Origin: Alphaproteobacteria bacterium
GTDB taxonomy: Bacteria; Pseudomonadota; Alphaproteobacteria; JABAAW01; JAHZMA01
Reading direction: 5' to 3'
Assembly: GCA_965205905.1 (NCBI GenBank)
Contig: CBDBHZ010000012.1
Location: 316,445 to 380,444 of the forward strand
Length of the DNA stretch: 64,000 nt
Positions within the stretch are counted from its first letter, which is position 1; the number at the start of each line of letters is the position of its first letter. Made by a program: the position numbers and the translations under genes. Positions 1-64,000 of the stretch are shown piece by piece. A model generated the notes under the pieces. That model made no database searches. It was not told the origin of the DNA and saw only the letters and a list, made by a program, of their open reading frames with translations.

Positions 1-288
1 TTTATCCGCAACCATGCCGAATCTGCCTATCACCCTTGCGGCACTGCCAAGATGGGCGATAAAAACGATAAAATGGCGGTGGTGGATAATGAATGCCGTG
101 TGATTGGGGTGCAAAATTTACGGGTGGCGGATAGTTCTATTTTTCCGCGAATCACCAATGGCAATTTGAATGCGCCGTCTATCATGGTGGGCGATAAGGC
201 ATCTGACCATATTTTAGGCAAGCCGTTACTGCCTGCTGAAAATCTTGAGGCGTTCACTCATCCAAATTGGCAAAAAAGCCAAAGATGA
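1..288 (+). CDS. GMC-family oxidoreductase (choline dehydrogenase-like), C-terminal fragment; 5' end lies outside the window
   Basis: Frame 1 is open from position 1 ([19 protein letters not shown]...[31 protein letters not shown]), which is typical of a GMC oxidoreductase C-terminus. Stop at 286-288. Confidence 0.6.
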
Positions 289-1193
289 CGCCAGTGAAAA
301 ATCAGGTGAAAAATCAGGTGTTGCATGGCGATTGTATCAATTTGATGCGTGATGTTCCCGATAATAGTGCCGCATTATGTATTGCTGACCCGCCTTATAA
401 TATTGGCAAAGATTTTGGCACTACCCATGATGATGCGATGCCCTTGCCTGATTATCTTGAATGGACAAATCAATGGTTGCAGCAGGCGATTCGAATCGTG
501 AGGCCCGATGGGTTGGTTTATATCTACGGTTATGCTGAAATTCTTGCCCATATTGCGGTTAAATATCCGATTGAGAGGCAACATTGGCTGGTATGGCACT
601 ATAAGAATAAAGCCACACCATCATCAAAATTTTGGCAACGAAGTTCGGAAATGATATTATGCCTATGGCAAACCGCAAATCGCCCAAATCTCAATATTGA
701 TGCGATTCGTGAACCCTATAGCGAGTCATTTTTGAATAATGCGGCGGGCAAAACCCGCGCAGGCACCAAAGGCAGGTTTGGCAAATCGGGTGATGCAACC
801 ACTTACCATGCCCATCAAAATGGCGCATTACCACGTGATGTATTGGAAGTGCCAGCATTGGCAGGCGGCGCGGGCAGAGCGCAAAGATGGTTTTATTGTC
901 GCGATTGCTTTGAGGCATATCCACCTGATTCGGCAAAAAATCACGAAAACCATGATATTTTCAAGCACCCGACTCAAAAGCCGATTCGTTTAACGGAACG
1001 TTTGCTTAATTCTTGCATGCAAAAAGGGGATAAGTTACTTATCCCCTTTGCTGGTTCTGGTTCAGAATGTGTGGTAGCGCGCAATAAAGGGCTAGATTTT
1101 ATCGCTTTTGAGGCGAATAAAGATTACACATTACTTGCTAATTCATGGCTTAACAAAAGCCAATCATCAACAAAATCAGTTAGAAACACCTGA
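285..1193 (+). CDS. beta-class DNA amino-methyltransferase (N6-adenine/N4-cytosine, PF01555-like), apparently orphan
   Basis: N-terminal HGDCINLM and CIADPPYN (motif IV); HPTQKP; C-terminal FAGSGSE (motif I). The motif order IV...I means beta class. The ATG at 285 overlaps the upstream stop (ATGA); an alternative TTG lies at 267. Confidence 0.75.
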
Positions 1194-1784
1194 AACCATA
1201 CTGTTTAATGTGCTTAAGAAGCCATCAATCCCTTGCGATGCAATCACTGCCGAAAATTCAGCGCGTTGTGCCTGCACCATAGAAATATCTTCTACCACCA
1301 CATCAATCACTTTGATACCATCTTTGAATTTACGCATATGCCATTGAATGGTAATCACGCTCTCGCCATTATCGGCTTGGGTTGCAATCACTGATGTGTT
1401 TTTTGACTGATACGCATTGGTAATGGTGATTTTGGTAGGTTTAGAAAAATTTAGGCTTGCAAAACGTGTTGCCATGCTATGCCTAATCCAATTTTTAAAT
1501 AATGTTTCATATTTTGTTTGTTGCTCAGGGCTCATTTGACGCCAATAGCTACCAACCGCAAGCCGTGCAACCGCAGGATAAGACACAAATTGGTCTATCA
1601 AAGTAATTGCAAGCGCTTTACGTTGTTCGGTGCTGATATTTGGGTCAGCGATTTCTTGATATTTATCAATCACATTATCCTGTATCACTGCCCGTGCATT
1701 CGCCAAATCATCGGCAAATGCTGGTAAAGCCACTGATAGTGTAAAACATACCATTATTAATTTAATTATTTTTTGCATTGTCAC
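1176..1784 (-). CDS. mlaC: MlaC/Ttg2D-family phospholipid-binding periplasmic protein
   Basis: Signal peptide (MQKIIKLIMVCFTLSVALPAFA) and overall MlaC-like sequence (IDKYQEIADPNIS...FKNW). The 3' end overlaps the MTase 3' end in convergent orientation. Confidence 0.6.
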   Translation of the reverse strand: MTMQKIIKLIMVCFTLSVALPAFADDLANARAVIQDNVIDKYQEIADPNISTEQRKALAITLIDQFVSYPAVARLAVGSYWRQMSPEQQTKYETLFKNWIRHSMATRFASLNFSKPTKITITNAYQSKNTSVIATQADNGESVITIQWHMRKFKDGIKVIDVVVEDISMVQAQRAEFSAVIASQGIDGFLSTLNSMVSGVSN

Positions 1785-1794
1785 GCTCCTTCAA

Positions 1795-2172
1795 TTAACT
1801 GACAGAAAAAACCATAGTAATCCCTACTGACTGTGTGCTTTTGATAGCATCAGGCTTTTGGGCATTGATTTTAATTTTTAACACTTTTTCATCCTCAAAT
1901 GCAATTGTTGCAATATCACGCGCTAAATTTTCAAGCAGACCTATCTGATGCGTAGCACTGATATATTTCTCAATCTTATTTATAAAGCTGTGATAGCAAA
2001 ATACATTATCATAGTCAATATCTGTGTCAAGATAATTACATAAATTTTTTACAGTAATGTCAAAATTGAGGATTAACTTTTGTGATTGATGCTTCTCATG
2101 CTCGTAAATGCCAACTTTTGTATCAAAACAGAGTTGATTAATATTGACGATGTAAGATTCGGTGTTTGTCAT
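1795..2172 (-). CDS. folB: dihydroneopterin aldolase
   Basis: 125 aa, FolB-like (VGIYEHEKHQSQKLILNFDI). Confidence 0.7.
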   Translation of the reverse strand: MTNTESYIVNINQLCFDTKVGIYEHEKHQSQKLILNFDITVKNLCNYLDTDIDYDNVFCYHSFINKIEKYISATHQIGLLENLARDIATIAFEDEKVLKIKINAQKPDAIKSTQSVGITMVFSVS

Positions 2173-2261
2173 GATTGCGAGTGTTTTTCAGTTGATATTA
2201 AGGTTAATTCTTTTAATGTAAAACCATTGCTTATGCAAGCATAATAGGCTAGAAAGCTAGA

Positions 2262-3146
2262 ATGTTACGTAATATTTTACATCATAAAATGCGCCATAAG
2301 CACCCAAACACGCCCCATAATGACTGTTTGCTGATGGGGATATTGAATATGACTGATGATAGTTTCTCAAATGATGGGCTAGCAAAGCAAAGCGATTCTA
2401 AAGTTTTACAAAGGGCAGAAAATTTTCTACAAGCAGGCGCGGATATTCTTGATATTGGTGGCGAAAGCACACGCCCTAATGCCACTATTATTAGCGCAGA
2501 ACAAGAATATCAGCGCGTTATTCCTGTTATTAAATTGATTCATCAGCATTTTCCTGAGGCGATATTATCTGTGGATACAATGAAAGCAATGGTTGCTGAT
2601 GCGGCGGTGCAAGCGGGCGCAGATATTGTTAACGATGTTACCGCAGGCGCGCATGACCCTGATATGGCGAAAATTGTTGCGGATAAAAACTGTATGATGG
2701 TGCTGATGCATCATAATGCGCGAATTGATTCGGTGGAAAAAGATGCAAAGCGAGGTGATTCTTATCGGGCAAGCGCACAAACTGATATTATGGCTTTGGT
2801 GATTCAGCAATTACAGATAAGAATCGATGCCGTTTGTAATGCAGGAGTAAAGCGCGAGCAAATAATTCTAGATCCCGGTATTGGCTTTGGTAAAACAGTC
2901 AATGATAATTTGCGAATCATCAATCAGCTAGATAAGCTACAAATATTTGGATTGCCGATATTATTGGGCGCAAGCCGCAAATCTTTCATTGGTAAAACAT
3001 TGGACAATGCGATAGATGACCGCTTAATTGGCTCGGTGGTGGCGGCTTTGGTAGGGCGTATGCGCGGTGCTGATATTATCCGCGTGCATGATGTGACTGA
3101 AACCAAGCAAGCATTAACCATTCTAAACGCGCTTACCGATTCGTAA
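2262..3146 (+). CDS. folP: dihydropteroate synthase
   Basis: LLMGILNMTDDSFSNDG and DILDIGGESTRPNA are DHPS signatures. The true start may be an internal Met. Confidence 0.85.
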   Translation: MLRNILHHKMRHKHPNTPHNDCLLMGILNMTDDSFSNDGLAKQSDSKVLQRAENFLQAGADILDIGGESTRPNATIISAEQEYQRVIPVIKLIHQHFPEAILSVDTMKAMVADAAVQAGADIVNDVTAGAHDPDMAKIVADKNCMMVLMHHNARIDSVEKDAKRGDSYRASAQTDIMALVIQQLQIRIDAVCNAGVKREQIILDPGIGFGKTVNDNLRIINQLDKLQIFGLPILLGASRKSFIGKTLDNAIDDRLIGSVVAALVGRMRGADIIRVHDVTETKQALTILNALTDS

Positions 3147-3177
3147 ATAATATTTGGCAGTGAAAAACACCTAAAGA

Positions 3178-3210
3178 AAAAGCCGAAACAATAATGTTTC
3201 GGCTTTAGTT
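3178..3210. terminator. bidirectional rho-independent terminator between convergent folP and ccrM
   Basis: Perfect 10-bp stem agccgaaaca/tgtttcggct with a 4-nt loop, flanked by A-run and T-run. Confidence 0.5.
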
Positions 3211-3228
3211 TGCTACTATGGTGTATTC

Positions 3229-4551
3229 TTATCGCATCATGTTGATGATATTCATGGCATCAGCATTGGCATTCAAAGGCGGTTTTTTATGCAATTTCTT
3301 ATGCGATTCTTGTTTTAATGATAATGTTTTTATATCCGATTCTTGCCACATTTCTACCGACATATTATTATTTGGCATATGACTGTTGAAAACATTTTCA
3401 TCCTCAGCTTCTGCCCTGAAATCGGGCGGTGCTGCCAATAGCGGATTGCGTGGCGGTAATCCAACAGGTGCTTTTGCAGGATATAATTTTGCGCGCAAAT
3501 CGTTGATGGATATGCTTTCGCCATCACGTTCAACATGCCAATAAGTCCAGCCATTGCAACTGGGCAGGCCTTGCAAAGTTGCGCCAATCTTATGAATCGA
3601 GCCACGATGCGCCCCCGATTCGATACTGGCATCAGCATAAATTTTGGCAACAAAGCGTCTATCATTGCTAAATAAATCCTCACCCGCTTGTAGCAAGCCA
3701 CTTTCTAATAGATTACCAAAAGGAATGCGAATTTGATTGTTACGCGCAACACCTTTCATATAATGCTTCATTTTCGGTTCTAACTGCTTAATATCAGCGA
3801 GCCGTTGCGTGGCGACATCAATATAATCTTTTCGTTGCTCAACACCGATATAATTACGCCCTAATTTTTTGGCAACCGCAAGCGATGTGCCAGTGCCAGC
3901 AAAGGGGTCAAACACAATATGTCCGGGTTCGGTGCAGGCATTGATGATGCGGTAAAGCAAGGATTCAGGCTTTTGCGTGGGATGCGCTTTTTTGCCCGCC
4001 TCATCTTTCATACGCTCGCCACCCGTGCAAATCGGCAGATACCAATCCGAACGCATTTGCGTATCATCATTCATGCTTTTCAGCGATTGATAATTAAAGT
4101 GATATTTTGCCTTTGGCGATTTTACCGCCCATAGCAAAATTTCGTGAGCGTTGGTAAAACGTGTGCCACGAAAATTAGGCATCGGGTTAGATTTCACCCA
4201 AATCACATCATTGATAAGCCAGAAACCGTTATCCTGCAAAATTTTACCGATGCGGTAAATATTATGATAACTGCCAATCACCCATAATGACGCATCATCT
4301 TTCATGATACGTTTTGCGCCTGATAGCCATTGTTCGGTGAATGAATCATAATGGGCAAAATCGTCAAATTCGTCCCATTTTTCATTGACGCCATCAACCA
4401 TTGATTGGTCGGGGCGCGTTAAGTCGCTGTTGAGTTGTAAGAAGTAGGGGGGGTCTGCAAATACTAAATCTACAGATTCCGATGGCATATCCTGCATCAC
4501 TGATACAGAATCGCCCGCCACTACCCGATTTAGGGGTAAGTCGTTGAACAT
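3229..4551 (-). CDS. ccrM: cell-cycle-regulated DNA adenine methyltransferase CcrM (GANTC family) with ~75-aa low-complexity C-terminal extension
   Basis: Near-colinear match to CcrM: SVDLVFADPPYFLQL, GSYHNIYRIGKILQDNGFWLINDVIWVKSNPMPNFRGTRFTNAHE, HPTQKPESLLYRII, GSIHKIGA...CNGWTYWH. Conserved ccrM-rnhB synteny. Confidence 0.85.
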   Translation of the reverse strand: MFNDLPLNRVVAGDSVSVMQDMPSESVDLVFADPPYFLQLNSDLTRPDQSMVDGVNEKWDEFDDFAHYDSFTEQWLSGAKRIMKDDASLWVIGSYHNIYRIGKILQDNGFWLINDVIWVKSNPMPNFRGTRFTNAHEILLWAVKSPKAKYHFNYQSLKSMNDDTQMRSDWYLPICTGGERMKDEAGKKAHPTQKPESLLYRIINACTEPGHIVFDPFAGTGTSLAVAKKLGRNYIGVEQRKDYIDVATQRLADIKQLEPKMKHYMKGVARNNQIRIPFGNLLESGLLQAGEDLFSNDRRFVAKIYADASIESGAHRGSIHKIGATLQGLPSCNGWTYWHVERDGESISINDLRAKLYPAKAPVGLPPRNPLLAAPPDFRAEAEDENVFNSHMPNNNMSVEMWQESDIKTLSLKQESHKKLHKKPPLNANADAMNIINMMR

Positions 4552-4694
4552 TGTTATTGCCTCATATCCAAATGTTTTCTACATTATAATTGCTATGCTT
4601 CTGCATTTAGCAATATACGGTTTTCTACCATATTTTGTTATTGTAACCGAAACTGGCAGTCAAAATCAAGCCTATTCCCCATGCGGAATAAATT

Positions 4695-5294
4695 TCATTT
4701 TTGCAACAAGCTTTTAACAGGCTGATAGCTGGTGCGGTGATGGGGCGTGATATGGTGCTGTATCAGCGCGTTTACGTGGTTTTTGGTGCCATAACCCATA
4801 TTTTTCTGCCAATCATAATGCGGATAGCGTTGATGCAGACATCGCATTAATTTATCACGCAATGTTTTCGCCAAGATAGATGCGGCGGCAATCGCAAGAT
4901 GGCTATTATCGCCTTTCACGATGGCGATACTGGGTTCGTGCATATTATCGGGGGTTTTATTGCCATCAATCAAAAACTGCTTCACATTGATATGCGGATA
5001 GGCAAGCATCATATTATCGGCGGCGCGTTTCATGGCATTCATACTGGCGTTTAAGATATTGATGCGGTCGATTTCCCTCACCGATGCCGCGCCATAGCCA
5101 TAGGCGGTAAATTGGGTGATAGCAGTCGCTAATTGCTCGCGCTTGGTGGCGCTTAGTTTTTTACTATCGTTAATATCGGCGCAAAATGATGGCAATGTTT
5201 TATCGGGGAAGCAAACGCAAGCGCTGATAACAGGTCCTGCTAACGGACCTCTGCCTGCTTCGTCAATACCAGCATGAAAGGGCAGATGAATCAA
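4695..5294 (-). CDS. rnhB: ribonuclease HII
   Basis: GIDEAGRGPLAGPVISACV N-terminal motif; 199 aa. Confidence 0.85.
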   Translation of the reverse strand: MIHLPFHAGIDEAGRGPLAGPVISACVCFPDKTLPSFCADINDSKKLSATKREQLATAITQFTAYGYGAASVREIDRINILNASMNAMKRAADNMMLAYPHINVKQFLIDGNKTPDNMHEPSIAIVKGDNSHLAIAAASILAKTLRDKLMRCLHQRYPHYDWQKNMGYGTKNHVNALIQHHITPHHRTSYQPVKSLLQK

Positions 5295-6724
5295 GTCGAT
5301 TCTTTCTTATCCTTCTCACCATTTTTCATTGGCTTTTTTGATGCCGTCTTTTTTGGGGCATCACCAAATGCTGCATCGATTTCGTCTTGCAAGGGGTTTT
5401 TCTTGGTATTAAAACCACTCAACAGTAAAAACGGTTGCGCTAGCACGACCACCAGCGGGAACGCGAAAATCCGCGCCATGATTGTTTTCTTCTGCCCTGT
5501 TTGATTGAGATACATAGATGCAATCAAATCGGTAAGTGAGCCACCTGATGACAAGCCAGTTTTCTGCACGCGCCGTGCCGCATCAACACAAATCGGGCTG
5601 ATAATAAGCGACATAACGGTAACTGCTACCAAGAAACGTTGTAATTCGGGGTCGATAATGCCGATTGAAAGCGCAACTGTGCCAAACACAAACGAGAATT
5701 CACCCATTTGCCCTAACAACATGCCCCCCATAATTGCAAATGACCAACTTTCACGTAACATTCGCAAGGCAAGCACATTTAGCAATATCTTAAACACTGT
5801 CGCCACCAATAGCAACCCTAGCACCAGAAGGAAATTTTCAGCTAAGAAAGTCAAATCAATCAGCAAGCCGACCGATAAGAAAAACGCCATCATCAGAATC
5901 ACTTTAATGGGCTCAGTATTATGCATTGCAAAATCATGCTGTGCCGAATTGCCGATAATCAAGCCCGCCAAAAACGCGCCAAATGCAGGTGATAAGCCCA
6001 TCACGCCCGTTACAAGCGCAAAACCAAAACACCATGAGACCGCCGCTAACGGCGCTAAATCGGGTTTTGTGGTCAGCAAATCAGAGAATGGGAGATTAAT
6101 GTTCCCCTTTCGAATCAACAGCAAGATAACACCTACCAGTAAAGCGATAGAAAGCATCACTTCGGAACCAATGGTGACAACGCTAGAAAGCGTAGAGCGG
6201 TTATGCGATGAGGTGAAGCCGTTAAGAATCAGCAACATCGGCGCAACTGCCAAATCTTGGGCAATCAACACGCCCACCACTAACTGACCGATACGCGAAT
6301 TGCCCTCGCCAATCTCTTGAATGATGGTAACGGCAACCGCTGTGGAGGAAATAGCCAGACAGAATGAAAACAACACGGCTTGCGCTGTGGTAAGATAAAA
6401 CAGGCTTTTCAAGCCCCATACAATGCCCATAGAGCCGATGATTTGCAAAATAACAATCAGCACGGCCTTATGCCAGATTTTACGGAAAGATTGTAAGGAT
6501 AGCTCGATACCAATGAAATATAGCAGCAGAATAATGCCTAATTCTGCCAATAAAGCGATGGTTTTTTCTTCGGTTACAAATTCTAATCCGCTAGGGCCAA
6601 GAATAACACCTGCAAAAATATAGCCGATAATGGGCGGTTGCCGAAATTGCACCATCGTCATGCCACAAAAAGCACAACAAATGGCAATAATGCCAATCCC
6701 TAATAATTCACCGATACCATGCAT
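5291..6724 (-). CDS. cation:proton antiporter (CPA2/Kef-like membrane domain, no obvious KTN domain)
   Basis: About 12 predicted TM helices; Na+/H+-exchanger-family N-terminus (GYIFAGVILGPSGL). Confidence 0.65.
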   Translation of the reverse strand: MHGIGELLGIGIIAICCAFCGMTMVQFRQPPIIGYIFAGVILGPSGLEFVTEEKTIALLAELGIILLLYFIGIELSLQSFRKIWHKAVLIVILQIIGSMGIVWGLKSLFYLTTAQAVLFSFCLAISSTAVAVTIIQEIGEGNSRIGQLVVGVLIAQDLAVAPMLLILNGFTSSHNRSTLSSVVTIGSEVMLSIALLVGVILLLIRKGNINLPFSDLLTTKPDLAPLAAVSWCFGFALVTGVMGLSPAFGAFLAGLIIGNSAQHDFAMHNTEPIKVILMMAFFLSVGLLIDLTFLAENFLLVLGLLLVATVFKILLNVLALRMLRESWSFAIMGGMLLGQMGEFSFVFGTVALSIGIIDPELQRFLVAVTVMSLIISPICVDAARRVQKTGLSSGGSLTDLIASMYLNQTGQKKTIMARIFAFPLVVVLAQPFLLLSGFNTKKNPLQDEIDAAFGDAPKKTASKKPMKNGEKDKKEST

Positions 6725-6814
6725 GGAATTTTCATATCTCCGTCAAAAATTTCGCTATAGTAGCTTTTTTTGAGAGTAATTTAAACTGTTAAAATATTTT
6801 TTACTGAAAAAGGA

Positions 6815-7264
6815 TTAGATAAAAGGATTCGGTGGCATATTTTTTGGCAAATAGAGTGAATTTTGAAATTGTTCCACCCATTCCAAATAGCCATCAATAT
6901 CATCGGTTTTATAGCCAAGCAACTGCCCGATTCTACGTTCAATATCAGGTGTGATTTTACCATCAGGTTGATAGCATGATTCCAGCAACTGATATAATCT
7001 CTTGGCATCTTGTGTTTTATCGGCGGTAAAGAAAATCTTGAAAATCAGTTTTTTTGAACCACGTCGTCTCTGTTTTGCAGGATTTTGGGGTGCTATAGTC
7101 TCTAATGTAAGCGAAGAGAATGTTTCTTGATTGGCAAATTCAGCGGGCAGGGATTCGTTATGCAGTGCAAAAAGCGCAACATGTTTTTCACCTTTTTGCA
7201 TTAACTGCCATTCTAGCCCTTGATGCGGATTAACCGCTTGCGGTATATAAATATCATCTGGCAT
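6815..7264 (-). CDS. hypothetical protein
   Basis: ORF only; no family recognised. Start chosen at an internal Met. Confidence 0.3.
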   Translation of the reverse strand: MPDDIYIPQAVNPHQGLEWQLMQKGEKHVALFALHNESLPAEFANQETFSSLTLETIAPQNPAKQRRRGSKKLIFKIFFTADKTQDAKRLYQLLESCYQPDGKITPDIERRIGQLLGYKTDDIDGYLEWVEQFQNSLYLPKNMPPNPFI

Positions 7265-7328
7265 GATTGAACCCAATGTTGAATTTTGCAATGTAATACA
7301 TAATTTATGCGTTTGATACAAGAATATA

Positions 7329-8399
7329 ATGACAAATTTTCAACCCCACCGTTTTACTGTTGCCCCGATGATGGGCTATAGCCATCGCCACTTTCTTGCT
7401 TTTATGCGAATTATCAGCAAACATTGTCTGTTATTTACCGAAATGTTGCCGATAGCGGCGGTGGTTGCCAATCAGCAAAAATTATGCGATTGGCGGCATG
7501 ATAACGCGCCATTGATTGTGCAATTAGGTGGGTCTGATACCGCATTACTGGCGCAATCATGCAAAATTATCAGCGATTACGGTGGGGCAACTGGTGGGGC
7601 TGTGGGCATTAATCTTAATATGGGATGTCCGTCATCACGGGTGGAAAAGGGCGCGTTTGGCGCATGTTTGATGCTAGAACCAGAAAAAAGCGCATCATTG
7701 GTTGCGGCGATGAAACAAGCAACCTCTTTGCCTATCAGCGTTAAACTCCGCATTGGTGTGGATAGGGGAGGCGTTAATAAAAGCGGTGAGTATAGCGAGG
7801 AAGATGCCGAGAAACTCTATCATTTGATTGGTTTGCTGGTATCTGCGGGTGCCAGTGAGATTTATCTTCATGCCCGCAAAGCGATATTAAAGAAACTGAA
7901 CCCAAAACAGAATCGCAACATTCCGCCATTGCGTTATGATATTGCACAGGCTTGCAAGCAGAACTTTCCTGATGTGCCGATTATCGTTAATGGCGGTATC
8001 GATTCGATGGCGCAAGCAAAAACATTGTTGCAAGATTATGATGGGGTGATGATAGGGCGCGGCTGTATCAATCATCCGCTTCAATTTATGGGCATCGATA
8101 AGGAAATTTTTGGCGATGATGCTGATATGCCAAGCATCGATTCGATATTTCAGCAATATTTAGACTATATGTATCAAGAGTTGGCACGGGTTAAACAGGG
8201 CAATCATTCGGAACGCTATCAGCAAAAATCGGTGTATCATTTTATGTTGCAACCATTACTCACCTTTCTATATGGCATGAAAGGCGCGAAACAATGGCGG
8301 ATAATGGTCAATAATCTGTTCCAAAACCCTGAATTGCTACATGATAAAGCTTATATGCGGGATATGCGTGAAGTCTTACTGAATTTTTATGTTGAGTAG
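7329..8399 (+). CDS. dus: tRNA-dihydrouridine synthase (DusA-like)
   Basis: NLNMGCPSSRVEKGAFGACLM catalytic-Cys motif and TIM-barrel Dus layout. Confidence 0.8.
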   Translation: MTNFQPHRFTVAPMMGYSHRHFLAFMRIISKHCLLFTEMLPIAAVVANQQKLCDWRHDNAPLIVQLGGSDTALLAQSCKIISDYGGATGGAVGINLNMGCPSSRVEKGAFGACLMLEPEKSASLVAAMKQATSLPISVKLRIGVDRGGVNKSGEYSEEDAEKLYHLIGLLVSAGASEIYLHARKAILKKLNPKQNRNIPPLRYDIAQACKQNFPDVPIIVNGGIDSMAQAKTLLQDYDGVMIGRGCINHPLQFMGIDKEIFGDDADMPSIDSIFQQYLDYMYQELARVKQGNHSERYQQKSVYHFMLQPLLTFLYGMKGAKQWRIMVNNLFQNPELLHDKAYMRDMREVLLNFYVE

Positions 8400-8431
8400 T
8401 AGCAACACGGAACACCGCTAATATTGAGTAT

Positions 8432-8558
8432 GGCGGGGGGATTATCAAGGGTGAGGTTTGCCCGCCATTGGTACAAGGGCAAACCGAACTTGCATAGGTT
8501 TGTAGGGGTGCCGCCGCACCCCCCTTGATACATAAAACAACCTCGCAAAGCCCCCCAT
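8432..8558. repeat. GC-rich nested palindromic element (stacked hairpins) in the dusA / MTase-HNH convergent intergenic region
   Basis: Perfect 9-bp stem ggtttgccc(8456-8464)/gggcaaacc(8477-8485). Perfect 7-bp stem ggggtgc(8505-8511)-cgcc-gcacccc(8516-8522). Outer arms tatcaaggg(8443-8451)/cccttgata(8522-8530) and ggcgggggg/gccccccat. Confidence 0.5.
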
Positions 8559-8566
8559 ATATAGAC

Positions 8567-9808
8567 TCAACTATAATTAATCACTTCTCTCGCTTCTTTA
8601 ATTTTCTTCACCTTTGCAAGCAAATATTCCATTGGGCGATTGCCTTTTACGCGGTTACAATTGCCACATAAAAGCTGATAATTTTCGTAATAATCACCGC
8701 CTCCTTTTGACTTGGGAATCACATGGTCAATCTCAAGATTGCGCTGTTCAAATTCATTAAAGCAACCGTTACATTTTCCTGTTTGCGCTTTATGTAAACG
8801 TGTTTTAATTGGCTCTGCTGGTGCGATTCTCTCAACATCTGTTCGTTGCGGCGGAATGGTTGTATTGATAAAATCTGAAAACATGCCTGCATCACCTGAT
8901 AGACGTTCCACCAATATATCAGCGGCTTTTTCTTCAATATCACAGCCAATCCATTTGCGATTTAATTGTTGTGATGCCACGCAAGCAGTGGCACAGCCAC
9001 AAAACGGGTCGAATACCACATCGCCTTTGTTACTTGATGCTTTAATGATGCGATGCAGTAACGCAAGCGGTTTTTGTGTTGGGTATCCTGTGCGTTCTTT
9101 TGGTGAAATATGCCCACCAGCTGGTATATCAGTCCAGTAATCCGCGGGCAATCTACCCCTTGCGATATATTCTGCCTGAACATCCTTGTCTTGCAATTTG
9201 CCACCGCCATCACCCCATATAGCGGGTTTTTTGCCCTTATCTGAATTTAGTCTTTTATACGGAATTCTAACATCATCATCATTGAAAACCCAATCATCAC
9301 TTTTGCTATATCGTAATATAGTGTCATGCTTTTTTGGAAAATTATTGCGCGACCCACTAGGACCACTATAACACCATATAATTTCATTACGAAAATTATT
9401 CTTGCCAAAAATGCCATCCATAATGATTTTTAGATAATGGCTTGCGGTTGGGTCAATATGCACATAGATACTGCCTGTTACTTTTAATATTCTGTTCATC
9501 TCAAGCAATCTCTGTGTCATATAGGCAATATACGAAGCCATCGCTGTTGAATGCAGGCGATAGATGCTATCAATAAAATCAGCAATATCAGGGTGGGTTT
9601 CATAAAGCCTCTCAAGGTAAGCGATATTAACATCGTCCCAACGCCACATATCCTTAAATGATGCCCCTGCTGATTTACTACCTACTGGCGCAGAATAAGT
9701 GCGCTTGCTATTAAAAGGTGGGTCAAGATAGATGAGGTCAACTGATTCGCTATCCATGCCATTAAGCAGAAATAGATTATCCAATGTATAAAGGGTGTTA
9801 CTACTCAT
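8567..9808 (-). CDS. beta-class DNA amino-methyltransferase fused to C-terminal HNH endonuclease domain
   Basis: MTase part: SVDLIYLDPPFNSK (motif IV), NEIIW, GYPTQKPLALLHRII, DPFCGCATA (motif I). Tail: CNGCFN...IDHVIPKSKGG...N...CGNCNRVKGN, a canonical HNH. The start overlaps the fliN stop. Confidence 0.8.
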   Translation of the reverse strand: MSSNTLYTLDNLFLLNGMDSESVDLIYLDPPFNSKRTYSAPVGSKSAGASFKDMWRWDDVNIAYLERLYETHPDIADFIDSIYRLHSTAMASYIAYMTQRLLEMNRILKVTGSIYVHIDPTASHYLKIIMDGIFGKNNFRNEIIWCYSGPSGSRNNFPKKHDTILRYSKSDDWVFNDDDVRIPYKRLNSDKGKKPAIWGDGGGKLQDKDVQAEYIARGRLPADYWTDIPAGGHISPKERTGYPTQKPLALLHRIIKASSNKGDVVFDPFCGCATACVASQQLNRKWIGCDIEEKAADILVERLSGDAGMFSDFINTTIPPQRTDVERIAPAEPIKTRLHKAQTGKCNGCFNEFEQRNLEIDHVIPKSKGGGDYYENYQLLCGNCNRVKGNRPMEYLLAKVKKIKEAREVINYS

Positions 9809-10481
9809 TACTGGCATAAAACAGCGTATGATGCTCATCAATATCGGCAATCATATTCACCACGCGTATTTGAAAATACTCACCATCAGATTCCAAATGC
9901 CCTTGCCCGATAAGGTGATGCCCGATTTTCAATTCCAGACTGCTTTCAATATCTTTATCAATCTCAATAATCGCACCGCGCCCGATTTTCATTAATTGCT
10001 CAATGCGTAACTCGGTATTGCCGATTTCGGCAACAATTTGCAATGGCACACTCGCCATAGCGGTGGTCTCAATATCAAATCCCGGCACAGTTACAACGGT
10101 TGGCTCTACTTTTTGCACCGAAGCATGTTCACCTTCAGGGTCGATATTATATTTATGGTCTGTATGAGGAATATCTTGTTGCGTATTGCCATGATAAATA
10201 TCTTCTTCTTTTAAGATATCAGCAGTTTTTTCAGGGGATACCGCCTGTGCGGTTTGGTTGAGTAATGTGTCTATATCAAAATTATCGCCTAAAGTTTCAC
10301 CTTGCACACCATCGCGCGGTATATGCACAGCGCCTATAGTTTCTGGATTGGTGTTTGCTGGCATTATATTTTCTGGCATTATATTTTCTGGATTGGCATC
10401 ATTCAGAATCTGCGTTAAATCATCGGGCAACTGCCCATTATTAGCATTATTAAACTCATCAGCCATATTATCATCCTTCAT
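9801..10481 (-). CDS. fliN: flagellar motor switch FliN-like protein (SpoA domain) with acidic repetitive N-terminus
   Basis: C-terminus VPLQIVAEIGNTELRIEQLMKIGRGAIIEIDK...LIGQGHLESDGEYFQIRV is a FliN/SpoA domain. The N-terminus is low-complexity, D/E/N/P-rich. Confidence 0.6.
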   Translation of the reverse strand: MKDDNMADEFNNANNGQLPDDLTQILNDANPENIMPENIMPANTNPETIGAVHIPRDGVQGETLGDNFDIDTLLNQTAQAVSPEKTADILKEEDIYHGNTQQDIPHTDHKYNIDPEGEHASVQKVEPTVVTVPGFDIETTAMASVPLQIVAEIGNTELRIEQLMKIGRGAIIEIDKDIESSLELKIGHHLIGQGHLESDGEYFQIRVVNMIADIDEHHTLFYASNE

Positions 10482-10536
10482 ATAAGAATATCATCATATT
10501 TCGCACTATAGCATAATCACAGTGAAACAGTCAAAA

Positions 10537-11544
10537 TCAAACTTTTGCCATGATTCTAGCAACATCAATCATGCGGAGCGAGAATGCCCATTCATTATCA
10601 TACCATGCGCCAACACGGATAAAATCATCGGCAATAATTTGCGTCTGCCCCATATCAAAGATACAGCTTGCGGGGTGATGCGTGAAATCAATCGATACCA
10701 GTGGCTCATCACTATAGGCAAGCACATTTTTTAGTTCATTTTCGCTTGCCTTGATAATCGCCTGATGAATCGTATCAACACTCACTTTTTTGCGCGCTGA
10801 GAATGTTAAATCAACAAAGGATACATTGGCGGTTGGCACGCGCATAGAACAGCCATCTAATCGCCCTTCAAGTTCTGGAATAACCTGACTGACCGAGCTT
10901 GCCGCACCCGTTGTGGTTGGCACAATAGAAAGCCCCGCAGCCCGCGCACGGCGGAAATCCTTATGGCTGGCATCAACCAGATTTTGGTCGCCCGTATAAG
11001 CATGAATCGTCGTCATGTAACCTTTTTCTATGCCCGCAACCTCATTCATGATTTTGGCAAGGGGGGCAATGCAGTTGGTGGTGCAAGAAGCGTTAGAAAT
11101 AACTTTATGGTCAGGCTTAATAGCGTGATGGTTAATGCCATAAACCACCATTAAATCAGCTTGCTTGCAAGGCGCTGATACCAATATTTTTTTGGCACCG
11201 CCAATGGTAATATGTTGCTCTGCCGCTTTTTTATCGTTAAATTTACCACTACATTCTAGCACAATATCAACATTATGTGCGCGCCAATCTATCGTCTGTA
11301 AATCGCGGCTGTTCATTAAAGCCACTTTGCCATGTGGGGTGATAAGAGTGTCGCCCTCAATGCTAACAGGCACATTGCAAACGCCATGCACAGAATCATA
11401 TTTCAGCAAATGTTGGGCAAGTTCGGGCTTGCTGATGGCATTGAGTGCGCTGATATGATAATCGGGGTTGGGGTCTTCTAACCATGCGCGGAATATTAAC
11501 CTACCGATGCGTCCAAATCCGTTGATAGCCCATTGTTGTAACAT
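10537..11544 (-). CDS. gap: glyceraldehyde-3-phosphate dehydrogenase
   Basis: INGFGRIGR and SCTTNC motifs; 335 aa. Confidence 0.9.
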   Translation of the reverse strand: MLQQWAINGFGRIGRLIFRAWLEDPNPDYHISALNAISKPELAQHLLKYDSVHGVCNVPVSIEGDTLITPHGKVALMNSRDLQTIDWRAHNVDIVLECSGKFNDKKAAEQHITIGGAKKILVSAPCKQADLMVVYGINHHAIKPDHKVISNASCTTNCIAPLAKIMNEVAGIEKGYMTTIHAYTGDQNLVDASHKDFRRARAAGLSIVPTTTGAASSVSQVIPELEGRLDGCSMRVPTANVSFVDLTFSARKKVSVDTIHQAIIKASENELKNVLAYSDEPLVSIDFTHHPASCIFDMGQTQIIADDFIRVGAWYDNEWAFSLRMIDVARIMAKV

Positions 11545-11637
11545 TTTATTCTCCTTATATCAGCAATATGCAAGTAATTTAACGATAATTATGTTTAAAA
11601 TCAAGTTGGTGATTAAAATTTGTTATCAAACTGAGAG

Positions 11638-12456
11638 TTATTTTTCATTATATTTAGGGTCGCTATATGGAATATCTTCAGGGTTAGCTAGACTGATATT
11701 GCTATATAAATCTTCAGACCGCTTTAAGAATAGCATCAAAATATCAGCGGCATTTGAGGTAAAGTTAAAAATTGTATGTTCAAAAACAAGATTTTCACCG
11801 GGTTTTATCGGCTTGGGTGGCATTTTGACACGGGTAACATATTCCTCAGTCCCATAGATATTGACAAGCGAAAGACGCAATGTTGGCACAACAGCCTCTT
11901 GCCCACTCACATTGGTAATGGTGCTTCTAATATTTAAGATTCTCTCTAAATTTCTAAATTGCACTGAAAACTGGGTGTCGGTAATAACAAAACCCTTCAC
12001 ATTGGTTTTTTCATCTACATCCAGATTAACAGTGTTATAAATTTTTGAGAGGGCAGGGAATTGTGCCACTAATATATCGCGGTAAAATACCGAATAGGTT
12101 ACCATAGAAAAAGTAACCACAATCAGAATAAGCCATGCGGTGAAAATAAGACTTTGCCGAACGCGTCTGCTTTGATAATCCGAAACATAAGCCGATTTCA
12201 GCAGTGATGGCATGTTATCACCGGGTAGCCTATCAATCGCAATCGCATCATGTCCGCCATAAGAAATAGAGGGCGCTGCACCATCATCAAGAAACACATC
12301 AACCGAAACATCTGTTTCGGGAATATCAGCATAGATGGCGGGGTCTACAAACCATTCATGGTTGCAAATACCACATTGCACCTGTTTGCCAACACTCTCT
12401 AATGCGCTTTTTCTTACATCAAAAATCGATGTGCAATAGGGGCAGGAAATATGCAT
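11638..12456 (-). CDS. MJ0042-type zinc-ribbon / DUF3426-like membrane protein
   Basis: MHISCPYCTS...VQCGICNHEW zinc ribbon, one TM segment, C-terminal DUF3426-like region. An upstream in-frame Met at 12528 is possible. Confidence 0.45.
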   Translation of the reverse strand: MHISCPYCTSIFDVRKSALESVGKQVQCGICNHEWFVDPAIYADIPETDVSVDVFLDDGAAPSISYGGHDAIAIDRLPGDNMPSLLKSAYVSDYQSRRVRQSLIFTAWLILIVVTFSMVTYSVFYRDILVAQFPALSKIYNTVNLDVDEKTNVKGFVITDTQFSVQFRNLERILNIRSTITNVSGQEAVVPTLRLSLVNIYGTEEYVTRVKMPPKPIKPGENLVFEHTIFNFTSNAADILMLFLKRSEDLYSNISLANPEDIPYSDPKYNEK

Positions 12457-12656
12457 ATATTTGTCTCTATTATCAGTAGCATGGTTGCTATTACGATATA
12501 ACATAAACAGTCTAAGGCTAGCAAGCAATCAGTTTATGATAAAATATTATAATTGCACTGTATAAATATGCCTTGCTGTGTTAATATTGCAAAAAGTAAC
12601 GACATATAATATTACCAGCGATGTCGCTTACATATTGAGGGGATGATTGCTTTAAG

Positions 12657-13922
12657 ATGCAGGAAAATATAACAAACAGAACGATTTTCTGCCGTGATAA
12701 TCTTGATATTATGCGGGGGATGGATACAGAATCTATCGACCTCATCTATCTTGACCCACCTTTTAACACAAAAAAAACATTTACTGCCCCGATTGGCAGC
12801 AGTGCAGAGGGGGCTTCGTTTTCTGATATTTTCCGTGAAGAAGATGTGAAAGATGAGTGGTTGCTAGATATTAAAGAAGATTTTTTTTCTATCCATGAAT
12901 TTCTAAATTCTGTCAAAAATATAGAAGGGCGCACATCTTATAATTTTTGTTATCTTGCTTATATGGCGATTCGATTGATAGAATGCCATCGTATCTTAAA
13001 AGATACGGGTAGCCTATATTTACATTGCGACCCAACCATGAGCCATTATTTAAAAATTCTGCTAGATTGTATTTTTGGTGAGAAGAAATTTAGGAATGAA
13101 ATTATATGGAGTTACCAACGGTGGACGGGCGCAACAAAGAATTTTCAAAAAATGCACGATATTATTTTATTTTATGCCAAAAACAACAATAACTTTACCA
13201 TGATTAGCGAGCCCTATAGCGATAAATCAAAACATAAGGGGCGGCGATTTACAACCACGCAAAAGGGCGCCATCACAGGTCAAGAATATATCAATGCGAA
13301 CCGCGAAAAAGCAATGCGTGACGTTTGGGAAATATCAATATTGAATAGCCAAGCCAAAGAGCGCACGGGCTATCCCACTCAAAAACCTCTTGCTTTGCTA
13401 GAACGCATTATCAAAGCCTCTTGCCCCGAAAATGGTATCGTGCTTGACCCCTTTTGCGGTTGCGCCACCACATGTATTGCGGCTGAACGATTGGGCAAAA
13501 AATGGATAGGCATTGATATATCAGTAAAAGCTTACGAATTGGTGCGTGAGAGGCTGGCAAAAGAAGTGGAGTGGGAAGATAGCCTGTTCCATGAAGAGTT
13601 GGTGAATTTTCAAACAAATCCGCCTAACCGCACTGATATTGGGCAAGATACGCAAGTAAAAAAATATGTCTATATTATATCGCATCAGCAATATCAGGGC
13701 GAATATAAAGTCGGGATTGCGTCTGATGTAAAATCAAGGCTGAATAGCTATCAAACGGGCGATCCTAACCGTGCCTATCACTTAGAATATTCATTTCATA
13801 CGCCATATTTTCGGGCGATAGAAAACTATATTCATGAAAAATATGATAATAAACATGAATGGGTGAGTGGTGAATTAAAGGATATTATTAAAGATATTGA
13901 AAATTATCAATCAAACGGGTAA
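12657..13922 (+). CDS. beta-class DNA amino-methyltransferase fused to C-terminal T5orf172/GIY-YIG-like domain (paralogue of 8567-9808)
   Basis: SIDLIYLDPPFNTK, NEIIW, GYPTQKPLALLERII, DPFCGCATT, colinear with the HNH-fused paralogue. Tail YVYIISHQ...YKVGIASDVKSRLNSYQTGDP...EKY...HEWV fits the T5orf172 (PF10544-like) pattern. Confidence 0.75.
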   Translation: MQENITNRTIFCRDNLDIMRGMDTESIDLIYLDPPFNTKKTFTAPIGSSAEGASFSDIFREEDVKDEWLLDIKEDFFSIHEFLNSVKNIEGRTSYNFCYLAYMAIRLIECHRILKDTGSLYLHCDPTMSHYLKILLDCIFGEKKFRNEIIWSYQRWTGATKNFQKMHDIILFYAKNNNNFTMISEPYSDKSKHKGRRFTTTQKGAITGQEYINANREKAMRDVWEISILNSQAKERTGYPTQKPLALLERIIKASCPENGIVLDPFCGCATTCIAAERLGKKWIGIDISVKAYELVRERLAKEVEWEDSLFHEELVNFQTNPPNRTDIGQDTQVKKYVYIISHQQYQGEYKVGIASDVKSRLNSYQTGDPNRAYHLEYSFHTPYFRAIENYIHEKYDNKHEWVSGELKDIIKDIENYQSNG

Positions 13923-13966
13923 TATCATATATAACTATAAAAATGGTTCGGAGGTAAAAGATAAGA

Positions 13967-14554
13967 GTGATGACTGATAAGCAAATAATCTATATTGGTA
14001 TGGGGAGCAATGTCGGTGATAGGAATCAGCATTTTAATAGAGCGATTGCTGTTTTATCGCAAAATATAGAGATACAACAATTATCGCATCGCTTTGTTAG
14101 CAAGGCAATGTATAACACCCAACAAGATGATTTCTTAAATATGGTGATACGTGGCGCAAGCTTTATGTCGGCACGCCAGATACTCACCTTCTTTAAGCAG
14201 ATTGAACAAAGTTTTGGACGTGATTTACAGGCGGCGCGCTATGGCCCACGTCCGCTTGATATAGATTTGCTATTTTATGGCAACCATATCATTGATGAGG
14301 CTGACTTAAAAGTGCCGCACCCCTTATTGTATGAGCGCAATTTCGTGCTAGAGCCGTTAGTGCAAGTGGCTGATAATGATTTTTACGACCCTCATTCAGG
14401 CAAACGTGCAACGCAACTATTGACAGATTTGTTTCGCAATCAGGGCAGAACAATTCCTTTTGCTACCAAGCATGAGCCAGCATCGCGTGTTGTGAAGCCG
14501 CTTTATCAAAAAGCATCGCAAGCCCAACCGACCATCCGAAAGCTTGTCTTGTGA
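13967..14554 (+). CDS. folK: 2-amino-4-hydroxy-6-hydroxymethyldihydropteridine pyrophosphokinase
   Basis: IYIGMGSNVGDR...LDIDLLFYG...HPLLYERNFVLEPL are HPPK signatures. Confidence 0.8.
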   Translation: MMTDKQIIYIGMGSNVGDRNQHFNRAIAVLSQNIEIQQLSHRFVSKAMYNTQQDDFLNMVIRGASFMSARQILTFFKQIEQSFGRDLQAARYGPRPLDIDLLFYGNHIIDEADLKVPHPLLYERNFVLEPLVQVADNDFYDPHSGKRATQLLTDLFRNQGRTIPFATKHEPASRVVKPLYQKASQAQPTIRKLVL

Positions 14555-16395
14555 TTGCTGATTATCTTAATGACTTTCACATGTGGGCAGTATTTGCGAT
14601 TGTTGTGGGGAGTTTTTATCTTTATGCCAGTCAAAAATTACCGATGGAGGTAACGGCATTTGGTATTATTGTCGCCCTTATTTTATTATTTTATATCGCG
14701 CCATATCAAAAACAGGTTTTGGATTATCAAGATTTACTGTTTGGTTTTGCCAACCCCGCGCTTATCACATTGCTATGTTTGCTGGTGTTGGGCGAGGCTG
14801 TAAATCGCACAGGCATGTTAGATAGGCTAACTGAAAAAATCATTAAAATTGCTGCGGGCTATCGCATGATAGCGATTATTTTCTCGTTCACGATTGTGCT
14901 GGTGATTAGCGGTTTTCTTAATAATATTCCGGTGGTGATGCTGTTTATTCCAGTGATTTTCAAAATCTGTCGACGTTTCCGCGTGCCGCCCGGTCGCTAT
15001 ATGATGTCGCTCAGTTTCTTTTCAATATTAGGCGGGATGACGACGTTAATCGGCTCTTCTACAAATCTTTTGGTGTCGTCGGCATTGATTGCGATGGGCA
15101 GAGAGGGTTTTGACTTTTTCACTTTTACCGCGCCCGGTATCATCATGGTGATTAGTGGTGGTTTTTATGTGTTCTTTATCATGCCGTTTATTATGAAGCA
15201 TTTAGGCGAGCAGAAAACGCCCGCCGAAAGCCATGAACGCGATATTTTCTTTATGCAATTTACCCTTAATGATGAGTTGAAATTGGTGGGTAAAAGCGCG
15301 GATGGTGAGGGAAAATTTGAAGAGTTGCCTGATACAGTTCAGTTGCAATTTGTGAAACGCGGTAAGAAAATATTTCATCCGCCTTTTCAATCGGTAACCT
15401 TAAATAAAGGCGATGTGATGGTGGTGGCGGCAACCCAAGAAGAATTTGAAAAAATGAGCCAAAATCAAAGCCTTGAAGTGTTTTCTGGCAATGTTGACAA
15501 TGATGATGAGCATAAAGCAGAAGTAAAGCCAGAGGTAAAATCATTGGGACGTGCCGAAGTGGTGGTGGTGCCAAATTCATCAATGGTGAATCGCACCATC
15601 AGCTCCATCCGCTTTTTTGACCGCTATGATTGTGCAGTGCTAGGCATTAAGCGCAAGCGGGCAAAGATTACCCAACAGATTGATGATGTTAAACTTGAGG
15701 GTGGTGATGTTTTATTATTGCAAGGCGACCGTGAGAGTCTGTTGCAATTAAAGCGCAGCCGCAATATGATTCTGATGGAGCACTCGCTCAGCGAAGTGAG
15801 TTCAGTCAATTTTCTCAAACGTTCGGTATTGATTTTTAGCTTGGTGATGCTGTTTGCTGCCACTGGCACTGTGCCGATTTTGTTAGCGACCTTAGTGGGC
15901 GTGTTGGCGATGTTTGTCTTAAAAATTATCAGTGTACCTAATGCGTTAGGGGTAATGGATGGTAAAATCATTCTGGTGATTAGCGCGTCATTGGCGTTGG
16001 GATTGGCGTTAGAGGTAACTGGCGGTGCCAGCCTTATCGCGATATTATTTGTGCAATTAATGGGCAACAGCTCACCTGCCATCGTGCTATCGCTGTTTTT
16101 CCTCATCACGGCTTTATTATCTAATATGCTTTCTACCAAAGCGACAGCGGTTTTATTCACGCCGATTGCGGTTGGCATTGCGAATCATTTGGGCGTTGAT
16201 GCTTTGCCATTTGTGATTGCGGTTGTGTTTGCTTCTAATTGTTCATTTGCATCACCGATTGGTTATCAAACCAATCTGCTGGTGATGGGACCGGGTGGCT
16301 ATGAGTTTAAAGATTTCTTGAAAGCAGGCTTGCCTTTGATTATGGTATGCTGGCTAACATTTACTGTGTTGGCATTTACTTTCTTTAATTTATAA
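14551..16395 (+). CDS. SLC13/DASS-superfamily permease with two internal TrkA-C domains
   Basis: Two multi-TM halves flank two TrkA-C-like segments (VVVPNSSMVNRTISSI..., LQFVKRGKKIFHP...). Confidence 0.6.
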   Translation: MIADYLNDFHMWAVFAIVVGSFYLYASQKLPMEVTAFGIIVALILLFYIAPYQKQVLDYQDLLFGFANPALITLLCLLVLGEAVNRTGMLDRLTEKIIKIAAGYRMIAIIFSFTIVLVISGFLNNIPVVMLFIPVIFKICRRFRVPPGRYMMSLSFFSILGGMTTLIGSSTNLLVSSALIAMGREGFDFFTFTAPGIIMVISGGFYVFFIMPFIMKHLGEQKTPAESHERDIFFMQFTLNDELKLVGKSADGEGKFEELPDTVQLQFVKRGKKIFHPPFQSVTLNKGDVMVVAATQEEFEKMSQNQSLEVFSGNVDNDDEHKAEVKPEVKSLGRAEVVVVPNSSMVNRTISSIRFFDRYDCAVLGIKRKRAKITQQIDDVKLEGGDVLLLQGDRESLLQLKRSRNMILMEHSLSEVSSVNFLKRSVLIFSLVMLFAATGTVPILLATLVGVLAMFVLKIISVPNALGVMDGKIILVISASLALGLALEVTGGASLIAILFVQLMGNSSPAIVLSLFFLITALLSNMLSTKATAVLFTPIAVGIANHLGVDALPFVIAVVFASNCSFASPIGYQTNLLVMGPGGYEFKDFLKAGLPLIMVCWLTFTVLAFTFFNL

Positions 16396-16421
16396 TATTA
16401 TTTTTTGAAAAGGATTGATAG

Positions 16422-18215
16422 ATGCATGATTATCGGACGCATCATTGTTACGAATTGACTCTGAAACAAGCGGGGAACTCTGTTAAATTATCGGGTTGGG
16501 TAGATAGAAAACGCGACCATGGCGGTTTATTATTTATTGATTTGCGCGATATGTATGGTATCACGCAATGTGTGGTGGAAGAAAATTCACCCTTATTTGC
16601 TGAGCTCACCAATGTACCACTAGAATCAGTACTTTGTGTTGATGGTGAGGTGCAACCGCGCACTGCCGAAACCATCAATAAAGATTTAGGCACAGGCGAG
16701 ATTGAAGTCCGCGTGAGGCAAGTTGAAATGTTATCGGAAGCGGCGGCATTGCCGATGCCCGTTAATCAGGAAAGCAGTGATTATCCTGAAGATATAAGGT
16801 TGCGCTATCGTTATCTGGATTTACGAAAGCGTGATATGATGAATAATATTATATTGCGTAACCGTGTGGTGAAACTATTGCGGGAAAAAATGCACGCCCG
16901 TGGTTTTCAAGAGTTTCACACGCCGATTCTAACGGCAAGCTCGCCCGAAGGTGCGCGTGATTTTTTGGTGCCTAGCCGTTTGCATCCGGGTAAATTTTAC
17001 GCATTGCCACAAGCACCGCAACAATTTAAGCAATTATTGATGGTGGCAGGGTTTGATAAATATTTCCAAATCGCGCCATGTTTTCGCGATGAAGATGCGC
17101 GCCGAGACCGCTCGCCCGGTGAGTTTTATCAGCTGGATTTTGAAATGGCATTCGCCACCCAACAAGATGTGTTTGATGTGATTGAACCCGTGCTTCACGA
17201 ATTATTTACCGAATGTTCCGATAAAACAGTTAGTCCCTATCCGTTTCAGCAAATCACCTATCATGATGCGATGAATAAATATGGCTCGGATAAGCCCGAT
17301 TTGCGTAATCCGTTATTGATACAAGAAGTTACCGAAATTTTTGAAGGCTCTGATTTTAAGATTTTTGCAAAATTGATTGCTGAAAAAGACTTTATCGTTC
17401 GTGGTATTATCGTGCCAGATGCGGCAGCACAGCCACGTTCATTCTTTGACAAGCTCAATGATTGGGCGCGGTCGGCAGGGCAGGCAGGGCTTGGCTATAT
17501 CAGCTTTAAAATGGAAGGTAGCGAGGGCGGTGAAGGCCCTATTGCGAAAAATCTTGACGATGCACGGATTGCTCAATTAAAACAACTCACCAATATTAAG
17601 CAGGGCGATGCGGTGTTTTTTGCATGTGGTAAGCCGCATGAATCAGCGCAATTTGCAGGGCAGGCGCGGACTAAAATTGCCGAAACGCTGGATTTGATTA
17701 AGAATGATTCATTCCAATTTTGTTGGATTACTGATTTTCCATTTTATGAGCTTGATGAAAAAACAGGCAAAGTGATTTTCTCGCATAATCCTTTTTCTAT
17801 GCCACAAGGCGGGTTAGATGCGCTTAATAATAGTGACCCACTCGCGATTAAAGCATGGCAATATGATATTGTGTGTAATGGGATTGAGCTTTCATCAGGG
17901 GCGATTCGAAATCATCGCACTGATATAATGCTGAGAGCGTTTGAAATTGCGGGCTATTCTAAAGAGCAAGTGGAACAAGAATTTGGCGGTATGCTAACCG
18001 CATTTTCGTATGGTGCGCCACCACATGGCGGGGCGGCACCAGGTCTTGAGCGCATTGTGATGTTATTGGCTGATACGCCGAATATTCGCGAGATTGTGCC
18101 ATTCCCAATGACGCAAACCGCGCAAGATTTAATGACGGGCGCACCGCTTGCGATTGATGAGAAGCTGTTAGAAGAGGTGCATATTCGCGTGAAAATGCCG
18201 ATTTTACCTGAATAA
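16422..18215 (+). CDS. aspS: aspartate--tRNA ligase
   Basis: 597 aa; class II AspRS motifs ([19 protein letters not shown]). Confidence 0.9.
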
Positions 18216-18239
18216 CTGCCTTGATTAATGAGATAAAAT

Positions 18240-21200
18240 TTAAACGTCGTTAAAATAACGGGCACGGTAATCGCTTAAAAAGCTTTCGGTTGTTGCTTCT
18301 TGTGATAAAAGCCGTATCACCTCGCTGGCTTCAGCGGTTGAAAAATTATCACTGGAGGTGGCTTTGATATAGTCAAAGGCACGCTTTAATGGTGAGTTCC
18401 GCATACTCGGCTCAAAACGTTGTGCGACTTGCCGAAGCGTATCATATTGCTGTGATAATTGCAGTGACAACAGCCAGTTAATCAGATAATTGGCTTTTTG
18501 GTTGCCTAAAAACACATCTTCAGCTGGTGGCTCACCAGTAAGCCGCTGCATGGTAATGGCAGCACGATACCAATCTTGATTGTTCCAAAAAATATCGCGA
18601 CGCAGTAAATCGGCATTCAGTGATAAATCACCAGCGATTAAATCAAGTGCCGATTCTGGCTGTTCTAAATCAATCAATGCTTTGGCGTATAATCTTCTGG
18701 CATCAACGCTTTCTTGTGATGATTCAATGCCCAAATCGCTCCGATAGGTTTCAAACACATTAATCGTGCCTTCAGGGTTGCCCATCGTAATATGCAATAG
18801 TCCAACTTTTACGATAAGCGACCGCTTTTGCTTTGCCGTTAGCAACCTTTCAGCTATCAGTGGTTCTAACAATTCATTGGCGTTTTGATAAAATTGTTCC
18901 TCTATCAGATTATCGGCGATATTAGAAATAATCCGCACGCGTTCATTGCCAATGGGAAGCAATTCACGGAAATTGCGTAATAATTTGAGAGATGTTTGGG
19001 CATCAATATTAATATTTTCGTTTTCTTCTAAAAAGATTGAACGGAACACAGAAATCATTTCTTGGGTGAGTAATAAAGCAGAGGGGTTTTCAGGAAAGTA
19101 AGCAGCGGCATCACGTAAAATATTAAGCCCTAGCTCTACCTCACCAATGTCTAAATATAATTCACCTAAGCGCCCTAATAATTGTAATTCCAAATTATCA
19201 CCACGCCAAATATAGCGTAGATGCTCTAATTTTTGCGCCGATTCTTCAGGTAAGTTATCTCCCCTATTAAGGTCATAATTGATTTTTTCTAATTCAGCGA
19301 GAACCACCCATTTATTATTGGGGTCTAACTCAATCATTTCTTGCCAAACACCATAGGCATAATTGCTATCATTTTTGCGTAAGGCGAATAAGCCATCATA
19401 ATATAAAAAACGCTGATATTCATATTTAGCCATTTGGTTAATAAAATTACGCAATGTTTCTAACCATGTTTGCACCACAACCAAATCATTCGTGGCAAAA
19501 CCAGTTTCAATCTGCCAGTTGGCAATCCAATTTCTTAAATAGACAGGATAACGCCGTGCAAAATCGCTTGAACGTTCAAAGCGTAATTGGGCAGCTTCCC
19601 ACTCACCTTTTTGGGCGGCCGCAATACCTTGCCATAAGATTGCCTCGCCATAAGAAGAAAACACATCATCCGCTAGAATTTCAATGGCATCGTCGGTGCG
19701 CTCCATCAGCAGTAAAACCGCAGCTTTTAAGAGGCGGTAATTGATAGAATCGGTGGGATTATCAAAAACATCTTCATAAAGTTCTATATAGCCATATGCT
19801 TCACTGTTTAATTTTTGCCCTAAATAAAAAGTAGCCGCAGAAAGGTGATAAGCCCCACGTTCATTGCTAGGTAGGGTATAGTCTAAACTGTTATGAAGCT
19901 GTTGACGCGCTTCTAAAAATGGTAAAGCGCTATAAGAAATTGGTGGGAAATTAAGCAACGCATCATTCGAGGTATCATTTGCGCCGTCACCGTCATTTTC
20001 TAGTTTTTGCTGTGCAATATTTAAACCTGTTTCTTTATTAACGATGTAACCAGTTTCAGTATCAAAAATACTGATTCCTTCAATATGCGGCACAATCGCA
20101 ACACCTTGCTGTGCAGAAAGAAGCGAAAATTCTACAAAATCTCGCTGTTGTGTATTGGCAATGCCTAATGATTTAAATGTGCCAACCAGCAACTCACCAC
20201 CATAGATGGGGTCGGTAAATGTTACTGCTTTGCCAATATTGCTTGATGATAAAAGTAAATATTTATTGTTTTTGGCATCACGCTGTATATGCCCTGATAC
20301 TGTTTGCGTGGGGGTATAGGGTTCATCATGGAAACGCAAAATATAATTGAAGCCTTTTTGTGTAATAGATGCATTAATCTCGCGTGTTGGTAAAAACCTT
20401 AAAACAGTTGCCTCAGGCACCTCAACCCTTGCCACCTCCAGTAATAAGGGCAATAATCTGGTTCGCAATTTGCTTAAATTCACAGGCAAGTCACGGTCGG
20501 CGATAAACCAGTAATAGCCACCATATCTGAAAAATGCTGTGCCAATATTCTCAGTAAGTGGGATTGTAACGGTTTGTTGAGCATCAGGTAATGTTAGAAT
20601 TGAGCTTCCTAAATTGCGATTGATATTGGTTTTTGGGGGCGTGAAGGGGATTGTGCTAAAACGCTGAGAATCACCCCTAATCGTAGCTTTGGGAAAATCA
20701 TTGCGCTGCACCACTTCTTGTTGTTTTGGCAGTAAATCAATGACAATTTTTGTGCCTGAGCGAAAATGCCTGATATTGTAGCTATCGGGGACTTCCATTG
20801 CGAACACACTGGTGCTATCAATTTGCAAAATACGTGCATTACCAAATGGTTCGTTAGCATTAAACTCAACTTGGCTGATATCAATGGCTTCATTTTGCCC
20901 AAATGTAATTTGCATCTCTTCACTATCATACTCAATCAGATATTGCACTTCGGTTGTAAAATCAAAAATTATTCTTAAATATTCGGGCGTCCGTCCGATA
21001 CGCACAATATTTCTATTATCATTGCCGAATTGGTCATCATCGCTTAATGCTTCTAAATCAACACCTTGTGAAGAAAATACATTATTTGATTGCGTGTTGT
21101 TACTGGCTTCTTCCACAGAAGGTAAATCCTGATAACCCGCAATGATATTGTCACTATCGCCATTGAAACTGTTATCATCAATAATCGCTTCAGCAGCTGT

Positions 21201-22208
21201 ATCATTTTGTAAAAGCTGACTGGTTTGGTCTCTTGGCAGCATATCCACAATCACACGGCTGCCAATTCTTCTATGGGCAATCGCGAGCTGTTCGCTGGTT
21301 GGTAGAATAAAGACGCGCCCATTGCCAGTGATTCTGGCAGGGCCTGATGCTAATTCAAGCGAAGGTTCAATTTCTGAAAGTGTTTCCGATGTAAAAGGGC
21401 GGTCAAAAATAATACTGACATTGGTGGCACTGGCGGTTGCTTGATATTGCGGCTGGTCCGAGAAGATAAACTCTAATCTACCGCCACCATCATTTAATGA
21501 GTAGGTATTAATGGTGATAATTTCTATATCTGGCTCGCTTGCCTCTGCTTGTGGTGTTGCATTTGGTGTTGATTCGTCAGTGACGCTTAAATCCCCATCT
21601 AAATCCCCATCTAAATTTGGGGCATTTTGTGAATCCACTTCATCAGCATCTAGCGTAATAATTTGTGGCTGTGTAGAAGGGATTAAATCAGATTCCGATA
21701 TTTCTTGTTCATTAATCTCTGTTTGTGGCTGAGGCGTTATCAGGGCTTGCGATTCTTGCAAATATTGGTAAGTTTCCACCGCTTCGGTGAAATTACCCTG
21801 CCCAATATCAAACACAATGGAATTGTTAAAGCGAAACGGACGGAATGCCATACCATCTTGCAACTGAATCCTTATTTGAGTATCAGATAAACGGGTAATG
21901 TTATCCACATAATTTCTCATCACATCATTAATAGGTGGGATGGTAAAATTCGTCGAATCAGCAAATGTAATAACCACATTATTATTATCAGTGTTAGGTT
22001 CAATCGTATAGGCGGTGATTTCGGGCCAATCAAACGCGATACGCAAAAATTGCCCGTCATCATGTGGCGCAATACGTAGCGATTGTGCCTGTGCATGATG
22101 CACGGTGAACATAAATACAAACCCCACGACTGCCAGTAGGGCGGTGTTGATTAATAAACGGGTATGGTTACTTAATATCATATATGACAATTTCAATCCG
22201 GTTGACAA
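18240..22208 (-). CDS. large secreted protein with N-terminal repeated ~60-aa beta-domain repeats (AMIN-like pattern) and C-terminal TPR-like region
   Basis: Signal/TM segment; repeated LRIAFDW / LEFIFSD / LRIIFDF modules; D/E/N-rich linkers; TPR-like helical repeats in the C-terminal ~500 aa. Confidence 0.5.
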   Translation of the reverse strand: MSTGLKLSYMILSNHTRLLINTALLAVVGFVFMFTVHHAQAQSLRIAPHDDGQFLRIAFDWPEITAYTIEPNTDNNNVVITFADSTNFTIPPINDVMRNYVDNITRLSDTQIRIQLQDGMAFRPFRFNNSIVFDIGQGNFTEAVETYQYLQESQALITPQPQTEINEQEISESDLIPSTQPQIITLDADEVDSQNAPNLDGDLDGDLSVTDESTPNATPQAEASEPDIEIITINTYSLNDGGGRLEFIFSDQPQYQATASATNVSIIFDRPFTSETLSEIEPSLELASGPARITGNGRVFILPTSEQLAIAHRRIGSRVIVDMLPRDQTSQLLQNDTAAEAIIDDNSFNGDSDNIIAGYQDLPSVEEASNNTQSNNVFSSQGVDLEALSDDDQFGNDNRNIVRIGRTPEYLRIIFDFTTEVQYLIEYDSEEMQITFGQNEAIDISQVEFNANEPFGNARILQIDSTSVFAMEVPDSYNIRHFRSGTKIVIDLLPKQQEVVQRNDFPKATIRGDSQRFSTIPFTPPKTNINRNLGSSILTLPDAQQTVTIPLTENIGTAFFRYGGYYWFIADRDLPVNLSKLRTRLLPLLLEVARVEVPEATVLRFLPTREINASITQKGFNYILRFHDEPYTPTQTVSGHIQRDAKNNKYLLLSSSNIGKAVTFTDPIYGGELLVGTFKSLGIANTQQRDFVEFSLLSAQQGVAIVPHIEGISIFDTETGYIVNKETGLNIAQQKLENDGDGANDTSNDALLNFPPISYSALPFLEARQQLHNSLDYTLPSNERGAYHLSAATFYLGQKLNSEAYGYIELYEDVFDNPTDSINYRLLKAAVLLLMERTDDAIEILADDVFSSYGEAILWQGIAAAQKGEWEAAQLRFERSSDFARRYPVYLRNWIANWQIETGFATNDLVVVQTWLETLRNFINQMAKYEYQRFLYYDGLFALRKNDSNYAYGVWQEMIELDPNNKWVVLAELEKINYDLNRGDNLPEESAQKLEHLRYIWRGDNLELQLLGRLGELYLDIGEVELGLNILRDAAAYFPENPSALLLTQEMISVFRSIFLEENENINIDAQTSLKLLRNFRELLPIGNERVRIISNIADNLIEEQFYQNANELLEPLIAERLLTAKQKRSLIVKVGLLHITMGNPEGTINVFETYRSDLGIESSQESVDARRLYAKALIDLEQPESALDLIAGDLSLNADLLRRDIFWNNQDWYRAAITMQRLTGEPPAEDVFLGNQKANYLINWLLSLQLSQQYDTLRQVAQRFEPSMRNSPLKRAFDYIKATSSDNFSTAEASEVIRLLSQEATTESFLSDYRARYFNDV

Positions 22209-22863
22209 GCTTCTCTCTTTCCTCCGGTGAAAATGTCAGGCTAACCTGATCTTCTATTGGCCATGTACGTGCACTGATAGCGACACTACGCGTAATGCCA
22301 TTATCAAAAAAATACTGCCTTACTGTATTAGCATAAGCCAGCCCTAAAATCCACCTCGAACTTATATTTTCTAATAAAGTGCTATTTGGGCTGACATTTG
22401 CGATAATTTCCATGCGATTTTTATAGATATTCAGCAAATCCATCAAATCGAGCAATAATATTTTACCTGCTGGTGTCAAACGGTCACCCTCTTGATGGAA
22501 CAGTAAATCATTATAAATGCTGATATTTATCCAACCCTTGCCAAGCGTTATATTAATATTCTCAAAGCCCGGTATTGTTTTGGTGTGTTGAAAAAGTATC
22601 TTATAAATATAGCGCGTCGGCTGTTCGATAGGGTCTTTCTTAAAATTAATAGCAAGGGAATAGTCGTATTGATTGGCAACTTTACGCAATTCATCAATAT
22701 CCGCTATTGTTTTCGAAGAAATAAAATCCTGATTCACAAGGTTACTAACAGAAAATAGAAGCACAAAAAAAGTAAGTAATAATGCCAGCATATCGCCCAT
22801 GCTGGTTAGCCAACCCGCAGCTTTTCGTGGTTCACGTTTAAGAACGCGCGGTTTAAATGACAT
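22168..22863 (-). CDS. MotB-like protein (N-terminal TM with conserved Asp; degenerate OmpA-like C-terminus)
   Basis: WLTSMGDMLALLLTFFVLLF aligns to the MotB plug/TM (W..D....AFF). The C-terminus NISSRWILGLAYANTVRQYF is OmpA-like. Confidence 0.5.
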   Translation of the reverse strand: MSFKPRVLKREPRKAAGWLTSMGDMLALLLTFFVLLFSVSNLVNQDFISSKTIADIDELRKVANQYDYSLAINFKKDPIEQPTRYIYKILFQHTKTIPGFENINITLGKGWINISIYNDLLFHQEGDRLTPAGKILLLDLMDLLNIYKNRMEIIANVSPNSTLLENISSRWILGLAYANTVRQYFFDNGITRSVAISARTWPIEDQVSLTFSPEEREKLVNRIEIVIYDIK

Positions 22864-23574
22864 TTATTGCTGTCCCGATATTGTTGTATTATTCGTTGTT
22901 GCATCACCCGATATAATCTGAATATTGGGCAGTTCTTCTATATTTGTATAAAAACGAAATTCTACAAACTCATCTTCCTCGGTGCTGATACTACCTTGCA
23001 GGTAATAAGATGGCACCCCCTCATATATCAGCAAATCAATCAAATGTTCTAGCCGTTCTGCCGCTTGTGGCGGACCATAAGAAAAACTATTGCCAAGTTC
23101 TAATACAGGTGTATTAATAGTAACCACAACATAAATAGGTGTGGAAGCTTGTGAAATTGAATGCGCTATCCGACGAATAACGATTAATTGTTCCGCGCGA
23201 ATGGTAGAAGAATCTGAATGAAAAATATCATTAAGAGAGAATCTAACAAAAATGCGATTGGCGTTATTTTCAATGATTGTGGGGTCAATCACCTTTATTT
23301 CATTTTCAATCAAAGTGCGGATAACTTGCAAAATATGATTGTTAGAAATGCCACTGGCACGATTTTGCGGGGTGTTAACCGTTTCTTCAGTCGCATCAAC
23401 AGTAATAGAAAAAACTTCAGCAATCGATTCGATGGCTTGGTCGCTACGTTCATCAACAACTTCGGAAAGTGCAACCAATACCACAAAGAAAGCCAGTAAT
23501 AGAATAAAGAGATTGACGAAAATGGTCGCACCCGCATTCGGGTCAGATTCATAACTAGTTTTGCTCATATACAA
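22864..23574 (-). CDS. MotB-like paralogue (Asn replaces the conserved TM Asp; degenerate OmpA-like C-terminus)
   Basis: GATIFVNLFILLLAFFVVL is a MotB-like TM segment. Confidence 0.4.
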   Translation of the reverse strand: MYMSKTSYESDPNAGATIFVNLFILLLAFFVVLVALSEVVDERSDQAIESIAEVFSITVDATEETVNTPQNRASGISNNHILQVIRTLIENEIKVIDPTIIENNANRIFVRFSLNDIFHSDSSTIRAEQLIVIRRIAHSISQASTPIYVVVTINTPVLELGNSFSYGPPQAAERLEHLIDLLIYEGVPSYYLQGSISTEEDEFVEFRFYTNIEELPNIQIISGDATTNNTTISGQQ

Positions 23575-23591
23575 CCATCACCAATAAGAGA

Positions 23592-24236
23592 TTACTGAAA
23601 CATTTCATCAATCATCTGCTGTTTATCAGGTGATTGATGCAAATCTGGACCTTCAAGCATCTCCCCTGGATCTTTGATAATCTCTTGCTTGCTGACACGT
23701 TCTTTATAGCGATTTCTAGCATCTTCATCGCCAAGCAATGATAAGATACCGTCAAGAGTCATTTCAATCTGCTCTAATGTTCTAATCACTTTACCCATTC
23801 TTTGACCCGTAATATCTTGAAAGCTAGACGCTTCCAAAATACGCGTGGTGTATTTTTGTATCGCATCGCGAGTTTCTTCAGGAATATTTTCGGTGATAAC
23901 ATCCATATGCTCGGCACATTCTAAAATTGCCGAGGTGGCAGTTTCAGTGGAAGAGCGAATAGCAACCAACTCATTGATAATGTTCGGAATATATTTATCA
24001 CGAATATCTTCAGGGTGTAATCCTTTAATTTTTTCAGTGAAAGTGGAGCGAACATTATTTAATATTTTCTTTTCTAAATCACCCACAGTCATGCGGTTGC
24101 TGAGTTGTCCAATTTTTAAGTTTGTGCCACCCTCATGTCCCGGAATGTGCGAATAAAGAATCGAATCAACAAAATCCTCCACCTCTTTGCGTGAAGCAAA
24201 AACTTGATTACTTACTTTCTTGGTGTTTTCTACCAT
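23592..24236 (-). CDS. cheZ: CheY-P phosphatase CheZ
   Basis: 214 aa. SFQDITGQRMGKVIRTLEQIE aligns with E. coli CheZ [20 protein letters not shown] (catalytic Asp/Gln conserved). C-terminal acidic CheY-binding peptide. Confidence 0.7.
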   Translation of the reverse strand: MVENTKKVSNQVFASRKEVEDFVDSILYSHIPGHEGGTNLKIGQLSNRMTVGDLEKKILNNVRSTFTEKIKGLHPEDIRDKYIPNIINELVAIRSSTETATSAILECAEHMDVITENIPEETRDAIQKYTTRILEASSFQDITGQRMGKVIRTLEQIEMTLDGILSLLGDEDARNRYKERVSKQEIIKDPGEMLEGPDLHQSPDKQQMIDEMFQ

Positions 24237-24524
24237 TTTACCTAAATCCCAAAATTATATTTATTATTATCATACATTGTAGCCACTTACTTCTAAACGA
24301 GTAATGATAAAAAATTATTCTTGTATAATTATTATAGCATAAAATCTTAAAAATTCATAGAAAATTCTGATAATGAAATGAAATTATTGATATTCAACTC
24401 ATCGCTCACTGCATAACACAATGATAACACATAAATTTTTGATAATTAGCTCTATTAAATCAAGTTTGGTAAATCAGTTTTGGCAATTTAAAATTTGCAA
24501 ATCTGTTTTTCTGCTGATAGCAAT

Positions 24525-24905
24525 CTAAGTCAATACGCTTTCAACTTTAGAGCGCAATGTCTCAGCATTAAATGGCTTAACAATATAATTATTAACGCCT
24601 GCATTTTTTGCTGCCAAAACATTTTCAGTTTTGCTTTCTGCCGTTACCATGATAAAAGGTATATCTTTATGCTCTGGTGTGTTTCTGACACTTTTTAAGA
24701 AATCAAAACCATTCATCGGCTGCATATTCCAATCAGAAATAATCAAACTATATTTCTTGGTCGCAAGCTTTTTAAGTGCATCAGTGCCATCATAGGCTTC
24801 GTCAACATCTTCAAAGCCAATTTGCTTTAATAGATTTCGAATGATTCGCAACATCGTTTTGTAATCATCAACAATAAGGACAGATATCTTAGTATCAAAA
24901 GGCAT
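24525..24905 (-). CDS. cheY: chemotaxis response regulator CheY (single REC domain)
   Basis: VLIVDDYKTM, ISDWNMQPMNG, FIMVTAE..NVLAAKNAGVNNYIVKP. GGAG RBS before the internal ATG. Confidence 0.8.
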   Translation of the reverse strand: MPFDTKISVLIVDDYKTMLRIIRNLLKQIGFEDVDEAYDGTDALKKLATKKYSLIISDWNMQPMNGFDFLKSVRNTPEHKDIPFIMVTAESKTENVLAAKNAGVNNYIVKPFNAETLRSKVESVLT

Positions 24906-25035
24906 TGCATAAAGCTCCACTTTAACTGCTCTTTAAACGATAAAGAAAACAGTTTGTTAAACATAAAAACAACTGCATTATACAACCCAATTGCCTCGCT
25001 GTCAATCACACAATCACATAAAAATAATAATTTTT

Positions 25036-26085
25036 CTAATTCTTTAAATTTGTGGTGATATTTTGTGCAATTTTTGTGAAAATCGCCTGTATTGTCGCAT
25101 GTGTCTTGGTATTGTTATCCACATCTGCCATAAAAGGAATTTGTTTATCCGCCGAACCACGCAAATCTTGCATCAGCGGTATCTTGCCTAACAATTCAGT
25201 GCCATGTTGCTTTGCCTGTTGTTGCATATCTAGCGCATCAAAAATATGACTTACCTCGCCACAATGCGGGCATGTGAAGCCTGCCATATTCTCAACCATG
25301 CCAATCAGCGGGATATTCAGCTTTTCAAACATTTTCATTGCGCGTGATGCATCAATCAACGATAAATCATGCCCTGTGGTGATAATCACCGCGCCATCAG
25401 CCTTTGTTTGCTGGGCAATAGAAAGCGGAATATCACCCGTGCCGGGCGGCAAATCTATCACCAGATAATCAAGCATTTCACCTTCATTGTCAGCCCAATT
25501 CACATCAAACAAAAATTGCTTCAACGCTTTGACTACCATAGGTGCACGCCATATAATTGCATCTTGTGGAGTGGTTAAATAGCCCATAGAAATGCTTTTG
25601 ATACCAAATTTTTCAATCGGCATCGCACGGTTATTTTCAATGAGAGGCTTTTCAGTTATCCCCAATAATTGTGCCATCGATGGTCCGTAAATATCGGCAT
25701 CAAGCAAACCGATTCGATAATTGCCGATTTGTGAAAGCGCGACTGCCAAATTTAAGCTGATGGTTGATTTACCAACCCCGCCCTTACCACTGCCCACCAG
25801 AATAATCTTTTTGGCAGGTGATGGGTTGCTAGATTCTTGCATTTTATCGCGTTCGGCAGTCAGGGCGATATTCACAAGCCTTGTCTCCCCAGCTTCCATC
25901 AGCGCAGAAACATATTCTTGTTGTAATTTATTTGCCTCACCAGCAATCAATGCTTGGGGGAGGGTTATCACGATTTGCAATTTTTTCTGGTCAGGCATCA
26001 GCGAAATAGCGGCCGCGCTTAATGTTTCACCATTGCTCATTGCTATATTGCATAAGATATCGATAATTTTTTGATTGTTAAGCAT
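25036..26085 (-). CDS. apbC: Mrp/ApbC/NBP35 Fe-S cluster carrier ATPase
   Basis: Walker A VGSGKGGVGKSTISLNLA and conserved CPHCGE motif. Confidence 0.8.
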   Translation of the reverse strand: MLNNQKIIDILCNIAMSNGETLSAAAISLMPDQKKLQIVITLPQALIAGEANKLQQEYVSALMEAGETRLVNIALTAERDKMQESSNPSPAKKIILVGSGKGGVGKSTISLNLAVALSQIGNYRIGLLDADIYGPSMAQLLGITEKPLIENNRAMPIEKFGIKSISMGYLTTPQDAIIWRAPMVVKALKQFLFDVNWADNEGEMLDYLVIDLPPGTGDIPLSIAQQTKADGAVIITTGHDLSLIDASRAMKMFEKLNIPLIGMVENMAGFTCPHCGEVSHIFDALDMQQQAKQHGTELLGKIPLMQDLRGSADKQIPFMADVDNNTKTHATIQAIFTKIAQNITTNLKN

Positions 26086-26234
26086 AATATTAGTTCCAAA
26101 TATTGTTTGTCGTAAGCCATTATAATAGCATATCAGCATGATAATCGATAAAGCATAAAAAATATACCTTGCAATAAGATAATAGGGTAACTATATATAG
26201 GGTGAATTACTTAATAAATGAAAAAGAGGTAGGC

Positions 26235-27365
26235 ATGTCTTACGATGGTGGCCCTTGGGGGCAAAATACTGGTAAAAAAACGTCAAGCAATGGTGCAGGC
26301 AAAGGTCCGCGTGCAACGGGCACTGGCGGTGGTAGGGGCAAAAAACCTGCTAATGGCGGTGGCGGTAGCAATGTGCCTCCCGAATTTGAAACGATTCTAA
26401 GCGATATTCAAAACAGAATGCGCGGTGCAGTTGGCGGTGGTAATAATAGTCGTAAAATTTTCCTTGTGATTGGTGCGCTGTTTTTGCTATGGATTGCCAG
26501 CGGTTTTTATCGCGTAGAACAAGGTAAATTGGGCTTGAAATTAGTGTTTGGTGAATATACTGGCGCGCCCACATTACCGGGTCTTAACTATAATTTCCCA
26601 ACCCCAATCGGCAGTGTTGAAATTGTTGATGTGGCACGGGCAAGGCGCATTGATATTGGCTATCGTGGTAATAGCAGCACACAGTTGCGTGATATTCCTG
26701 AAGAAAGCTTAATGCTAACGGGCGACCAAAATATTGTGGATATTGATTTTGCAGTGTTCTGGAAAGTGCGTGAGCCTGAGAAATATTTGTTCAATATCCG
26801 CGCACAAGAAGATACTGTTAAGTTAGCTGCCGAAAGCGCGATGCGCGAAGTGGTAGGGCAAACCGTATTTGATCAAGCCGTTACTGATGGCAGGGCAAGC
26901 ATTGAAACCCGCACTTTGCAAGTGTTACAATCTATTTTGGATAGTTACGATGCAGGGATTTTGGTGGAAAAAGTGGATATGCAAAAATCCGACCCACCGG
27001 GGCAGGTGCTTGATGCCTTTAACGATGTGCAACGGGCAAGACAAGATTTAGATAGGTTGCGTAATCAGGCAGATGCCTATGCCAATACAGTTGTGCCAGA
27101 AGCGCGTGGTGAGGCAGAGAAAGTATTACTAGATGCTGAAGGCAGACGTGAGCAATTAATCACCGAAGCTGATGGTGAAGCCAAACGGTTTATTGATGTC
27201 TATAACAGTTACAGGCGTTCGCCTGAAGTAACGCAAAGACGGATGTATTTGGAAACAATGGGCAAGGTTTTAGGCACTGCTGAAATTGTGATTATTGATA
27301 AGGAAAGCGGTGGCGTATTGCCTTATCTGCCTTTGCCTCAATTAAAATCACGTACACAGCAATAG
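26235..27365 (+). CDS. hflK: FtsH protease modulator HflK
   Basis: Gly-rich N-terminus, TM segment, SPFH domain. AAGAGGT RBS. Followed directly by hflC. Confidence 0.8.
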   Translation: MSYDGGPWGQNTGKKTSSNGAGKGPRATGTGGGRGKKPANGGGGSNVPPEFETILSDIQNRMRGAVGGGNNSRKIFLVIGALFLLWIASGFYRVEQGKLGLKLVFGEYTGAPTLPGLNYNFPTPIGSVEIVDVARARRIDIGYRGNSSTQLRDIPEESLMLTGDQNIVDIDFAVFWKVREPEKYLFNIRAQEDTVKLAAESAMREVVGQTVFDQAVTDGRASIETRTLQVLQSILDSYDAGILVEKVDMQKSDPPGQVLDAFNDVQRARQDLDRLRNQADAYANTVVPEARGEAEKVLLDAEGRREQLITEADGEAKRFIDVYNSYRRSPEVTQRRMYLETMGKVLGTAEIVIIDKESGGVLPYLPLPQLKSRTQQ

Positions 27366-27386
27366 TGGAAATTAAAGGATAGTAAA

Positions 27387-28241
27387 ATGATAAAATTTTT
27401 AGCAGGTATTATTGGCGTTGTAACGATTGTCGTTGGTATGGGCGCATTGTTCACGGTAAAAGAAACTGAACAGGTGTTGGTACTACAATTTGGTGAGGTG
27501 CGCCGTGTGATTACCGAGCCGGGGCTTAATATTAAAATCCCAATGGTTCAAAACCTTATCCGTTATGATAATCGGATATTGCCGATTGACCCACCGCAAT
27601 TTGAAGTGTTGCTGACTGATAAGAAGCGCGTGAATGTAGATGCTTATGCGCGTTATCGAATCATTGATGCCAGTGAATTTTATCAAAGGGTGCGAACTGA
27701 AACATTGCTTACCGATAGATTCGGCAAAAATGCCAATGCTGCATTGCAACGGGTGCTTGCAACGGTATCGCTGACCGATATGCTATCTGAAAATCGTGAT
27801 AATGTGATGCAACAGATTGAAGAAGAATTGCAATCGCAAGCCAAAACATTTGGTATTGAATTGATTGATATTCGAATCGGTCGCACCGATTTGCCATCGC
27901 AAACCAGTGAAGCGGTGTTTAACCGTATGCGTACCGAACGTGAGCGCGAAGCCCGTGAATTGCGCGCACAAGGTGAGGAAGCATCGCGTAAGATTCGCGC
28001 ACAGGCTGATAAAGAGCGGACAATTATTCTGGCTGATGCCAAGAGCCGTAGCAATATTTTAGTCGGTGATGGCGAAGCACAGCGTAATGTGATTTTAGGT
28101 AATGCCTATGGGCGCGACCCACGTTTCTTTGCATTTTATAAAAGCCTTGAGCAATATGAACAAGCGCTTGCAAAAGAAGATAATACTTTTGTGATTTCAC
28201 CTGATAGCGAGTTCTTCCAATTCTTCGGTAAATCCAGATAA
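27387..28241 (+). CDS. hflC: FtsH protease modulator HflC
   Basis: SPFH/band-7 domain directly downstream of hflK. Confidence 0.8.
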   Translation: MIKFLAGIIGVVTIVVGMGALFTVKETEQVLVLQFGEVRRVITEPGLNIKIPMVQNLIRYDNRILPIDPPQFEVLLTDKKRVNVDAYARYRIIDASEFYQRVRTETLLTDRFGKNANAALQRVLATVSLTDMLSENRDNVMQQIEEELQSQAKTFGIELIDIRIGRTDLPSQTSEAVFNRMRTEREREARELRAQGEEASRKIRAQADKERTIILADAKSRSNILVGDGEAQRNVILGNAYGRDPRFFAFYKSLEQYEQALAKEDNTFVISPDSEFFQFFGKSR

Positions 28242-28271
28242 AGACCAAAGAAAACAGACCAAATAAATAAA

Positions 28272-28307
28272 CCCCGATAGAGTTTCTACTCTATCGGGGT
28301 TTTTCTT
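28272..28307. terminator. rho-independent terminator after hflC (bidirectional with convergent ABC-2 permease)
   Basis: 12-bp perfect stem ccccgatagagt/actctatcgggg, 4-nt loop, then TTTTTCTT; an A-run precedes the stem. Confidence 0.6.
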
Positions 28308-28317
28308 AATCATTATA

Positions 28318-29145
28318 TCAGTTCCGTAATTTAACACCGCGTGCAATTAACTGGCAGGCAACGATAAACAGCACAATATTCAGCGCGATGATATATAATA
28401 TCCCGTGCCATAGGCTCGCCTCGTGATTGCCGGTAAAGCTGTAGCGCAAGCCATCTATCAGGTAGAAAAACGGGTTAAACAATGTTAATTGTTGAAAGAA
28501 TGTGGGCAAACGGTCAATCGCGTAAAATGTCCCCGATAGGAATGATAGCGGGATGAGAATATATTCGGTATAGATTGATAATTTTTCCCATGATGGCGAT
28601 ATAATACCGCAAATCAAGCCAATCAGTGCCATCAGGCTTGCCGAAAAAACCACATAAAATATAGCAGTCAGCGGCGAAGTGATGCTAATGCTTGGCACAA
28701 AAGGCAGACATGCCAGAAAAGTGATCAGCCCCAGAATCATCCCGCGCGTTACGCCAGAGCCAATTTGCGCGACCGTAAATTCCATCGCATTGATGGGGGT
28801 GAGCAATATCTCGTTCAGCGAGCCAAACATCCGCCTGCCAACCAGCGAAAAAGACGGTTGAGCAAAGGCATTTTGGGTGATATTCATCATCACCAAACCG
28901 GGGGTGATAAATATCAAAAACGGAACCCCATTCAAGCTATAATCCAAACCATCAGGCAGAATCAGCTTAAAAACCATAATCATCAGGGTAGAATTGATAA
29001 TCGGTGCAATCACTGTGAAGCTTAAAAACCCCATCATCATCTTTAATTCTGTGGTAAACATGGCATAGCAAATACGCCATGAAAATAGTGGCAGGGGTTT
29101 GCGTTGGGCTAGAAATTCATCAAGATTCATGTGCGGATTTTCCAA
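28318..29145 (-). CDS. ABC-2 type transporter permease
   Basis: 6-TM ABC-2 permease-like; paralogue of the next gene (shared LTLFNPFFYLIDGLR). Confidence 0.55.
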   Translation of the reverse strand: MENPHMNLDEFLAQRKPLPLFSWRICYAMFTTELKMMMGFLSFTVIAPIINSTLMIMVFKLILPDGLDYSLNGVPFLIFITPGLVMMNITQNAFAQPSFSLVGRRMFGSLNEILLTPINAMEFTVAQIGSGVTRGMILGLITFLACLPFVPSISITSPLTAIFYVVFSASLMALIGLICGIISPSWEKLSIYTEYILIPLSFLSGTFYAIDRLPTFFQQLTLFNPFFYLIDGLRYSFTGNHEASLWHGILYIIALNIVLFIVACQLIARGVKLRN

Positions 29146-29912
29146 CCTTTGGCAACAATATACCAGCTTATCCCGAATAGAAAAATGTTAAAGCAGGCAA
29201 TCGTGGTCATCGCAATCGGCAAAGATGCCTCGCTATTATTCAAGAATCCCGCACGAAACCCATCAATTAAATAAAAGAATGGGTTAAATAGAGTGATTTG
29301 TTGAAAAAGTTCGGGCAGTCGGTTGATGGAATAAAATGTGCCAGATAGAAACGATAATGGCACCACAATAAAATTGGTGAAAGCTGATATTTGGTCAAAT
29401 TTTTCGCAAATGATACCGCCTAAAAAGCCTAGCAAGCCCATCATCATTGAGCCACCAATGCCAAAAAATATCACTATCCCGATTGAATGAAGCGGTAAAG
29501 GCACAAATAATTGCGCGACAATAAAAGTGAGCGTGCCAACCATCACCCCACGTGTGATTGCCCCCATCGTGAACGCGAGCACAAATTCGAACGCGGTAAT
29601 TGGCGACATTAGCACATCAACCAGATTGCGCTGCATTTTAGAAATCATCAAAGATGATGATGCGTTGGCAAAAGAGTTTTGCAACATGCCCATAATGATG
29701 AGACCCGGCATGATGAAAGTAGAAAAATCATAATCGCCAACCTGTTGCACCGAACGCCCCAAAGCCAGTGAAAACACTGCAAAAAACAGCATTGAGGTAA
29801 TCATGGGCGCCACCACAGTTTGCGTTGGCACTGCCATAAAGCGTCTGACTTCTTTGGTAAAAAGCGCGTAAAAAATGATGGGTGAAAAAGCGGGATAATG
29901 GCGTATGGTCAT
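29127..29912 (-). CDS. ABC-2 type transporter permease (paralogue)
   Basis: ITLFNPFFYLIDGFR and multi-TM profile. Confidence 0.55.
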   Translation of the reverse strand: MTIRHYPAFSPIIFYALFTKEVRRFMAVPTQTVVAPMITSMLFFAVFSLALGRSVQQVGDYDFSTFIMPGLIIMGMLQNSFANASSSLMISKMQRNLVDVLMSPITAFEFVLAFTMGAITRGVMVGTLTFIVAQLFVPLPLHSIGIVIFFGIGGSMMMGLLGFLGGIICEKFDQISAFTNFIVVPLSFLSGTFYSINRLPELFQQITLFNPFFYLIDGFRAGFLNNSEASLPIAMTTIACFNIFLFGISWYIVAKGWKIRT

Positions 29913-29930
29913 GGTCTGTTAATTGCTCCG

Positions 29931-30428
29931 TTATTTTGCGAATTTTTTGGTGATGGCTTGCTTGACTGATGGCGTTACAAATGGGCTAACATCGCCCGCC
30001 AATGAAGCAATTTCGCGCACCATGCTAGAAGAAACAAAATGGAATTTATCATCAGCAGGCAGAAAAATAGTATCAATATCGGCTTGTAATTGGCGGTTAA
30101 TGCTTGCCATTTGGAATTCATATTCAAAATCGGTGGTGGCGCGCAAACCGCGAAAGATGGTATCGCATTGTTGTTGCGTCATAAAATCAACCAGCAAACC
30201 ATCAAATTTCATCACCACCATTTTTTTTGCCAATTCAGGGTTATATTCAGCCAAAGCCTCGATGGTGAGCCCAACGCGTTCATCGGCTGAAAACAGACTG
30301 CTTTTTTTCATATGAACCGAGACGGCAATGATTAATTTATCCACCAATTTTGCAGCACGGCAGGCAATATCGCAATGTCCGTATGTGAATGGGTTAAACG
30401 AGCCCGGATAAACGGCAATCACACTCAT
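29931..30428 (-). CDS. coaD: phosphopantetheine adenylyltransferase
   Basis: [17 protein letters not shown] motif. Confidence 0.85.
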
Positions 30429-33160
30429 GCTTGTTCCGCATCGGTGCTGTTATCACCACTATCAGCATCATTATTCTCATCATTTTCATTCTCATCTTCG
30501 GCGATTTTTGCCACTGATACCACATATTCGTCAGATGCAGTCTTAAACAAAGTAACGCCTTGCGTACGCCTGCCGATAATATTAATATCGCGCACGGGGC
30601 AGCGAATCAGTTGCCCTTTATTGGTTACCATCATAATATGGTCGCTATTGCTGGCAGGGAACGATGCCACCACATTGCCATTACGCGCTGAAACATTGAT
30701 ATTGGTGATGCCTTTACCGCCACGTCCCGTGATTCGATAATCAAAACCCGTGCTTCTTTTGCCAAAGCCATTTTCGGTAACGGTGAGTAAAAACTCATCT
30801 TGCTCCCACATCTGTACCATATCAGGATTTTGCTGTAATTTTTGCAAAAGTTCTTGGTCTTCTGCCGATAATGCTTCGGCATCACGCCTGCATAAAGTGC
30901 TATAACGGCTATAATTATCGCGTGTTTCGCCATCATAATCATGATGCGCCAGAACCGACATACTCACCAATTTATCATCATCACCTAATCTAATGCCACG
31001 TACACCCACCGCATTACGCCCTGCAAACAGCCTAATATCATTTGCCTTAAAGCGAATCGCATTGCCAGTAGCCGAACTCAACACAATATCATCATCATTG
31101 CTACAAATCACGGTGCTGATAAGCATACCGCTTTCTTCGGTCAGCTTCATGGCAATCAGCCCACTACGGCGGATATTTTCAAAATCTTTCAGACTGTTAC
31201 GGCGCACATGCCCGCTACTGGTGGCAAACATGATAGAGAGCGAATCATCACTCTCTTCAGGCAGTGCCATGATTGAGGTAATGGTTTCATCAGTATCAAG
31301 CGGGATTGTGTTAATCAGTGGTTTGCCGCGATGTTGAGGCTCGCCCTGTGGCAGACGCCATACTTTTTCTTGATAGACAATGCCTTTATTTGTGAAGAAT
31401 AATAGGCTGGTATGGGTGCTGGCTTGCAGCACTTGATACACGAAATCCTCATCACGCAGGCTCATACCCGCACGCCCACGCCCACCGCGTTTTTGCGCCC
31501 TATATACCGCCAATGGCACACGCTTAATATAGCCTTTATGGGTAACGGTAATCACCATATCTTCGCGTTGAATCAAATCTTCAATATCAGTATCATCATC
31601 TAGCATTTCATCGCTTATTTCAGTGCGGCGGGGGTCAGAAAATTCTTCTCTGACTTGCTCTAATTCTTCACGCATTACTGTTTTGCGCCGTGATGCTGTT
31701 TGCAGAATATCGATATAATCTTCAATCGCAACCGCTAACTTCTCTGCCTCTTCCATCAATTTATTGCGCTCCATGCCAGTCAGGCGATGCAGACGTAAAT
31801 CAAGGATAGCTTTGGCTTGGTCTTCGGAGAGTTTGTAATATTCTAAAGGCTCTAAATCGGGTAAATCCGAACTAACAATGCGGTCAATCCGCGCTAAAAA
31901 TAGCCCAATTTCGCTGATTTCCCATTTTTCCTCCATCAGGCTGATACGCGCACTTTGCGGGTCGGTCGCGGTCTTAACCATCTCAATCACGCGGTCGAGA
32001 TGATGCAATGCCACCAGCAAGCCCGCCAGATGATGCGCCCGAATCCGCGCTTTTTGTAAATGCCAACGCGTACGTCTGATAATCACTTGCTCGCGAAACG
32101 CCAAAAATGCTTGCAAAACTTTACGCAAACTCAGTAATTCTGGCTTATTATCGTAAAGTGCTAGCATATTGATAGAAAAACGCTGTTCCATCGGGGTGAA
32201 TTTTAATAATTGCGCCAGAATAACATTTTCCTGCTGATTGGCTTTCAACTCAATCACCACGCGTACACCGCTACGGTCGGATTCATCACGCAATTCGCTG
32301 ATACCCTCAATCACTTTATCACGCACCAATTCGGCAATTTTTTCCAACATACGCGATTTATTCAGCTGAAACGGAATTTCGGTAACCACAATCGCTTGGC
32401 GCGTCTTGCTGATTGTCTCAAAATGCGTACGCGACCGAATGATAAACCCACCCTTGCCCGTTAAATAGGCACGGCGAATTTGCGATTTGCCGATGATAAT
32501 ACCGCCCGTTGGAAAATCAGGTGCGGGGATAAAATCGCATAAATCACTATCAGAAATATCGGGGTCATCAAGCAAAGCAAGCGTGCCAGAGATAATCTCG
32601 CCTAAATTATGGGGGGGGATATTGGTTGCCATGCCCACCGCAATACCGCCCGTGCCATTCACCAACAGATTCGGAATCCGCGTGGGCAATACCACTGGTT
32701 CGCTCTCAGTCTCATCATAATTGGGCTTGAAATCGACAGTGTCTTTTTCAATATCAAGCAACATGGTTTCAGATGCCAGATTCAGGCGCGCTTCGGTATA
32801 ACGCATGGCGGCGGCCCTATCGCCATCCATCGAGCCAAAATTACCTTGCCCACTCACCAACGGCAGACGCATTGAAAATTCTTGTGCCATTCGCACCATC
32901 GCATCGTAAATTGCGCTATCACCATGCGGATGATATTTACCCATCACATCACCGACAATCCTTGCCGATTTGCGGAACGGCTTATTCGCCTCGTATCCGC
33001 CTTCTTTCATGGCATATAAAATGCGCCGATGCACAGGCTTTAAGCCATCACGCACATCAGGAATCGCACGGCTGATAATAACGCTCATCGCGTAATCCAT
33101 ATAAGCGCGACTCATCTCATCTTCGATGGTGATAAGCGGGTTATTCAGTGGTTCGTTCAT
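30425..33160 (-). CDS. gyrA: DNA gyrase subunit A
   Basis: [28 protein letters not shown]; 911 aa; acidic C-terminal tail. Confidence 0.95.
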
Positions 33161-33291
33161 AGATTTAGTTCCATATTATTTAATATGCACATTCATAACA
33201 TATTAAGCGCGTTGAAACAAGGTAGCATACAGATAAAGCAGACGATTTTACGTGTTTATTTTACGCGATTCTTTGGCAAATTATTTGCCTA

Positions 33292-34290
33292 TTATTTTGC
33301 TAAATTCCCCGCCAGATATTCCGCCGCCCGCATCGCATAATAGGTGATGATACCAGATGCGCCTGCACGTTTGAAACAAAGTAGGCTTTCAAGCATTAAA
33401 TCAGGGTTATTCGCCCCCATCAACATGCTATATTCGCCCGATACCTGATAGGCAATAATTGGCACTGTAAACGCATCAGAAGCACGGGCGATAATATCCA
33501 AATAGGGCATACCGGGTTTCACGATGATAAGGTCAGCACCTTCTTGAATATCAAGCGCAATTTCTTGCAAAGCTTCTTTATGATTGGCAGGGTTCATTTG
33601 GTAGGATTTTTTATCGCCTGTTAGCAGCGCACCTGAGCCGACCGCCTCGCGAAACGGCGCGTAAAAGCCTGACGCATATTTTGCGGCATAGCTCATAATA
33701 CGGATATTGGTGAGTTTTTCAGCCTCTAATGCCATGCGGATTGCGCCCACACGCCCATCCATCATATCAGAGGGGGCAAGAGTATCACAGCCTGCTTTGG
33801 CTTGCATTAATGCCTGTTTTACCAAAATCTCTATGCTGGCATCATTATCCACATCGCCTGAATCATTCAGCACGCCATCATGCCCATGCGTGGTGTAAGG
33901 GTCTAATGCAACATCGCAAATCACCATTAATTCTGGCACAGTTTGTTTCACGGCACGCACCGCACGGCATACCAAATTATCAGGATTCAGTGCTTCACTG
34001 CCTTGCGCGTCTTTTAAGGCAATATCAATTTTAGGAAAAATCGCAATCGCTGGAATCCCCAAATGATAGGTTTGCTTGGCTTGCTCTACCAATAAATCTA
34101 TCGAATAGCGATAGGTTTCGGGCATGGCGGTAATAGATTCTTGCTTGTTATCACCCTCAATCACAAAGAAAGGCTGAATAAAGTCGCTGGCGGATAAATA
34201 ACTCTCTTGGGTAAGGCGACGTACAGCATCGATATCGCGGTTACGGCGCATTCTAGTTGCAGGATACTGTTGATTAAGAAAATTAGGCAT
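33292..34290 (-). CDS. hemB: porphobilinogen synthase (delta-aminolevulinate dehydratase)
   Basis: 332 aa; full-length HemB-like. Confidence 0.9.
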   Translation of the reverse strand: MPNFLNQQYPATRMRRNRDIDAVRRLTQESYLSASDFIQPFFVIEGDNKQESITAMPETYRYSIDLLVEQAKQTYHLGIPAIAIFPKIDIALKDAQGSEALNPDNLVCRAVRAVKQTVPELMVICDVALDPYTTHGHDGVLNDSGDVDNDASIEILVKQALMQAKAGCDTLAPSDMMDGRVGAIRMALEAEKLTNIRIMSYAAKYASGFYAPFREAVGSGALLTGDKKSYQMNPANHKEALQEIALDIQEGADLIIVKPGMPYLDIIARASDAFTVPIIAYQVSGEYSMLMGANNPDLMLESLLCFKRAGASGIITYYAMRAAEYLAGNLAK

Positions 34291-34293
34291 ATC

Positions 34294-34719
34294 TTAATGC
34301 ACCCCACCAATATTACCGAAAATCTCACCAATAACGCCAGTTTTGATGCCTAATGTGGGGGTGATACGCTCATCGGGCTTAATTTGCTTTTGTTTGGTAA
34401 TATCTTGGGTTTGCTTGGTTGCCACCAATTTTTCATCATCAAATTCTATCGTTACCAATGTTCGCTTGTTCAAACGGTAAGGGAAGAATAGGCGACGATG
34501 CCAGACCGTGTGAACATAATACCATTTGCCGTTTTCGTTCTCTTCATAGCCATAAACGCTAGGCGAGCCGATGGCGGTAACCACATCAGCTTGGGTAGAG
34601 CCTGCCTCGATGCTTGAATATTCATCATCATAGATTGAGACACCGCTATGCGTAACACTGGCGCAAGCGGTAAGCATGATGATGCTGAATAGGGGTAATA
34701 TAAAATGTCGATAAATCAT
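34294..34719 (-). CDS. bamE: BamE/SmpA/OmlA-like outer-membrane lipoprotein
   Basis: Lipobox (LTAC) and TQADVVTAIGSP motif; conserved position upstream of the cbp3-like/yceD/rpmF/plsX/fabH block. Confidence 0.5.
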   Translation of the reverse strand: MIYRHFILPLFSIIMLTACASVTHSGVSIYDDEYSSIEAGSTQADVVTAIGSPSVYGYEENENGKWYYVHTVWHRRLFFPYRLNKRTLVTIEFDDEKLVATKQTQDITKQKQIKPDERITPTLGIKTGVIGEIFGNIGGVH

Positions 34720-34777
34720 GATTTCTCTTTCAATAACAAAAAATTAACAGTAAAACAAGAGAGCAATTTTTAAGAAT

Positions 34778-35344
34778 GTGAGAAAAATGTTTCATTTGAT
34801 TAATAGAATCCTAGCACCACGCAAATATCATACCGATATTCTTTATAAAGCGATTGTAACACAAGCGCGTGATAAAAAGATATTTAGTGATTGGGCAGTG
34901 CCCGATACCCCCGATGGCAGATTCGATTCGCTAATCTTGCATATGGTGATGCTGCTGCATAGATTAGCGCATTGCGATGATGCCGCTAAGCATCAACAAT
35001 TCGGCAAAGAGTTGATTGAGGTGATGATTGAAGATTTAGACCATAATTTTCGCGAATTAGGGGTGGGCGATTTGGCGGTGGGCAAGCGCATTAAGGGCAT
35101 GTTAAAAGCGTTTTACGGCAGAATGGAGCATTACAGCCAAGCATTTGATAGTGAGGATAAGGCACTGTTACAACAAGCGGTGATACGCAATATCTATCGT
35201 AAAACTGAGCCGAAACAAGCGCACATTCAACAATTATGCGCTTATATCTGGCAAGAAGTGCAAACCTTACAAAATTATTCGGGCGCGCAAATAACACAAG
35301 GTGAATTTAGCTGGCGTGAATCAGGCGATAATGGTGATGCGTGA
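34778..35344 (+). CDS. ubiquinol-cytochrome c chaperone (Cbp3-like) family protein
   Basis: Conserved alphaproteobacterial position upstream of yceD; sequence resembles the Cbp3 family. Confidence 0.45.
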   Translation: MRKMFHLINRILAPRKYHTDILYKAIVTQARDKKIFSDWAVPDTPDGRFDSLILHMVMLLHRLAHCDDAAKHQQFGKELIEVMIEDLDHNFRELGVGDLAVGKRIKGMLKAFYGRMEHYSQAFDSEDKALLQQAVIRNIYRKTEPKQAHIQQLCAYIWQEVQTLQNYSGAQITQGEFSWRESGDNGDA

Positions 35345-35865
35345 TGAAACAAAACCGCCCAAAAAAACAACTGCAAAAGCCTCAAAAAGAAATTCAAAAG
35401 AAGCCATTGAAAGTCAATTTTGCTTATCAGCTGAAATGGCAAAACCTTGCATTAGGCGCGCATGATTATATCTATAACGCCACCGAAGCCGATTGCGACA
35501 CCATCGCGCAAAGACTGGCATTAAGCAAAATCAACCAATTAACCGGCGATATAGAATTGATTCGCAAAAACAGCAAAACATTTACCCTTAATATTACGGT
35601 TAGCATTGATTATCAGCAATATTCGGCGATAAGTTTTGAGGAAATGCGGGCACAATTTAACTTTGATGCCAGTATTGAGCTGCTTTATCAATCACCAAAA
35701 GCGAGCAATCATAAGGAAGTCGTGCTAGATTTGAGCGAGGCTGAAATCTTTGATGGCGAAACATTACAGCTCACCGATTATCTGGTGCAGGAATTATCTT
35801 TGAACTTGCCATTATCGCCTGAACATCTTGAAAATAGCCATGTTGTTACTGAAAAGAACAGATAA
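35341..35865 (+). CDS. yceD: YceD/DUF177 family protein
   Basis: Position directly upstream of rpmF-plsX-fabH; GTG/ATG start overlaps the upstream stop. Confidence 0.55.
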   Translation: MMKQNRPKKQLQKPQKEIQKKPLKVNFAYQLKWQNLALGAHDYIYNATEADCDTIAQRLALSKINQLTGDIELIRKNSKTFTLNITVSIDYQQYSAISFEEMRAQFNFDASIELLYQSPKASNHKEVVLDLSEAEIFDGETLQLTDYLVQELSLNLPLSPEHLENSHVVTEKNR

Positions 35866-35959
35866 TAAAGGTGAGTAAAATAATAACGCTTGCACTTTTG
35901 TTGTGAATCGGCTAAATATTGCCTCTTAATTTGCAACTAAAATAGGAGAGATTGTAGTA

Positions 35960-36160
35960 ATGGCAGTTCCTAAAAGAAAAGTTAGTCCTTCACGTCGTGA
36001 TAAAAGGCGTGCCAATGATGCGCTGAAAAGCACGGGTTGGCAAGAATGTTCGCAATGTGGCGAGATGAAATTACCGCATAATGTTTGCCGTGAATGCGGT
36101 CATTATAACGGTAAAGAAATCGTTACTGCCAAGCCAGAACTTGAAGAAGACGCAGCTTAA
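35960..36160 (+). CDS. rpmF: 50S ribosomal protein L32
   Basis: MAVPKRKVSPSRRDKRRA; AGGAGAG RBS upstream. Confidence 0.9.
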   Translation: MAVPKRKVSPSRRDKRRANDALKSTGWQECSQCGEMKLPHNVCRECGHYNGKEIVTAKPELEEDAA

Positions 36161-36200
36161 TTGGTGCTTATCTTCAAGGCTTGCCTTATAAAGTGGTATC

Positions 36201-37229
36201 ATGATTAAAGTCGCAATAGATGGCATGGGCGGTGACCGCTCACCCTTAATGGTGATAGGTGGCATTTTACGTGCGGCGCAACGTTATCCCAATGTGCATT
36301 TTATCCTATTTGGTGATAGGAATAAAATTCAGCCTTTATTAGCCAAAAAACATTTTGCACCCATTAACGATAGGGTGGATATTATCCATACTGACGAGGT
36401 TGTTACAATGGATGAATCACCTTCCAATGCGATTAGGCGCGGTAGAAACTCGTCAATGGGGCTAGCATTAAATTCGTTGCGCGAAAAACAAGTTGATTGC
36501 GTTATATCGGCAGGCAATACGGGTGCGCTGATGGGCATGGCTAAGATTATGATTAAAGTGGTGGAAGGGATTGAACGCCCTGCGATGGCGTCACTATGCC
36601 CCACCATACGTGGCGAAACCGTGATGCTTGATTTAGGCGCGAATATTAGCGCAAGCCCGTATCAGCTAGAACAATTCGCCTTGATGGGTAAGATTTTTGC
36701 CACCGCCACATTGGGTATCGAAAAACCAACAATCGGGTTACTCAATATTGGTTCAGAAGCATTAAAAGGTCCTGATGAAGTGCGCGCCGCCGCCGCCTTG
36801 CTTGAGAAAATTCCAGAAACCATCAATTATACAGGCTTTGTGGAAGCCAACGAAATTGTTGCGGGCAAAGTCGATGTGGTGGTGATGGATGGCTATAGCG
36901 GTAATATCGCCTTAAAAGCGATGGAAGGAGTGGCGAACTTCTTAATGCAAGGGCTTAAAAATGTCTATAGCACGAATATTCTAACGAAATTTGCTGTCTT
37001 TTTAATACGCAAACCGATGAAGCATTTTTTCCACAGGGTTGACCCACGTGTCCATAATGGTGCGGTATTTTTAGGGCTTAACGGCATTGTGGTGAAAAGT
37101 CATGGCGGCACAGATTCGCTTGGCTTTGCCCATGCAATTTCGGTGGGGATTGATACTGTTCAACATGGATTTTTGGCAAAAGTGAATGCCGAATTGCCAT
37201 CTTTAATGAGAGATGACAACAATGACTGA
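36201..37229 (+). CDS. plsX: phosphate acyltransferase PlsX
   Basis: IAIDGMGGD N-terminus; 342 aa. Confidence 0.9.
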   Translation: MIKVAIDGMGGDRSPLMVIGGILRAAQRYPNVHFILFGDRNKIQPLLAKKHFAPINDRVDIIHTDEVVTMDESPSNAIRRGRNSSMGLALNSLREKQVDCVISAGNTGALMGMAKIMIKVVEGIERPAMASLCPTIRGETVMLDLGANISASPYQLEQFALMGKIFATATLGIEKPTIGLLNIGSEALKGPDEVRAAAALLEKIPETINYTGFVEANEIVAGKVDVVVMDGYSGNIALKAMEGVANFLMQGLKNVYSTNILTKFAVFLIRKPMKHFFHRVDPRVHNGAVFLGLNGIVVKSHGGTDSLGFAHAISVGIDTVQHGFLAKVNAELPSLMRDDNND

Positions 37230-38214
37230 TTGCGGGCGATATAAAACTGTCATTATGGGGGTGGATTCTTATCTGCCACAAAAGATTGTTGAAAATAAAG
37301 AATTAGAGCAAAAAATTGATACCTCCGATGAATGGATAAGGCAACGCACGGGCATTGCCCGCAGGCATATTGCCGCTGCTGATGAAAACACCTCAACTCT
37401 TGCCATTAAGGCGGCGAAAAATCTTCTTAATCAGTTGCAAATCGATGCTGATGGTATTGATTTGGTGATCGTTGCCACCTCATCGCCCGATAATGTATTC
37501 CCTGCCACTGCCACCCGTGTGCAACAAGCGTTAGGCATTCGCGGTGCGGCTTTTGATGTGCAAGCGGTATGTGCGGGCTTTATTTACGCGATGGTAACTG
37601 CCAATAGTTTGCTGTGTCAGGGGCTTTATAAAAGGGCTTTGATAATCGGTGCTGATTTATATAGCCGTTTTGTGGATTGGGATGATAGGAATACTTGTAT
37701 CTTGTTTGGCGATGGTGCGGGCGCAATGTTGCTTGATGCCGTGCCGCTGAGCGAGCATGAGAAATATGACGGGCGCGGCTATATTCACGGACGCGTATGG
37801 AGCGATGGCGCTTATTACGATTCGCTCTATGTTGATGGCGGGGCAGGTTCTACCGGTAAAACAATTGGCGCGATTCACATGAATGGCAAAGAAGTATTCA
37901 AACATGCGGTCAATTATATGTCAGAATCGATGCAAATCGTGTTGAAAGAATCAGGGCTAACGGTAGAATCGTTAGACTGGCTGGCACCGCATCAGGCAAA
38001 TATCCGCATCATGAAAGCGGTTGCTGAAAAATTAGAAATTCCTGATGAGAAGGTTTTTGTTACCGTGCAAGAACATGCCAATATTGCCGCCGCTACTGTG
38101 CCTGTTGCCTTGCATCATGGCGTTACATCAGGTAAATTAAAGCAAGGTGATATGGTAGGGATGACAGCATTGGGCGGAGGTTTTGCATGGGGTGCGGCAG
38201 TTGTAAAATGGTGA
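37213..38214 (+). CDS. fabH: 3-oxoacyl-ACP synthase III
   Basis: Active-site Cys context (DVQAVCAGF), HQAN, GGGF(A)WG. Confidence 0.9.
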   Translation: MTTMTDCGRYKTVIMGVDSYLPQKIVENKELEQKIDTSDEWIRQRTGIARRHIAAADENTSTLAIKAAKNLLNQLQIDADGIDLVIVATSSPDNVFPATATRVQQALGIRGAAFDVQAVCAGFIYAMVTANSLLCQGLYKRALIIGADLYSRFVDWDDRNTCILFGDGAGAMLLDAVPLSEHEKYDGRGYIHGRVWSDGAYYDSLYVDGGAGSTGKTIGAIHMNGKEVFKHAVNYMSESMQIVLKESGLTVESLDWLAPHQANIRIMKAVAEKLEIPDEKVFVTVQEHANIAAATVPVALHHGVTSGKLKQGDMVGMTALGGGFAWGAAVVKW

Positions 38215-39242
38215 AATCCATCATGGCGTTCACTATGATGGTGGTCAGCATCATGGTGCTGTTCTCGTCGGTTAGCTTTGCCGCCGACCGTATGGCAATT
38301 ATTTTTCAGTATGATAGCAATGCAGATTTTCGCGATACCATCTATTCAGGTGCAGCAGAAGCCGCCGCGCTTTATGGTTACGAACTTGATGCCTATCATG
38401 TGGTGTTGAGCCCCAGAAGCAGCCCCAAAAGATGGTTTGATAGCAATGTTATGCAAAAGCGCCCCAAAGCAATTATTGTGGTTGATTCGGCATTATCGAA
38501 TCATACGCAAGATTTGATAGATTCGGCTTTAAGGCAAAGAATTTCAGTAGGTGTGATTAATGGCAATTTAGAACAATCCTATCAGGGCGCGGCTTTTAAG
38601 GTTGGTAGTGTGCAAGCAGATGAGGGGCAGTTGGCAGGTAGATATTTAAGTCAATTCAGCACTCAGCCTCCTCTATGTATCACTCATGTTATCGCCATAA
38701 ATAACGATAAATTGCGGTGTCAAGGGCTTGCCAATGGCATGGGCACATCGATTTATCAGCTGAGTGCCGATGCACAATATGATGAAATTTATAAGGGTGT
38801 AGAAAGTTTTTTAAGCGCGGTTGATGGCGAGATGCCCTATGTGGTGATTACCAACCAAGCAATGATAGCACCGTTGTTAAAAGCGCGTGATGCTATTAAA
38901 AAAGCAGGCTTAGGCGATTTTAATATTGGCTTTGTGGGGCAAGCGGGCAGTCAGGTGATTGATGATATTGTGAGACAAAAAATTGTGTTTGCCGTGCATG
39001 ACCAGCCTTTCTTTCAGGGCTATTGGGCAATCAGCGCGATGGCATTAAGGTTAACATTCAAACTAGAGCCACAAAAATTTGTCTCGTCAGGGCCGATGGT
39101 GGTTGATAGAAAAATCGCGCAAACCATCAAGCAAGGGCAAAAGATTGTTACTCTCAATATTAAAACAGATAAACGGATTCCCACTCATTCTGGCGCGAAT
39201 AAGAGTTACCCTGCGATTCAACCGTTACGGCTTAATCCGTAA
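38208..39242 (+). CDS. periplasmic binding protein (type-1 PBP/LacI-like sugar-binding fold), signal-anchored
   Basis: N-terminal signal peptide; alternating alpha/beta PBP-like sequence. Confidence 0.4.
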   Translation: MVKSIMAFTMMVVSIMVLFSSVSFAADRMAIIFQYDSNADFRDTIYSGAAEAAALYGYELDAYHVVLSPRSSPKRWFDSNVMQKRPKAIIVVDSALSNHTQDLIDSALRQRISVGVINGNLEQSYQGAAFKVGSVQADEGQLAGRYLSQFSTQPPLCITHVIAINNDKLRCQGLANGMGTSIYQLSADAQYDEIYKGVESFLSAVDGEMPYVVITNQAMIAPLLKARDAIKKAGLGDFNIGFVGQAGSQVIDDIVRQKIVFAVHDQPFFQGYWAISAMALRLTFKLEPQKFVSSGPMVVDRKIAQTIKQGQKIVTLNIKTDKRIPTHSGANKSYPAIQPLRLNP

Positions 39243-39256
39243 ATTTCGCTCGTCTA

Positions 39257-40816
39257 TTACGCATCTTTCACTTGGCAATGGAATAGTCTAATTTCTTCGC
39301 CCAATTCATCAGCTAATTTCTTTAAGGCTTCGGTATCAGCGCGCACCATATCGGCAACATTATTGGTGCTTTTGGCAGATTCGCTAACGGTCTCAACCCC
39401 TTGATTGATACGCTGTGTGCCTGCTTTGCCTTGCTCGGCACTTTCCACAATTTTACCCACCGCCATATTTTGCAAATCGATAGATTCAGAAATCTCACTG
39501 GATAATTTGTTGATATTATCCACAACAGCGGTAACTTGAGTGATCGCACCCACAGCACCATCAGTCTCGCTTTGAATGGTGGCAATTTGCGCCGAAATAT
39601 CTTCGGTGGCTTTTGCGGTTTGATTGGCAAGATTTTTAACCTCGCCCGCCACCACAGCAAAGCCTTTGCCTGCCTCGCCCGCACGTGCCGCTTCAATCGT
39701 TGCATTCAGTGCCAGTAAATTGGTTTGATTGGCAATATCGTTGATTAATTGCACCACCTCACCAATACGGTCGGCTGAAACCGCTAACCCTTGAATTTTC
39801 TCGTTTGCACCATCGGTCTGGATTGTGGCATTTTCGGCAATGTTGCGCGATTGCGTCATTTGTTCATAAACAGTCTTGATTGATGATGATAAATTATCGC
39901 CCGATTGCGTTACCAATGCGGTATTCTCATTCATCTGGATACTGGCATCTGAAATCACATTGATATTATCGATGGTGGCATGGGCATTTTGCGATAATGT
40001 CTCACCAGTGGCTGAAATTTTTGTAATCGCAGTTTCTATATCGTGAAACGTCTTGCTGATTTTACTATCAAACTCATCAAAAATGCCTTGCAGTTTTTCC
40101 AATCGTTTCTCTTCTTCGCCCTGATGCTCATCTTCAATCGCTTGTATTTTGGTTTGATGCTCGTGTTGCAATAATTCTGTTATTTTTTGGTCACTATAAT
40201 AAGCGTGCATTCTCTCCATCTCGGCTTTTCTTTGGGCAAATGCCAATATTAGCCCAAGAATGATGGCAGTAAATAATGTGCCCGTCCGCAATTCCATGTA
40301 GAATGTGTCGGTAAATTGCAATGCAGGTGCCTCATAATAGGCGTAATAAAGCATAAATAATAATGACGGGAACGCAATCAAATAGCTTAACCGTTGGAAT
40401 GTTTTTTCGTGGGCAGCCGTAATAAAATAAGGCAGTGCCATCACCACCACACCCACGATAATATCAATATCGGTGCGGTTGGCGAATAAGAATAGCATGG
40501 TATAGCAGGCGCCAATCACCAGAAAAAACAATAAGATACGTGGCAGTAAAATTTTGTTCAGCCATAGCATAGCAACGATAACAAGCGCAGTGAATAGAAA
40601 GCCAGATTGCACCAAAAGCATCAGGCTAACGATTTCATTTAACTCTTCGGGATAGGGATAAAACAGTAAATCGCTAATATTGCTGATAGCCAATAACACC
40701 ATAATCAGCGTAATCGCATAAGACATGCTGAGCGGACGCCGATAGCGAGCGTCTTCGGACATGTTAGGGGTAACATATTGTAAGATTTTAGTTACGAATA
40801 TTGGTGATTCCGCCAT
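39257..40816 (-). CDS. methyl-accepting chemotaxis protein with multi-TM N-terminal sensor/membrane domain
   Basis: Highly conserved MCP signalling domain LALNATIEAARAGEAGKGFAVVAGEVKNLA; about 6 TM helices at the N-terminus. Confidence 0.8.
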   Translation of the reverse strand: MAESPIFVTKILQYVTPNMSEDARYRRPLSMSYAITLIMVLLAISNISDLLFYPYPEELNEIVSLMLLVQSGFLFTALVIVAMLWLNKILLPRILLFFLVIGACYTMLFLFANRTDIDIIVGVVVMALPYFITAAHEKTFQRLSYLIAFPSLLFMLYYAYYEAPALQFTDTFYMELRTGTLFTAIILGLILAFAQRKAEMERMHAYYSDQKITELLQHEHQTKIQAIEDEHQGEEEKRLEKLQGIFDEFDSKISKTFHDIETAITKISATGETLSQNAHATIDNINVISDASIQMNENTALVTQSGDNLSSSIKTVYEQMTQSRNIAENATIQTDGANEKIQGLAVSADRIGEVVQLINDIANQTNLLALNATIEAARAGEAGKGFAVVAGEVKNLANQTAKATEDISAQIATIQSETDGAVGAITQVTAVVDNINKLSSEISESIDLQNMAVGKIVESAEQGKAGTQRINQGVETVSESAKSTNNVADMVRADTEALKKLADELGEEIRLFHCQVKDA

Positions 40817-41019
40817 TTAATTTACTCTGTATAGAATTTTCTTATTATGGCATTATGCCTTTCATTAAGGCTTTTTGCAACCATTATGTTGAGTGTTTTA
40901 TAAAATTTGTGCAATAAGAATATTTGGGAGTATTTGGAAAAACCCACTTGTTATTTACTCAAAATAAAGCTAATATCACCCATCTTAAACAGATTCACAT
41001 TTCAGGAGGGAAATGCACT

Positions 41020-41628
41020 ATGTCTATTGCTCATTTTAACCGTATTAAAAATATATCTATGCTGATAATTGGCATCGTTTTTTGTGCCAACATTATCGCC
41101 AGCACCGCTTATGCTCAGCAGGTGGATAAGAATCAATTGCTTGTCGGTCAACCAGATGCGAAACTTACCATCATAGAATATGCGTCTTTATCCTGTCCGC
41201 ATTGCGCCAATTTTCACCGCACTGTTTATCCGCAAATCAAAAAAGAGTTTCTTGATACGGGCATTGCCAAACTTTATATCCGCGACTTTCCGCATAATGA
41301 TGCTGGCACGGTGGCAACTGTGGTAAAACGTTGTGCGCCCGAAAATGTGCAGTTAGCACTTTACGATAAAATGCTGAAAGAACAATCAAATTGGCTGAGT
41401 GCTGATGATGTGCGGGTGCCGCTTAAAAAATATGGCGCATTGGCAGGCATTAATTCGCAACAAATTGAGGCATGTTTTCAAGATAAAGAGTTGGTCTCAA
41501 CCCTTTTTGACGATATTAAGCAAGCGCAAAAAGATGGCGTTAGGGGTGTGCCTTCGGTGTTTATCAATGGCAAACAAATTGATGCCACCTACAAAGCCAT
41601 TGCCAAAGCCATTAAGGCAGCACAATAA
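41020..41628 (+). CDS. DsbA-like thiol:disulfide oxidoreductase
   Basis: Signal peptide; CPHC active site (SCPHCANFH); AGGAGGG RBS. Confidence 0.6.
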   Translation: MSIAHFNRIKNISMLIIGIVFCANIIASTAYAQQVDKNQLLVGQPDAKLTIIEYASLSCPHCANFHRTVYPQIKKEFLDTGIAKLYIRDFPHNDAGTVATVVKRCAPENVQLALYDKMLKEQSNWLSADDVRVPLKKYGALAGINSQQIEACFQDKELVSTLFDDIKQAQKDGVRGVPSVFINGKQIDATYKAIAKAIKAAQ

Positions 41629-41631
41629 AAA

Positions 41632-44600
41632 GTGCAGTTCAAACGCTTAGAAATTAACGGGTTCAAATCATTTGCTGAAACAAGCCGTTTGGAATTTTAC
41701 GAAGGCCTTACGGGCATTGTAGGACCGAATGGGTGCGGGAAATCCAACATTGTTGAAGCGATTCGTTGGGTGATGGGCGAAAATTCAGCACGCAAAATGC
41801 GCTCATCAGAAATGAATGATGTTATTTTCAATGGCACTCAAACCCGCGCCAAAAGGCAGTTTGCTGAAATCTCGCTGGTGCTAGATAATCAGGCGTTCGA
41901 AGCACCAACGCAATATAACCACCATGATGAGCTGGTGATTACCCGCCGTATTGATAGAGGAGAAGGCTCGCTTTATTCCATCAATGGCAACAAAGTCCGC
42001 GCATCAGATGTGCAGCTTTTATTTGCTGATTTATCGCTAGGGGCAGGCGGTTCGGCGCAAATATCGCAAGGCATGGTCAGCGAAATTATCCATCAACGTA
42101 GCTCTGAACGGCGTAAATTGTTGGAAGAAGCGGCAGGCATTCGGGGCTTGCGGGTGAGGCGTGAGGCGGCAGAAAGAAAACTTGATAAGACTGAAGAAAA
42201 CCTTGTCCGCATCGGCGATACCATCATTTTGCTGAATGAACAATATAAAGAATTGCAATTAGCAGCCGAACAAGCAAGGCAATATAAAACAATATCAACG
42301 CAAATACAAACCCTGCAAAGCAAGCGGTCTTACTTGCAATATCAATCATGCTTCAATACGCTGAATCGCCAGAAGCAACAATTTATCAAGGCGGAGGCTG
42401 ATAGTGTAAAAGCCGAAACTGAAAAAAATATTATCGCTGAACAAGCGGCAGAGCATCGCCAAAAATTGCAAACAACCCAAGAAAAATTTTACGAAATACA
42501 AGCAAAGCACAAAAGATTTGAGATTGAGTTAGAAAATTTTGATAAGGAAAGTCAGGCACGCAAGCAGGCACGCGCCCAAATGCAAACCCGTAAACAAAGC
42601 ATCAAGACCGAAATAGAAACCGCGCAATCGCGGCTAGAAAATGCTGATACAAGGCAAAAACAGCTCGCAGCTGAAATGGCTGAATTGCAAAACCAAGCTG
42701 ATAATCCGCAAACAGAAATCGATGGTTTAAGCAAAGAATATCAGCAAATGCAAGATGATTATCGGCAATTACAGCAACGGCTGAATAAGCTGAATCAAGA
42801 CCATGCCAACGCGCAAGCGGTGCATCAGGCATTATGCAAAGAAAAAGAAGATATGCAGGCAAGGCATCAACGGTTAGGGCAAACGCAAGCAACATATCAG
42901 CAACAGCTTGCTGCGATGAAAACTGAAACGCCCGAAACCGATAATCAAGACCTCACACAATCGCGTGATATTGTGAGTCAAGCACAACAAAAAGCCGATA
43001 AATTATTGCAAGAAAAATTACCGCAAGCCGAAACAGAATTTGCAACCGCACGGGCGGATATTGAAAAAATCAATCGCCAGATACAAGAAAAACTGCGCCC
43101 GATGCAAGAAAAACAAACTCAGCTTTCTGCTGAAATTGATACATTATCACGCGTGTTTCAACGGCAAAATAGCGAATTCACCATGATTTTAGATAAGATT
43201 GAGGTGGCAGAGGGGTTTGAAACCGCGCTTTCTGCGGTGCTAGCCGATGATTTAGAAGCATCTTTAGAACAAGACGCGCCTATCTATTGGCAAAAACCGC
43301 AAATTAATACGCCATTGCCAGCATTGCCAGAGGGCGTTCGAAGCATGGCGGAGTTTGTAAAAGCACCCGAAGCATTAACAGCGCGGTTATCGCAAATCGG
43401 GGTGGTGTTTGATAATGAAAATACCGAACAATTAATTGAAAAATTGGCGCAAGGGCAGAGATTAGTGAATCAAAAAGGCGCGGTATGGCGGTGGGATGGT
43501 TTTAGAATCACGCAAGGTGCGCTTGCCCCATCTGCGACCAAATTAGAGGAGCGCAATCGGCTGGCTTCTTTGGTAGCAGAACGTGGTGCGCTAGAAGAAA
43601 CTCTGTTCGTTATCAAAAAACAGTTGGAAACTGAACAAGAAGCAGCAAGGGAGATTGTCAGCAAAACGGAACAGGATTTGCAAAAATTGCAACATGATAA
43701 TCGGCAGGCAGTTGAACAGTTGCAAGCCGCACAAAAAACCTTAAATAAGGCAGAGAATGATGAGCGACAACGGCAGAATCAGCAACAGCAATTACAGTTG
43801 AAAAAAACGCAATTACAAGAAAAAATCACCGAAACTGAGACTGAGAAGGCGGAGGTTCAAAAAGGCATCGGTAATCTAGAAACTCAAATCGCCAATGTTG
43901 CCCAGCAAGATGATATTATTGCCAAAGTGAATATATTGGCGCGTGAGCGTGAAGAGCGCGATATGGCATTGCGCGCCAAACATAGCGTGATTGAACAGCT
44001 GAAAAATAATATCAAATCCAAGCAAAAGCAGTTGCAGGATTTACTGCAGAGGCTTGATGAATGGCAAGCGCATCATATATCGGCGCAAGAGGTGATAACA
44101 AGGCTTAATGAGGAATTGCAACAAATATTGCAAACCCCCAATATTGATGAGGAATCGGAACAGCAAAATCGGCAAAAAATATTAGATTTAATCAATGATA
44201 CCCAAAAACATATCACCGATATTCAAACCGAATTATCACAGCTTAATCAGCAAAATCACGATTATACCGAAAAAATTACCACGCTTGATATGCAAATTAG
44301 AAAAATGGAAGAAGTAAAAATTCGTTCCGATGAAGGGCAGAAAATCAATCAGGAACAGCTTGATGAGATTACCCAAAAAATCAGTGAAGAATTTGGCGTA
44401 TCAGCTGATAAATTACCCGAAATTGGCGAATTCTCACCGAACGAAAAATTACCATCGGCTGATAAATTATCCGAACAATTACGGCAAACCCAAGAAAAGC
44501 GTGATGCGCTAGGGGCGGTGAATCTGCGTGCCGAAATTGAACAAGAAGAATTACGCATAAGGCTAGATGATATTACCGAACAAAGTGATGATTTGCAAAA

Positions 44601-45123
44601 GGCGGTGATTGAGTTGAAAAATGGCATCACGCGTCTTAATAGCGAAGCGCGTAAAGAGTTGTTGCTGGCATTTGATAAGGTAAATAAGCATTTCTCTGAA
44701 ATTTTCTTAAAATTATTCGGCGGCGGCAAGGCGATGATTAGGCTTGATAATGATGAGGAGCCTCTTCATGCGGGGCTAGAAATTTTGGCATCGCCACCCG
44801 GTAAAAAATTGCATAATCTCAGCCTGCTTTCAGGTGGCGAACAAGCGATGACCTCGCTGGCATTGGTGATGGCAATCTTTATGACAAAGCCCATGCCATT
44901 ATGTGTGCTTGATGAGGTGGACGCACCACTTGATGACGAGAATGTGCGCCGTCTTTACGATTTGATTGAAGAGCTGAATGCCACGATGCAGACGCGCTTT
45001 ATTTTGGTAACCCATCACCGTATGGGCATGAGCCGTTGCCAATATCTCTATGGCGTTACGATGGCAGAAAAAGGCGTCAGCAGGCTGGTGAGCGTTAATC
45101 TAAGTGAGGCAACAGCCGCTTAA
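41632..45123 (+). CDS. smc: chromosome segregation protein SMC
   Basis: GTG start. N-terminal Walker A GPNGCGKSN; long coiled coils; C-terminal LSGGE signature and Walker B (LCVLDEVDAPLD). Confidence 0.85.
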   Translation: MQFKRLEINGFKSFAETSRLEFYEGLTGIVGPNGCGKSNIVEAIRWVMGENSARKMRSSEMNDVIFNGTQTRAKRQFAEISLVLDNQAFEAPTQYNHHDELVITRRIDRGEGSLYSINGNKVRASDVQLLFADLSLGAGGSAQISQGMVSEIIHQRSSERRKLLEEAAGIRGLRVRREAAERKLDKTEENLVRIGDTIILLNEQYKELQLAAEQARQYKTISTQIQTLQSKRSYLQYQSCFNTLNRQKQQFIKAEADSVKAETEKNIIAEQAAEHRQKLQTTQEKFYEIQAKHKRFEIELENFDKESQARKQARAQMQTRKQSIKTEIETAQSRLENADTRQKQLAAEMAELQNQADNPQTEIDGLSKEYQQMQDDYRQLQQRLNKLNQDHANAQAVHQALCKEKEDMQARHQRLGQTQATYQQQLAAMKTETPETDNQDLTQSRDIVSQAQQKADKLLQEKLPQAETEFATARADIEKINRQIQEKLRPMQEKQTQLSAEIDTLSRVFQRQNSEFTMILDKIEVAEGFETALSAVLADDLEASLEQDAPIYWQKPQINTPLPALPEGVRSMAEFVKAPEALTARLSQIGVVFDNENTEQLIEKLAQGQRLVNQKGAVWRWDGFRITQGALAPSATKLEERNRLASLVAERGALEETLFVIKKQLETEQEAAREIVSKTEQDLQKLQHDNRQAVEQLQAAQKTLNKAENDERQRQNQQQQLQLKKTQLQEKITETETEKAEVQKGIGNLETQIANVAQQDDIIAKVNILAREREERDMALRAKHSVIEQLKNNIKSKQKQLQDLLQRLDEWQAHHISAQEVITRLNEELQQILQTPNIDEESEQQNRQKILDLINDTQKHITDIQTELSQLNQQNHDYTEKITTLDMQIRKMEEVKIRSDEGQKINQEQLDEITQKISEEFGVSADKLPEIGEFSPNEKLPSADKLSEQLRQTQEKRDALGAVNLRAEIEQEELRIRLDDITEQSDDLQKAVIELKNGITRLNSEARKELLLAFDKVNKHFSEIFLKLFGGGKAMIRLDNDEEPLHAGLEILASPPGKKLHNLSLLSGGEQAMTSLALVMAIFMTKPMPLCVLDEVDAPLDDENVRRLYDLIEELNATMQTRFILVTHHRMGMSRCQYLYGVTMAEKGVSRLVSVNLSEATAA

Positions 45124-45232
45124 TTGACTCTTATCGGCAAATATTAGGCAATATTTAACTTGATTTTAATGATGATTTTTCTATATGGTATAAATATTAT
45201 GACTGAACAGCATTATTTTTCAAGAGGTTATT

Positions 45233-45538
45233 GTGGCGCCAATAGATAACACGCAAACCATCACACGTGGTGATTTGGTAGAAGAGCTTTACAATCAGCT
45301 AGGGCTGTCGCGCCGTGAATGTAAAGCATTGGTGGAGCAAATTTTAGACGGAATGTCAGATTCATTGATTGCGGGCGATAGTGTTAAAATCTCATCATTT
45401 GGCAGTTTTTTGGTGCGGGATAAAAAACAGCGCATCGGGCGTAACCCACGCACAGGCGAGCTTGCCACCATAACGCCCCGAAGGGTGCTTTCTTTTCGTG
45501 CCAGTGCCATGCTGAAGCAAAAGATGAATCATGAGTAA
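45233..45538 (+). CDS. ihfA: integration host factor subunit alpha
   Basis: [11 protein letters not shown]...FGSF.VR....R.GRNPRTGE motif; GTG start. Confidence 0.85.
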
Positions 45539-45998
45539 TAAAACCGCCACCGCTTACCGCACCATTTCAGAAGTGGCTGATATGGTTGGGGTCAAGCCTC
45601 ATGTTTTGCGCTTTTGGGAGAAGAAATTCACGCAAATTAAGCCAATGAAACGTCCATCGGGCAGACGCTATTATCGCCCCGAAGATGTGAAAGTGATTGA
45701 GCAAATCCGCGATTTACTACATCGGCAAGGTTATACAGTGCGTGGTGTTCAGCAATTATTCAAGCAAAAAGGCGTCAAAGTATTTCAACTGCGTGATGAA
45801 TCGCTAGAATTTGGCACGATGACTGTCAATCAGCAAAATGATTTAATGGCGCAAGATGATATGAGCCATGAGGGGTTCGCGCAAGAAAGCAGCACGTATC
45901 AAGCCGAAGCGGGCATCATTCTCACCCCCGAAATGCAAGCAAAATTACAACGCCTATATGATGATATTGGGCAATCTTTGCAAAAATATCCGAGTTGA
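45531..45998 (+). CDS. MerR-family transcriptional regulator
   Basis: N-terminal HTH ([22 protein letters not shown]); conserved position after ihfA. Confidence 0.6.
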
Positions 45999-46487
45999 GT
46001 GATGACAGCGCAACACCATATTGCCAAAAATATTGCCCGCAATATCGCTATTGCTTGCGACCATGCGGGCTTTGCCTTAAAGCAACATTTATGTAAGCAT
46101 CTTAAAACGCATCAATCATGCGCTAACCTTACTGATTTTGGCACTGATAGTGAGCAATCGGTTGATTATCCTGATATTGCCCACCGATTATGCGAAACCA
46201 TAACAAAGGCTGATGCTGATATGGGTATCCTGATTTGTGGCAGTGGCACGGGCATGGTGATCACCGCCAATCGTTACCCTCATATTCGTGCGGCTTTATG
46301 CTATAATACCGAGATTGCCCGCCTTGCGCGCCTGCATAATAACGCCAATATCATTGTGCTTGGTGCGCGTTTTACCACTGAGGCTGAGGCTTGTGAGATG
46401 CTAGATGTGTTCTTAACAACCGATTTTGAAGGTGGCAGGCACGAACAGCGCATTAATAAAATTACTAAAACAAACCCCCTTATTTAA
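45999..46487 (+). CDS. rpiB: ribose-5-phosphate isomerase B
   Basis: IACDHAGF...ILICGSGTGM...ANR.PH.RAAL motifs. Confidence 0.8.
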   Translation: MMTAQHHIAKNIARNIAIACDHAGFALKQHLCKHLKTHQSCANLTDFGTDSEQSVDYPDIAHRLCETITKADADMGILICGSGTGMVITANRYPHIRAALCYNTEIARLARLHNNANIIVLGARFTTEAEACEMLDVFLTTDFEGGRHEQRINKITKTNPLI

Positions 46488-46502
46488 TAGAAAGAAACAA
46501 TC

Positions 46503-47795
46503 ATGACAAATTACGGCTTTACTGATTTATTCACCGCCCCCCTACAACAAAGCGATACAGATGTGTTCGCGGCGATTACCCACGAATATAATCGTCAGCG
46601 CGATGGTATCGAACTGATTGCCTCAGAAAATATCGTCAGCCGTGCCGTGTTGCAAGCAACGGGGTCGGTGCTTACCAATAAATATGCGGAAGGCTATCCG
46701 GGCAGACGCTATTATGGCGGTTGCGAACATGTGGATACTGTGGAAGATATTGCCCGTACCCGTGCGAAAAAGCTGTTTAATTGCAAATTTGCCAATGTGC
46801 AGCCGCATTCGGGCGCGCAAGCCAATCAAGAGACTTTTATGGCGGTGATGCAACCGGGCGATTGCTTTATGGCAATGTCGTTAGAAGAAGGCGGGCATTT
46901 ATCGCATGGCGCATCGGTTAATCTTTCTGGCAAATGGTTTAAGCCCGTGCATTACGGCATCACCAAAGATACCCAAACCATTGATTACGACCAAGCGATG
47001 CAGGTGGCAAAACAACATAAGCCGAAGCTGATTATTGCCGGCGGTTCTGCCTATTCGCGCATCATTGATTTTTCTAAATTCCGCGCGATTGCTGACGAGG
47101 TGGGCGCGTTATTTATGGTTGATATGGCGCATTTTGCAGGATTGGTTGCAGCAGGTCTGCATCCGAATCCGCTTGAATATGCTGATATTGCCACCACCAC
47201 CACACATAAAACTTTACGTGCGACACGTGGCGGTATGATTCTCACCAATAATCCCGATTTGGCGAAGAAAATTAATTCAGCCGTGTTTCCCGGCACGCAA
47301 GGTGGACCACTGATGCATTCGATTGCGGGTAAAGCGGTTGGGCTTGGCGAGGCATTGCGCCCCGAATTTAAAATCTATAGCCAAGCGGTGCTAGATAACG
47401 CGCAAATATTAGCGCAAGAGATGTTAAAAGGTGGCTTTGATTTGGTTTCAGGTGGCACGGATACGCATCTGTTATTGGTGGATTTGCGTCAAAAAGGCAT
47501 TAGCGGTAAAGAAAGTGAGGCGGCACTTGAACGCGCTGCCATTACTTGCAATAAAAATTCTGTGCTGAACGACCCATTGCCGCCATTAGAAACATCAGGC
47601 ATCAGGCTAGGCACACCAGCGGCAACATCGCGCGGGCTTGATGGTGATGATTTCCGTTTGGTGGGCGAATCAATCGTGAAAGTGCTTGATGCATTAAGTC
47701 AGAAAAAAGGCGGTGATGACGCGGTGGAACAAACGGTGAAGCAAGATATTTTGGCATTATGCGAAAGACGCCCGATTTACCCAGATGTGTATTAA
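46503..47795 (+). CDS. glyA: serine hydroxymethyltransferase
   Basis: 430 aa; PLP-site [13 protein letters not shown]-like ([14 protein letters not shown]). Confidence 0.95.
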
Positions 47796-47821
47796 CAACA
47801 TTGAACTTATAGGGGCTTGCA

Positions 47822-48301
47822 ATGCGTTGTCCGTTTTGCGCTGATGATAACACGCAAGTGCGCGATTCACGCCCTGTGGAAATGGCGGACGCGATTCGCC
47901 GTAAGCGTTTTTGTCCAAAATGTGAGGGCAAGTTTCTCACATTCGAACGCGTGCAAATCAACCCTATCATTATCATCAAGCGTGATGGGCGCAAACAACC
48001 CTATGACCGTTCTAAGCTAATGGCATCGTTACGGTTGGCGTTACGCAAGCGACCAGTCGATGAAGCAAAATTAGAATTGGCGTTGAGTCATCTCACAAGA
48101 CGGTTAGAAAATGATTCTGATGAGGTGGATAATGAAGCAAATGCCATCAGCAGTGAGAAATTAGGCTTGATGGCAATGGAAATGTTACGGCAATTTGATG
48201 AGGTCGCCTATGTACGCTTTGCATCGGTCTATCATAATTTTCATCAGGCGAAGAGTTTTGCAGATTTTATCAGCACAGAAGAGGGTTTTGATGAATCATA
48301 A
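47822..48301 (+). CDS. nrdR: transcriptional repressor NrdR
   Basis: MRCPFCADDNTQVRDSRP zinc ribbon plus ATP-cone. Confidence 0.9.
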   Translation: MRCPFCADDNTQVRDSRPVEMADAIRRKRFCPKCEGKFLTFERVQINPIIIIKRDGRKQPYDRSKLMASLRLALRKRPVDEAKLELALSHLTRRLENDSDEVDNEANAISSEKLGLMAMEMLRQFDEVAYVRFASVYHNFHQAKSFADFISTEEGFDES

Positions 48302-49415
48302 GAAATTTATGCAAATCGCGCTACAATTAGCACAAAGCGGTAAAGGGCAAACATTCCCGAATCCATCGGTGGGGGCAGTGTTGGTTAAAAACAATATTAT
48401 CATTGCATCGGCGCGTACCGCTAATACGGGCAGACCCCATGCCGAGACACTCTGCTTGCAAAAAGCAGAGCATGACGAGATTGATGAGAGTTGCGTGTTA
48501 TATATCACATTAGAGCCTTGCGCGCATCGCGGTGAGACACCGCCTTGTGTTGATGCGATTATCGCGAGCCGTATCAAACATGTGGTGATCGGCGTGCAAG
48601 ATAGTGATGAACAAACCAGCGGCAAGGGCATTGACGCCTTAAAGCAAGCGGGCATCAAAGTAGAATATGAAAATTTAGATGCTTCTATAGATGAATTTTA
48701 CAAGGGGTATCTACGGCAAAGGGCTGGTGAAAAGCCGTTTGTTTCGGTAAAAATTGCCGCATCATTAGATGGTAAAATCGCGCTTAATAATGGTGATAGC
48801 AAATGGATTACGGGCGAGAATGCACGAAAATATGGGCATTTGCTCCGCGCCCATGCTGATTGTGTGCTAACGGGCGCAGGCACGGTTTTAGCCGATAATC
48901 CGCGCCTAAATATCAGGCTTGATGGTTTTGATACCTATCAGACTATGCGGGTTGTGCTAACAGGTGCAAGGGCTTTGCCTGATACTGCCGATATTTTTAA
49001 TGTGGATGATGGTGATGTGATGATTGTGGCTGATAAAGATTCCGAGCATTTTGAGGGTTATCAACGCATGGCAACATTATCACCGCAAAAAATGATGGTG
49101 TTAGATGTGAGCGCAGAGAATGGTAAAATTGATTTACCGCTATTATTGCAATATTTAGGGAAGTTTGGCATTGCTGATATTTTACTAGAGGCAGGGTCAA
49201 TATTGGTTACCGAATTTTTAACGCAAGATTTGATAGATAGGATTTACTATTTCCATAATCAGCAGTTTTTGGGGGCGGATAGTCAAAACGCCATTGCCTC
49301 GTTAGGGCTTGAGACATTAGCAGATGCACCCAAATTTCATCTATATGCCGAAAAGCAGTTTCCTCGTGATGATACGATGGCTGATAAATTGCTGATATTA
49401 GATAGGGCGGAATAA
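48291..49415 (+). CDS. ribD: bifunctional riboflavin biosynthesis deaminase/reductase RibD
   Basis: CMP/dCMP deaminase motif (HAE...PCAHRGETPPC) and C-terminal reductase domain. The start overlaps the nrdR end. Confidence 0.85.
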   Translation: MNHKKFMQIALQLAQSGKGQTFPNPSVGAVLVKNNIIIASARTANTGRPHAETLCLQKAEHDEIDESCVLYITLEPCAHRGETPPCVDAIIASRIKHVVIGVQDSDEQTSGKGIDALKQAGIKVEYENLDASIDEFYKGYLRQRAGEKPFVSVKIAASLDGKIALNNGDSKWITGENARKYGHLLRAHADCVLTGAGTVLADNPRLNIRLDGFDTYQTMRVVLTGARALPDTADIFNVDDGDVMIVADKDSEHFEGYQRMATLSPQKMMVLDVSAENGKIDLPLLLQYLGKFGIADILLEAGSILVTEFLTQDLIDRIYYFHNQQFLGADSQNAIASLGLETLADAPKFHLYAEKQFPRDDTMADKLLILDRAE

Positions 49416-50050
49416 TGTTTTCAGGGATTGTTAAAGATTTAGGCAGAATTGAAAAATTCACCATGCCACAGCCAAAAATCGCACAAGATGCCATCATGCA
49501 GATAAGCACCAAATTACCGATGGCAAAGCTGATATTAGGCGCATCGGTCGCATGTGATGGCGTTTGCTTAACGGTAACAGAATCTAGCACAAAAGACGGC
49601 GTTAATTTCTTTACCGTGCAATTATCGCAAGAAAGCCTGAAAGTGATTAAACCCTATATAGCAGGTAAAGCAATCAATTTAGAAGCTGCCCTTACCCTTG
49701 CCGATGGGCTTGACGGGCATCTGGTTTCGGGGCATGTTGATGGCATCGCCGAATTGTTAGATGTTCAGCATGATGCAGGCAGTCGGCAAATGGTTTTTAC
49801 CGCGCCGCAACAATTTTCAGCTTTCATTATGCGTAAAGGTTCGGTATGCTTAAATGGTGTCTCGCTCACTGTGAATGATGTTAGCGAACCCAATGCTAGC
49901 AAGCTAATATTCGGTTGCAATATTATCAGCCATACGGCAAATGTTACCAATTTAGGCGATTTACAGGTGGGCGATAGTCTGAATATAGAGATTGATTTAT
50001 TGGCACGTTATATGGAACGTTTTTTAAGCGTGAATAGGAGTAAAATATGA
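49415..50050 (+). CDS. ribE: riboflavin synthase alpha subunit
   Basis: MFSGIV N-terminus; duplicated lumazine-binding repeats. Confidence 0.85.
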   Translation: MFSGIVKDLGRIEKFTMPQPKIAQDAIMQISTKLPMAKLILGASVACDGVCLTVTESSTKDGVNFFTVQLSQESLKVIKPYIAGKAINLEAALTLADGLDGHLVSGHVDGIAELLDVQHDAGSRQMVFTAPQQFSAFIMRKGSVCLNGVSLTVNDVSEPNASKLIFGCNIISHTANVTNLGDLQVGDSLNIEIDLLARYMERFLSVNRSKI

Positions 50051-50460
50051 AATTCTTAATTGTGGAAGCCTGTTTCTATCAGCATATTGCTGATTTATTG
50101 CGGAAGGGGGCGACAGAATTTTTAGCAAATGCAGGGCATGAATACGATATTGTGCAAGTGCCGGGCGCGCTTGAAATCCCTGCCGCGATTGCCATTCAAA
50201 ATGCACGTTACATTAGCTATGATGGCTATGTTGCGCTTGGCACAGTGATAAGGGGCGAGACTTCGCATTACGATATTGTGGCAGGCGAATCGGCTGCTGC
50301 TTTACAGCAATTAGCGATTCAGCAACAATTATGTATCGGCAATGGCATTCTGACATGCGATAATGAAGCCCAAGCATTATATCGTGCTGACCAAAAAAAC
50401 AAAGGCGCAGATGCAGCACAAGCGGCATTGGTGTTGGCAGAATTGGCATCAGCACAATGA
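50047..50460 (+). CDS. ribH: 6,7-dimethyl-8-ribityllumazine synthase
   Basis: 137 aa; ribH position within the rib operon. Confidence 0.8.
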   Translation: MKFLIVEACFYQHIADLLRKGATEFLANAGHEYDIVQVPGALEIPAAIAIQNARYISYDGYVALGTVIRGETSHYDIVAGESAAALQQLAIQQQLCIGNGILTCDNEAQALYRADQKNKGADAAQAALVLAELASAQ

Positions 50461-50909
50461 CCGAAACTGACCAAAAAAAGCAGACAAAAGGCGAGCAATT
50501 ACTCCGCACAAGGCTGGCGGTGGTGCAAACTCTCTATTCCGAACAGCTGAGTGATAAACCGCATACTCAAAATTACGCATGGCTAGATGAAGAGCAACAT
50601 TATGCGGTAGATGAGGATTTTTATCAAAAACTATTAAGCGAAGTGCATTATCACGATGTAACGATTGTGCCGATGGTGCAAATCGCGCTGGCGAATCGCA
50701 AATGGCAGAATATGGATATTACCTATCAATGTTTGTTACGCGCCGCCTGTGCCGAATTGATAACGGGCATCAATGATAAGGCACTTGTGATTAGTCTGTA
50801 TTGCCGTATTTGCGATTCATTTTATGATGATAAGATGGGAAAGTTTACCAATGCGGTGCTAGAAAATTGCGCGACACAAATTGCGTCACAGATTAGCAAA
50901 AATGACTGA
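50457..50909 (+). CDS. nusB: transcription antitermination factor NusB
   Basis: ribH-nusB-thiL synteny; NusB-like N-terminus (RTRLAVVQTLY). Confidence 0.8.
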   Translation: MTETDQKKQTKGEQLLRTRLAVVQTLYSEQLSDKPHTQNYAWLDEEQHYAVDEDFYQKLLSEVHYHDVTIVPMVQIALANRKWQNMDITYQCLLRAACAELITGINDKALVISLYCRICDSFYDDKMGKFTNAVLENCATQIASQISKND

Positions 50910-51918
50910 AGATGAATTAATCACTGAATTTTTACGCCCGCTTGTGCCAAAAGAAGCGTTCGACTTACAAGATGATGGTGCCGTGTTACCACCCTTGCCA
51001 CAAGGCAGGGAATGGGTGATTAGCACCGATTGCATGATGGCAGATGTGCATTTGCCCCTTGATACCGATTTAGAGATGGTGGCGGAACATTTATTACGCG
51101 TTAATTTATCCGATATGGCGGCGATGGCGGCAATTCCACGCTATATATTGGTGCAGTTGGGACTATCTAAACAACAGGTAAAACAGGGGTTTCAGCAATT
51201 TTCGAAGGGCTTAAAACTCACCATGCAAAATTATAGGCTGGAGTTATTAGGCGGTGATACCATTTCGTTACCACCCTTGATGAATGAAAAAGCATGGATG
51301 GCAGGCGCGACCATTATCGGGGAGCGTGATGTTAATAAACGGGTGTTGCGAATGGCTTCAAAAGCGGGCGATATTTTGGCGGTAACGGGCACTTTAGGCG
51401 ATGCGGTGTTGGGCTTGAAAATCTTGCAAAATAATCAAATCTCATCCGAATTTCAGCAACAATATCCGCAACATCACGATGCGTTATTGCAAGCCTATTA
51501 TCGCCCAACGCCACAGATTGAAGCAGGCTTGCTGATGGGCAAATATGTCAATGCGCTGATGGATATATCAGATGGGGTGTTTCAAGATGCAGGGCGCATG
51601 TTACGGGCAAGCAGGCAGACACAGGATAATTTAGGTTTACGAATTGATGATGCCAACCTACCAATCAGTGACGCGGCGAGAGTTTTCCTAGAATTTTTCC
51701 CAGAATATAGTGAAGATTTCCGCAATGTTTGGCTTGGGGGCGGTGGTGATTATCAGCTATTATGCGCCGTGCCAGAAGCAAATTTTGAACGATTACAGCA
51801 AGCATTACAAAAATTACAAAAGCCCGTTGCCTTATCCGTTATCGGCGAGTTTAATGATTCTGGTGATTCGTTTTTCGAACGTGAGGATTTACCCAAAAGC
51901 TGGGACCATTTCGCTTAA
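50902..51918 (+). CDS. thiL: thiamine-monophosphate kinase
   Basis: AIR-synthase-related fold; GGDYQLL motif; ATGA overlap with nusB. Confidence 0.75.
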   Translation: MTEDELITEFLRPLVPKEAFDLQDDGAVLPPLPQGREWVISTDCMMADVHLPLDTDLEMVAEHLLRVNLSDMAAMAAIPRYILVQLGLSKQQVKQGFQQFSKGLKLTMQNYRLELLGGDTISLPPLMNEKAWMAGATIIGERDVNKRVLRMASKAGDILAVTGTLGDAVLGLKILQNNQISSEFQQQYPQHHDALLQAYYRPTPQIEAGLLMGKYVNALMDISDGVFQDAGRMLRASRQTQDNLGLRIDDANLPISDAARVFLEFFPEYSEDFRNVWLGGGGDYQLLCAVPEANFERLQQALQKLQKPVALSVIGEFNDSGDSFFEREDLPKSWDHFA

Positions 51919-51920
51919 TA

Positions 51921-52298
51921 TCACTTCTTGCCATGCTCATCTTCGTAATCTTCCAATAAAGACCGATAGCGCGAGGTGAGTAGTTTCAGCAAAGAAATCA
52001 CAAAAGCATCACTTTCATTGAGTTTTTCATCTAGCAAATTGCGATTCATCAGCTGGCAAGTGGTTTCGGTGGTGGCAATCGCGTAAATATGATGCGGTTC
52101 GTCATCAATCAGCACCATTTCGCCCACCGCTTGATTCGGTCCAATATAGGACACATGGCGGTAACGCCCGGTTTTATCGCTGATAAATACTTCCGCCTCG
52201 CCCGTTAGAATCATATAAGCATCGCCTGTATGGGTGCCTTGCTTGATGATATAATCGCCCTTGCGAAATAATATCGGTTTATCTTTTACGTTTGCCAT
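51921..52298 (-). CDS. stand-alone cyclic-nucleotide-binding (CAP-effector-like) domain protein
   Basis: FRKGDYIIKQG...GEMVLI pattern of a cNMP-binding beta-roll; 125 aa. Confidence 0.5.
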   Translation of the reverse strand: MANVKDKPILFRKGDYIIKQGTHTGDAYMILTGEAEVFISDKTGRYRHVSYIGPNQAVGEMVLIDDEPHHIYAIATTETTCQLMNRNLLDEKLNESDAFVISLLKLLTSRYRSLLEDYEDEHGKK

Positions 52299-52308
52299 GA
52301 TTTTTATC

Positions 52309-52866
52309 TTATAAGTCGCGCAAATATTGTTCTAAATATTTTGAGGCATGCTCCAATGCCATTTGCACAGTCTGATAGCGTATATCGGCACGGTTGCCCT
52401 GAAAATGATGCGGGTGAATCATGGTTTGCTCACCATCATAAAGCGCGATAAACACCAAACCAGTTTCTTTATCAGTATCATTCGCTTCCATTTGCGTTAA
52501 GGAATCACCCGCAATGCCCGTGATGGCAATCGCTAACAATCTTTTATGCTGATGGGTTTCAGGCAGATTGCTTTTCGCCTGTTGCCATGCACCTATCGCC
52601 ATCTGTGCCGCACATTTTTCCGATACCGCACCATCATCATTCAAAATCTGCTCACTCACCCCTAAATATAAAATCTTAGCGTTATTATGATAGGTAACAA
52701 AGCCTTGCATAAAAATATCAGATGCGCCCGGTATTTCGGTAAGGCAAGCCGATAGTAAACCACCCGTGCAGGATTCTGCAGTGGTGATGATAAAATTGCG
52801 CGCCTTTGCTTGCTGTAATAGCTCACGGCTAAATTGACGCATATGTGTAATATTGTTAAGTGGCAT
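52309..52866 (-). CDS. CinA C-terminal domain protein (NMN amidohydrolase PncC-like)
   Basis: CinA_C-like sequence (ITTAESCTGGLLSACLTEIPGAS). Confidence 0.65.
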   Translation of the reverse strand: MPLNNITHMRQFSRELLQQAKARNFIITTAESCTGGLLSACLTEIPGASDIFMQGFVTYHNNAKILYLGVSEQILNDDGAVSEKCAAQMAIGAWQQAKSNLPETHQHKRLLAIAITGIAGDSLTQMEANDTDKETGLVFIALYDGEQTMIHPHHFQGNRADIRYQTVQMALEHASKYLEQYLRDL

Positions 52867-53362
52867 TAACTCCCCACACCATAAATTGCCATACGATAAT
52901 TTTGAGGGCTATTATACTATAAATTGCTGCTAAAATGTCATCAAACATCACGCCAAACGCATTTTTTAGCTTTTTATCAGCATAACCAATCGGCGGTGGC
53001 TTGGTAATATCAAAAATCCTGAATAAAATAAACGCCAAACATGCAAAAATCGGCAGACTTAATTCGGGAAACATATTGCGACAACCGAAAATCAACATAA
53101 TTGCCACAGCTTCATCAATCACGATTTTACCATTATCGATAATGCCAGTTATCTCGCCATAATATTTGGTAGCAGGCAGACCGATGATAAATAAGATAAC
53201 TGCCACATGAATCAGCATGATAGGCGATATAAACATCAGCAATAGAAGCGATACAATAACGCCCGCCAAACTGCCCCATGTGCCGGGAGCCGGGCGGATT
53301 AAGCCACTATAAAAAAATGTGGCAATCAGCACGAAACAATGATGCTTTAATTTTTCGGTCAT
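52856..53362 (-). CDS. pgpA: phosphatidylglycerophosphatase A
   Basis: FYSGLIRPAPGTWGSLAG motif; start chosen at MTEKL with ATGA overlap to ispF. Confidence 0.7.
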   Translation of the reverse strand: MTEKLKHHCFVLIATFFYSGLIRPAPGTWGSLAGVIVSLLLLMFISPIMLIHVAVILFIIGLPATKYYGEITGIIDNGKIVIDEAVAIMLIFGCRNMFPELSLPIFACLAFILFRIFDITKPPPIGYADKKLKNAFGVMFDDILAAIYSIIALKIIVWQFMVWGVNAT

Positions 53363-53856
53363 GTTGGTATCCTTATTGTTACATGGGCGAGTGCCGCCAT
53401 GCCTTCTTCGCGTCCCGTAAAGCCCAATTTTTCGGTGGTGGTTGCTTTTAGGCTGATGCGCGTTTCGGGCAGTGATAAATAGCGCGCCAGATTCTGCTTT
53501 AATTTTGGATATATCGGGCGCAATTTTGGCTTCTCGCAAATCAGAGTAACATCGCAAAAAGTGAGCGTGGCACGATGTTGTTTCAGCAAATCAAGCGCAT
53601 GGTCAAGAAAAATTTTAGAATCGGCATTGCGCCATTGTTCATCGCTGGGCGGAAAATGCAAGCCAATATCACCTTGTGCAACCGATGCCAATAAGGCATC
53701 AGTGATGGCATGTAAGGCAACATCAGCATCGGAATGCCCTTTTAAGCTACGGTTAAAATCAAAGGTTACACCGCACAAAGTGATGCTCTCACCATCGCAA
53801 AATTGATGCACATCAAAGCCAGTCGCGCTCCTATATTCGGGGAGATTATCACTCAC
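53359..53856 (-). CDS. ispF: 2-C-methyl-D-erythritol 2,4-cyclodiphosphate synthase
   Basis: GFDVHQF...GHSDADV motifs. Confidence 0.9.
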   Translation of the reverse strand: MSDNLPEYRSATGFDVHQFCDGESITLCGVTFDFNRSLKGHSDADVALHAITDALLASVAQGDIGLHFPPSDEQWRNADSKIFLDHALDLLKQHRATLTFCDVTLICEKPKLRPIYPKLKQNLARYLSLPETRISLKATTTEKLGFTGREEGMAALAHVTIRIPT

Positions 53857-54563
53857 TATATTTGTTCCTTTATTGGTAAATCTTGCGGATAGGTAATCTT
53901 AATATTGCTTGCTTCGCCTTGAATGGCAATGATTTTTTTATCTGCCTGCTCAAAAAGCGCAGAATCATCAGTGAAATCTTGCTTGATATATTGCTGATGC
54001 AACTGATGCAAAATCTGAAACGGAAAAATCTGTGGCGTTTGAATATTCAGTAATTGGTGGCGAGGCAGGGTGCTAATCGTGCCATCATCAGCAACATGTT
54101 TGACGGTATCGCGTGGCTGTATCCCTGCGATAATTGCCGCATCTGGGGCGGCTTTGCTCTGCGTGATAAGGCGATTCAACAAATCTGGCGTAACAAATGG
54201 ACGGGCGGCATCGTGAATCAGCACATGGGTTATTTTTTGTTTTTTCTGGGCTGACGGGCAATGCTGGCTGATATGGTCAAGCCCCGCTCTCACCGAATCT
54301 TGCCTGCGCTTGCCACCATCACAAATGTTGATTGTCATATTATCCTGCTTTATGTCAGGCATCAAATGCCGATGATGAGGGTTTACCACAATCACGAAAT
54401 CATTCAGCAAAGGTGCTTGCGCCAATGCTGATAGGGTGCAAGCCAGTATCGACTTGGTATCGCTGTTATCGCTGGTGAGGGGCAAAAAAGCTTTGGGAGT
54501 GGTGTTTTGCATTCTGGTGCCACTGCCTGCGGCAACAATGATGCTGATAAGTGAATAATTCAT
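53856..54563 (-). CDS. ispD: 2-C-methyl-D-erythritol 4-phosphate cytidylyltransferase
   Basis: IIVAAGSGTRM motif; adjacent to ispF (not fused). Confidence 0.8.
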   Translation of the reverse strand: MNYSLISIIVAAGSGTRMQNTTPKAFLPLTSDNSDTKSILACTLSALAQAPLLNDFVIVVNPHHRHLMPDIKQDNMTINICDGGKRRQDSVRAGLDHISQHCPSAQKKQKITHVLIHDAARPFVTPDLLNRLITQSKAAPDAAIIAGIQPRDTVKHVADDGTISTLPRHQLLNIQTPQIFPFQILHQLHQQYIKQDFTDDSALFEQADKKIIAIQGEASNIKITYPQDLPIKEQI

Positions 54564-54689
54564 GCTACGATTATAGCTTACTTATTGGTAAACCACAATT
54601 ATTGTGTCACAATTACTGTGGTCAAAATGTTACAGTGCTTGTTTGTTTTACCAAAAAAAATTATAAAGATAGCTTATGAAAGGGCGATA

Positions 54690-56087
54690 ATGAGTTTTGA
54701 TATTTTAATCATCAATGATAGTAAAAACGGTTTATTGGCAAAGAAATTAAGCGATTTTAACCTAAAATTTTGTCACAATGCTGATGAATGTTTGCGGGTG
54801 ATGAATGAATTTATGCCAACAATTTTTATTTTTCGCTATCAACATGATAGTGCAGATTTATTGCAAGAAATTAAGCGAAACGTTCAACAATTCTCATTGG
54901 TAAAAGAGAGAATGATTTTAGCGTTTGATGCTGATGTGCCACTCAATGATGCTTTGGGGTATGGTGATGATTACGCGCTTTATGCCATTAATGATGAGGC
55001 TGATAATTTACCTAAGCTGATTCAAAAAATCATGGCTGATACCCAGCAAAATATATTTCCAAATTTTGCTAATATCATCAATAATAGTTACGAGCATTAT
55101 TTGATGGGTGGCTCGCTTGCGGTGCAGGAATTGCAACAAAATCTTAAACAGGCGGCCACCAGCAATAGCCGTGTTTTGTTAAGCGGTGCAGTTGGCACTG
55201 GCAAATGGGCACTGGCAAATTATATCCATATGCATTCAGCGCGTCAAAATTCACCGATTGGCTTGCTATCATGCGGGGCAATAGGTGGTGCCATGCGTGA
55301 TGCCATGCGTGCTGATAGGCTTGAAACACAGCTTTTTGGCAAAGAGGATGGCAGCGGCAATATTATCAGCATTGGTTTGTTAGAACAAGCCCATAGCGGC
55401 ACGTTAATATTAGATAAAATAGAATTATTGCCACTGGCGTTACAGCAAAAGATGGCACGGCTATTGCAACAAAATAGCTTACAGCGCATTGCTGGCAAGC
55501 ACAATATTCGCATTGATACCAGAATTATTGCAACAATTGGTACCGATAGCGAACAAGCGATACAGGATAAGCAATTGGATAGAGATTTTTATCAACGCGT
55601 CAGCCTATTAGAAATTATGTTACCGTCATTAGCAGAGCGGAGGGTTGATATTATTGAGATTGTGCATTATCTTAACTCAAAATGGGCAAAAATTTACGCG
55701 ATGCAACCGATTAAATTTATCATTTCAGCATTGAATATTATCGAAGGGCATAATTGGCAGGGGAATTTCTTTGCGCTCAATAATTTTATCGAACGGTTTT
55801 ATTTGCGTGATACGCAATATATAATGCAAACTGTTGATGATAAAATGGTCAATGCGTTATTATATCCTGATGAGCCAAATAACTCTCAGCAATTAGAAGA
55901 TATGATGCGGCTTACCTATAAGCAGGCAAAAGAAAAATTTGAAAAACAGTATTTACGCTATCAACTGCAACATTATGGTGGTAATATCTCGCAAACGGCA
56001 AAATTTATTGGCGTCAATCGCGTATCGCTTCATCGGAAAATCAAAATGCTAAATTTACCATCACAATATGAAAAGAAACAGGATTAG
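54690..56087 (+). CDS. ntrX: NtrX-like degenerate sigma54-activator-family regulator (REC-like N-terminus, AAA+ core lacking GAFTGA, C-terminal Fis-type HTH)
   Basis: AAA+ core with degenerate Walker A (GAVGTGKW) and no GAFTGA motif. C-terminal HTH GGNISQTAKFIGVNRVSLHRKIK. Immediately upstream of trkA, as ntrX is in alphaproteobacteria. Confidence 0.55.
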   Translation: MSFDILIINDSKNGLLAKKLSDFNLKFCHNADECLRVMNEFMPTIFIFRYQHDSADLLQEIKRNVQQFSLVKERMILAFDADVPLNDALGYGDDYALYAINDEADNLPKLIQKIMADTQQNIFPNFANIINNSYEHYLMGGSLAVQELQQNLKQAATSNSRVLLSGAVGTGKWALANYIHMHSARQNSPIGLLSCGAIGGAMRDAMRADRLETQLFGKEDGSGNIISIGLLEQAHSGTLILDKIELLPLALQQKMARLLQQNSLQRIAGKHNIRIDTRIIATIGTDSEQAIQDKQLDRDFYQRVSLLEIMLPSLAERRVDIIEIVHYLNSKWAKIYAMQPIKFIISALNIIEGHNWQGNFFALNNFIERFYLRDTQYIMQTVDDKMVNALLYPDEPNNSQQLEDMMRLTYKQAKEKFEKQYLRYQLQHYGGNISQTAKFIGVNRVSLHRKIKMLNLPSQYEKKQD

Positions 56088-56090
56088 AAT

Positions 56091-57470
56091 ATGCGTGTTA
56101 TTGTTTGTGGTGCAGGCAGAGTAGGCAATGCGATTGCCGAATATCTGGTAGCAGAAAAGCATGATGTGGTGATGATTGATAATTCGCCTGAAACGGTTGC
56201 CAGAATAGGCGATACTTTAGATGTGCAAGCCTTTGTTGGCAATTCTGCCGAACCTTCTATGCTAGAATTGGCAGGTGCTGCCGATGCTGATATGCTGATT
56301 GCCTCAACCGAAAGTGATGAGGTGAATATGACGAGCTGTCAGGTTGCCAATGCTTTGTTTAAGGTGCCGTTGAAGCTTGCAAGGATTCGCAATTCTGATT
56401 ATTTATTACCGCGTTGGGAAAAATTATTTAACCGCGAGAATATCCCGATTGATGCATTGGTTTCCACCGAAGATGCGATTGCCCGCACCATCACCAGAAG
56501 GGTGAATGCCTTTAATGCCTTTGATGTTATACCGCTTGCCAACGATTCCATGCGCGCCATCGGGATTAAAGTGCCAGATAATTGCCCGTTATTACGCACG
56601 CCATTACGGCAATTAACAACCCTATTTCCTGATTTGCAATGCACCATATTATGTATTGTGCGCAACGAACAATTTATCGTGCCAAAATCACGTGATTATT
56701 TACTGGCAGGCGATCAAGTCTATCTGTGTGCGGCAACCTCGCATATTGAGCGGGCGATTACTATTTTTGGCTTTACCGATAGCGGGCAGACACAGCGCGT
56801 GTTGATTATCGGCGCTAGCCATTTGGGGATGGCATTGCTAGAACAATTATTAAAAACCAGTGATAATATTTCAATCACTGTGATTGAAAAAGACCGCGAC
56901 CGTGCTTATAGGGTGGCCGAAACCATGCCGAAAGTTTCGGTGCTTGCAGGCGATGTGATGGATAATGCTTTGTTAGAAGAAGTGGATGTTGAAACATTCG
57001 ATACCTCAGTTGCCATCACCAAAGATGATGAGTTAAACACGCTTGCCACTTTAATGCTTAAAAAAATGGGAATTAAGCGCGGGATTGCGATTGTTGATAA
57101 ATCTGGCTATTCTAGCCTTGTCTCTAATTTAGGGGTTGATGTGGTGATTAGCCCACGTTTGATTACGGTATCATCAATCATTCAGCATATCAGGCGCGGG
57201 CGGATTCATTCTGCCTATGCTTTATTTGATGGGCGTGCAGAATTATTTGAAATATCGGCACTTTCCACCTCGTCGGTGGTGGGCAAAACAATCGGGTCTC
57301 TTAATTTACCAAAAGGCGTGATTTTTGGCGGTATCATCCGCGATAATAAAGTCATCATGCCGCATCCTGATGTAACAATTTATGAAGATGAGCGCGTGAT
57401 TGTATTTGCGCGCCAAGAAGCAGTGCGCGCTGTGGAAAAACTATTCTCAGTAACATTAGAATATTTTTGA
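56091..57470 (+). CDS. trkA: Trk system potassium uptake protein TrkA
   Basis: Two Rossmann folds (MRVIVCGAGRVGNAIAEYL; VLIIGASHLG), each with a TrkA-C domain. Confidence 0.85.
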   Translation: MRVIVCGAGRVGNAIAEYLVAEKHDVVMIDNSPETVARIGDTLDVQAFVGNSAEPSMLELAGAADADMLIASTESDEVNMTSCQVANALFKVPLKLARIRNSDYLLPRWEKLFNRENIPIDALVSTEDAIARTITRRVNAFNAFDVIPLANDSMRAIGIKVPDNCPLLRTPLRQLTTLFPDLQCTILCIVRNEQFIVPKSRDYLLAGDQVYLCAATSHIERAITIFGFTDSGQTQRVLIIGASHLGMALLEQLLKTSDNISITVIEKDRDRAYRVAETMPKVSVLAGDVMDNALLEEVDVETFDTSVAITKDDELNTLATLMLKKMGIKRGIAIVDKSGYSSLVSNLGVDVVISPRLITVSSIIQHIRRGRIHSAYALFDGRAELFEISALSTSSVVGKTIGSLNLPKGVIFGGIIRDNKVIMPHPDVTIYEDERVIVFARQEAVRAVEKLFSVTLEYF

Positions 57471-57490
57471 TATGCGTATAGGTTAAAATC

Positions 57491-58360
57491 ATGCCAGAAC
57501 AAATTTACTTAAACGGAAAGTTCTTGAACCGTCAATATGCGATGCAACATGCTGAAGACCGCAGCAATCAATTTGCTGATGCAATTTACGAGGTGGTTGG
57601 CGTGTATAAAGGCAGGCTGATTGATGAGGCGGCACATTTGGAACGGATGCAATTCTCGCTTGGTGAGTTAGGCATTGAATTTTTTATGACGATGCCGACA
57701 TTAAAATTGCTGATACGCGATTTATTAAAGCGCAACCGCATTATGAATGGCTATCTTTATCTGCAGGTGAGTCGCGGGGTGCAACGGCGCGACCATGCAA
57801 TCCCGATTCCGCAACCCAAAGCAGGGCTGTATATGGCAACAAAAAACATTGATTTTGATAATAATCCCAAAAGTAAAAACGGTATCAAGGTGATGACAAC
57901 AAGCGATGACAGATGGGCGCGCCCTGATATTAAATCGGTTGGTTTATTGCCCAATGTGTTGGCAAAAAGCGAGGCGATAACACAAGGCTATGATGATGCG
58001 GTGTTTGTTGATGAGGCGGGCAAATTGCGCGAGGGGACATCAAATAATTTTTACGCCATTATGGGCAGTAAAATCTATCAATATCCTACCAATGGCAGTA
58101 TCCTTGCGGGTATTACGCGTATGGGACTATCAAGCCTATTGCCACAATCGGGGCTAGAGATTATCAATGATGGCGTGCCTATCGGTGCGTTAGACCAGAT
58201 TGACGAGGCTTTTATCACATCTTCTGGCATTTTTATTATGCCGATTGTGCAAATCAACCAAACCATTATCGGCGATGGCAAAGTGGGCAAACATACCAAA
58301 AATTTGCAGGCGAGCTATCATAGTTATGTGATGGGTTTCACCCAAGAAATTGCGGTATAA
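57491..58360 (+). CDS. class IV aminotransferase (D-amino-acid / branched-chain aminotransferase family)
   Basis: Fold-type IV PLP enzyme pattern (FGDGV.E-like, E..G.SNNF...G); 289 aa. Confidence 0.6.
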   Translation: MPEQIYLNGKFLNRQYAMQHAEDRSNQFADAIYEVVGVYKGRLIDEAAHLERMQFSLGELGIEFFMTMPTLKLLIRDLLKRNRIMNGYLYLQVSRGVQRRDHAIPIPQPKAGLYMATKNIDFDNNPKSKNGIKVMTTSDDRWARPDIKSVGLLPNVLAKSEAITQGYDDAVFVDEAGKLREGTSNNFYAIMGSKIYQYPTNGSILAGITRMGLSSLLPQSGLEIINDGVPIGALDQIDEAFITSSGIFIMPIVQINQTIIGDGKVGKHTKNLQASYHSYVMGFTQEIAV

Positions 58361-58361
58361 A

Positions 58362-59036
58362 ATGAGCGAACTTCCTAAAATTATTCTGTTCGATTGGGAC
58401 AATACCATCGTGCAAAGTGCCAAAGCGTTAAAAGATGCGATGGAAACAGTGCTTGATATGGGTTTCCCCTTGCCCGATACAGATGTGCGCGAGCAATATT
58501 TTGGCACCAGTTTTCGCAGTGGTTTTCCGCATTTATTTGGGACAAAATGGCTAGAAGCAAAAGAAATCTATCATCAAAAATTCCAATCATGCCGTGATGC
58601 TTACCCTAATCAGCTGTTTCCTTATGTGGCTGATGCTGAACAAATTTTACATCATTGCAAAGAGCAAAATTATCAGATGGCGGTGGTGAGTAATCGGTTG
58701 CATGAAGATTTGGTGTATGAGGTTCATAAAACAGGGTTGCAAGATTTGTTCTTTTGCATTTGTGGCTCAGGTCCATCAGAGGCTGATAAACCCGATACCA
58801 GCCATGCACGATATGCGTTGCAAATGGGTGGCTACGAGAAGATGCTCGATGATGCTTCAATGCGGCAAAATATCGTGATGATAGGTGATTCTAAAGTGGA
58901 TATGCTGTTGGCAAAGAATCTTGATGTTGCGGGTATCTTGTTAATCGATGACGGACAGCACATTAAGCAAGCGACAGATTGCCATATCATCAATCATTTG
59001 CGTGAATTGCCGAATTTGTTAAATAAGTTATGGTAA
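58362..59036 (+). CDS. HAD-superfamily hydrolase (phosphoglycolate phosphatase-like)
   Basis: ILFDWDNTIV motif I, and later HAD motifs (VSN....; GDSKVDM). Confidence 0.55.
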   Translation: MSELPKIILFDWDNTIVQSAKALKDAMETVLDMGFPLPDTDVREQYFGTSFRSGFPHLFGTKWLEAKEIYHQKFQSCRDAYPNQLFPYVADAEQILHHCKEQNYQMAVVSNRLHEDLVYEVHKTGLQDLFFCICGSGPSEADKPDTSHARYALQMGGYEKMLDDASMRQNIVMIGDSKVDMLLAKNLDVAGILLIDDGQHIKQATDCHIINHLRELPNLLNKLW

Positions 59037-59095
59037 ATATTTCATCACCATGCTATAATAAGAATGTTAAATTCCAAATATAAAGGAAATGATAA

Positions 59096-59656
59096 ATGGT
59101 TAGTGCCATACAAGCCCATTCAACTGAAAATAATTTATTTGCCGATTTAGATGGCGAAATTGAACAGCTGGTAACATTGGTTGTTGATAATCAAATTTTC
59201 GGTATTCCTATCTTGCAAGTTCAAGATATTGTTGAGCCTAAAAATATTACCTCCGTGCCGCGCGCGCCTTCCTTTGTCTGCGGTGTGTTAAATTTACGCG
59301 GACGGATAGTAACTGTGATTGATTTGCAAGTTTGCATGGGCAAGCGTGACAAATATGAATATCATGAAGGGCAAATGAGTGTAACCGTTGAATATGAGGG
59401 TGATTTATACACATTGCTGATAGATGATATTGGCGATGTTCTCAATATTCATAACAGTCAAGTCGGCAAAGTGCCAAAAAACCTTGATGATGCGTTGCGT
59501 GATGTTTCGAGTGGTATTGTGCAATTAGATGAGGAATTATTATCTATTTTATCTGTGCCAATGCTATTCAAACGGCTTGAATATCTCAGTAGAAATAGCA
59601 ATGAAAGAGAAGGCGAGATTGCAACTGCTGGTGGCAGACGCGAAGATGAAGAATAG
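59096..59656 (+). CDS. cheW: chemotaxis coupling protein CheW
   Basis: FGIPILQVQDIVEP...GVLNLRGRIVTVIDL is a CheW domain. Confidence 0.8.
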   Translation: MVSAIQAHSTENNLFADLDGEIEQLVTLVVDNQIFGIPILQVQDIVEPKNITSVPRAPSFVCGVLNLRGRIVTVIDLQVCMGKRDKYEYHEGQMSVTVEYEGDLYTLLIDDIGDVLNIHNSQVGKVPKNLDDALRDVSSGIVQLDEELLSILSVPMLFKRLEYLSRNSNEREGEIATAGGRREDEE

Positions 59657-59685
59657 GGGATGAATAATAGGGCTGATTTTTAGCT

Positions 59686-60510
59686 TTATTTCTTTGCCTG
59701 ATTTTTTGCCTGATTGTAAGATAAGGCATCAACCATAAAATTATGTAAATCAACATTGCTTGCTAATATCTGTTTTTGCGTGGCAGCCTCCCAATGATTG
59801 ATTCTTTTGCCTGATAAATCGCTGACCATACCACCTGCTTCACGCATAATGATAACGCCCGCAGCAATATCCCATATATGCAAACCTTCTTCCCAAAAAC
59901 CATCGTAACGCCCACATGCCACATAGGCTAAATCCAATGCCGCCGCACCAAAACGGCGCACCCCTGCAGTGTGGGGCATGATGCCACTGACTTGGTTAAT
60001 GAAATTTTGATAGCGCACCATTGATTTACCGATAAAAGGAATGCCTGTGGCAAAAATTGATTCCGCTGGTTTAGTGCGTTTTGATGGGTGAATCAGCCTA
60101 TCGTTCAGATACGCACCTTTTTTATCTTCAGCAAAGAAACACTCATCTTTAATCGGGTCGTAAATCATGCCTGCAACCAGCCGATTGCCTTCGGAAAGCG
60201 CGATAGAAATTGCAAAATGGGGAAGCCCATGCAAAAAATTGGTTGTGCCATCTAGCGGGTCAATAATCCAAAGCGGTCGCATGGTATCACCATCAAATTC
60301 GCTTTCTTCGGCTAAGAATCCAATATCAGGTCTGGCATTTTCTAGCACCGAGATAATAATATCTTCGGCTTTGGTATCGGCTTTGGTAACAAAATCACCG
60401 GGACCTTTGATGGATACTTGCAGATTTTCAACTTCGTTAAAATCGCGTACCAAACTACGTCCAGCTTTTTCAGCAGCCTCGCGCATAATGTAATAAAGTG
60501 CAGTTTTCAT
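59686..60510 (-). CDS. suhB: inositol monophosphatase family protein
   Basis: WIIDPLDGTTNF and adjacent IMPase motifs. Confidence 0.8.
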   Translation of the reverse strand: MKTALYYIMREAAEKAGRSLVRDFNEVENLQVSIKGPGDFVTKADTKAEDIIISVLENARPDIGFLAEESEFDGDTMRPLWIIDPLDGTTNFLHGLPHFAISIALSEGNRLVAGMIYDPIKDECFFAEDKKGAYLNDRLIHPSKRTKPAESIFATGIPFIGKSMVRYQNFINQVSGIMPHTAGVRRFGAAALDLAYVACGRYDGFWEEGLHIWDIAAGVIIMREAGGMVSDLSGKRINHWEAATQKQILASNVDLHNFMVDALSYNQAKNQAKK

Positions 60511-60513
60511 GGA

Positions 60514-61083
60514 TTAAATCTTCGCCCGTTCTACAAAACTATTATCAGTGCTATTCACCACAATCGCGGTGCCAGATTCAATATATTGTGGCACCATCAC
60601 GCGCAAGCCATTATCGCAAATCGCAGGCTTGAACGACCCTGATTGCGTCTGCCCCTTTACCACACTATCGGCTTCAGCCACTTGCAATGTGATATGTTCT
60701 GGCAGGGTAACGCCGATAATTTCCTGTTCATACATCTCAACCTCTACCTCGATGCCTTCTTGCAAATAAATGCTGGCATCTTCGCCAATAATATCGTGGG
60801 CAATCGCGATTTGGGTATAGTCGCTATTATCCATGAAATGATAATCCGAACCATCAGCATATAAAAACTGACATTTTTTCTGGTCTAGCCTTACTTTTTC
60901 CACAGTTTCTGATGAGCGAAAACGTTCATTCAGCTTGGTGTTATCGCGGATATTTTTAAGCTCCACCTGTAAAAAAGCACCGCCTTTACCGGGTTTAACA
61001 TGTTGCGTTTTCACAACTTTCCATAAGCCTGATTTATGCTCTATCACATTGCCATGGCGTAAATTATTGCCGTCAACTTTCAT
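60514..61083 (-). CDS. efp: elongation factor P
   Basis: 189 aa; KPGKGGAF motif. Confidence 0.9.
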   Translation of the reverse strand: MKVDGNNLRHGNVIEHKSGLWKVVKTQHVKPGKGGAFLQVELKNIRDNTKLNERFRSSETVEKVRLDQKKCQFLYADGSDYHFMDNSDYTQIAIAHDIIGEDASIYLQEGIEVEVEMYEQEIIGVTLPEHITLQVAEADSVVKGQTQSGSFKPAICDNGLRVMVPQYIESGTAIVVNSTDNSFVERAKI

Positions 61084-61956
61084 CTATTCATTCTCCAAAT
61101 CTAGTAATTCATATAATTCGCGTAATTCGCCTGCTGATATTTTCTGTTTAATTGCATCTTCAGCGGCGGTATCACCGCGCAAGCGGGCTTGCACCAATGC
61201 CAAACCATTTGCTGATAATTTAGCGCCATCTAGCACATAATCGGCAAATGCTTCATAGGCGAGTGGCACCCATTTTTTGACAATATCAGCCAAAATTTCG
61301 GCATAAACGCGGATTTCATATTGGGCGTGAGGGTCTTTCCGCAGTGCGATAAAATGTAGCAAATTATGCAAATCAATCTTCCAATACCATTGCGTATAAA
61401 TATTAACAGGCAGGCTTGCCCGCGCCATTTCACGCGCTAACCCCATCTCGTTAATCATCCATTGATAATCCTGATAGCTCTCTTGATTGTTTTTTTCAAT
61501 CACGCTAATAATTTTATCATTCTTTTCGCTCTCTAATTGCGTGCCACGCGCTTGCTTTTTATGCTGATGTTGCACACCAAGCTGTTCAGAATCTGGCACA
61601 TAAAATTCATTATCTAGCACCGAATAGCGTGCTGAATATTCGTTGATATTGGCGGTGCGATGCCTTACCCATTGCCGTGCGACAAAAATTGGCAATTTAA
61701 TATGAAATTTTATCTCGCACATTTCAAACGGAGTGGTATGGCGGTGGCGCATCAGATAACGGATAAGCCCGCGGTCTTCATTGACTTCTTTCGTGCCTTT
61801 ACCATACGAAACCCTTGCCGCCTGCACAATTGCGCTATCTGACCCCATATAGTCAATCAGCCTGATAAAACCTTTATCTAGCACCTTAAAAGGATTGCCC
61901 AATAAAGCATCAAGCTCTGCATTATGCGCGCGCGTGATATGAAATTCGTCTGTCAT
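61084..61956 (-). CDS. thyX: FAD-dependent thymidylate synthase ThyX
   Basis: RHRH...ARQWVRHR ThyX motif. Confidence 0.85.
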
Positions 61957-61974
61957 AATTTAATGATATGCCAT

Positions 61975-63384
61975 TTACAGGTGATTCGCCCGAATCGCCG
62001 CAATATATTTGCGGTAACGCAGCCAATCCTTGAAATTAAACCCATAGACATCACTCTCATCTTCAAATTTACTGATATGGTCAAGATACAGACTCGATTC
62101 CAAAAATCGCGTATATTCAACGTCTTTCAGCTGTGCTGATGGCTTAAAATCTTGGGTGAGTGGATTAATTTGCCGATTATTGCGCCTGATTTCATAATGC
62201 AAATGCGGTCCTGTGGAAAGCCCAGTTGAACCAACCCTGCCAATCACATCGCCTTGCTTCACCGTTTTACCCTCGCGAATTCGCCTATCGCCATCGGCAC
62301 GGTTTCTGCCAAAGCCATACATATGGCCATACATGGTGCTGTAACTGCCAGCATGGCGAATGATAAGATAGCGCCCATAGCCTCTGGCATTAAATCCACG
62401 TGCAACGATTCTGCCATCACCTGCCGCTTTAATGAATGTGCCTTCAGGGGCGGCAAAATCAATGCCCTTATGCTGCCGTGTATAGCCTAAAATCGGGTGT
62501 CGCCTTGCGCCAAAACCTGAGCTAATACGGCGGTTACTAACTGGCGTTTTAAGCAATGATTTACGGGCAGTTTTGCCATCACGCGCATAATAATCTGCCT
62601 CACCATCTTGATTCTGATAGCGGTAATAGGTGAATTCACGGTCATCATATAGTTTTAATGTTGCCATCCAAATATCGCCATAATCAACAAGATTGCCCTT
62701 ATTATCGTATAATTCTTCAAATAAAATGGCGAATTCAGTGCCAACCCGAATATCTTGTTGAAAGCTAATATCAAAGCTCATCAGCTCTAAAAATTCATAA
62801 TGGATGTTGGTAGGAATATCAAATTCCTTCGCCGCTTCGGAAAAATTGGTATTGATAATACCGTCAACATGTTTGATTTTTGTTACCAGACTTTTGGTGC
62901 GCTTTTGCGGTTCAAAATCATTTTCAGCTTCTAATAATAGATATTCGGTACTATCAATCGGGATATTGATGGCGACCAATTTTCGTGAATCTTCATTGGA
63001 ATTTTCATCGGCATCAATATTTTCATTGGCATCAGCATCATTATTGTTCCATAAAACCGTGATTTTCTGTCCCACGCGAATCTTATTGAGTGGAAATACA
63101 GGATTAAGTTTGCTGATAATCAGATTCTGCGTCTCATTATCAATATTGGCATCGCTTAATTTCTGCGCCATAAACTCATCTTCCAGCACTGTCATTGTCT
63201 CGGCAGTCAGCAATTCTTTATAAACGAAACGGTCACGGGTTTGCTCTAAAATGCTGAGCCCCTGCCCAAAATAGACTGAATGCGTTACTTTGGTTGGTTC
63301 GGTGTTTCTAAACCCCGCCACTGCAAAACATAGCAATATAACAAATCCCAAAAATAATAATTTCTGCATCCAATTTTGTATCAT
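61975..63384 (-). CDS. M23-family metallopeptidase (membrane-anchored)
   Basis: HKGIDFAAPEGT...GPHLHYEIR M23 motifs; N-terminal TM segment. Confidence 0.7.
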   Translation of the reverse strand: MIQNWMQKLLFLGFVILLCFAVAGFRNTEPTKVTHSVYFGQGLSILEQTRDRFVYKELLTAETMTVLEDEFMAQKLSDANIDNETQNLIISKLNPVFPLNKIRVGQKITVLWNNNDADANENIDADENSNEDSRKLVAINIPIDSTEYLLLEAENDFEPQKRTKSLVTKIKHVDGIINTNFSEAAKEFDIPTNIHYEFLELMSFDISFQQDIRVGTEFAILFEELYDNKGNLVDYGDIWMATLKLYDDREFTYYRYQNQDGEADYYARDGKTARKSLLKTPVSNRRISSGFGARRHPILGYTRQHKGIDFAAPEGTFIKAAGDGRIVARGFNARGYGRYLIIRHAGSYSTMYGHMYGFGRNRADGDRRIREGKTVKQGDVIGRVGSTGLSTGPHLHYEIRRNNRQINPLTQDFKPSAQLKDVEYTRFLESSLYLDHISKFEDESDVYGFNFKDWLRYRKYIAAIRANHL

Positions 63385-64000
63385 GATTCTACCTTACCTA
63401 TCATTCGTGACAAATATATAACGGGAAACAGCCCTGCACATATAATCATTAACGCGCCGGGTGCCGCCTGCTCAATCCTTTCATCGCTGGCATATTCAAA
63501 CACATTGATTGCCAATGTATCAAAATTAAACGGACGTAAAATAAGACTTGCTGGCAATTCTTTTAATACATCCACCATTACCAATAAGAAAATAGCCTGC
63601 ATTCCCTTATCAAGCAAGGGTAAATGAATGTTTTTCAGGATATTTGTTTTTTTTCGCCCTAATGTGGCGGCGGCATCATCGAGACGCGGCGATAATTTCT
63701 GCATATTGCTATCAAGAGTGGCAACTGCAATATGGTTGAAACGGCAGATATAGGCAATCAGCATCAGCAAAATACTGCCCGAAAGCAAAACGGCACTATC
63801 AAACAGATAATTGAGCAAATTCGCTAATTGCGACATGCCAAGCAGTAACCCAATCGCCAGTAAAATACCGGGTATCGCGTAACCAAACTGCATCACACGC
63901 ACCATCATGCCACTTTGGTAGCGGTTGCGTAAAATATGCGTCGCCACAATGCCCAATAAAACACAGATAAAAGCGGTGCTAATCCCCAGTAAAATACTAT
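63381..64000 (-). CDS. ABC transporter permease (FbpB/ThiP-like binding-protein-dependent type), C-terminal part; N-terminus lies beyond the window end
   Basis: Multi-TM with an EAA-like loop (DDAAATLGRKKTNILKNIHLPLL). The reading frame stays open through position 64000. Confidence 0.45.
   Translation of the reverse strand, partial: SILLGISTAFICVLLGIVATHILRNRYQSGMMVRVMQFGYAIPGILLAIGLLLGMSQLANLLNYLFDSAVLLSGSILLMLIAYICRFNHIAVATLDSNMQKLSPRLDDAAATLGRKKTNILKNIHLPLLDKGMQAIFLLVMVDVLKELPASLILRPFNFDTLAINVFEYASDERIEQAAPGALMIICAGLFPVIYLSRMIGKVES

Follow-up and report, generated by a model that had tools for sequence, protein, structure and literature searches.

PflA forms the spokes of the proximal disk in Campylobacter jejuni and Helicobacter pylori; it consists of an N-terminal, AMIN-like beta-sandwich, a flexible linker and a superhelix of 16-17 TPRs, serves as a scaffold for MotB and the stator ring, and touches the FlgY E-ring (PMC12222027, PMC12054838). 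Homologues of the PflA/FlgY spoke and E-ring have been described (10.1101/2025.02.19.638559, PMC13023049). For Caulobacter crescentus, Hershey et al. (2021) reported that deletion of fssB (CC_2058) left the flagellum assembled but paralysed, like deletion of motB (PMC7885107), and CC_2058 was termed a PflA homologue (10.1101/2025.02.19.638559). Velez-Gonzalez et al. (2024) described MotK of Cereibacter sphaeroides Fla2 together with MotE and MotB2, both of which it binds; MotK is needed for rotation but not for assembly, its deletion paralyses the assembled flagellum, and according to the authors it has no sequence similarity outside Rhodobacterales (PMC10954123). In Sinorhizobium meliloti, the periplasmic TPR protein MotC is stabilised by MotE and needed for motor function; it differs from the large protein described below in having no AMIN-like domain (PMC13023049).

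The window analysed here is a stretch of 64 kb of alphaproteobacterial DNA. Three minus-strand ORFs, encoding two MotB-like proteins and one large protein, lie tightly coupled downstream of cheY and cheZ:

24977..25005, minus strand: putative promoter-like site upstream of cheY, TTGACA-17 nt-TATAAT (consensus scan, 12/12 matches)
24525..24920, minus strand: cheY, single-domain response regulator, first gene of the local cluster (Pfam Response_reg, E=2.5e-29; NCBIfam CheY, E=4.7e-42)
24331..24344, minus strand: extended -10-like element TTTTATGCTATAAT in the 288-nt cheY-cheZ spacer, conserved in relative L003
23592..24236, minus strand: cheZ, CheY-P phosphatase (Pfam CheZ, 32.9 bits; cut-off 30.7)
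22864..23568, minus strand: motB' (MotB-like-1), 234 aa (start by exact-sequence look-up; Pfam MotB_plug, 23.8 bits; cut-off 24)
22168..22863, minus strand: motB (MotB-like-2), 231 aa, stator B subunit (Pfam MotB_plug, 36.6 bits; cut-off 24)
18240..22181, minus strand: motK/fssB/pflA-like gene, predicted secreted scaffold protein of 1313 aa (start by exact-sequence look-up; synteny; AF2/Foldseek)

Exact-sequence look-up placed the start of MotB-like-1 at an ATG two codons inside a TTG ORF and that of the large protein at an ATG at 22181, giving 1313 aa versus the 1322 aa of the ORF. As read from the sequence, 23 nt separate the cheZ stop from the MotB-like-1 ATG, 0 nt lie between the TAA of MotB-like-1 and the ATG of MotB-like-2, and the large gene, from its ATG on, shares 14 nt with MotB-like-2. 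The three coupled genes described in a first-pass annotation of this DNA were thus confirmed, and so was its large secreted protein, but not the length of 1322 aa. The stretch TTTTATGCTATAAT is also present in relative L003 (62% identity between the large proteins), and the remaining cheY-cheZ spacer has diverged. It occurs once in the window versus 0.01 expected, and is a candidate internal promoter for cheZ-motB'-motB-motK. At the equivalent position, cheZ was found in 31 related loci, and cheY lies ahead of cheZ in most related loci that have cheZ.

At E<=1e-30, the large-protein family numbered 3114 cluster representatives. Of 59 related loci, 45 had the large gene (X) at the end of the order fliL-fliM-pflI(DUF6468)-motE-[cheY-cheZ]-[motB'-motB]-X; motE was present in 45 of the 59, and rod-gene (Flg_bb_rod-type) ORFs came after the large gene in many. 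Distant homologues likewise lie in flagellar operons, adjoining motE/flgY and fliL-fliM in Pfam-annotated examples. Their fliL-fliM-pflI-motE-X layout is shared with Caulobacter, where the motE homologue CC_2059 presumably lies in a fliL-fliM-pflI cluster; the link is positional and architectural. Chance does not account for the arrangement: 31 independent loci have the three genes in the order motB'-motB-large gene, and in the 29 loci measured the gap at either junction had a median of -4 nt. The trio is the end part of a flagellar operon that is widespread among Rhodospirillales-type alphaproteobacteria and not an isolated oddity. Its order matches the published fliL2-pflI-motE-motA2-motK of C. 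sphaeroides (PMC10954123) and CC_2059(motE)-CC_2058 of Caulobacter (10.1101/2025.02.19.638559), and the position of the large gene is the slot of MotK and CC_2058/FssB. The earlier remark that this was not a described alphaproteobacterial module is outdated, as FssB/CC_2058, MotK with MotE, and PflA/FlgY homologues appear in papers of 2021 to 2026.

Synteny also bears on the idea that the trio is a non-flagellar envelope machine (Tol-Pal-like, type IV pilus secretin accessory, type VI secretion or Zorya defence). In its favour, motB' weakly matched the DotU/TssL NCBIfam model (25 bits; cut-off 520), weak PADLOC ZorB matches were obtained (22-30 bits), and pilus systems include AMIN domains and TPR proteins. 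However, the DotU/TssL and ZorB matches fall far short of the cut-offs and reflect general MotB/OmpA homology, and no ZorA, ZorC, ZorD, Tss or Pil genes were found near the trio. Furthermore, in ~45 related loci the genes lie between fliM/motE and, in many, rod-gene ORFs, and the best fold match of the large protein is a flagellar scaffold protein. A non-flagellar machine is effectively refuted by synteny, and we give it practically no weight.

The large protein, encoded on the minus strand, was divided as follows:

22086..22181, minus strand: Sec signal peptide, aa 1-32 (read from sequence; predicted cleavage after AQA)
21801..22085, minus strand: AMIN-like unit 1, aa 33-127 (iterated HMM, E=4e-17; outside the structure model)
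21588..21616, minus strand: 12-bp tandem repeat in the acidic stretch linking units 1 and 2 (Tandem Repeats Finder: period 12, 2.4 copies, 100% match)
21234..21527, minus strand: AMIN-like unit 2, aa 219-316 (AF2 all-beta sandwich, pLDDT ~80-90; HMM, E=6.6e-17)
20727..21008, minus strand: AMIN-like unit 3, aa 392-485 (AF2 beta-sandwich; Pfam AMIN-like PF24837, E=0.005, below threshold)
20037..20576, minus strand: central beta-rich region, aa 536-715 (AF2 strands, pLDDT ~80-90; fourth, cryptic AMIN-like unit in the first half)
18246..19928, minus strand: C-terminal TPR-like alpha-solenoid, aa 752-1312, ~30 helices (AF2; weak Pfam TPR_16, TPR_19 and ANAPC3)

The signal peptide noted in the first-pass annotation is visible in the sequence, running from MILSNHTR through a hydrophobic core to AQA followed by QS. 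The tandem DNA repeat that it listed was also recovered and encodes LDGDLDGDL, and its TPR-like C-terminus agrees with the weak Pfam TPR matches and the predicted helices. Of its three AMIN-like repeats of ~60 aa, the repetition held (unit 2 versus unit 3, BLASTP E=2e-8) but not the length, which is ~95 aa each; moreover, iterated HMM searches gave four units, the cryptic fourth with E=1.5e-11 at aa 538-618 (547-627 in the numbering of the 1322-aa ORF). Pfam AMIN/AMIN-like matches stayed below threshold, both for repeat 3 and for the N-terminus of a homologue (E=0.004). Unit 1 is missing from homologues of 1000-1100 aa in the alignment and is a clade-specific extra unit. In the family as a whole, no beta region is better conserved than the central beta-rich one. 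Within the solenoid lies the WRGD motif of the family, of which W-R-G is invariant in the family alignment.

An AF2 model of the large protein without unit 1 (pLDDT 76) showed beta-sandwiches, linkers and a ~30-helix solenoid. Its top Foldseek match among 350,542 PDB chains was a periplasmic flagellar scaffold chain of C. jejuni, 9hmf_K (773 residues), with 755 aligned columns, E=1.9e-8 and low TM-scores of 0.15-0.19. We infer from the length that this chain is PflA, as 773 residues equal PflA 16-788 as modelled in PMC12222027. The profile of the large-protein family gave no sequence-level match to PDB chains except generic TPRs. In both PflA and the large protein, a long TPR solenoid comes after a beta-sandwich; the large protein differs in its multiple beta-sandwich units and a length greater by ~500 aa, and a profile search detected no sequence similarity between the two. 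PflA also has a membrane-anchored TPR partner, PflB, and acts together with a cage, whereas no PflB-like gene was seen here. MotK (Q3IY86) and CC_2058 (Q9A6M9) were likened to the large protein by position and architecture, not by sequence. MotK, too, is secreted and periplasmic, has an AMIN-like domain at its N-terminus and is rich in TPRs over the rest of its length, and its gene is the last of a fliL-pflI-motE-(stator gene)-X operon, adjoining the stator gene. However, MotK has ~650 aa, judged from a 2163-bp PCR product including 100-bp flanks, and one AMIN-like domain, whereas the protein studied here has three plus the cryptic fourth, as well as acidic linkers; the adjoining stator gene is motA2 there and motB'-motB here. 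The gene for FssB, a TPR protein secreted through Sec, directly follows the motE homologue CC_2059 (10.1101/2025.02.19.638559, PMC13023049), but Caulobacter has neither cheY-cheZ nor motB'-motB between motE and the scaffold gene. The stator-associated scaffold analogous to PflA/PflB that the first-pass annotation proposed is supported by the flagellar-operon homologues, the PflA architecture and the best PDB match.

MotB-like-2 keeps the proton-binding Asp (Asp24, in GDMLALLLTFF), which was invariant in 30/30 family sequences, and its transmembrane helix and plug are intact. The family profile matched PDB MotB 6ysf over its full length (E=9.3e-33), and MotB and PomB in the PDB were matched with E=1e-28 to 1e-32. 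Judged by sequence, MotB-like-2 is a genuine MotB, sharing the full architecture and the essential transmembrane Asp with canonical MotB/PomB (PDB 6ysf, 8zyv, 6ykm). The Asp and Arg of the OmpA-like domain contact peptidoglycan, as established from OmpA-domain structures. In the clade of the window both are lost from MotB-like-2, with NVS for HTD and YA for RA, and the OmpA Pfam score was 20.4 bits, below the cut-off. This loss is restricted to the small clade and is not family-wide; the orthologue in a cultured relative gave full MotB_plug and OmpA Pfam matches.

The clade-specific substitutions and the low OmpA score would also fit a module decaying in a streamlined lineage, its genes being relics of a motility system under loss. 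The detachment of the cluster from fliL-motE points the same way, as do the flagellar and chemotaxis genes scattered singly through the window. The 64-kb window contains no motE, fliL or fliM, and these partners are presumed in this genome. Against decay, all three ORFs are intact, synteny is kept in relatives with large proteins 53-88% identical, and MotB retains its Asp, helix and plug. In addition, the window has intact copies of cheY, cheZ, an MCP gene, cheW and a fliN-like gene, and the large gene gained a domain, with no sequence loss. Decay is thus very unlikely in our judgement.

MotB-like-1 has the MotB-type transmembrane helix, a plug-like helix, a disordered linker and an OmpA-like domain, but Asn replaces the proton-binding Asp (VNLFILLLAFF), as the first-pass annotation had read. 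The Asp position was S, G, A or N in 121/121 homologues and never Asp, although many positions were nearly invariant. The peptidoglycan-motif Arg, which that annotation took to be lost from both proteins together with the rest of RA, is kept here (ERL) and was lost from MotB-like-2 alone. Alignment with the MotB family by hhalign was collinear, with 98% probability. Structure prediction, which had been suggested for these proteins, gave for motB' an AF2 model of pLDDT 73 with Foldseek matches to OmpA-like, PomB and MotB C-terminal domains, next to the PflA-type match of the large protein. In its architecture and OmpA-like fold MotB-like-1 resembles canonical MotB/PomB. It lies directly upstream of motB in 31 loci, two cultured species included, and is always paired with motB. 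Of the supposed two MotB-like paralogues, one is thus MotB itself, and MotB-like-1 is, from these alignments, an aspartate-less MotB paralogue not equivalent to it. In S. meliloti, MotC acts on MotB, and motB and motC are presumably adjacent in one operon; we know of no second, aspartate-less motB there. Of the ORFs of at least 150 aa that were scanned in the window, none was a motA, in agreement with the earlier observation that none is adjacent; a motA, too, is presumed to lie elsewhere in this genome.

Related marine Rhodospirillales are reported to have several stator gene sets (PMC7175107), and motB here need not be the main stator motB. The pair motB'-motB could then be a second, specialised or regulatory stator set, with the aspartate-less protein as an inhibitor or brake, a B subunit that conducts no protons and competes for MotA or stator slots, and the large protein as a docking platform. 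Stellaceae, Inquilinaceae and other loci retain the large gene but lack the pair at this position; the pair is therefore dispensable at this locus, and the missing Asp in every motB' sequence would suit a brake. On the other hand, in 31 loci the pair lies inside a core basal-body operon and shows translational coupling to the scaffold gene, and an essential motA2 occupies the same slot in C. sphaeroides (PMC10954123). Such strict retention beside motB is unexpected for a pure inhibitor. We regard a second stator set as unlikely, though less so than decay.

The explanation that we consider probable is that 18240-24920 is the distal part of a Rhodospirillales-type flagellar operon whose scaffold, MotB and aspartate-less partner anchor the stator. 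The operon would read fliL-fliM-pflI-motE-cheY-cheZ-motB'-motB-motK, its distal part split from the fliL-motE half in this small genome. The large protein, likened to MotK, FssB (CC_2058) and PflA by synteny, architecture and one low-TM fold match, would be a Sec-exported periplasmic scaffold of their kind. From the literature on relatives, it would function as a periplasmic spoke and bind MotE and MotB. By analogy with MotK and PflA, its AMIN-like beta-sandwich end would contact the cell wall and/or periplasmic MotB, and these contacts would recruit, hold and open stator units. MotB-like-2 would be the proton-conducting MotB subunit of a MotA encoded elsewhere, and the motB' product its obligate aspartate-less partner. 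The transmembrane and plug segment of the motB' product is MotB-like and strongly conserved; we therefore think that this protein sits in a MotA pentamer, either as a heterodimer with MotB or as a non-conducting unit, and connects stator and scaffold. The first-pass reading is thereby partly supported, and the observation itself is confirmed. In this clade the peptidoglycan-contact residues of MotB were lost together with the gain of the extra AMIN-like unit by the scaffold, a co-variation that counts as a single evolutionary event, and the scaffold may have taken over wall anchoring from MotB. The aspartate-less MotB partner seems to be a new element, and the only undescribed part of the module.

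A run of five co-oriented genes on the minus strand, flanked by apbC/mrp and the convergent aspS, comprises cheY, cheZ, two MotB-like genes (MotB-like-1 and MotB-like-2, referred to below as motB' and motB) and one large gene.

25036-26139, apbC/mrp, flanking the cluster on the cheY side
24525-24920, minus strand, cheY
23592-24236, minus strand, cheZ
22864-23568, minus strand, MotB-like-1 (motB'), 234 aa, called start at the ATG at 23568
22168-22863, minus strand, MotB-like-2 (motB)
18240-22181, minus strand, large gene, 1313 aa, called start at the ATG at 22181
16422-18215, aspS, convergent with the cluster

The two called starts were taken from an exact-sequence look-up in the protein collection. 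The genes from cheZ through the large gene are tightly packed: 23 nt separate the cheZ stop codon from the motB' ATG, the TAA of motB' directly abuts the ATG of motB, and motB overlaps the large gene by 14 nt. The trio of large gene and two MotB-like genes reported in the first-pass annotation was confirmed. cheY and cheZ are separated by a spacer of 288 nt (24237-24524), whereas they nearly abut in other lineages. Within this spacer lies an extended -10-like box, TTTTATGCTATAAT (24331-24344, minus strand), a stretch that is kept in the close relative L003 while the surrounding spacer has diverged. It is a candidate internal promoter that may serve cheZ-motB'-motB-motK. Directly upstream of cheY, a sigma-70 consensus matching at 12/12 positions was seen (TTGACA, 17 nt, TATAAT; 24977-25005, minus strand). 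CtrA or sigma-54 dependence is usual for alphaproteobacterial flagellar genes. Rfam and tRNA scans of the window gave no matches, and no MotA was present among the scanned open reading frames of the 64-kb window.

In M. blakemorei the large protein carries the NCBI name "hypothetical". No Pfam model reached its curated cut-off on the protein of the window, and most homologues are without a recorded Pfam domain. By inspection, its N terminus reads MILSNHTR, then LLINTALLAVVGFVFMFTV, then HHAQA|QS, i.e. a positively charged start, a hydrophobic core and an AQA|QS site. This pattern points to a Sec signal peptide and a periplasmic location, and no further hydrophobic helix was noticed downstream of it. 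Three units of about 95 residues (aa 33-127, 219-316, and 392-485) are separated by linkers rich in D, E, N, Q, and S, one of which contains a 12-bp tandem repeat (21588-21616) encoding LDGDLDGDL. Units 2 and 3 are recognizably homologous (BLASTP, E = 2e-8), and a family-iterated HMM resolved four units, the fourth inside a conserved central beta-rich region. Pfam AMIN and AMIN-like models stayed below threshold (E = 0.005 for unit 3 and 0.004 for the N terminus of the Magnetovibrio homologue), and the C terminus gave only weak Pfam matches to TPR_16, TPR_19, and ANAPC3. An AlphaFold2 model built from a 10-sequence alignment covered aa 216-1313 with a mean pLDDT of 76. It contained all-beta sandwiches at aa 216-316 and 391-485 (pLDDT 63-92 per 10-residue block) and disordered linkers. 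Residues 536-715 were again rich in beta-strands, and residues 752-1312 formed an alpha-solenoid with some 30 helices, mostly at pLDDT 80-95. The protein is thus predicted to combine N-terminal beta-sandwiches of AMIN type, albeit sub-threshold in Pfam, with a long C-terminal TPR superhelix.

This architecture resembles that of known flagellar proteins. In Cereibacter sphaeroides, the Fla2 operon has the order fliL2-pflI-motE-motA2-motK, and MotK (Q3IY86) is a periplasmic protein with an AMIN-like N terminus and a TPR-like remainder that is located at the flagellated pole, binds MotE and MotB2, and is required for rotation but dispensable for assembly (PMC10954123). CC_2058 (Q9A6M9) was indicated as its distant counterpart (PMC10954123). 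It is identical with FssB, a Sec-secreted TPR protein whose deletion paralyzes the flagellum as does deletion of motB (PMC7885107). On the basis of predicted structures, MotC, MotK, and CC_2058 have been argued to be homologues of the spoke protein PflA, and MotE and CC_2059 to be homologues of FlgY, which forms the E-ring; FlgY homologues were reported in most flagellated bacteria other than beta- and gammaproteobacteria, and flagellar-linked PflA-like TPR proteins in about half of flagellated species (10.1101/2025.02.19.638559; PMC13023049). PflA itself consists of an N-terminal beta-sandwich, a linker, and a superhelix of 16-17 TPRs (PMC12222027).

When the model of the large protein was compared with 350,542 PDB chains by Foldseek, chain 9hmf_K (773 residues) ranked first, with 755 aligned columns and E = 1.9e-8, above all generic TPR proteins (IFT-A, Ctr9, Ski3, and OGT). 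Entry 9HMF is titled [quoted passage not shown]. The deposited scaffold model comprised PflB 113-820 and PflA 16-788, the latter a span of 773 residues (PMC12222027); chain K was therefore read as PflA from its length. With the chain assigned in this way, the model suggests an overall structural similarity to PflA; the TM-scores between the two were low (0.15-0.19), as expected of a flexible multi-domain protein and model. A profile of the large protein searched against PDB sequences retrieved generic TPR proteins only and no PflA. Sequence-level similarity is thus lacking, and assignment to the MotK/FssB/PflA kind rests on four lines: the place of the gene in the operon, the architecture of the protein, its one top-ranking fold match, and structural arguments from the literature. 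PflB was considered as well and rejected. It has a transmembrane anchor and a mid-chain pair of beta-strands closing the TPR array (10.1101/2025.02.19.638559), whereas the N-terminal hydrophobic segment of the large protein is followed by an AXA cleavage site and its modeled solenoid lacks a beta-pair. The proposal of a stator-associated periplasmic scaffold with PflA-like logic thus found support in operon position, architecture, and the match to 9hmf_K. The accompanying view that such a module was undescribed in alphaproteobacteria had to be given up, as this kind of protein was described between 2021 and 2026 (FssB, PMC7885107; MotK, PMC10954123; 10.1101/2025.02.19.638559; PMC13023049).

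Word-indexed searches returned only 10 matches for the large protein and 6 for MotB-like-2, suggesting clade-restricted genes. This was overturned by an exhaustive profile search and locus analysis, which showed both families to be widespread. A profile from 10 relatives, scored against 1.84 billion cluster representatives, retrieved 6415 proteins at E<=1e-3, 3114 of them at E<=1e-30; lengths of 1000-1250 aa were typical. A pattern scan from a 2-sequence alignment, with one genome per species, yielded 55 loci from Stellaceae, Thalassospiraceae, Inquilinaceae, Rhodospirillaceae, and Magnetovibrionaceae, including the cultured Magnetovibrio blakemorei MV-1, and the open reading frames of all loci were classified with HMMs made from Pfam-annotated neighbors. 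Gene order proved nearly constant: flgF/G on the opposite strand, then fliL, fliM, DUF6468, an MgtE_N-like gene (motE), optionally cheY and cheZ, optionally motB' and motB, and finally the large gene, followed in many loci by rod-gene (Flg_bb_rod-type) reading frames. Of 59 loci, 45 have motE upstream of the large gene and about 40 have fliL or fliM; the cultured Varunaivibrio sulfuroxidans (GCA_004341725.1) shows the whole order, its genes being annotated by Pfam. In the window the large gene is linked to motB only, not to motE or fliL. Since only the part from cheY to the large gene is present, the locus is regarded as the detached tail of a fliL-to-scaffold operon; the same part alone was seen in the close relatives L003 and L059 and in two other lineages (L035 and L048).

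This synteny also bears on the idea that the genes belong to a non-flagellar envelope or defense system, of which there were faint signs in matches to ZorB of Zorya (ZorAB; 22-30 bits) and to TssL/DotU of type VI secretion (DotU, 25 bits; cut-off 520). It was rejected because such matches are weak and generic and the synteny is overwhelmingly flagellar; no ZorA, ZorC, ZorD, or Tss genes were found in the window, and Tol-Pal was likewise ruled out by the flagellar synteny of the related loci.

In the related loci L001-L060, DUF6468 reading frames invariably lie between fliM and motE (e.g. L001, 8050-8574; L060, 7354-7977). The C. sphaeroides gene WS8N_12050 was identified as pflI (PMC10954123). 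By its position relative to that operon, the DUF6468 gene corresponds to PflI, a polar flagellar positioning protein of Caulobacter, a name that Pfam DUF6468 seemingly does not carry. Two loci from metagenome-assembled genomes labeled as non-proteobacterial, L044 ("uncultured Flavobacteriaceae") and L033 ("Candidatus Neomarinimicrobiota"), hold a complete alphaproteobacterial fliL-fliM-pflI-motE-motB'-motB cluster, L033 together with the scaffold gene; they are probably mis-binned contigs rather than cases of gene transfer.

Elsewhere in the window, four further genes with flagellar, chemotaxis, or regulatory assignments stand singly amid housekeeping genes.

9801-10481, minus strand, FliN-like (FliMN_C)
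39257-40816, minus strand, MCP
54585-56087, plus strand, sigma-54 activator
59096-59656, plus strand, CheW

The flagellar regulon of this lineage, with a genome of roughly 1.9 Mb, appears highly fragmented. Four N6_N4_Mtase DNA methyltransferase genes are also scattered among housekeeping genes (267-1193, plus; 3229-4551, minus; 8567-9850, minus; 12657-13922, plus), among them one with a RAMA domain, one fused to an HNH endonuclease, and one fused to T5orf172. The syntenic regions of L003 and L059 lack those at 8567-9850 and 12657-13922, fliN-dus and folK-Zn-ribbon being adjacent there, so that both appear to be orphan or mobile methylases inserted recently.

The first-pass annotation had described both small proteins as MotB-like paralogues. 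This stood for MotB-like-1, in which the proton-binding aspartate is absent; MotB-like-2 is simply MotB. Its transmembrane segment, W..S-M-G-D-M-L-A-L-L-L-T-F-F, carries the proton-binding Asp24 (GDMLALLLTFF), which is invariant in 30/30 orthologues. Pfam MotB_plug scored 36.6 bits (cut-off 24), in line with a predicted transmembrane helix bearing the aspartate and followed by a plug. For the C-terminal OmpA-like fold there was a signal of 20.4 bits, below the OmpA cut-off. A profile of 20 orthologues matched Clostridium MotB over its full length (E = 9.3e-33), which ruled out a merely MotB-like protein; PomB, MotS, and further MotB chains followed at E = 1e-13 to 1e-28. In the family at large, the OmpA-like signature is canonical (GHTDP ... 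SNWELSxARAxAVA); most members outside the window clade keep the RA arginine and about half also keep GHTD. Only in the window and two close relatives is the motif degenerate, with NVS replacing HTD and YA replacing RA, so that degeneration across the whole family was excluded. The aspartate and the arginine of OmpA-like domains contact peptidoglycan; thus, both contact residues are gone from MotB of the window clade. Its intact proton-conducting part and clear orthology nevertheless justify the assignment to MotB. A separate location of motA has a precedent in Caulobacter, where motA and motB occupy different loci (CCNA_00787 and CCNA_01644; PMC7885107).

The scaffold has four rather than three AMIN-like units at 5 of 52 loci, including three with NVS/YA MotB. 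This suggests that wall anchoring moved from MotB to the scaffold in the window clade; as loss of the peptidoglycan contacts and gain of the extra unit amount to one evolutionary event, their association is only suggestive. The same changes might be taken as motility decaying in a streamlined genome, which is unlikely because the reading frames remain intact and conserved and the scaffold has acquired a domain.

In MotB-like-1, the position of the proton-binding aspartate was occupied by S in 60, G in 43, A in 17, and N in 1 of 121 sequences and never by D (0/121); the window has Asn, and just one of the 121 sequences had any acidic residue in the membrane segment. The protein was therefore classified as a MotB paralogue and not as a functional MotB. 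It is collinear with the MotB family over 188 columns (hhalign probability 98.2%), and its profile matched PomB and MotB at about E = 1e-9. Its AlphaFold2 model (121-sequence alignment, pLDDT 73) started with a long N-terminal helix, continued through a disordered linker, and ended in an OmpA-like domain, which in Foldseek matched PA0833, YiaD, and the C-terminal domains of PomB and MotB (E = 1e-6 to 1e-7). MotB-like-1 accordingly has the layout of MotB: a transmembrane helix and a plug-like helix, joined through a linker to an OmpA-like domain. Its transmembrane and juxtamembrane segment hardly varies, nor do many positions in the periplasmic part, which argues for a function and against decay. 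motB' lies directly upstream of motB in 31 loci, and in two more that are truncated; the median gap, measured in 29 loci, is -4 nt at each of the two junctions. Genomes carrying the pair include V. sulfuroxidans, M. blakemorei MV-1, and a 1.93-Mb contig of ERZ26051151. In M. blakemorei, motB' and motB alike bear the NCBI name "flagellar motor protein MotB".

In the literature, no account of a MotB paralogue that lacks the aspartate and adjoins motB was found, which is not proof of absence. Multicellular magnetotactic Deltaproteobacteria are reported to possess conserved "(motA)-2motB-fliR..." clusters, i.e. tandem motB genes (PMC7175107). Alternatively, motB'-motB might constitute a second stator set, or one with a regulatory role; this is possible, as more than one set can occur in relatives (PMC7175107) and as the pair is missing from the scaffold-gene position in some families.

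In the mechanism we propose, the large protein would be exported to the periplasm and, by analogy with MotK and PflA, form radial spokes that span from the MotE/FlgY ring to the stator ring. The end with the AMIN-like units would face the wall and/or the periplasmic domain of MotB, and the protein would be needed for recruiting or opening stators. The motB product would act as the proton-conducting B subunit, with motA encoded elsewhere. The motB' product has a strongly conserved membrane helix of MotB type; we infer that it most likely resides in a MotA pentamer, either paired with MotB as a heterodimer or forming a non-conducting unit, and would couple the stator to the scaffold. A bolder version can be put forward only tentatively and is rather doubtful: motB' would be an undescribed obligatory stator component in a large group of Rhodospirillales-type alphaproteobacteria, either as a MotB-MotB' pair in the MotA pentamer, which would make the stator asymmetric and leave it one proton-binding Asp, or as a non-conducting "dummy" unit docking the MotK-like spoke, and wall anchoring in the window clade would have passed entirely from MotB to the multi-AMIN scaffold.

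New in these results are the conserved aspartate-less MotB partner, one large un-modeled sequence family for the scaffold in Rhodospirillales-type bacteria, and a clade-specific multi-AMIN scaffold paired with a MotB without wall-binding residues. Scaffolds of E-ring and spokes (FlgY/MotE with PflA/MotK) have recently been proposed to be ancient and widespread and are known, outside Campylobacterota and spirochaetes, mostly from a few genetic studies. The locus places the MotK/FssB-like protein in one very large family that spans thousands of clusters at 50% identity and whose genes keep a fixed position in the flagellar operon; a family model could easily be built, and annotation would gain from it. 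The question of motB' is open to testing in the cultured carriers M. blakemorei MV-1 and V. sulfuroxidans. If motB' enters the stator, it would bear directly on how work is divided between the two B chains of a 5:2 rotary motor; otherwise, it would represent a new kind of stator-to-scaffold adaptor.
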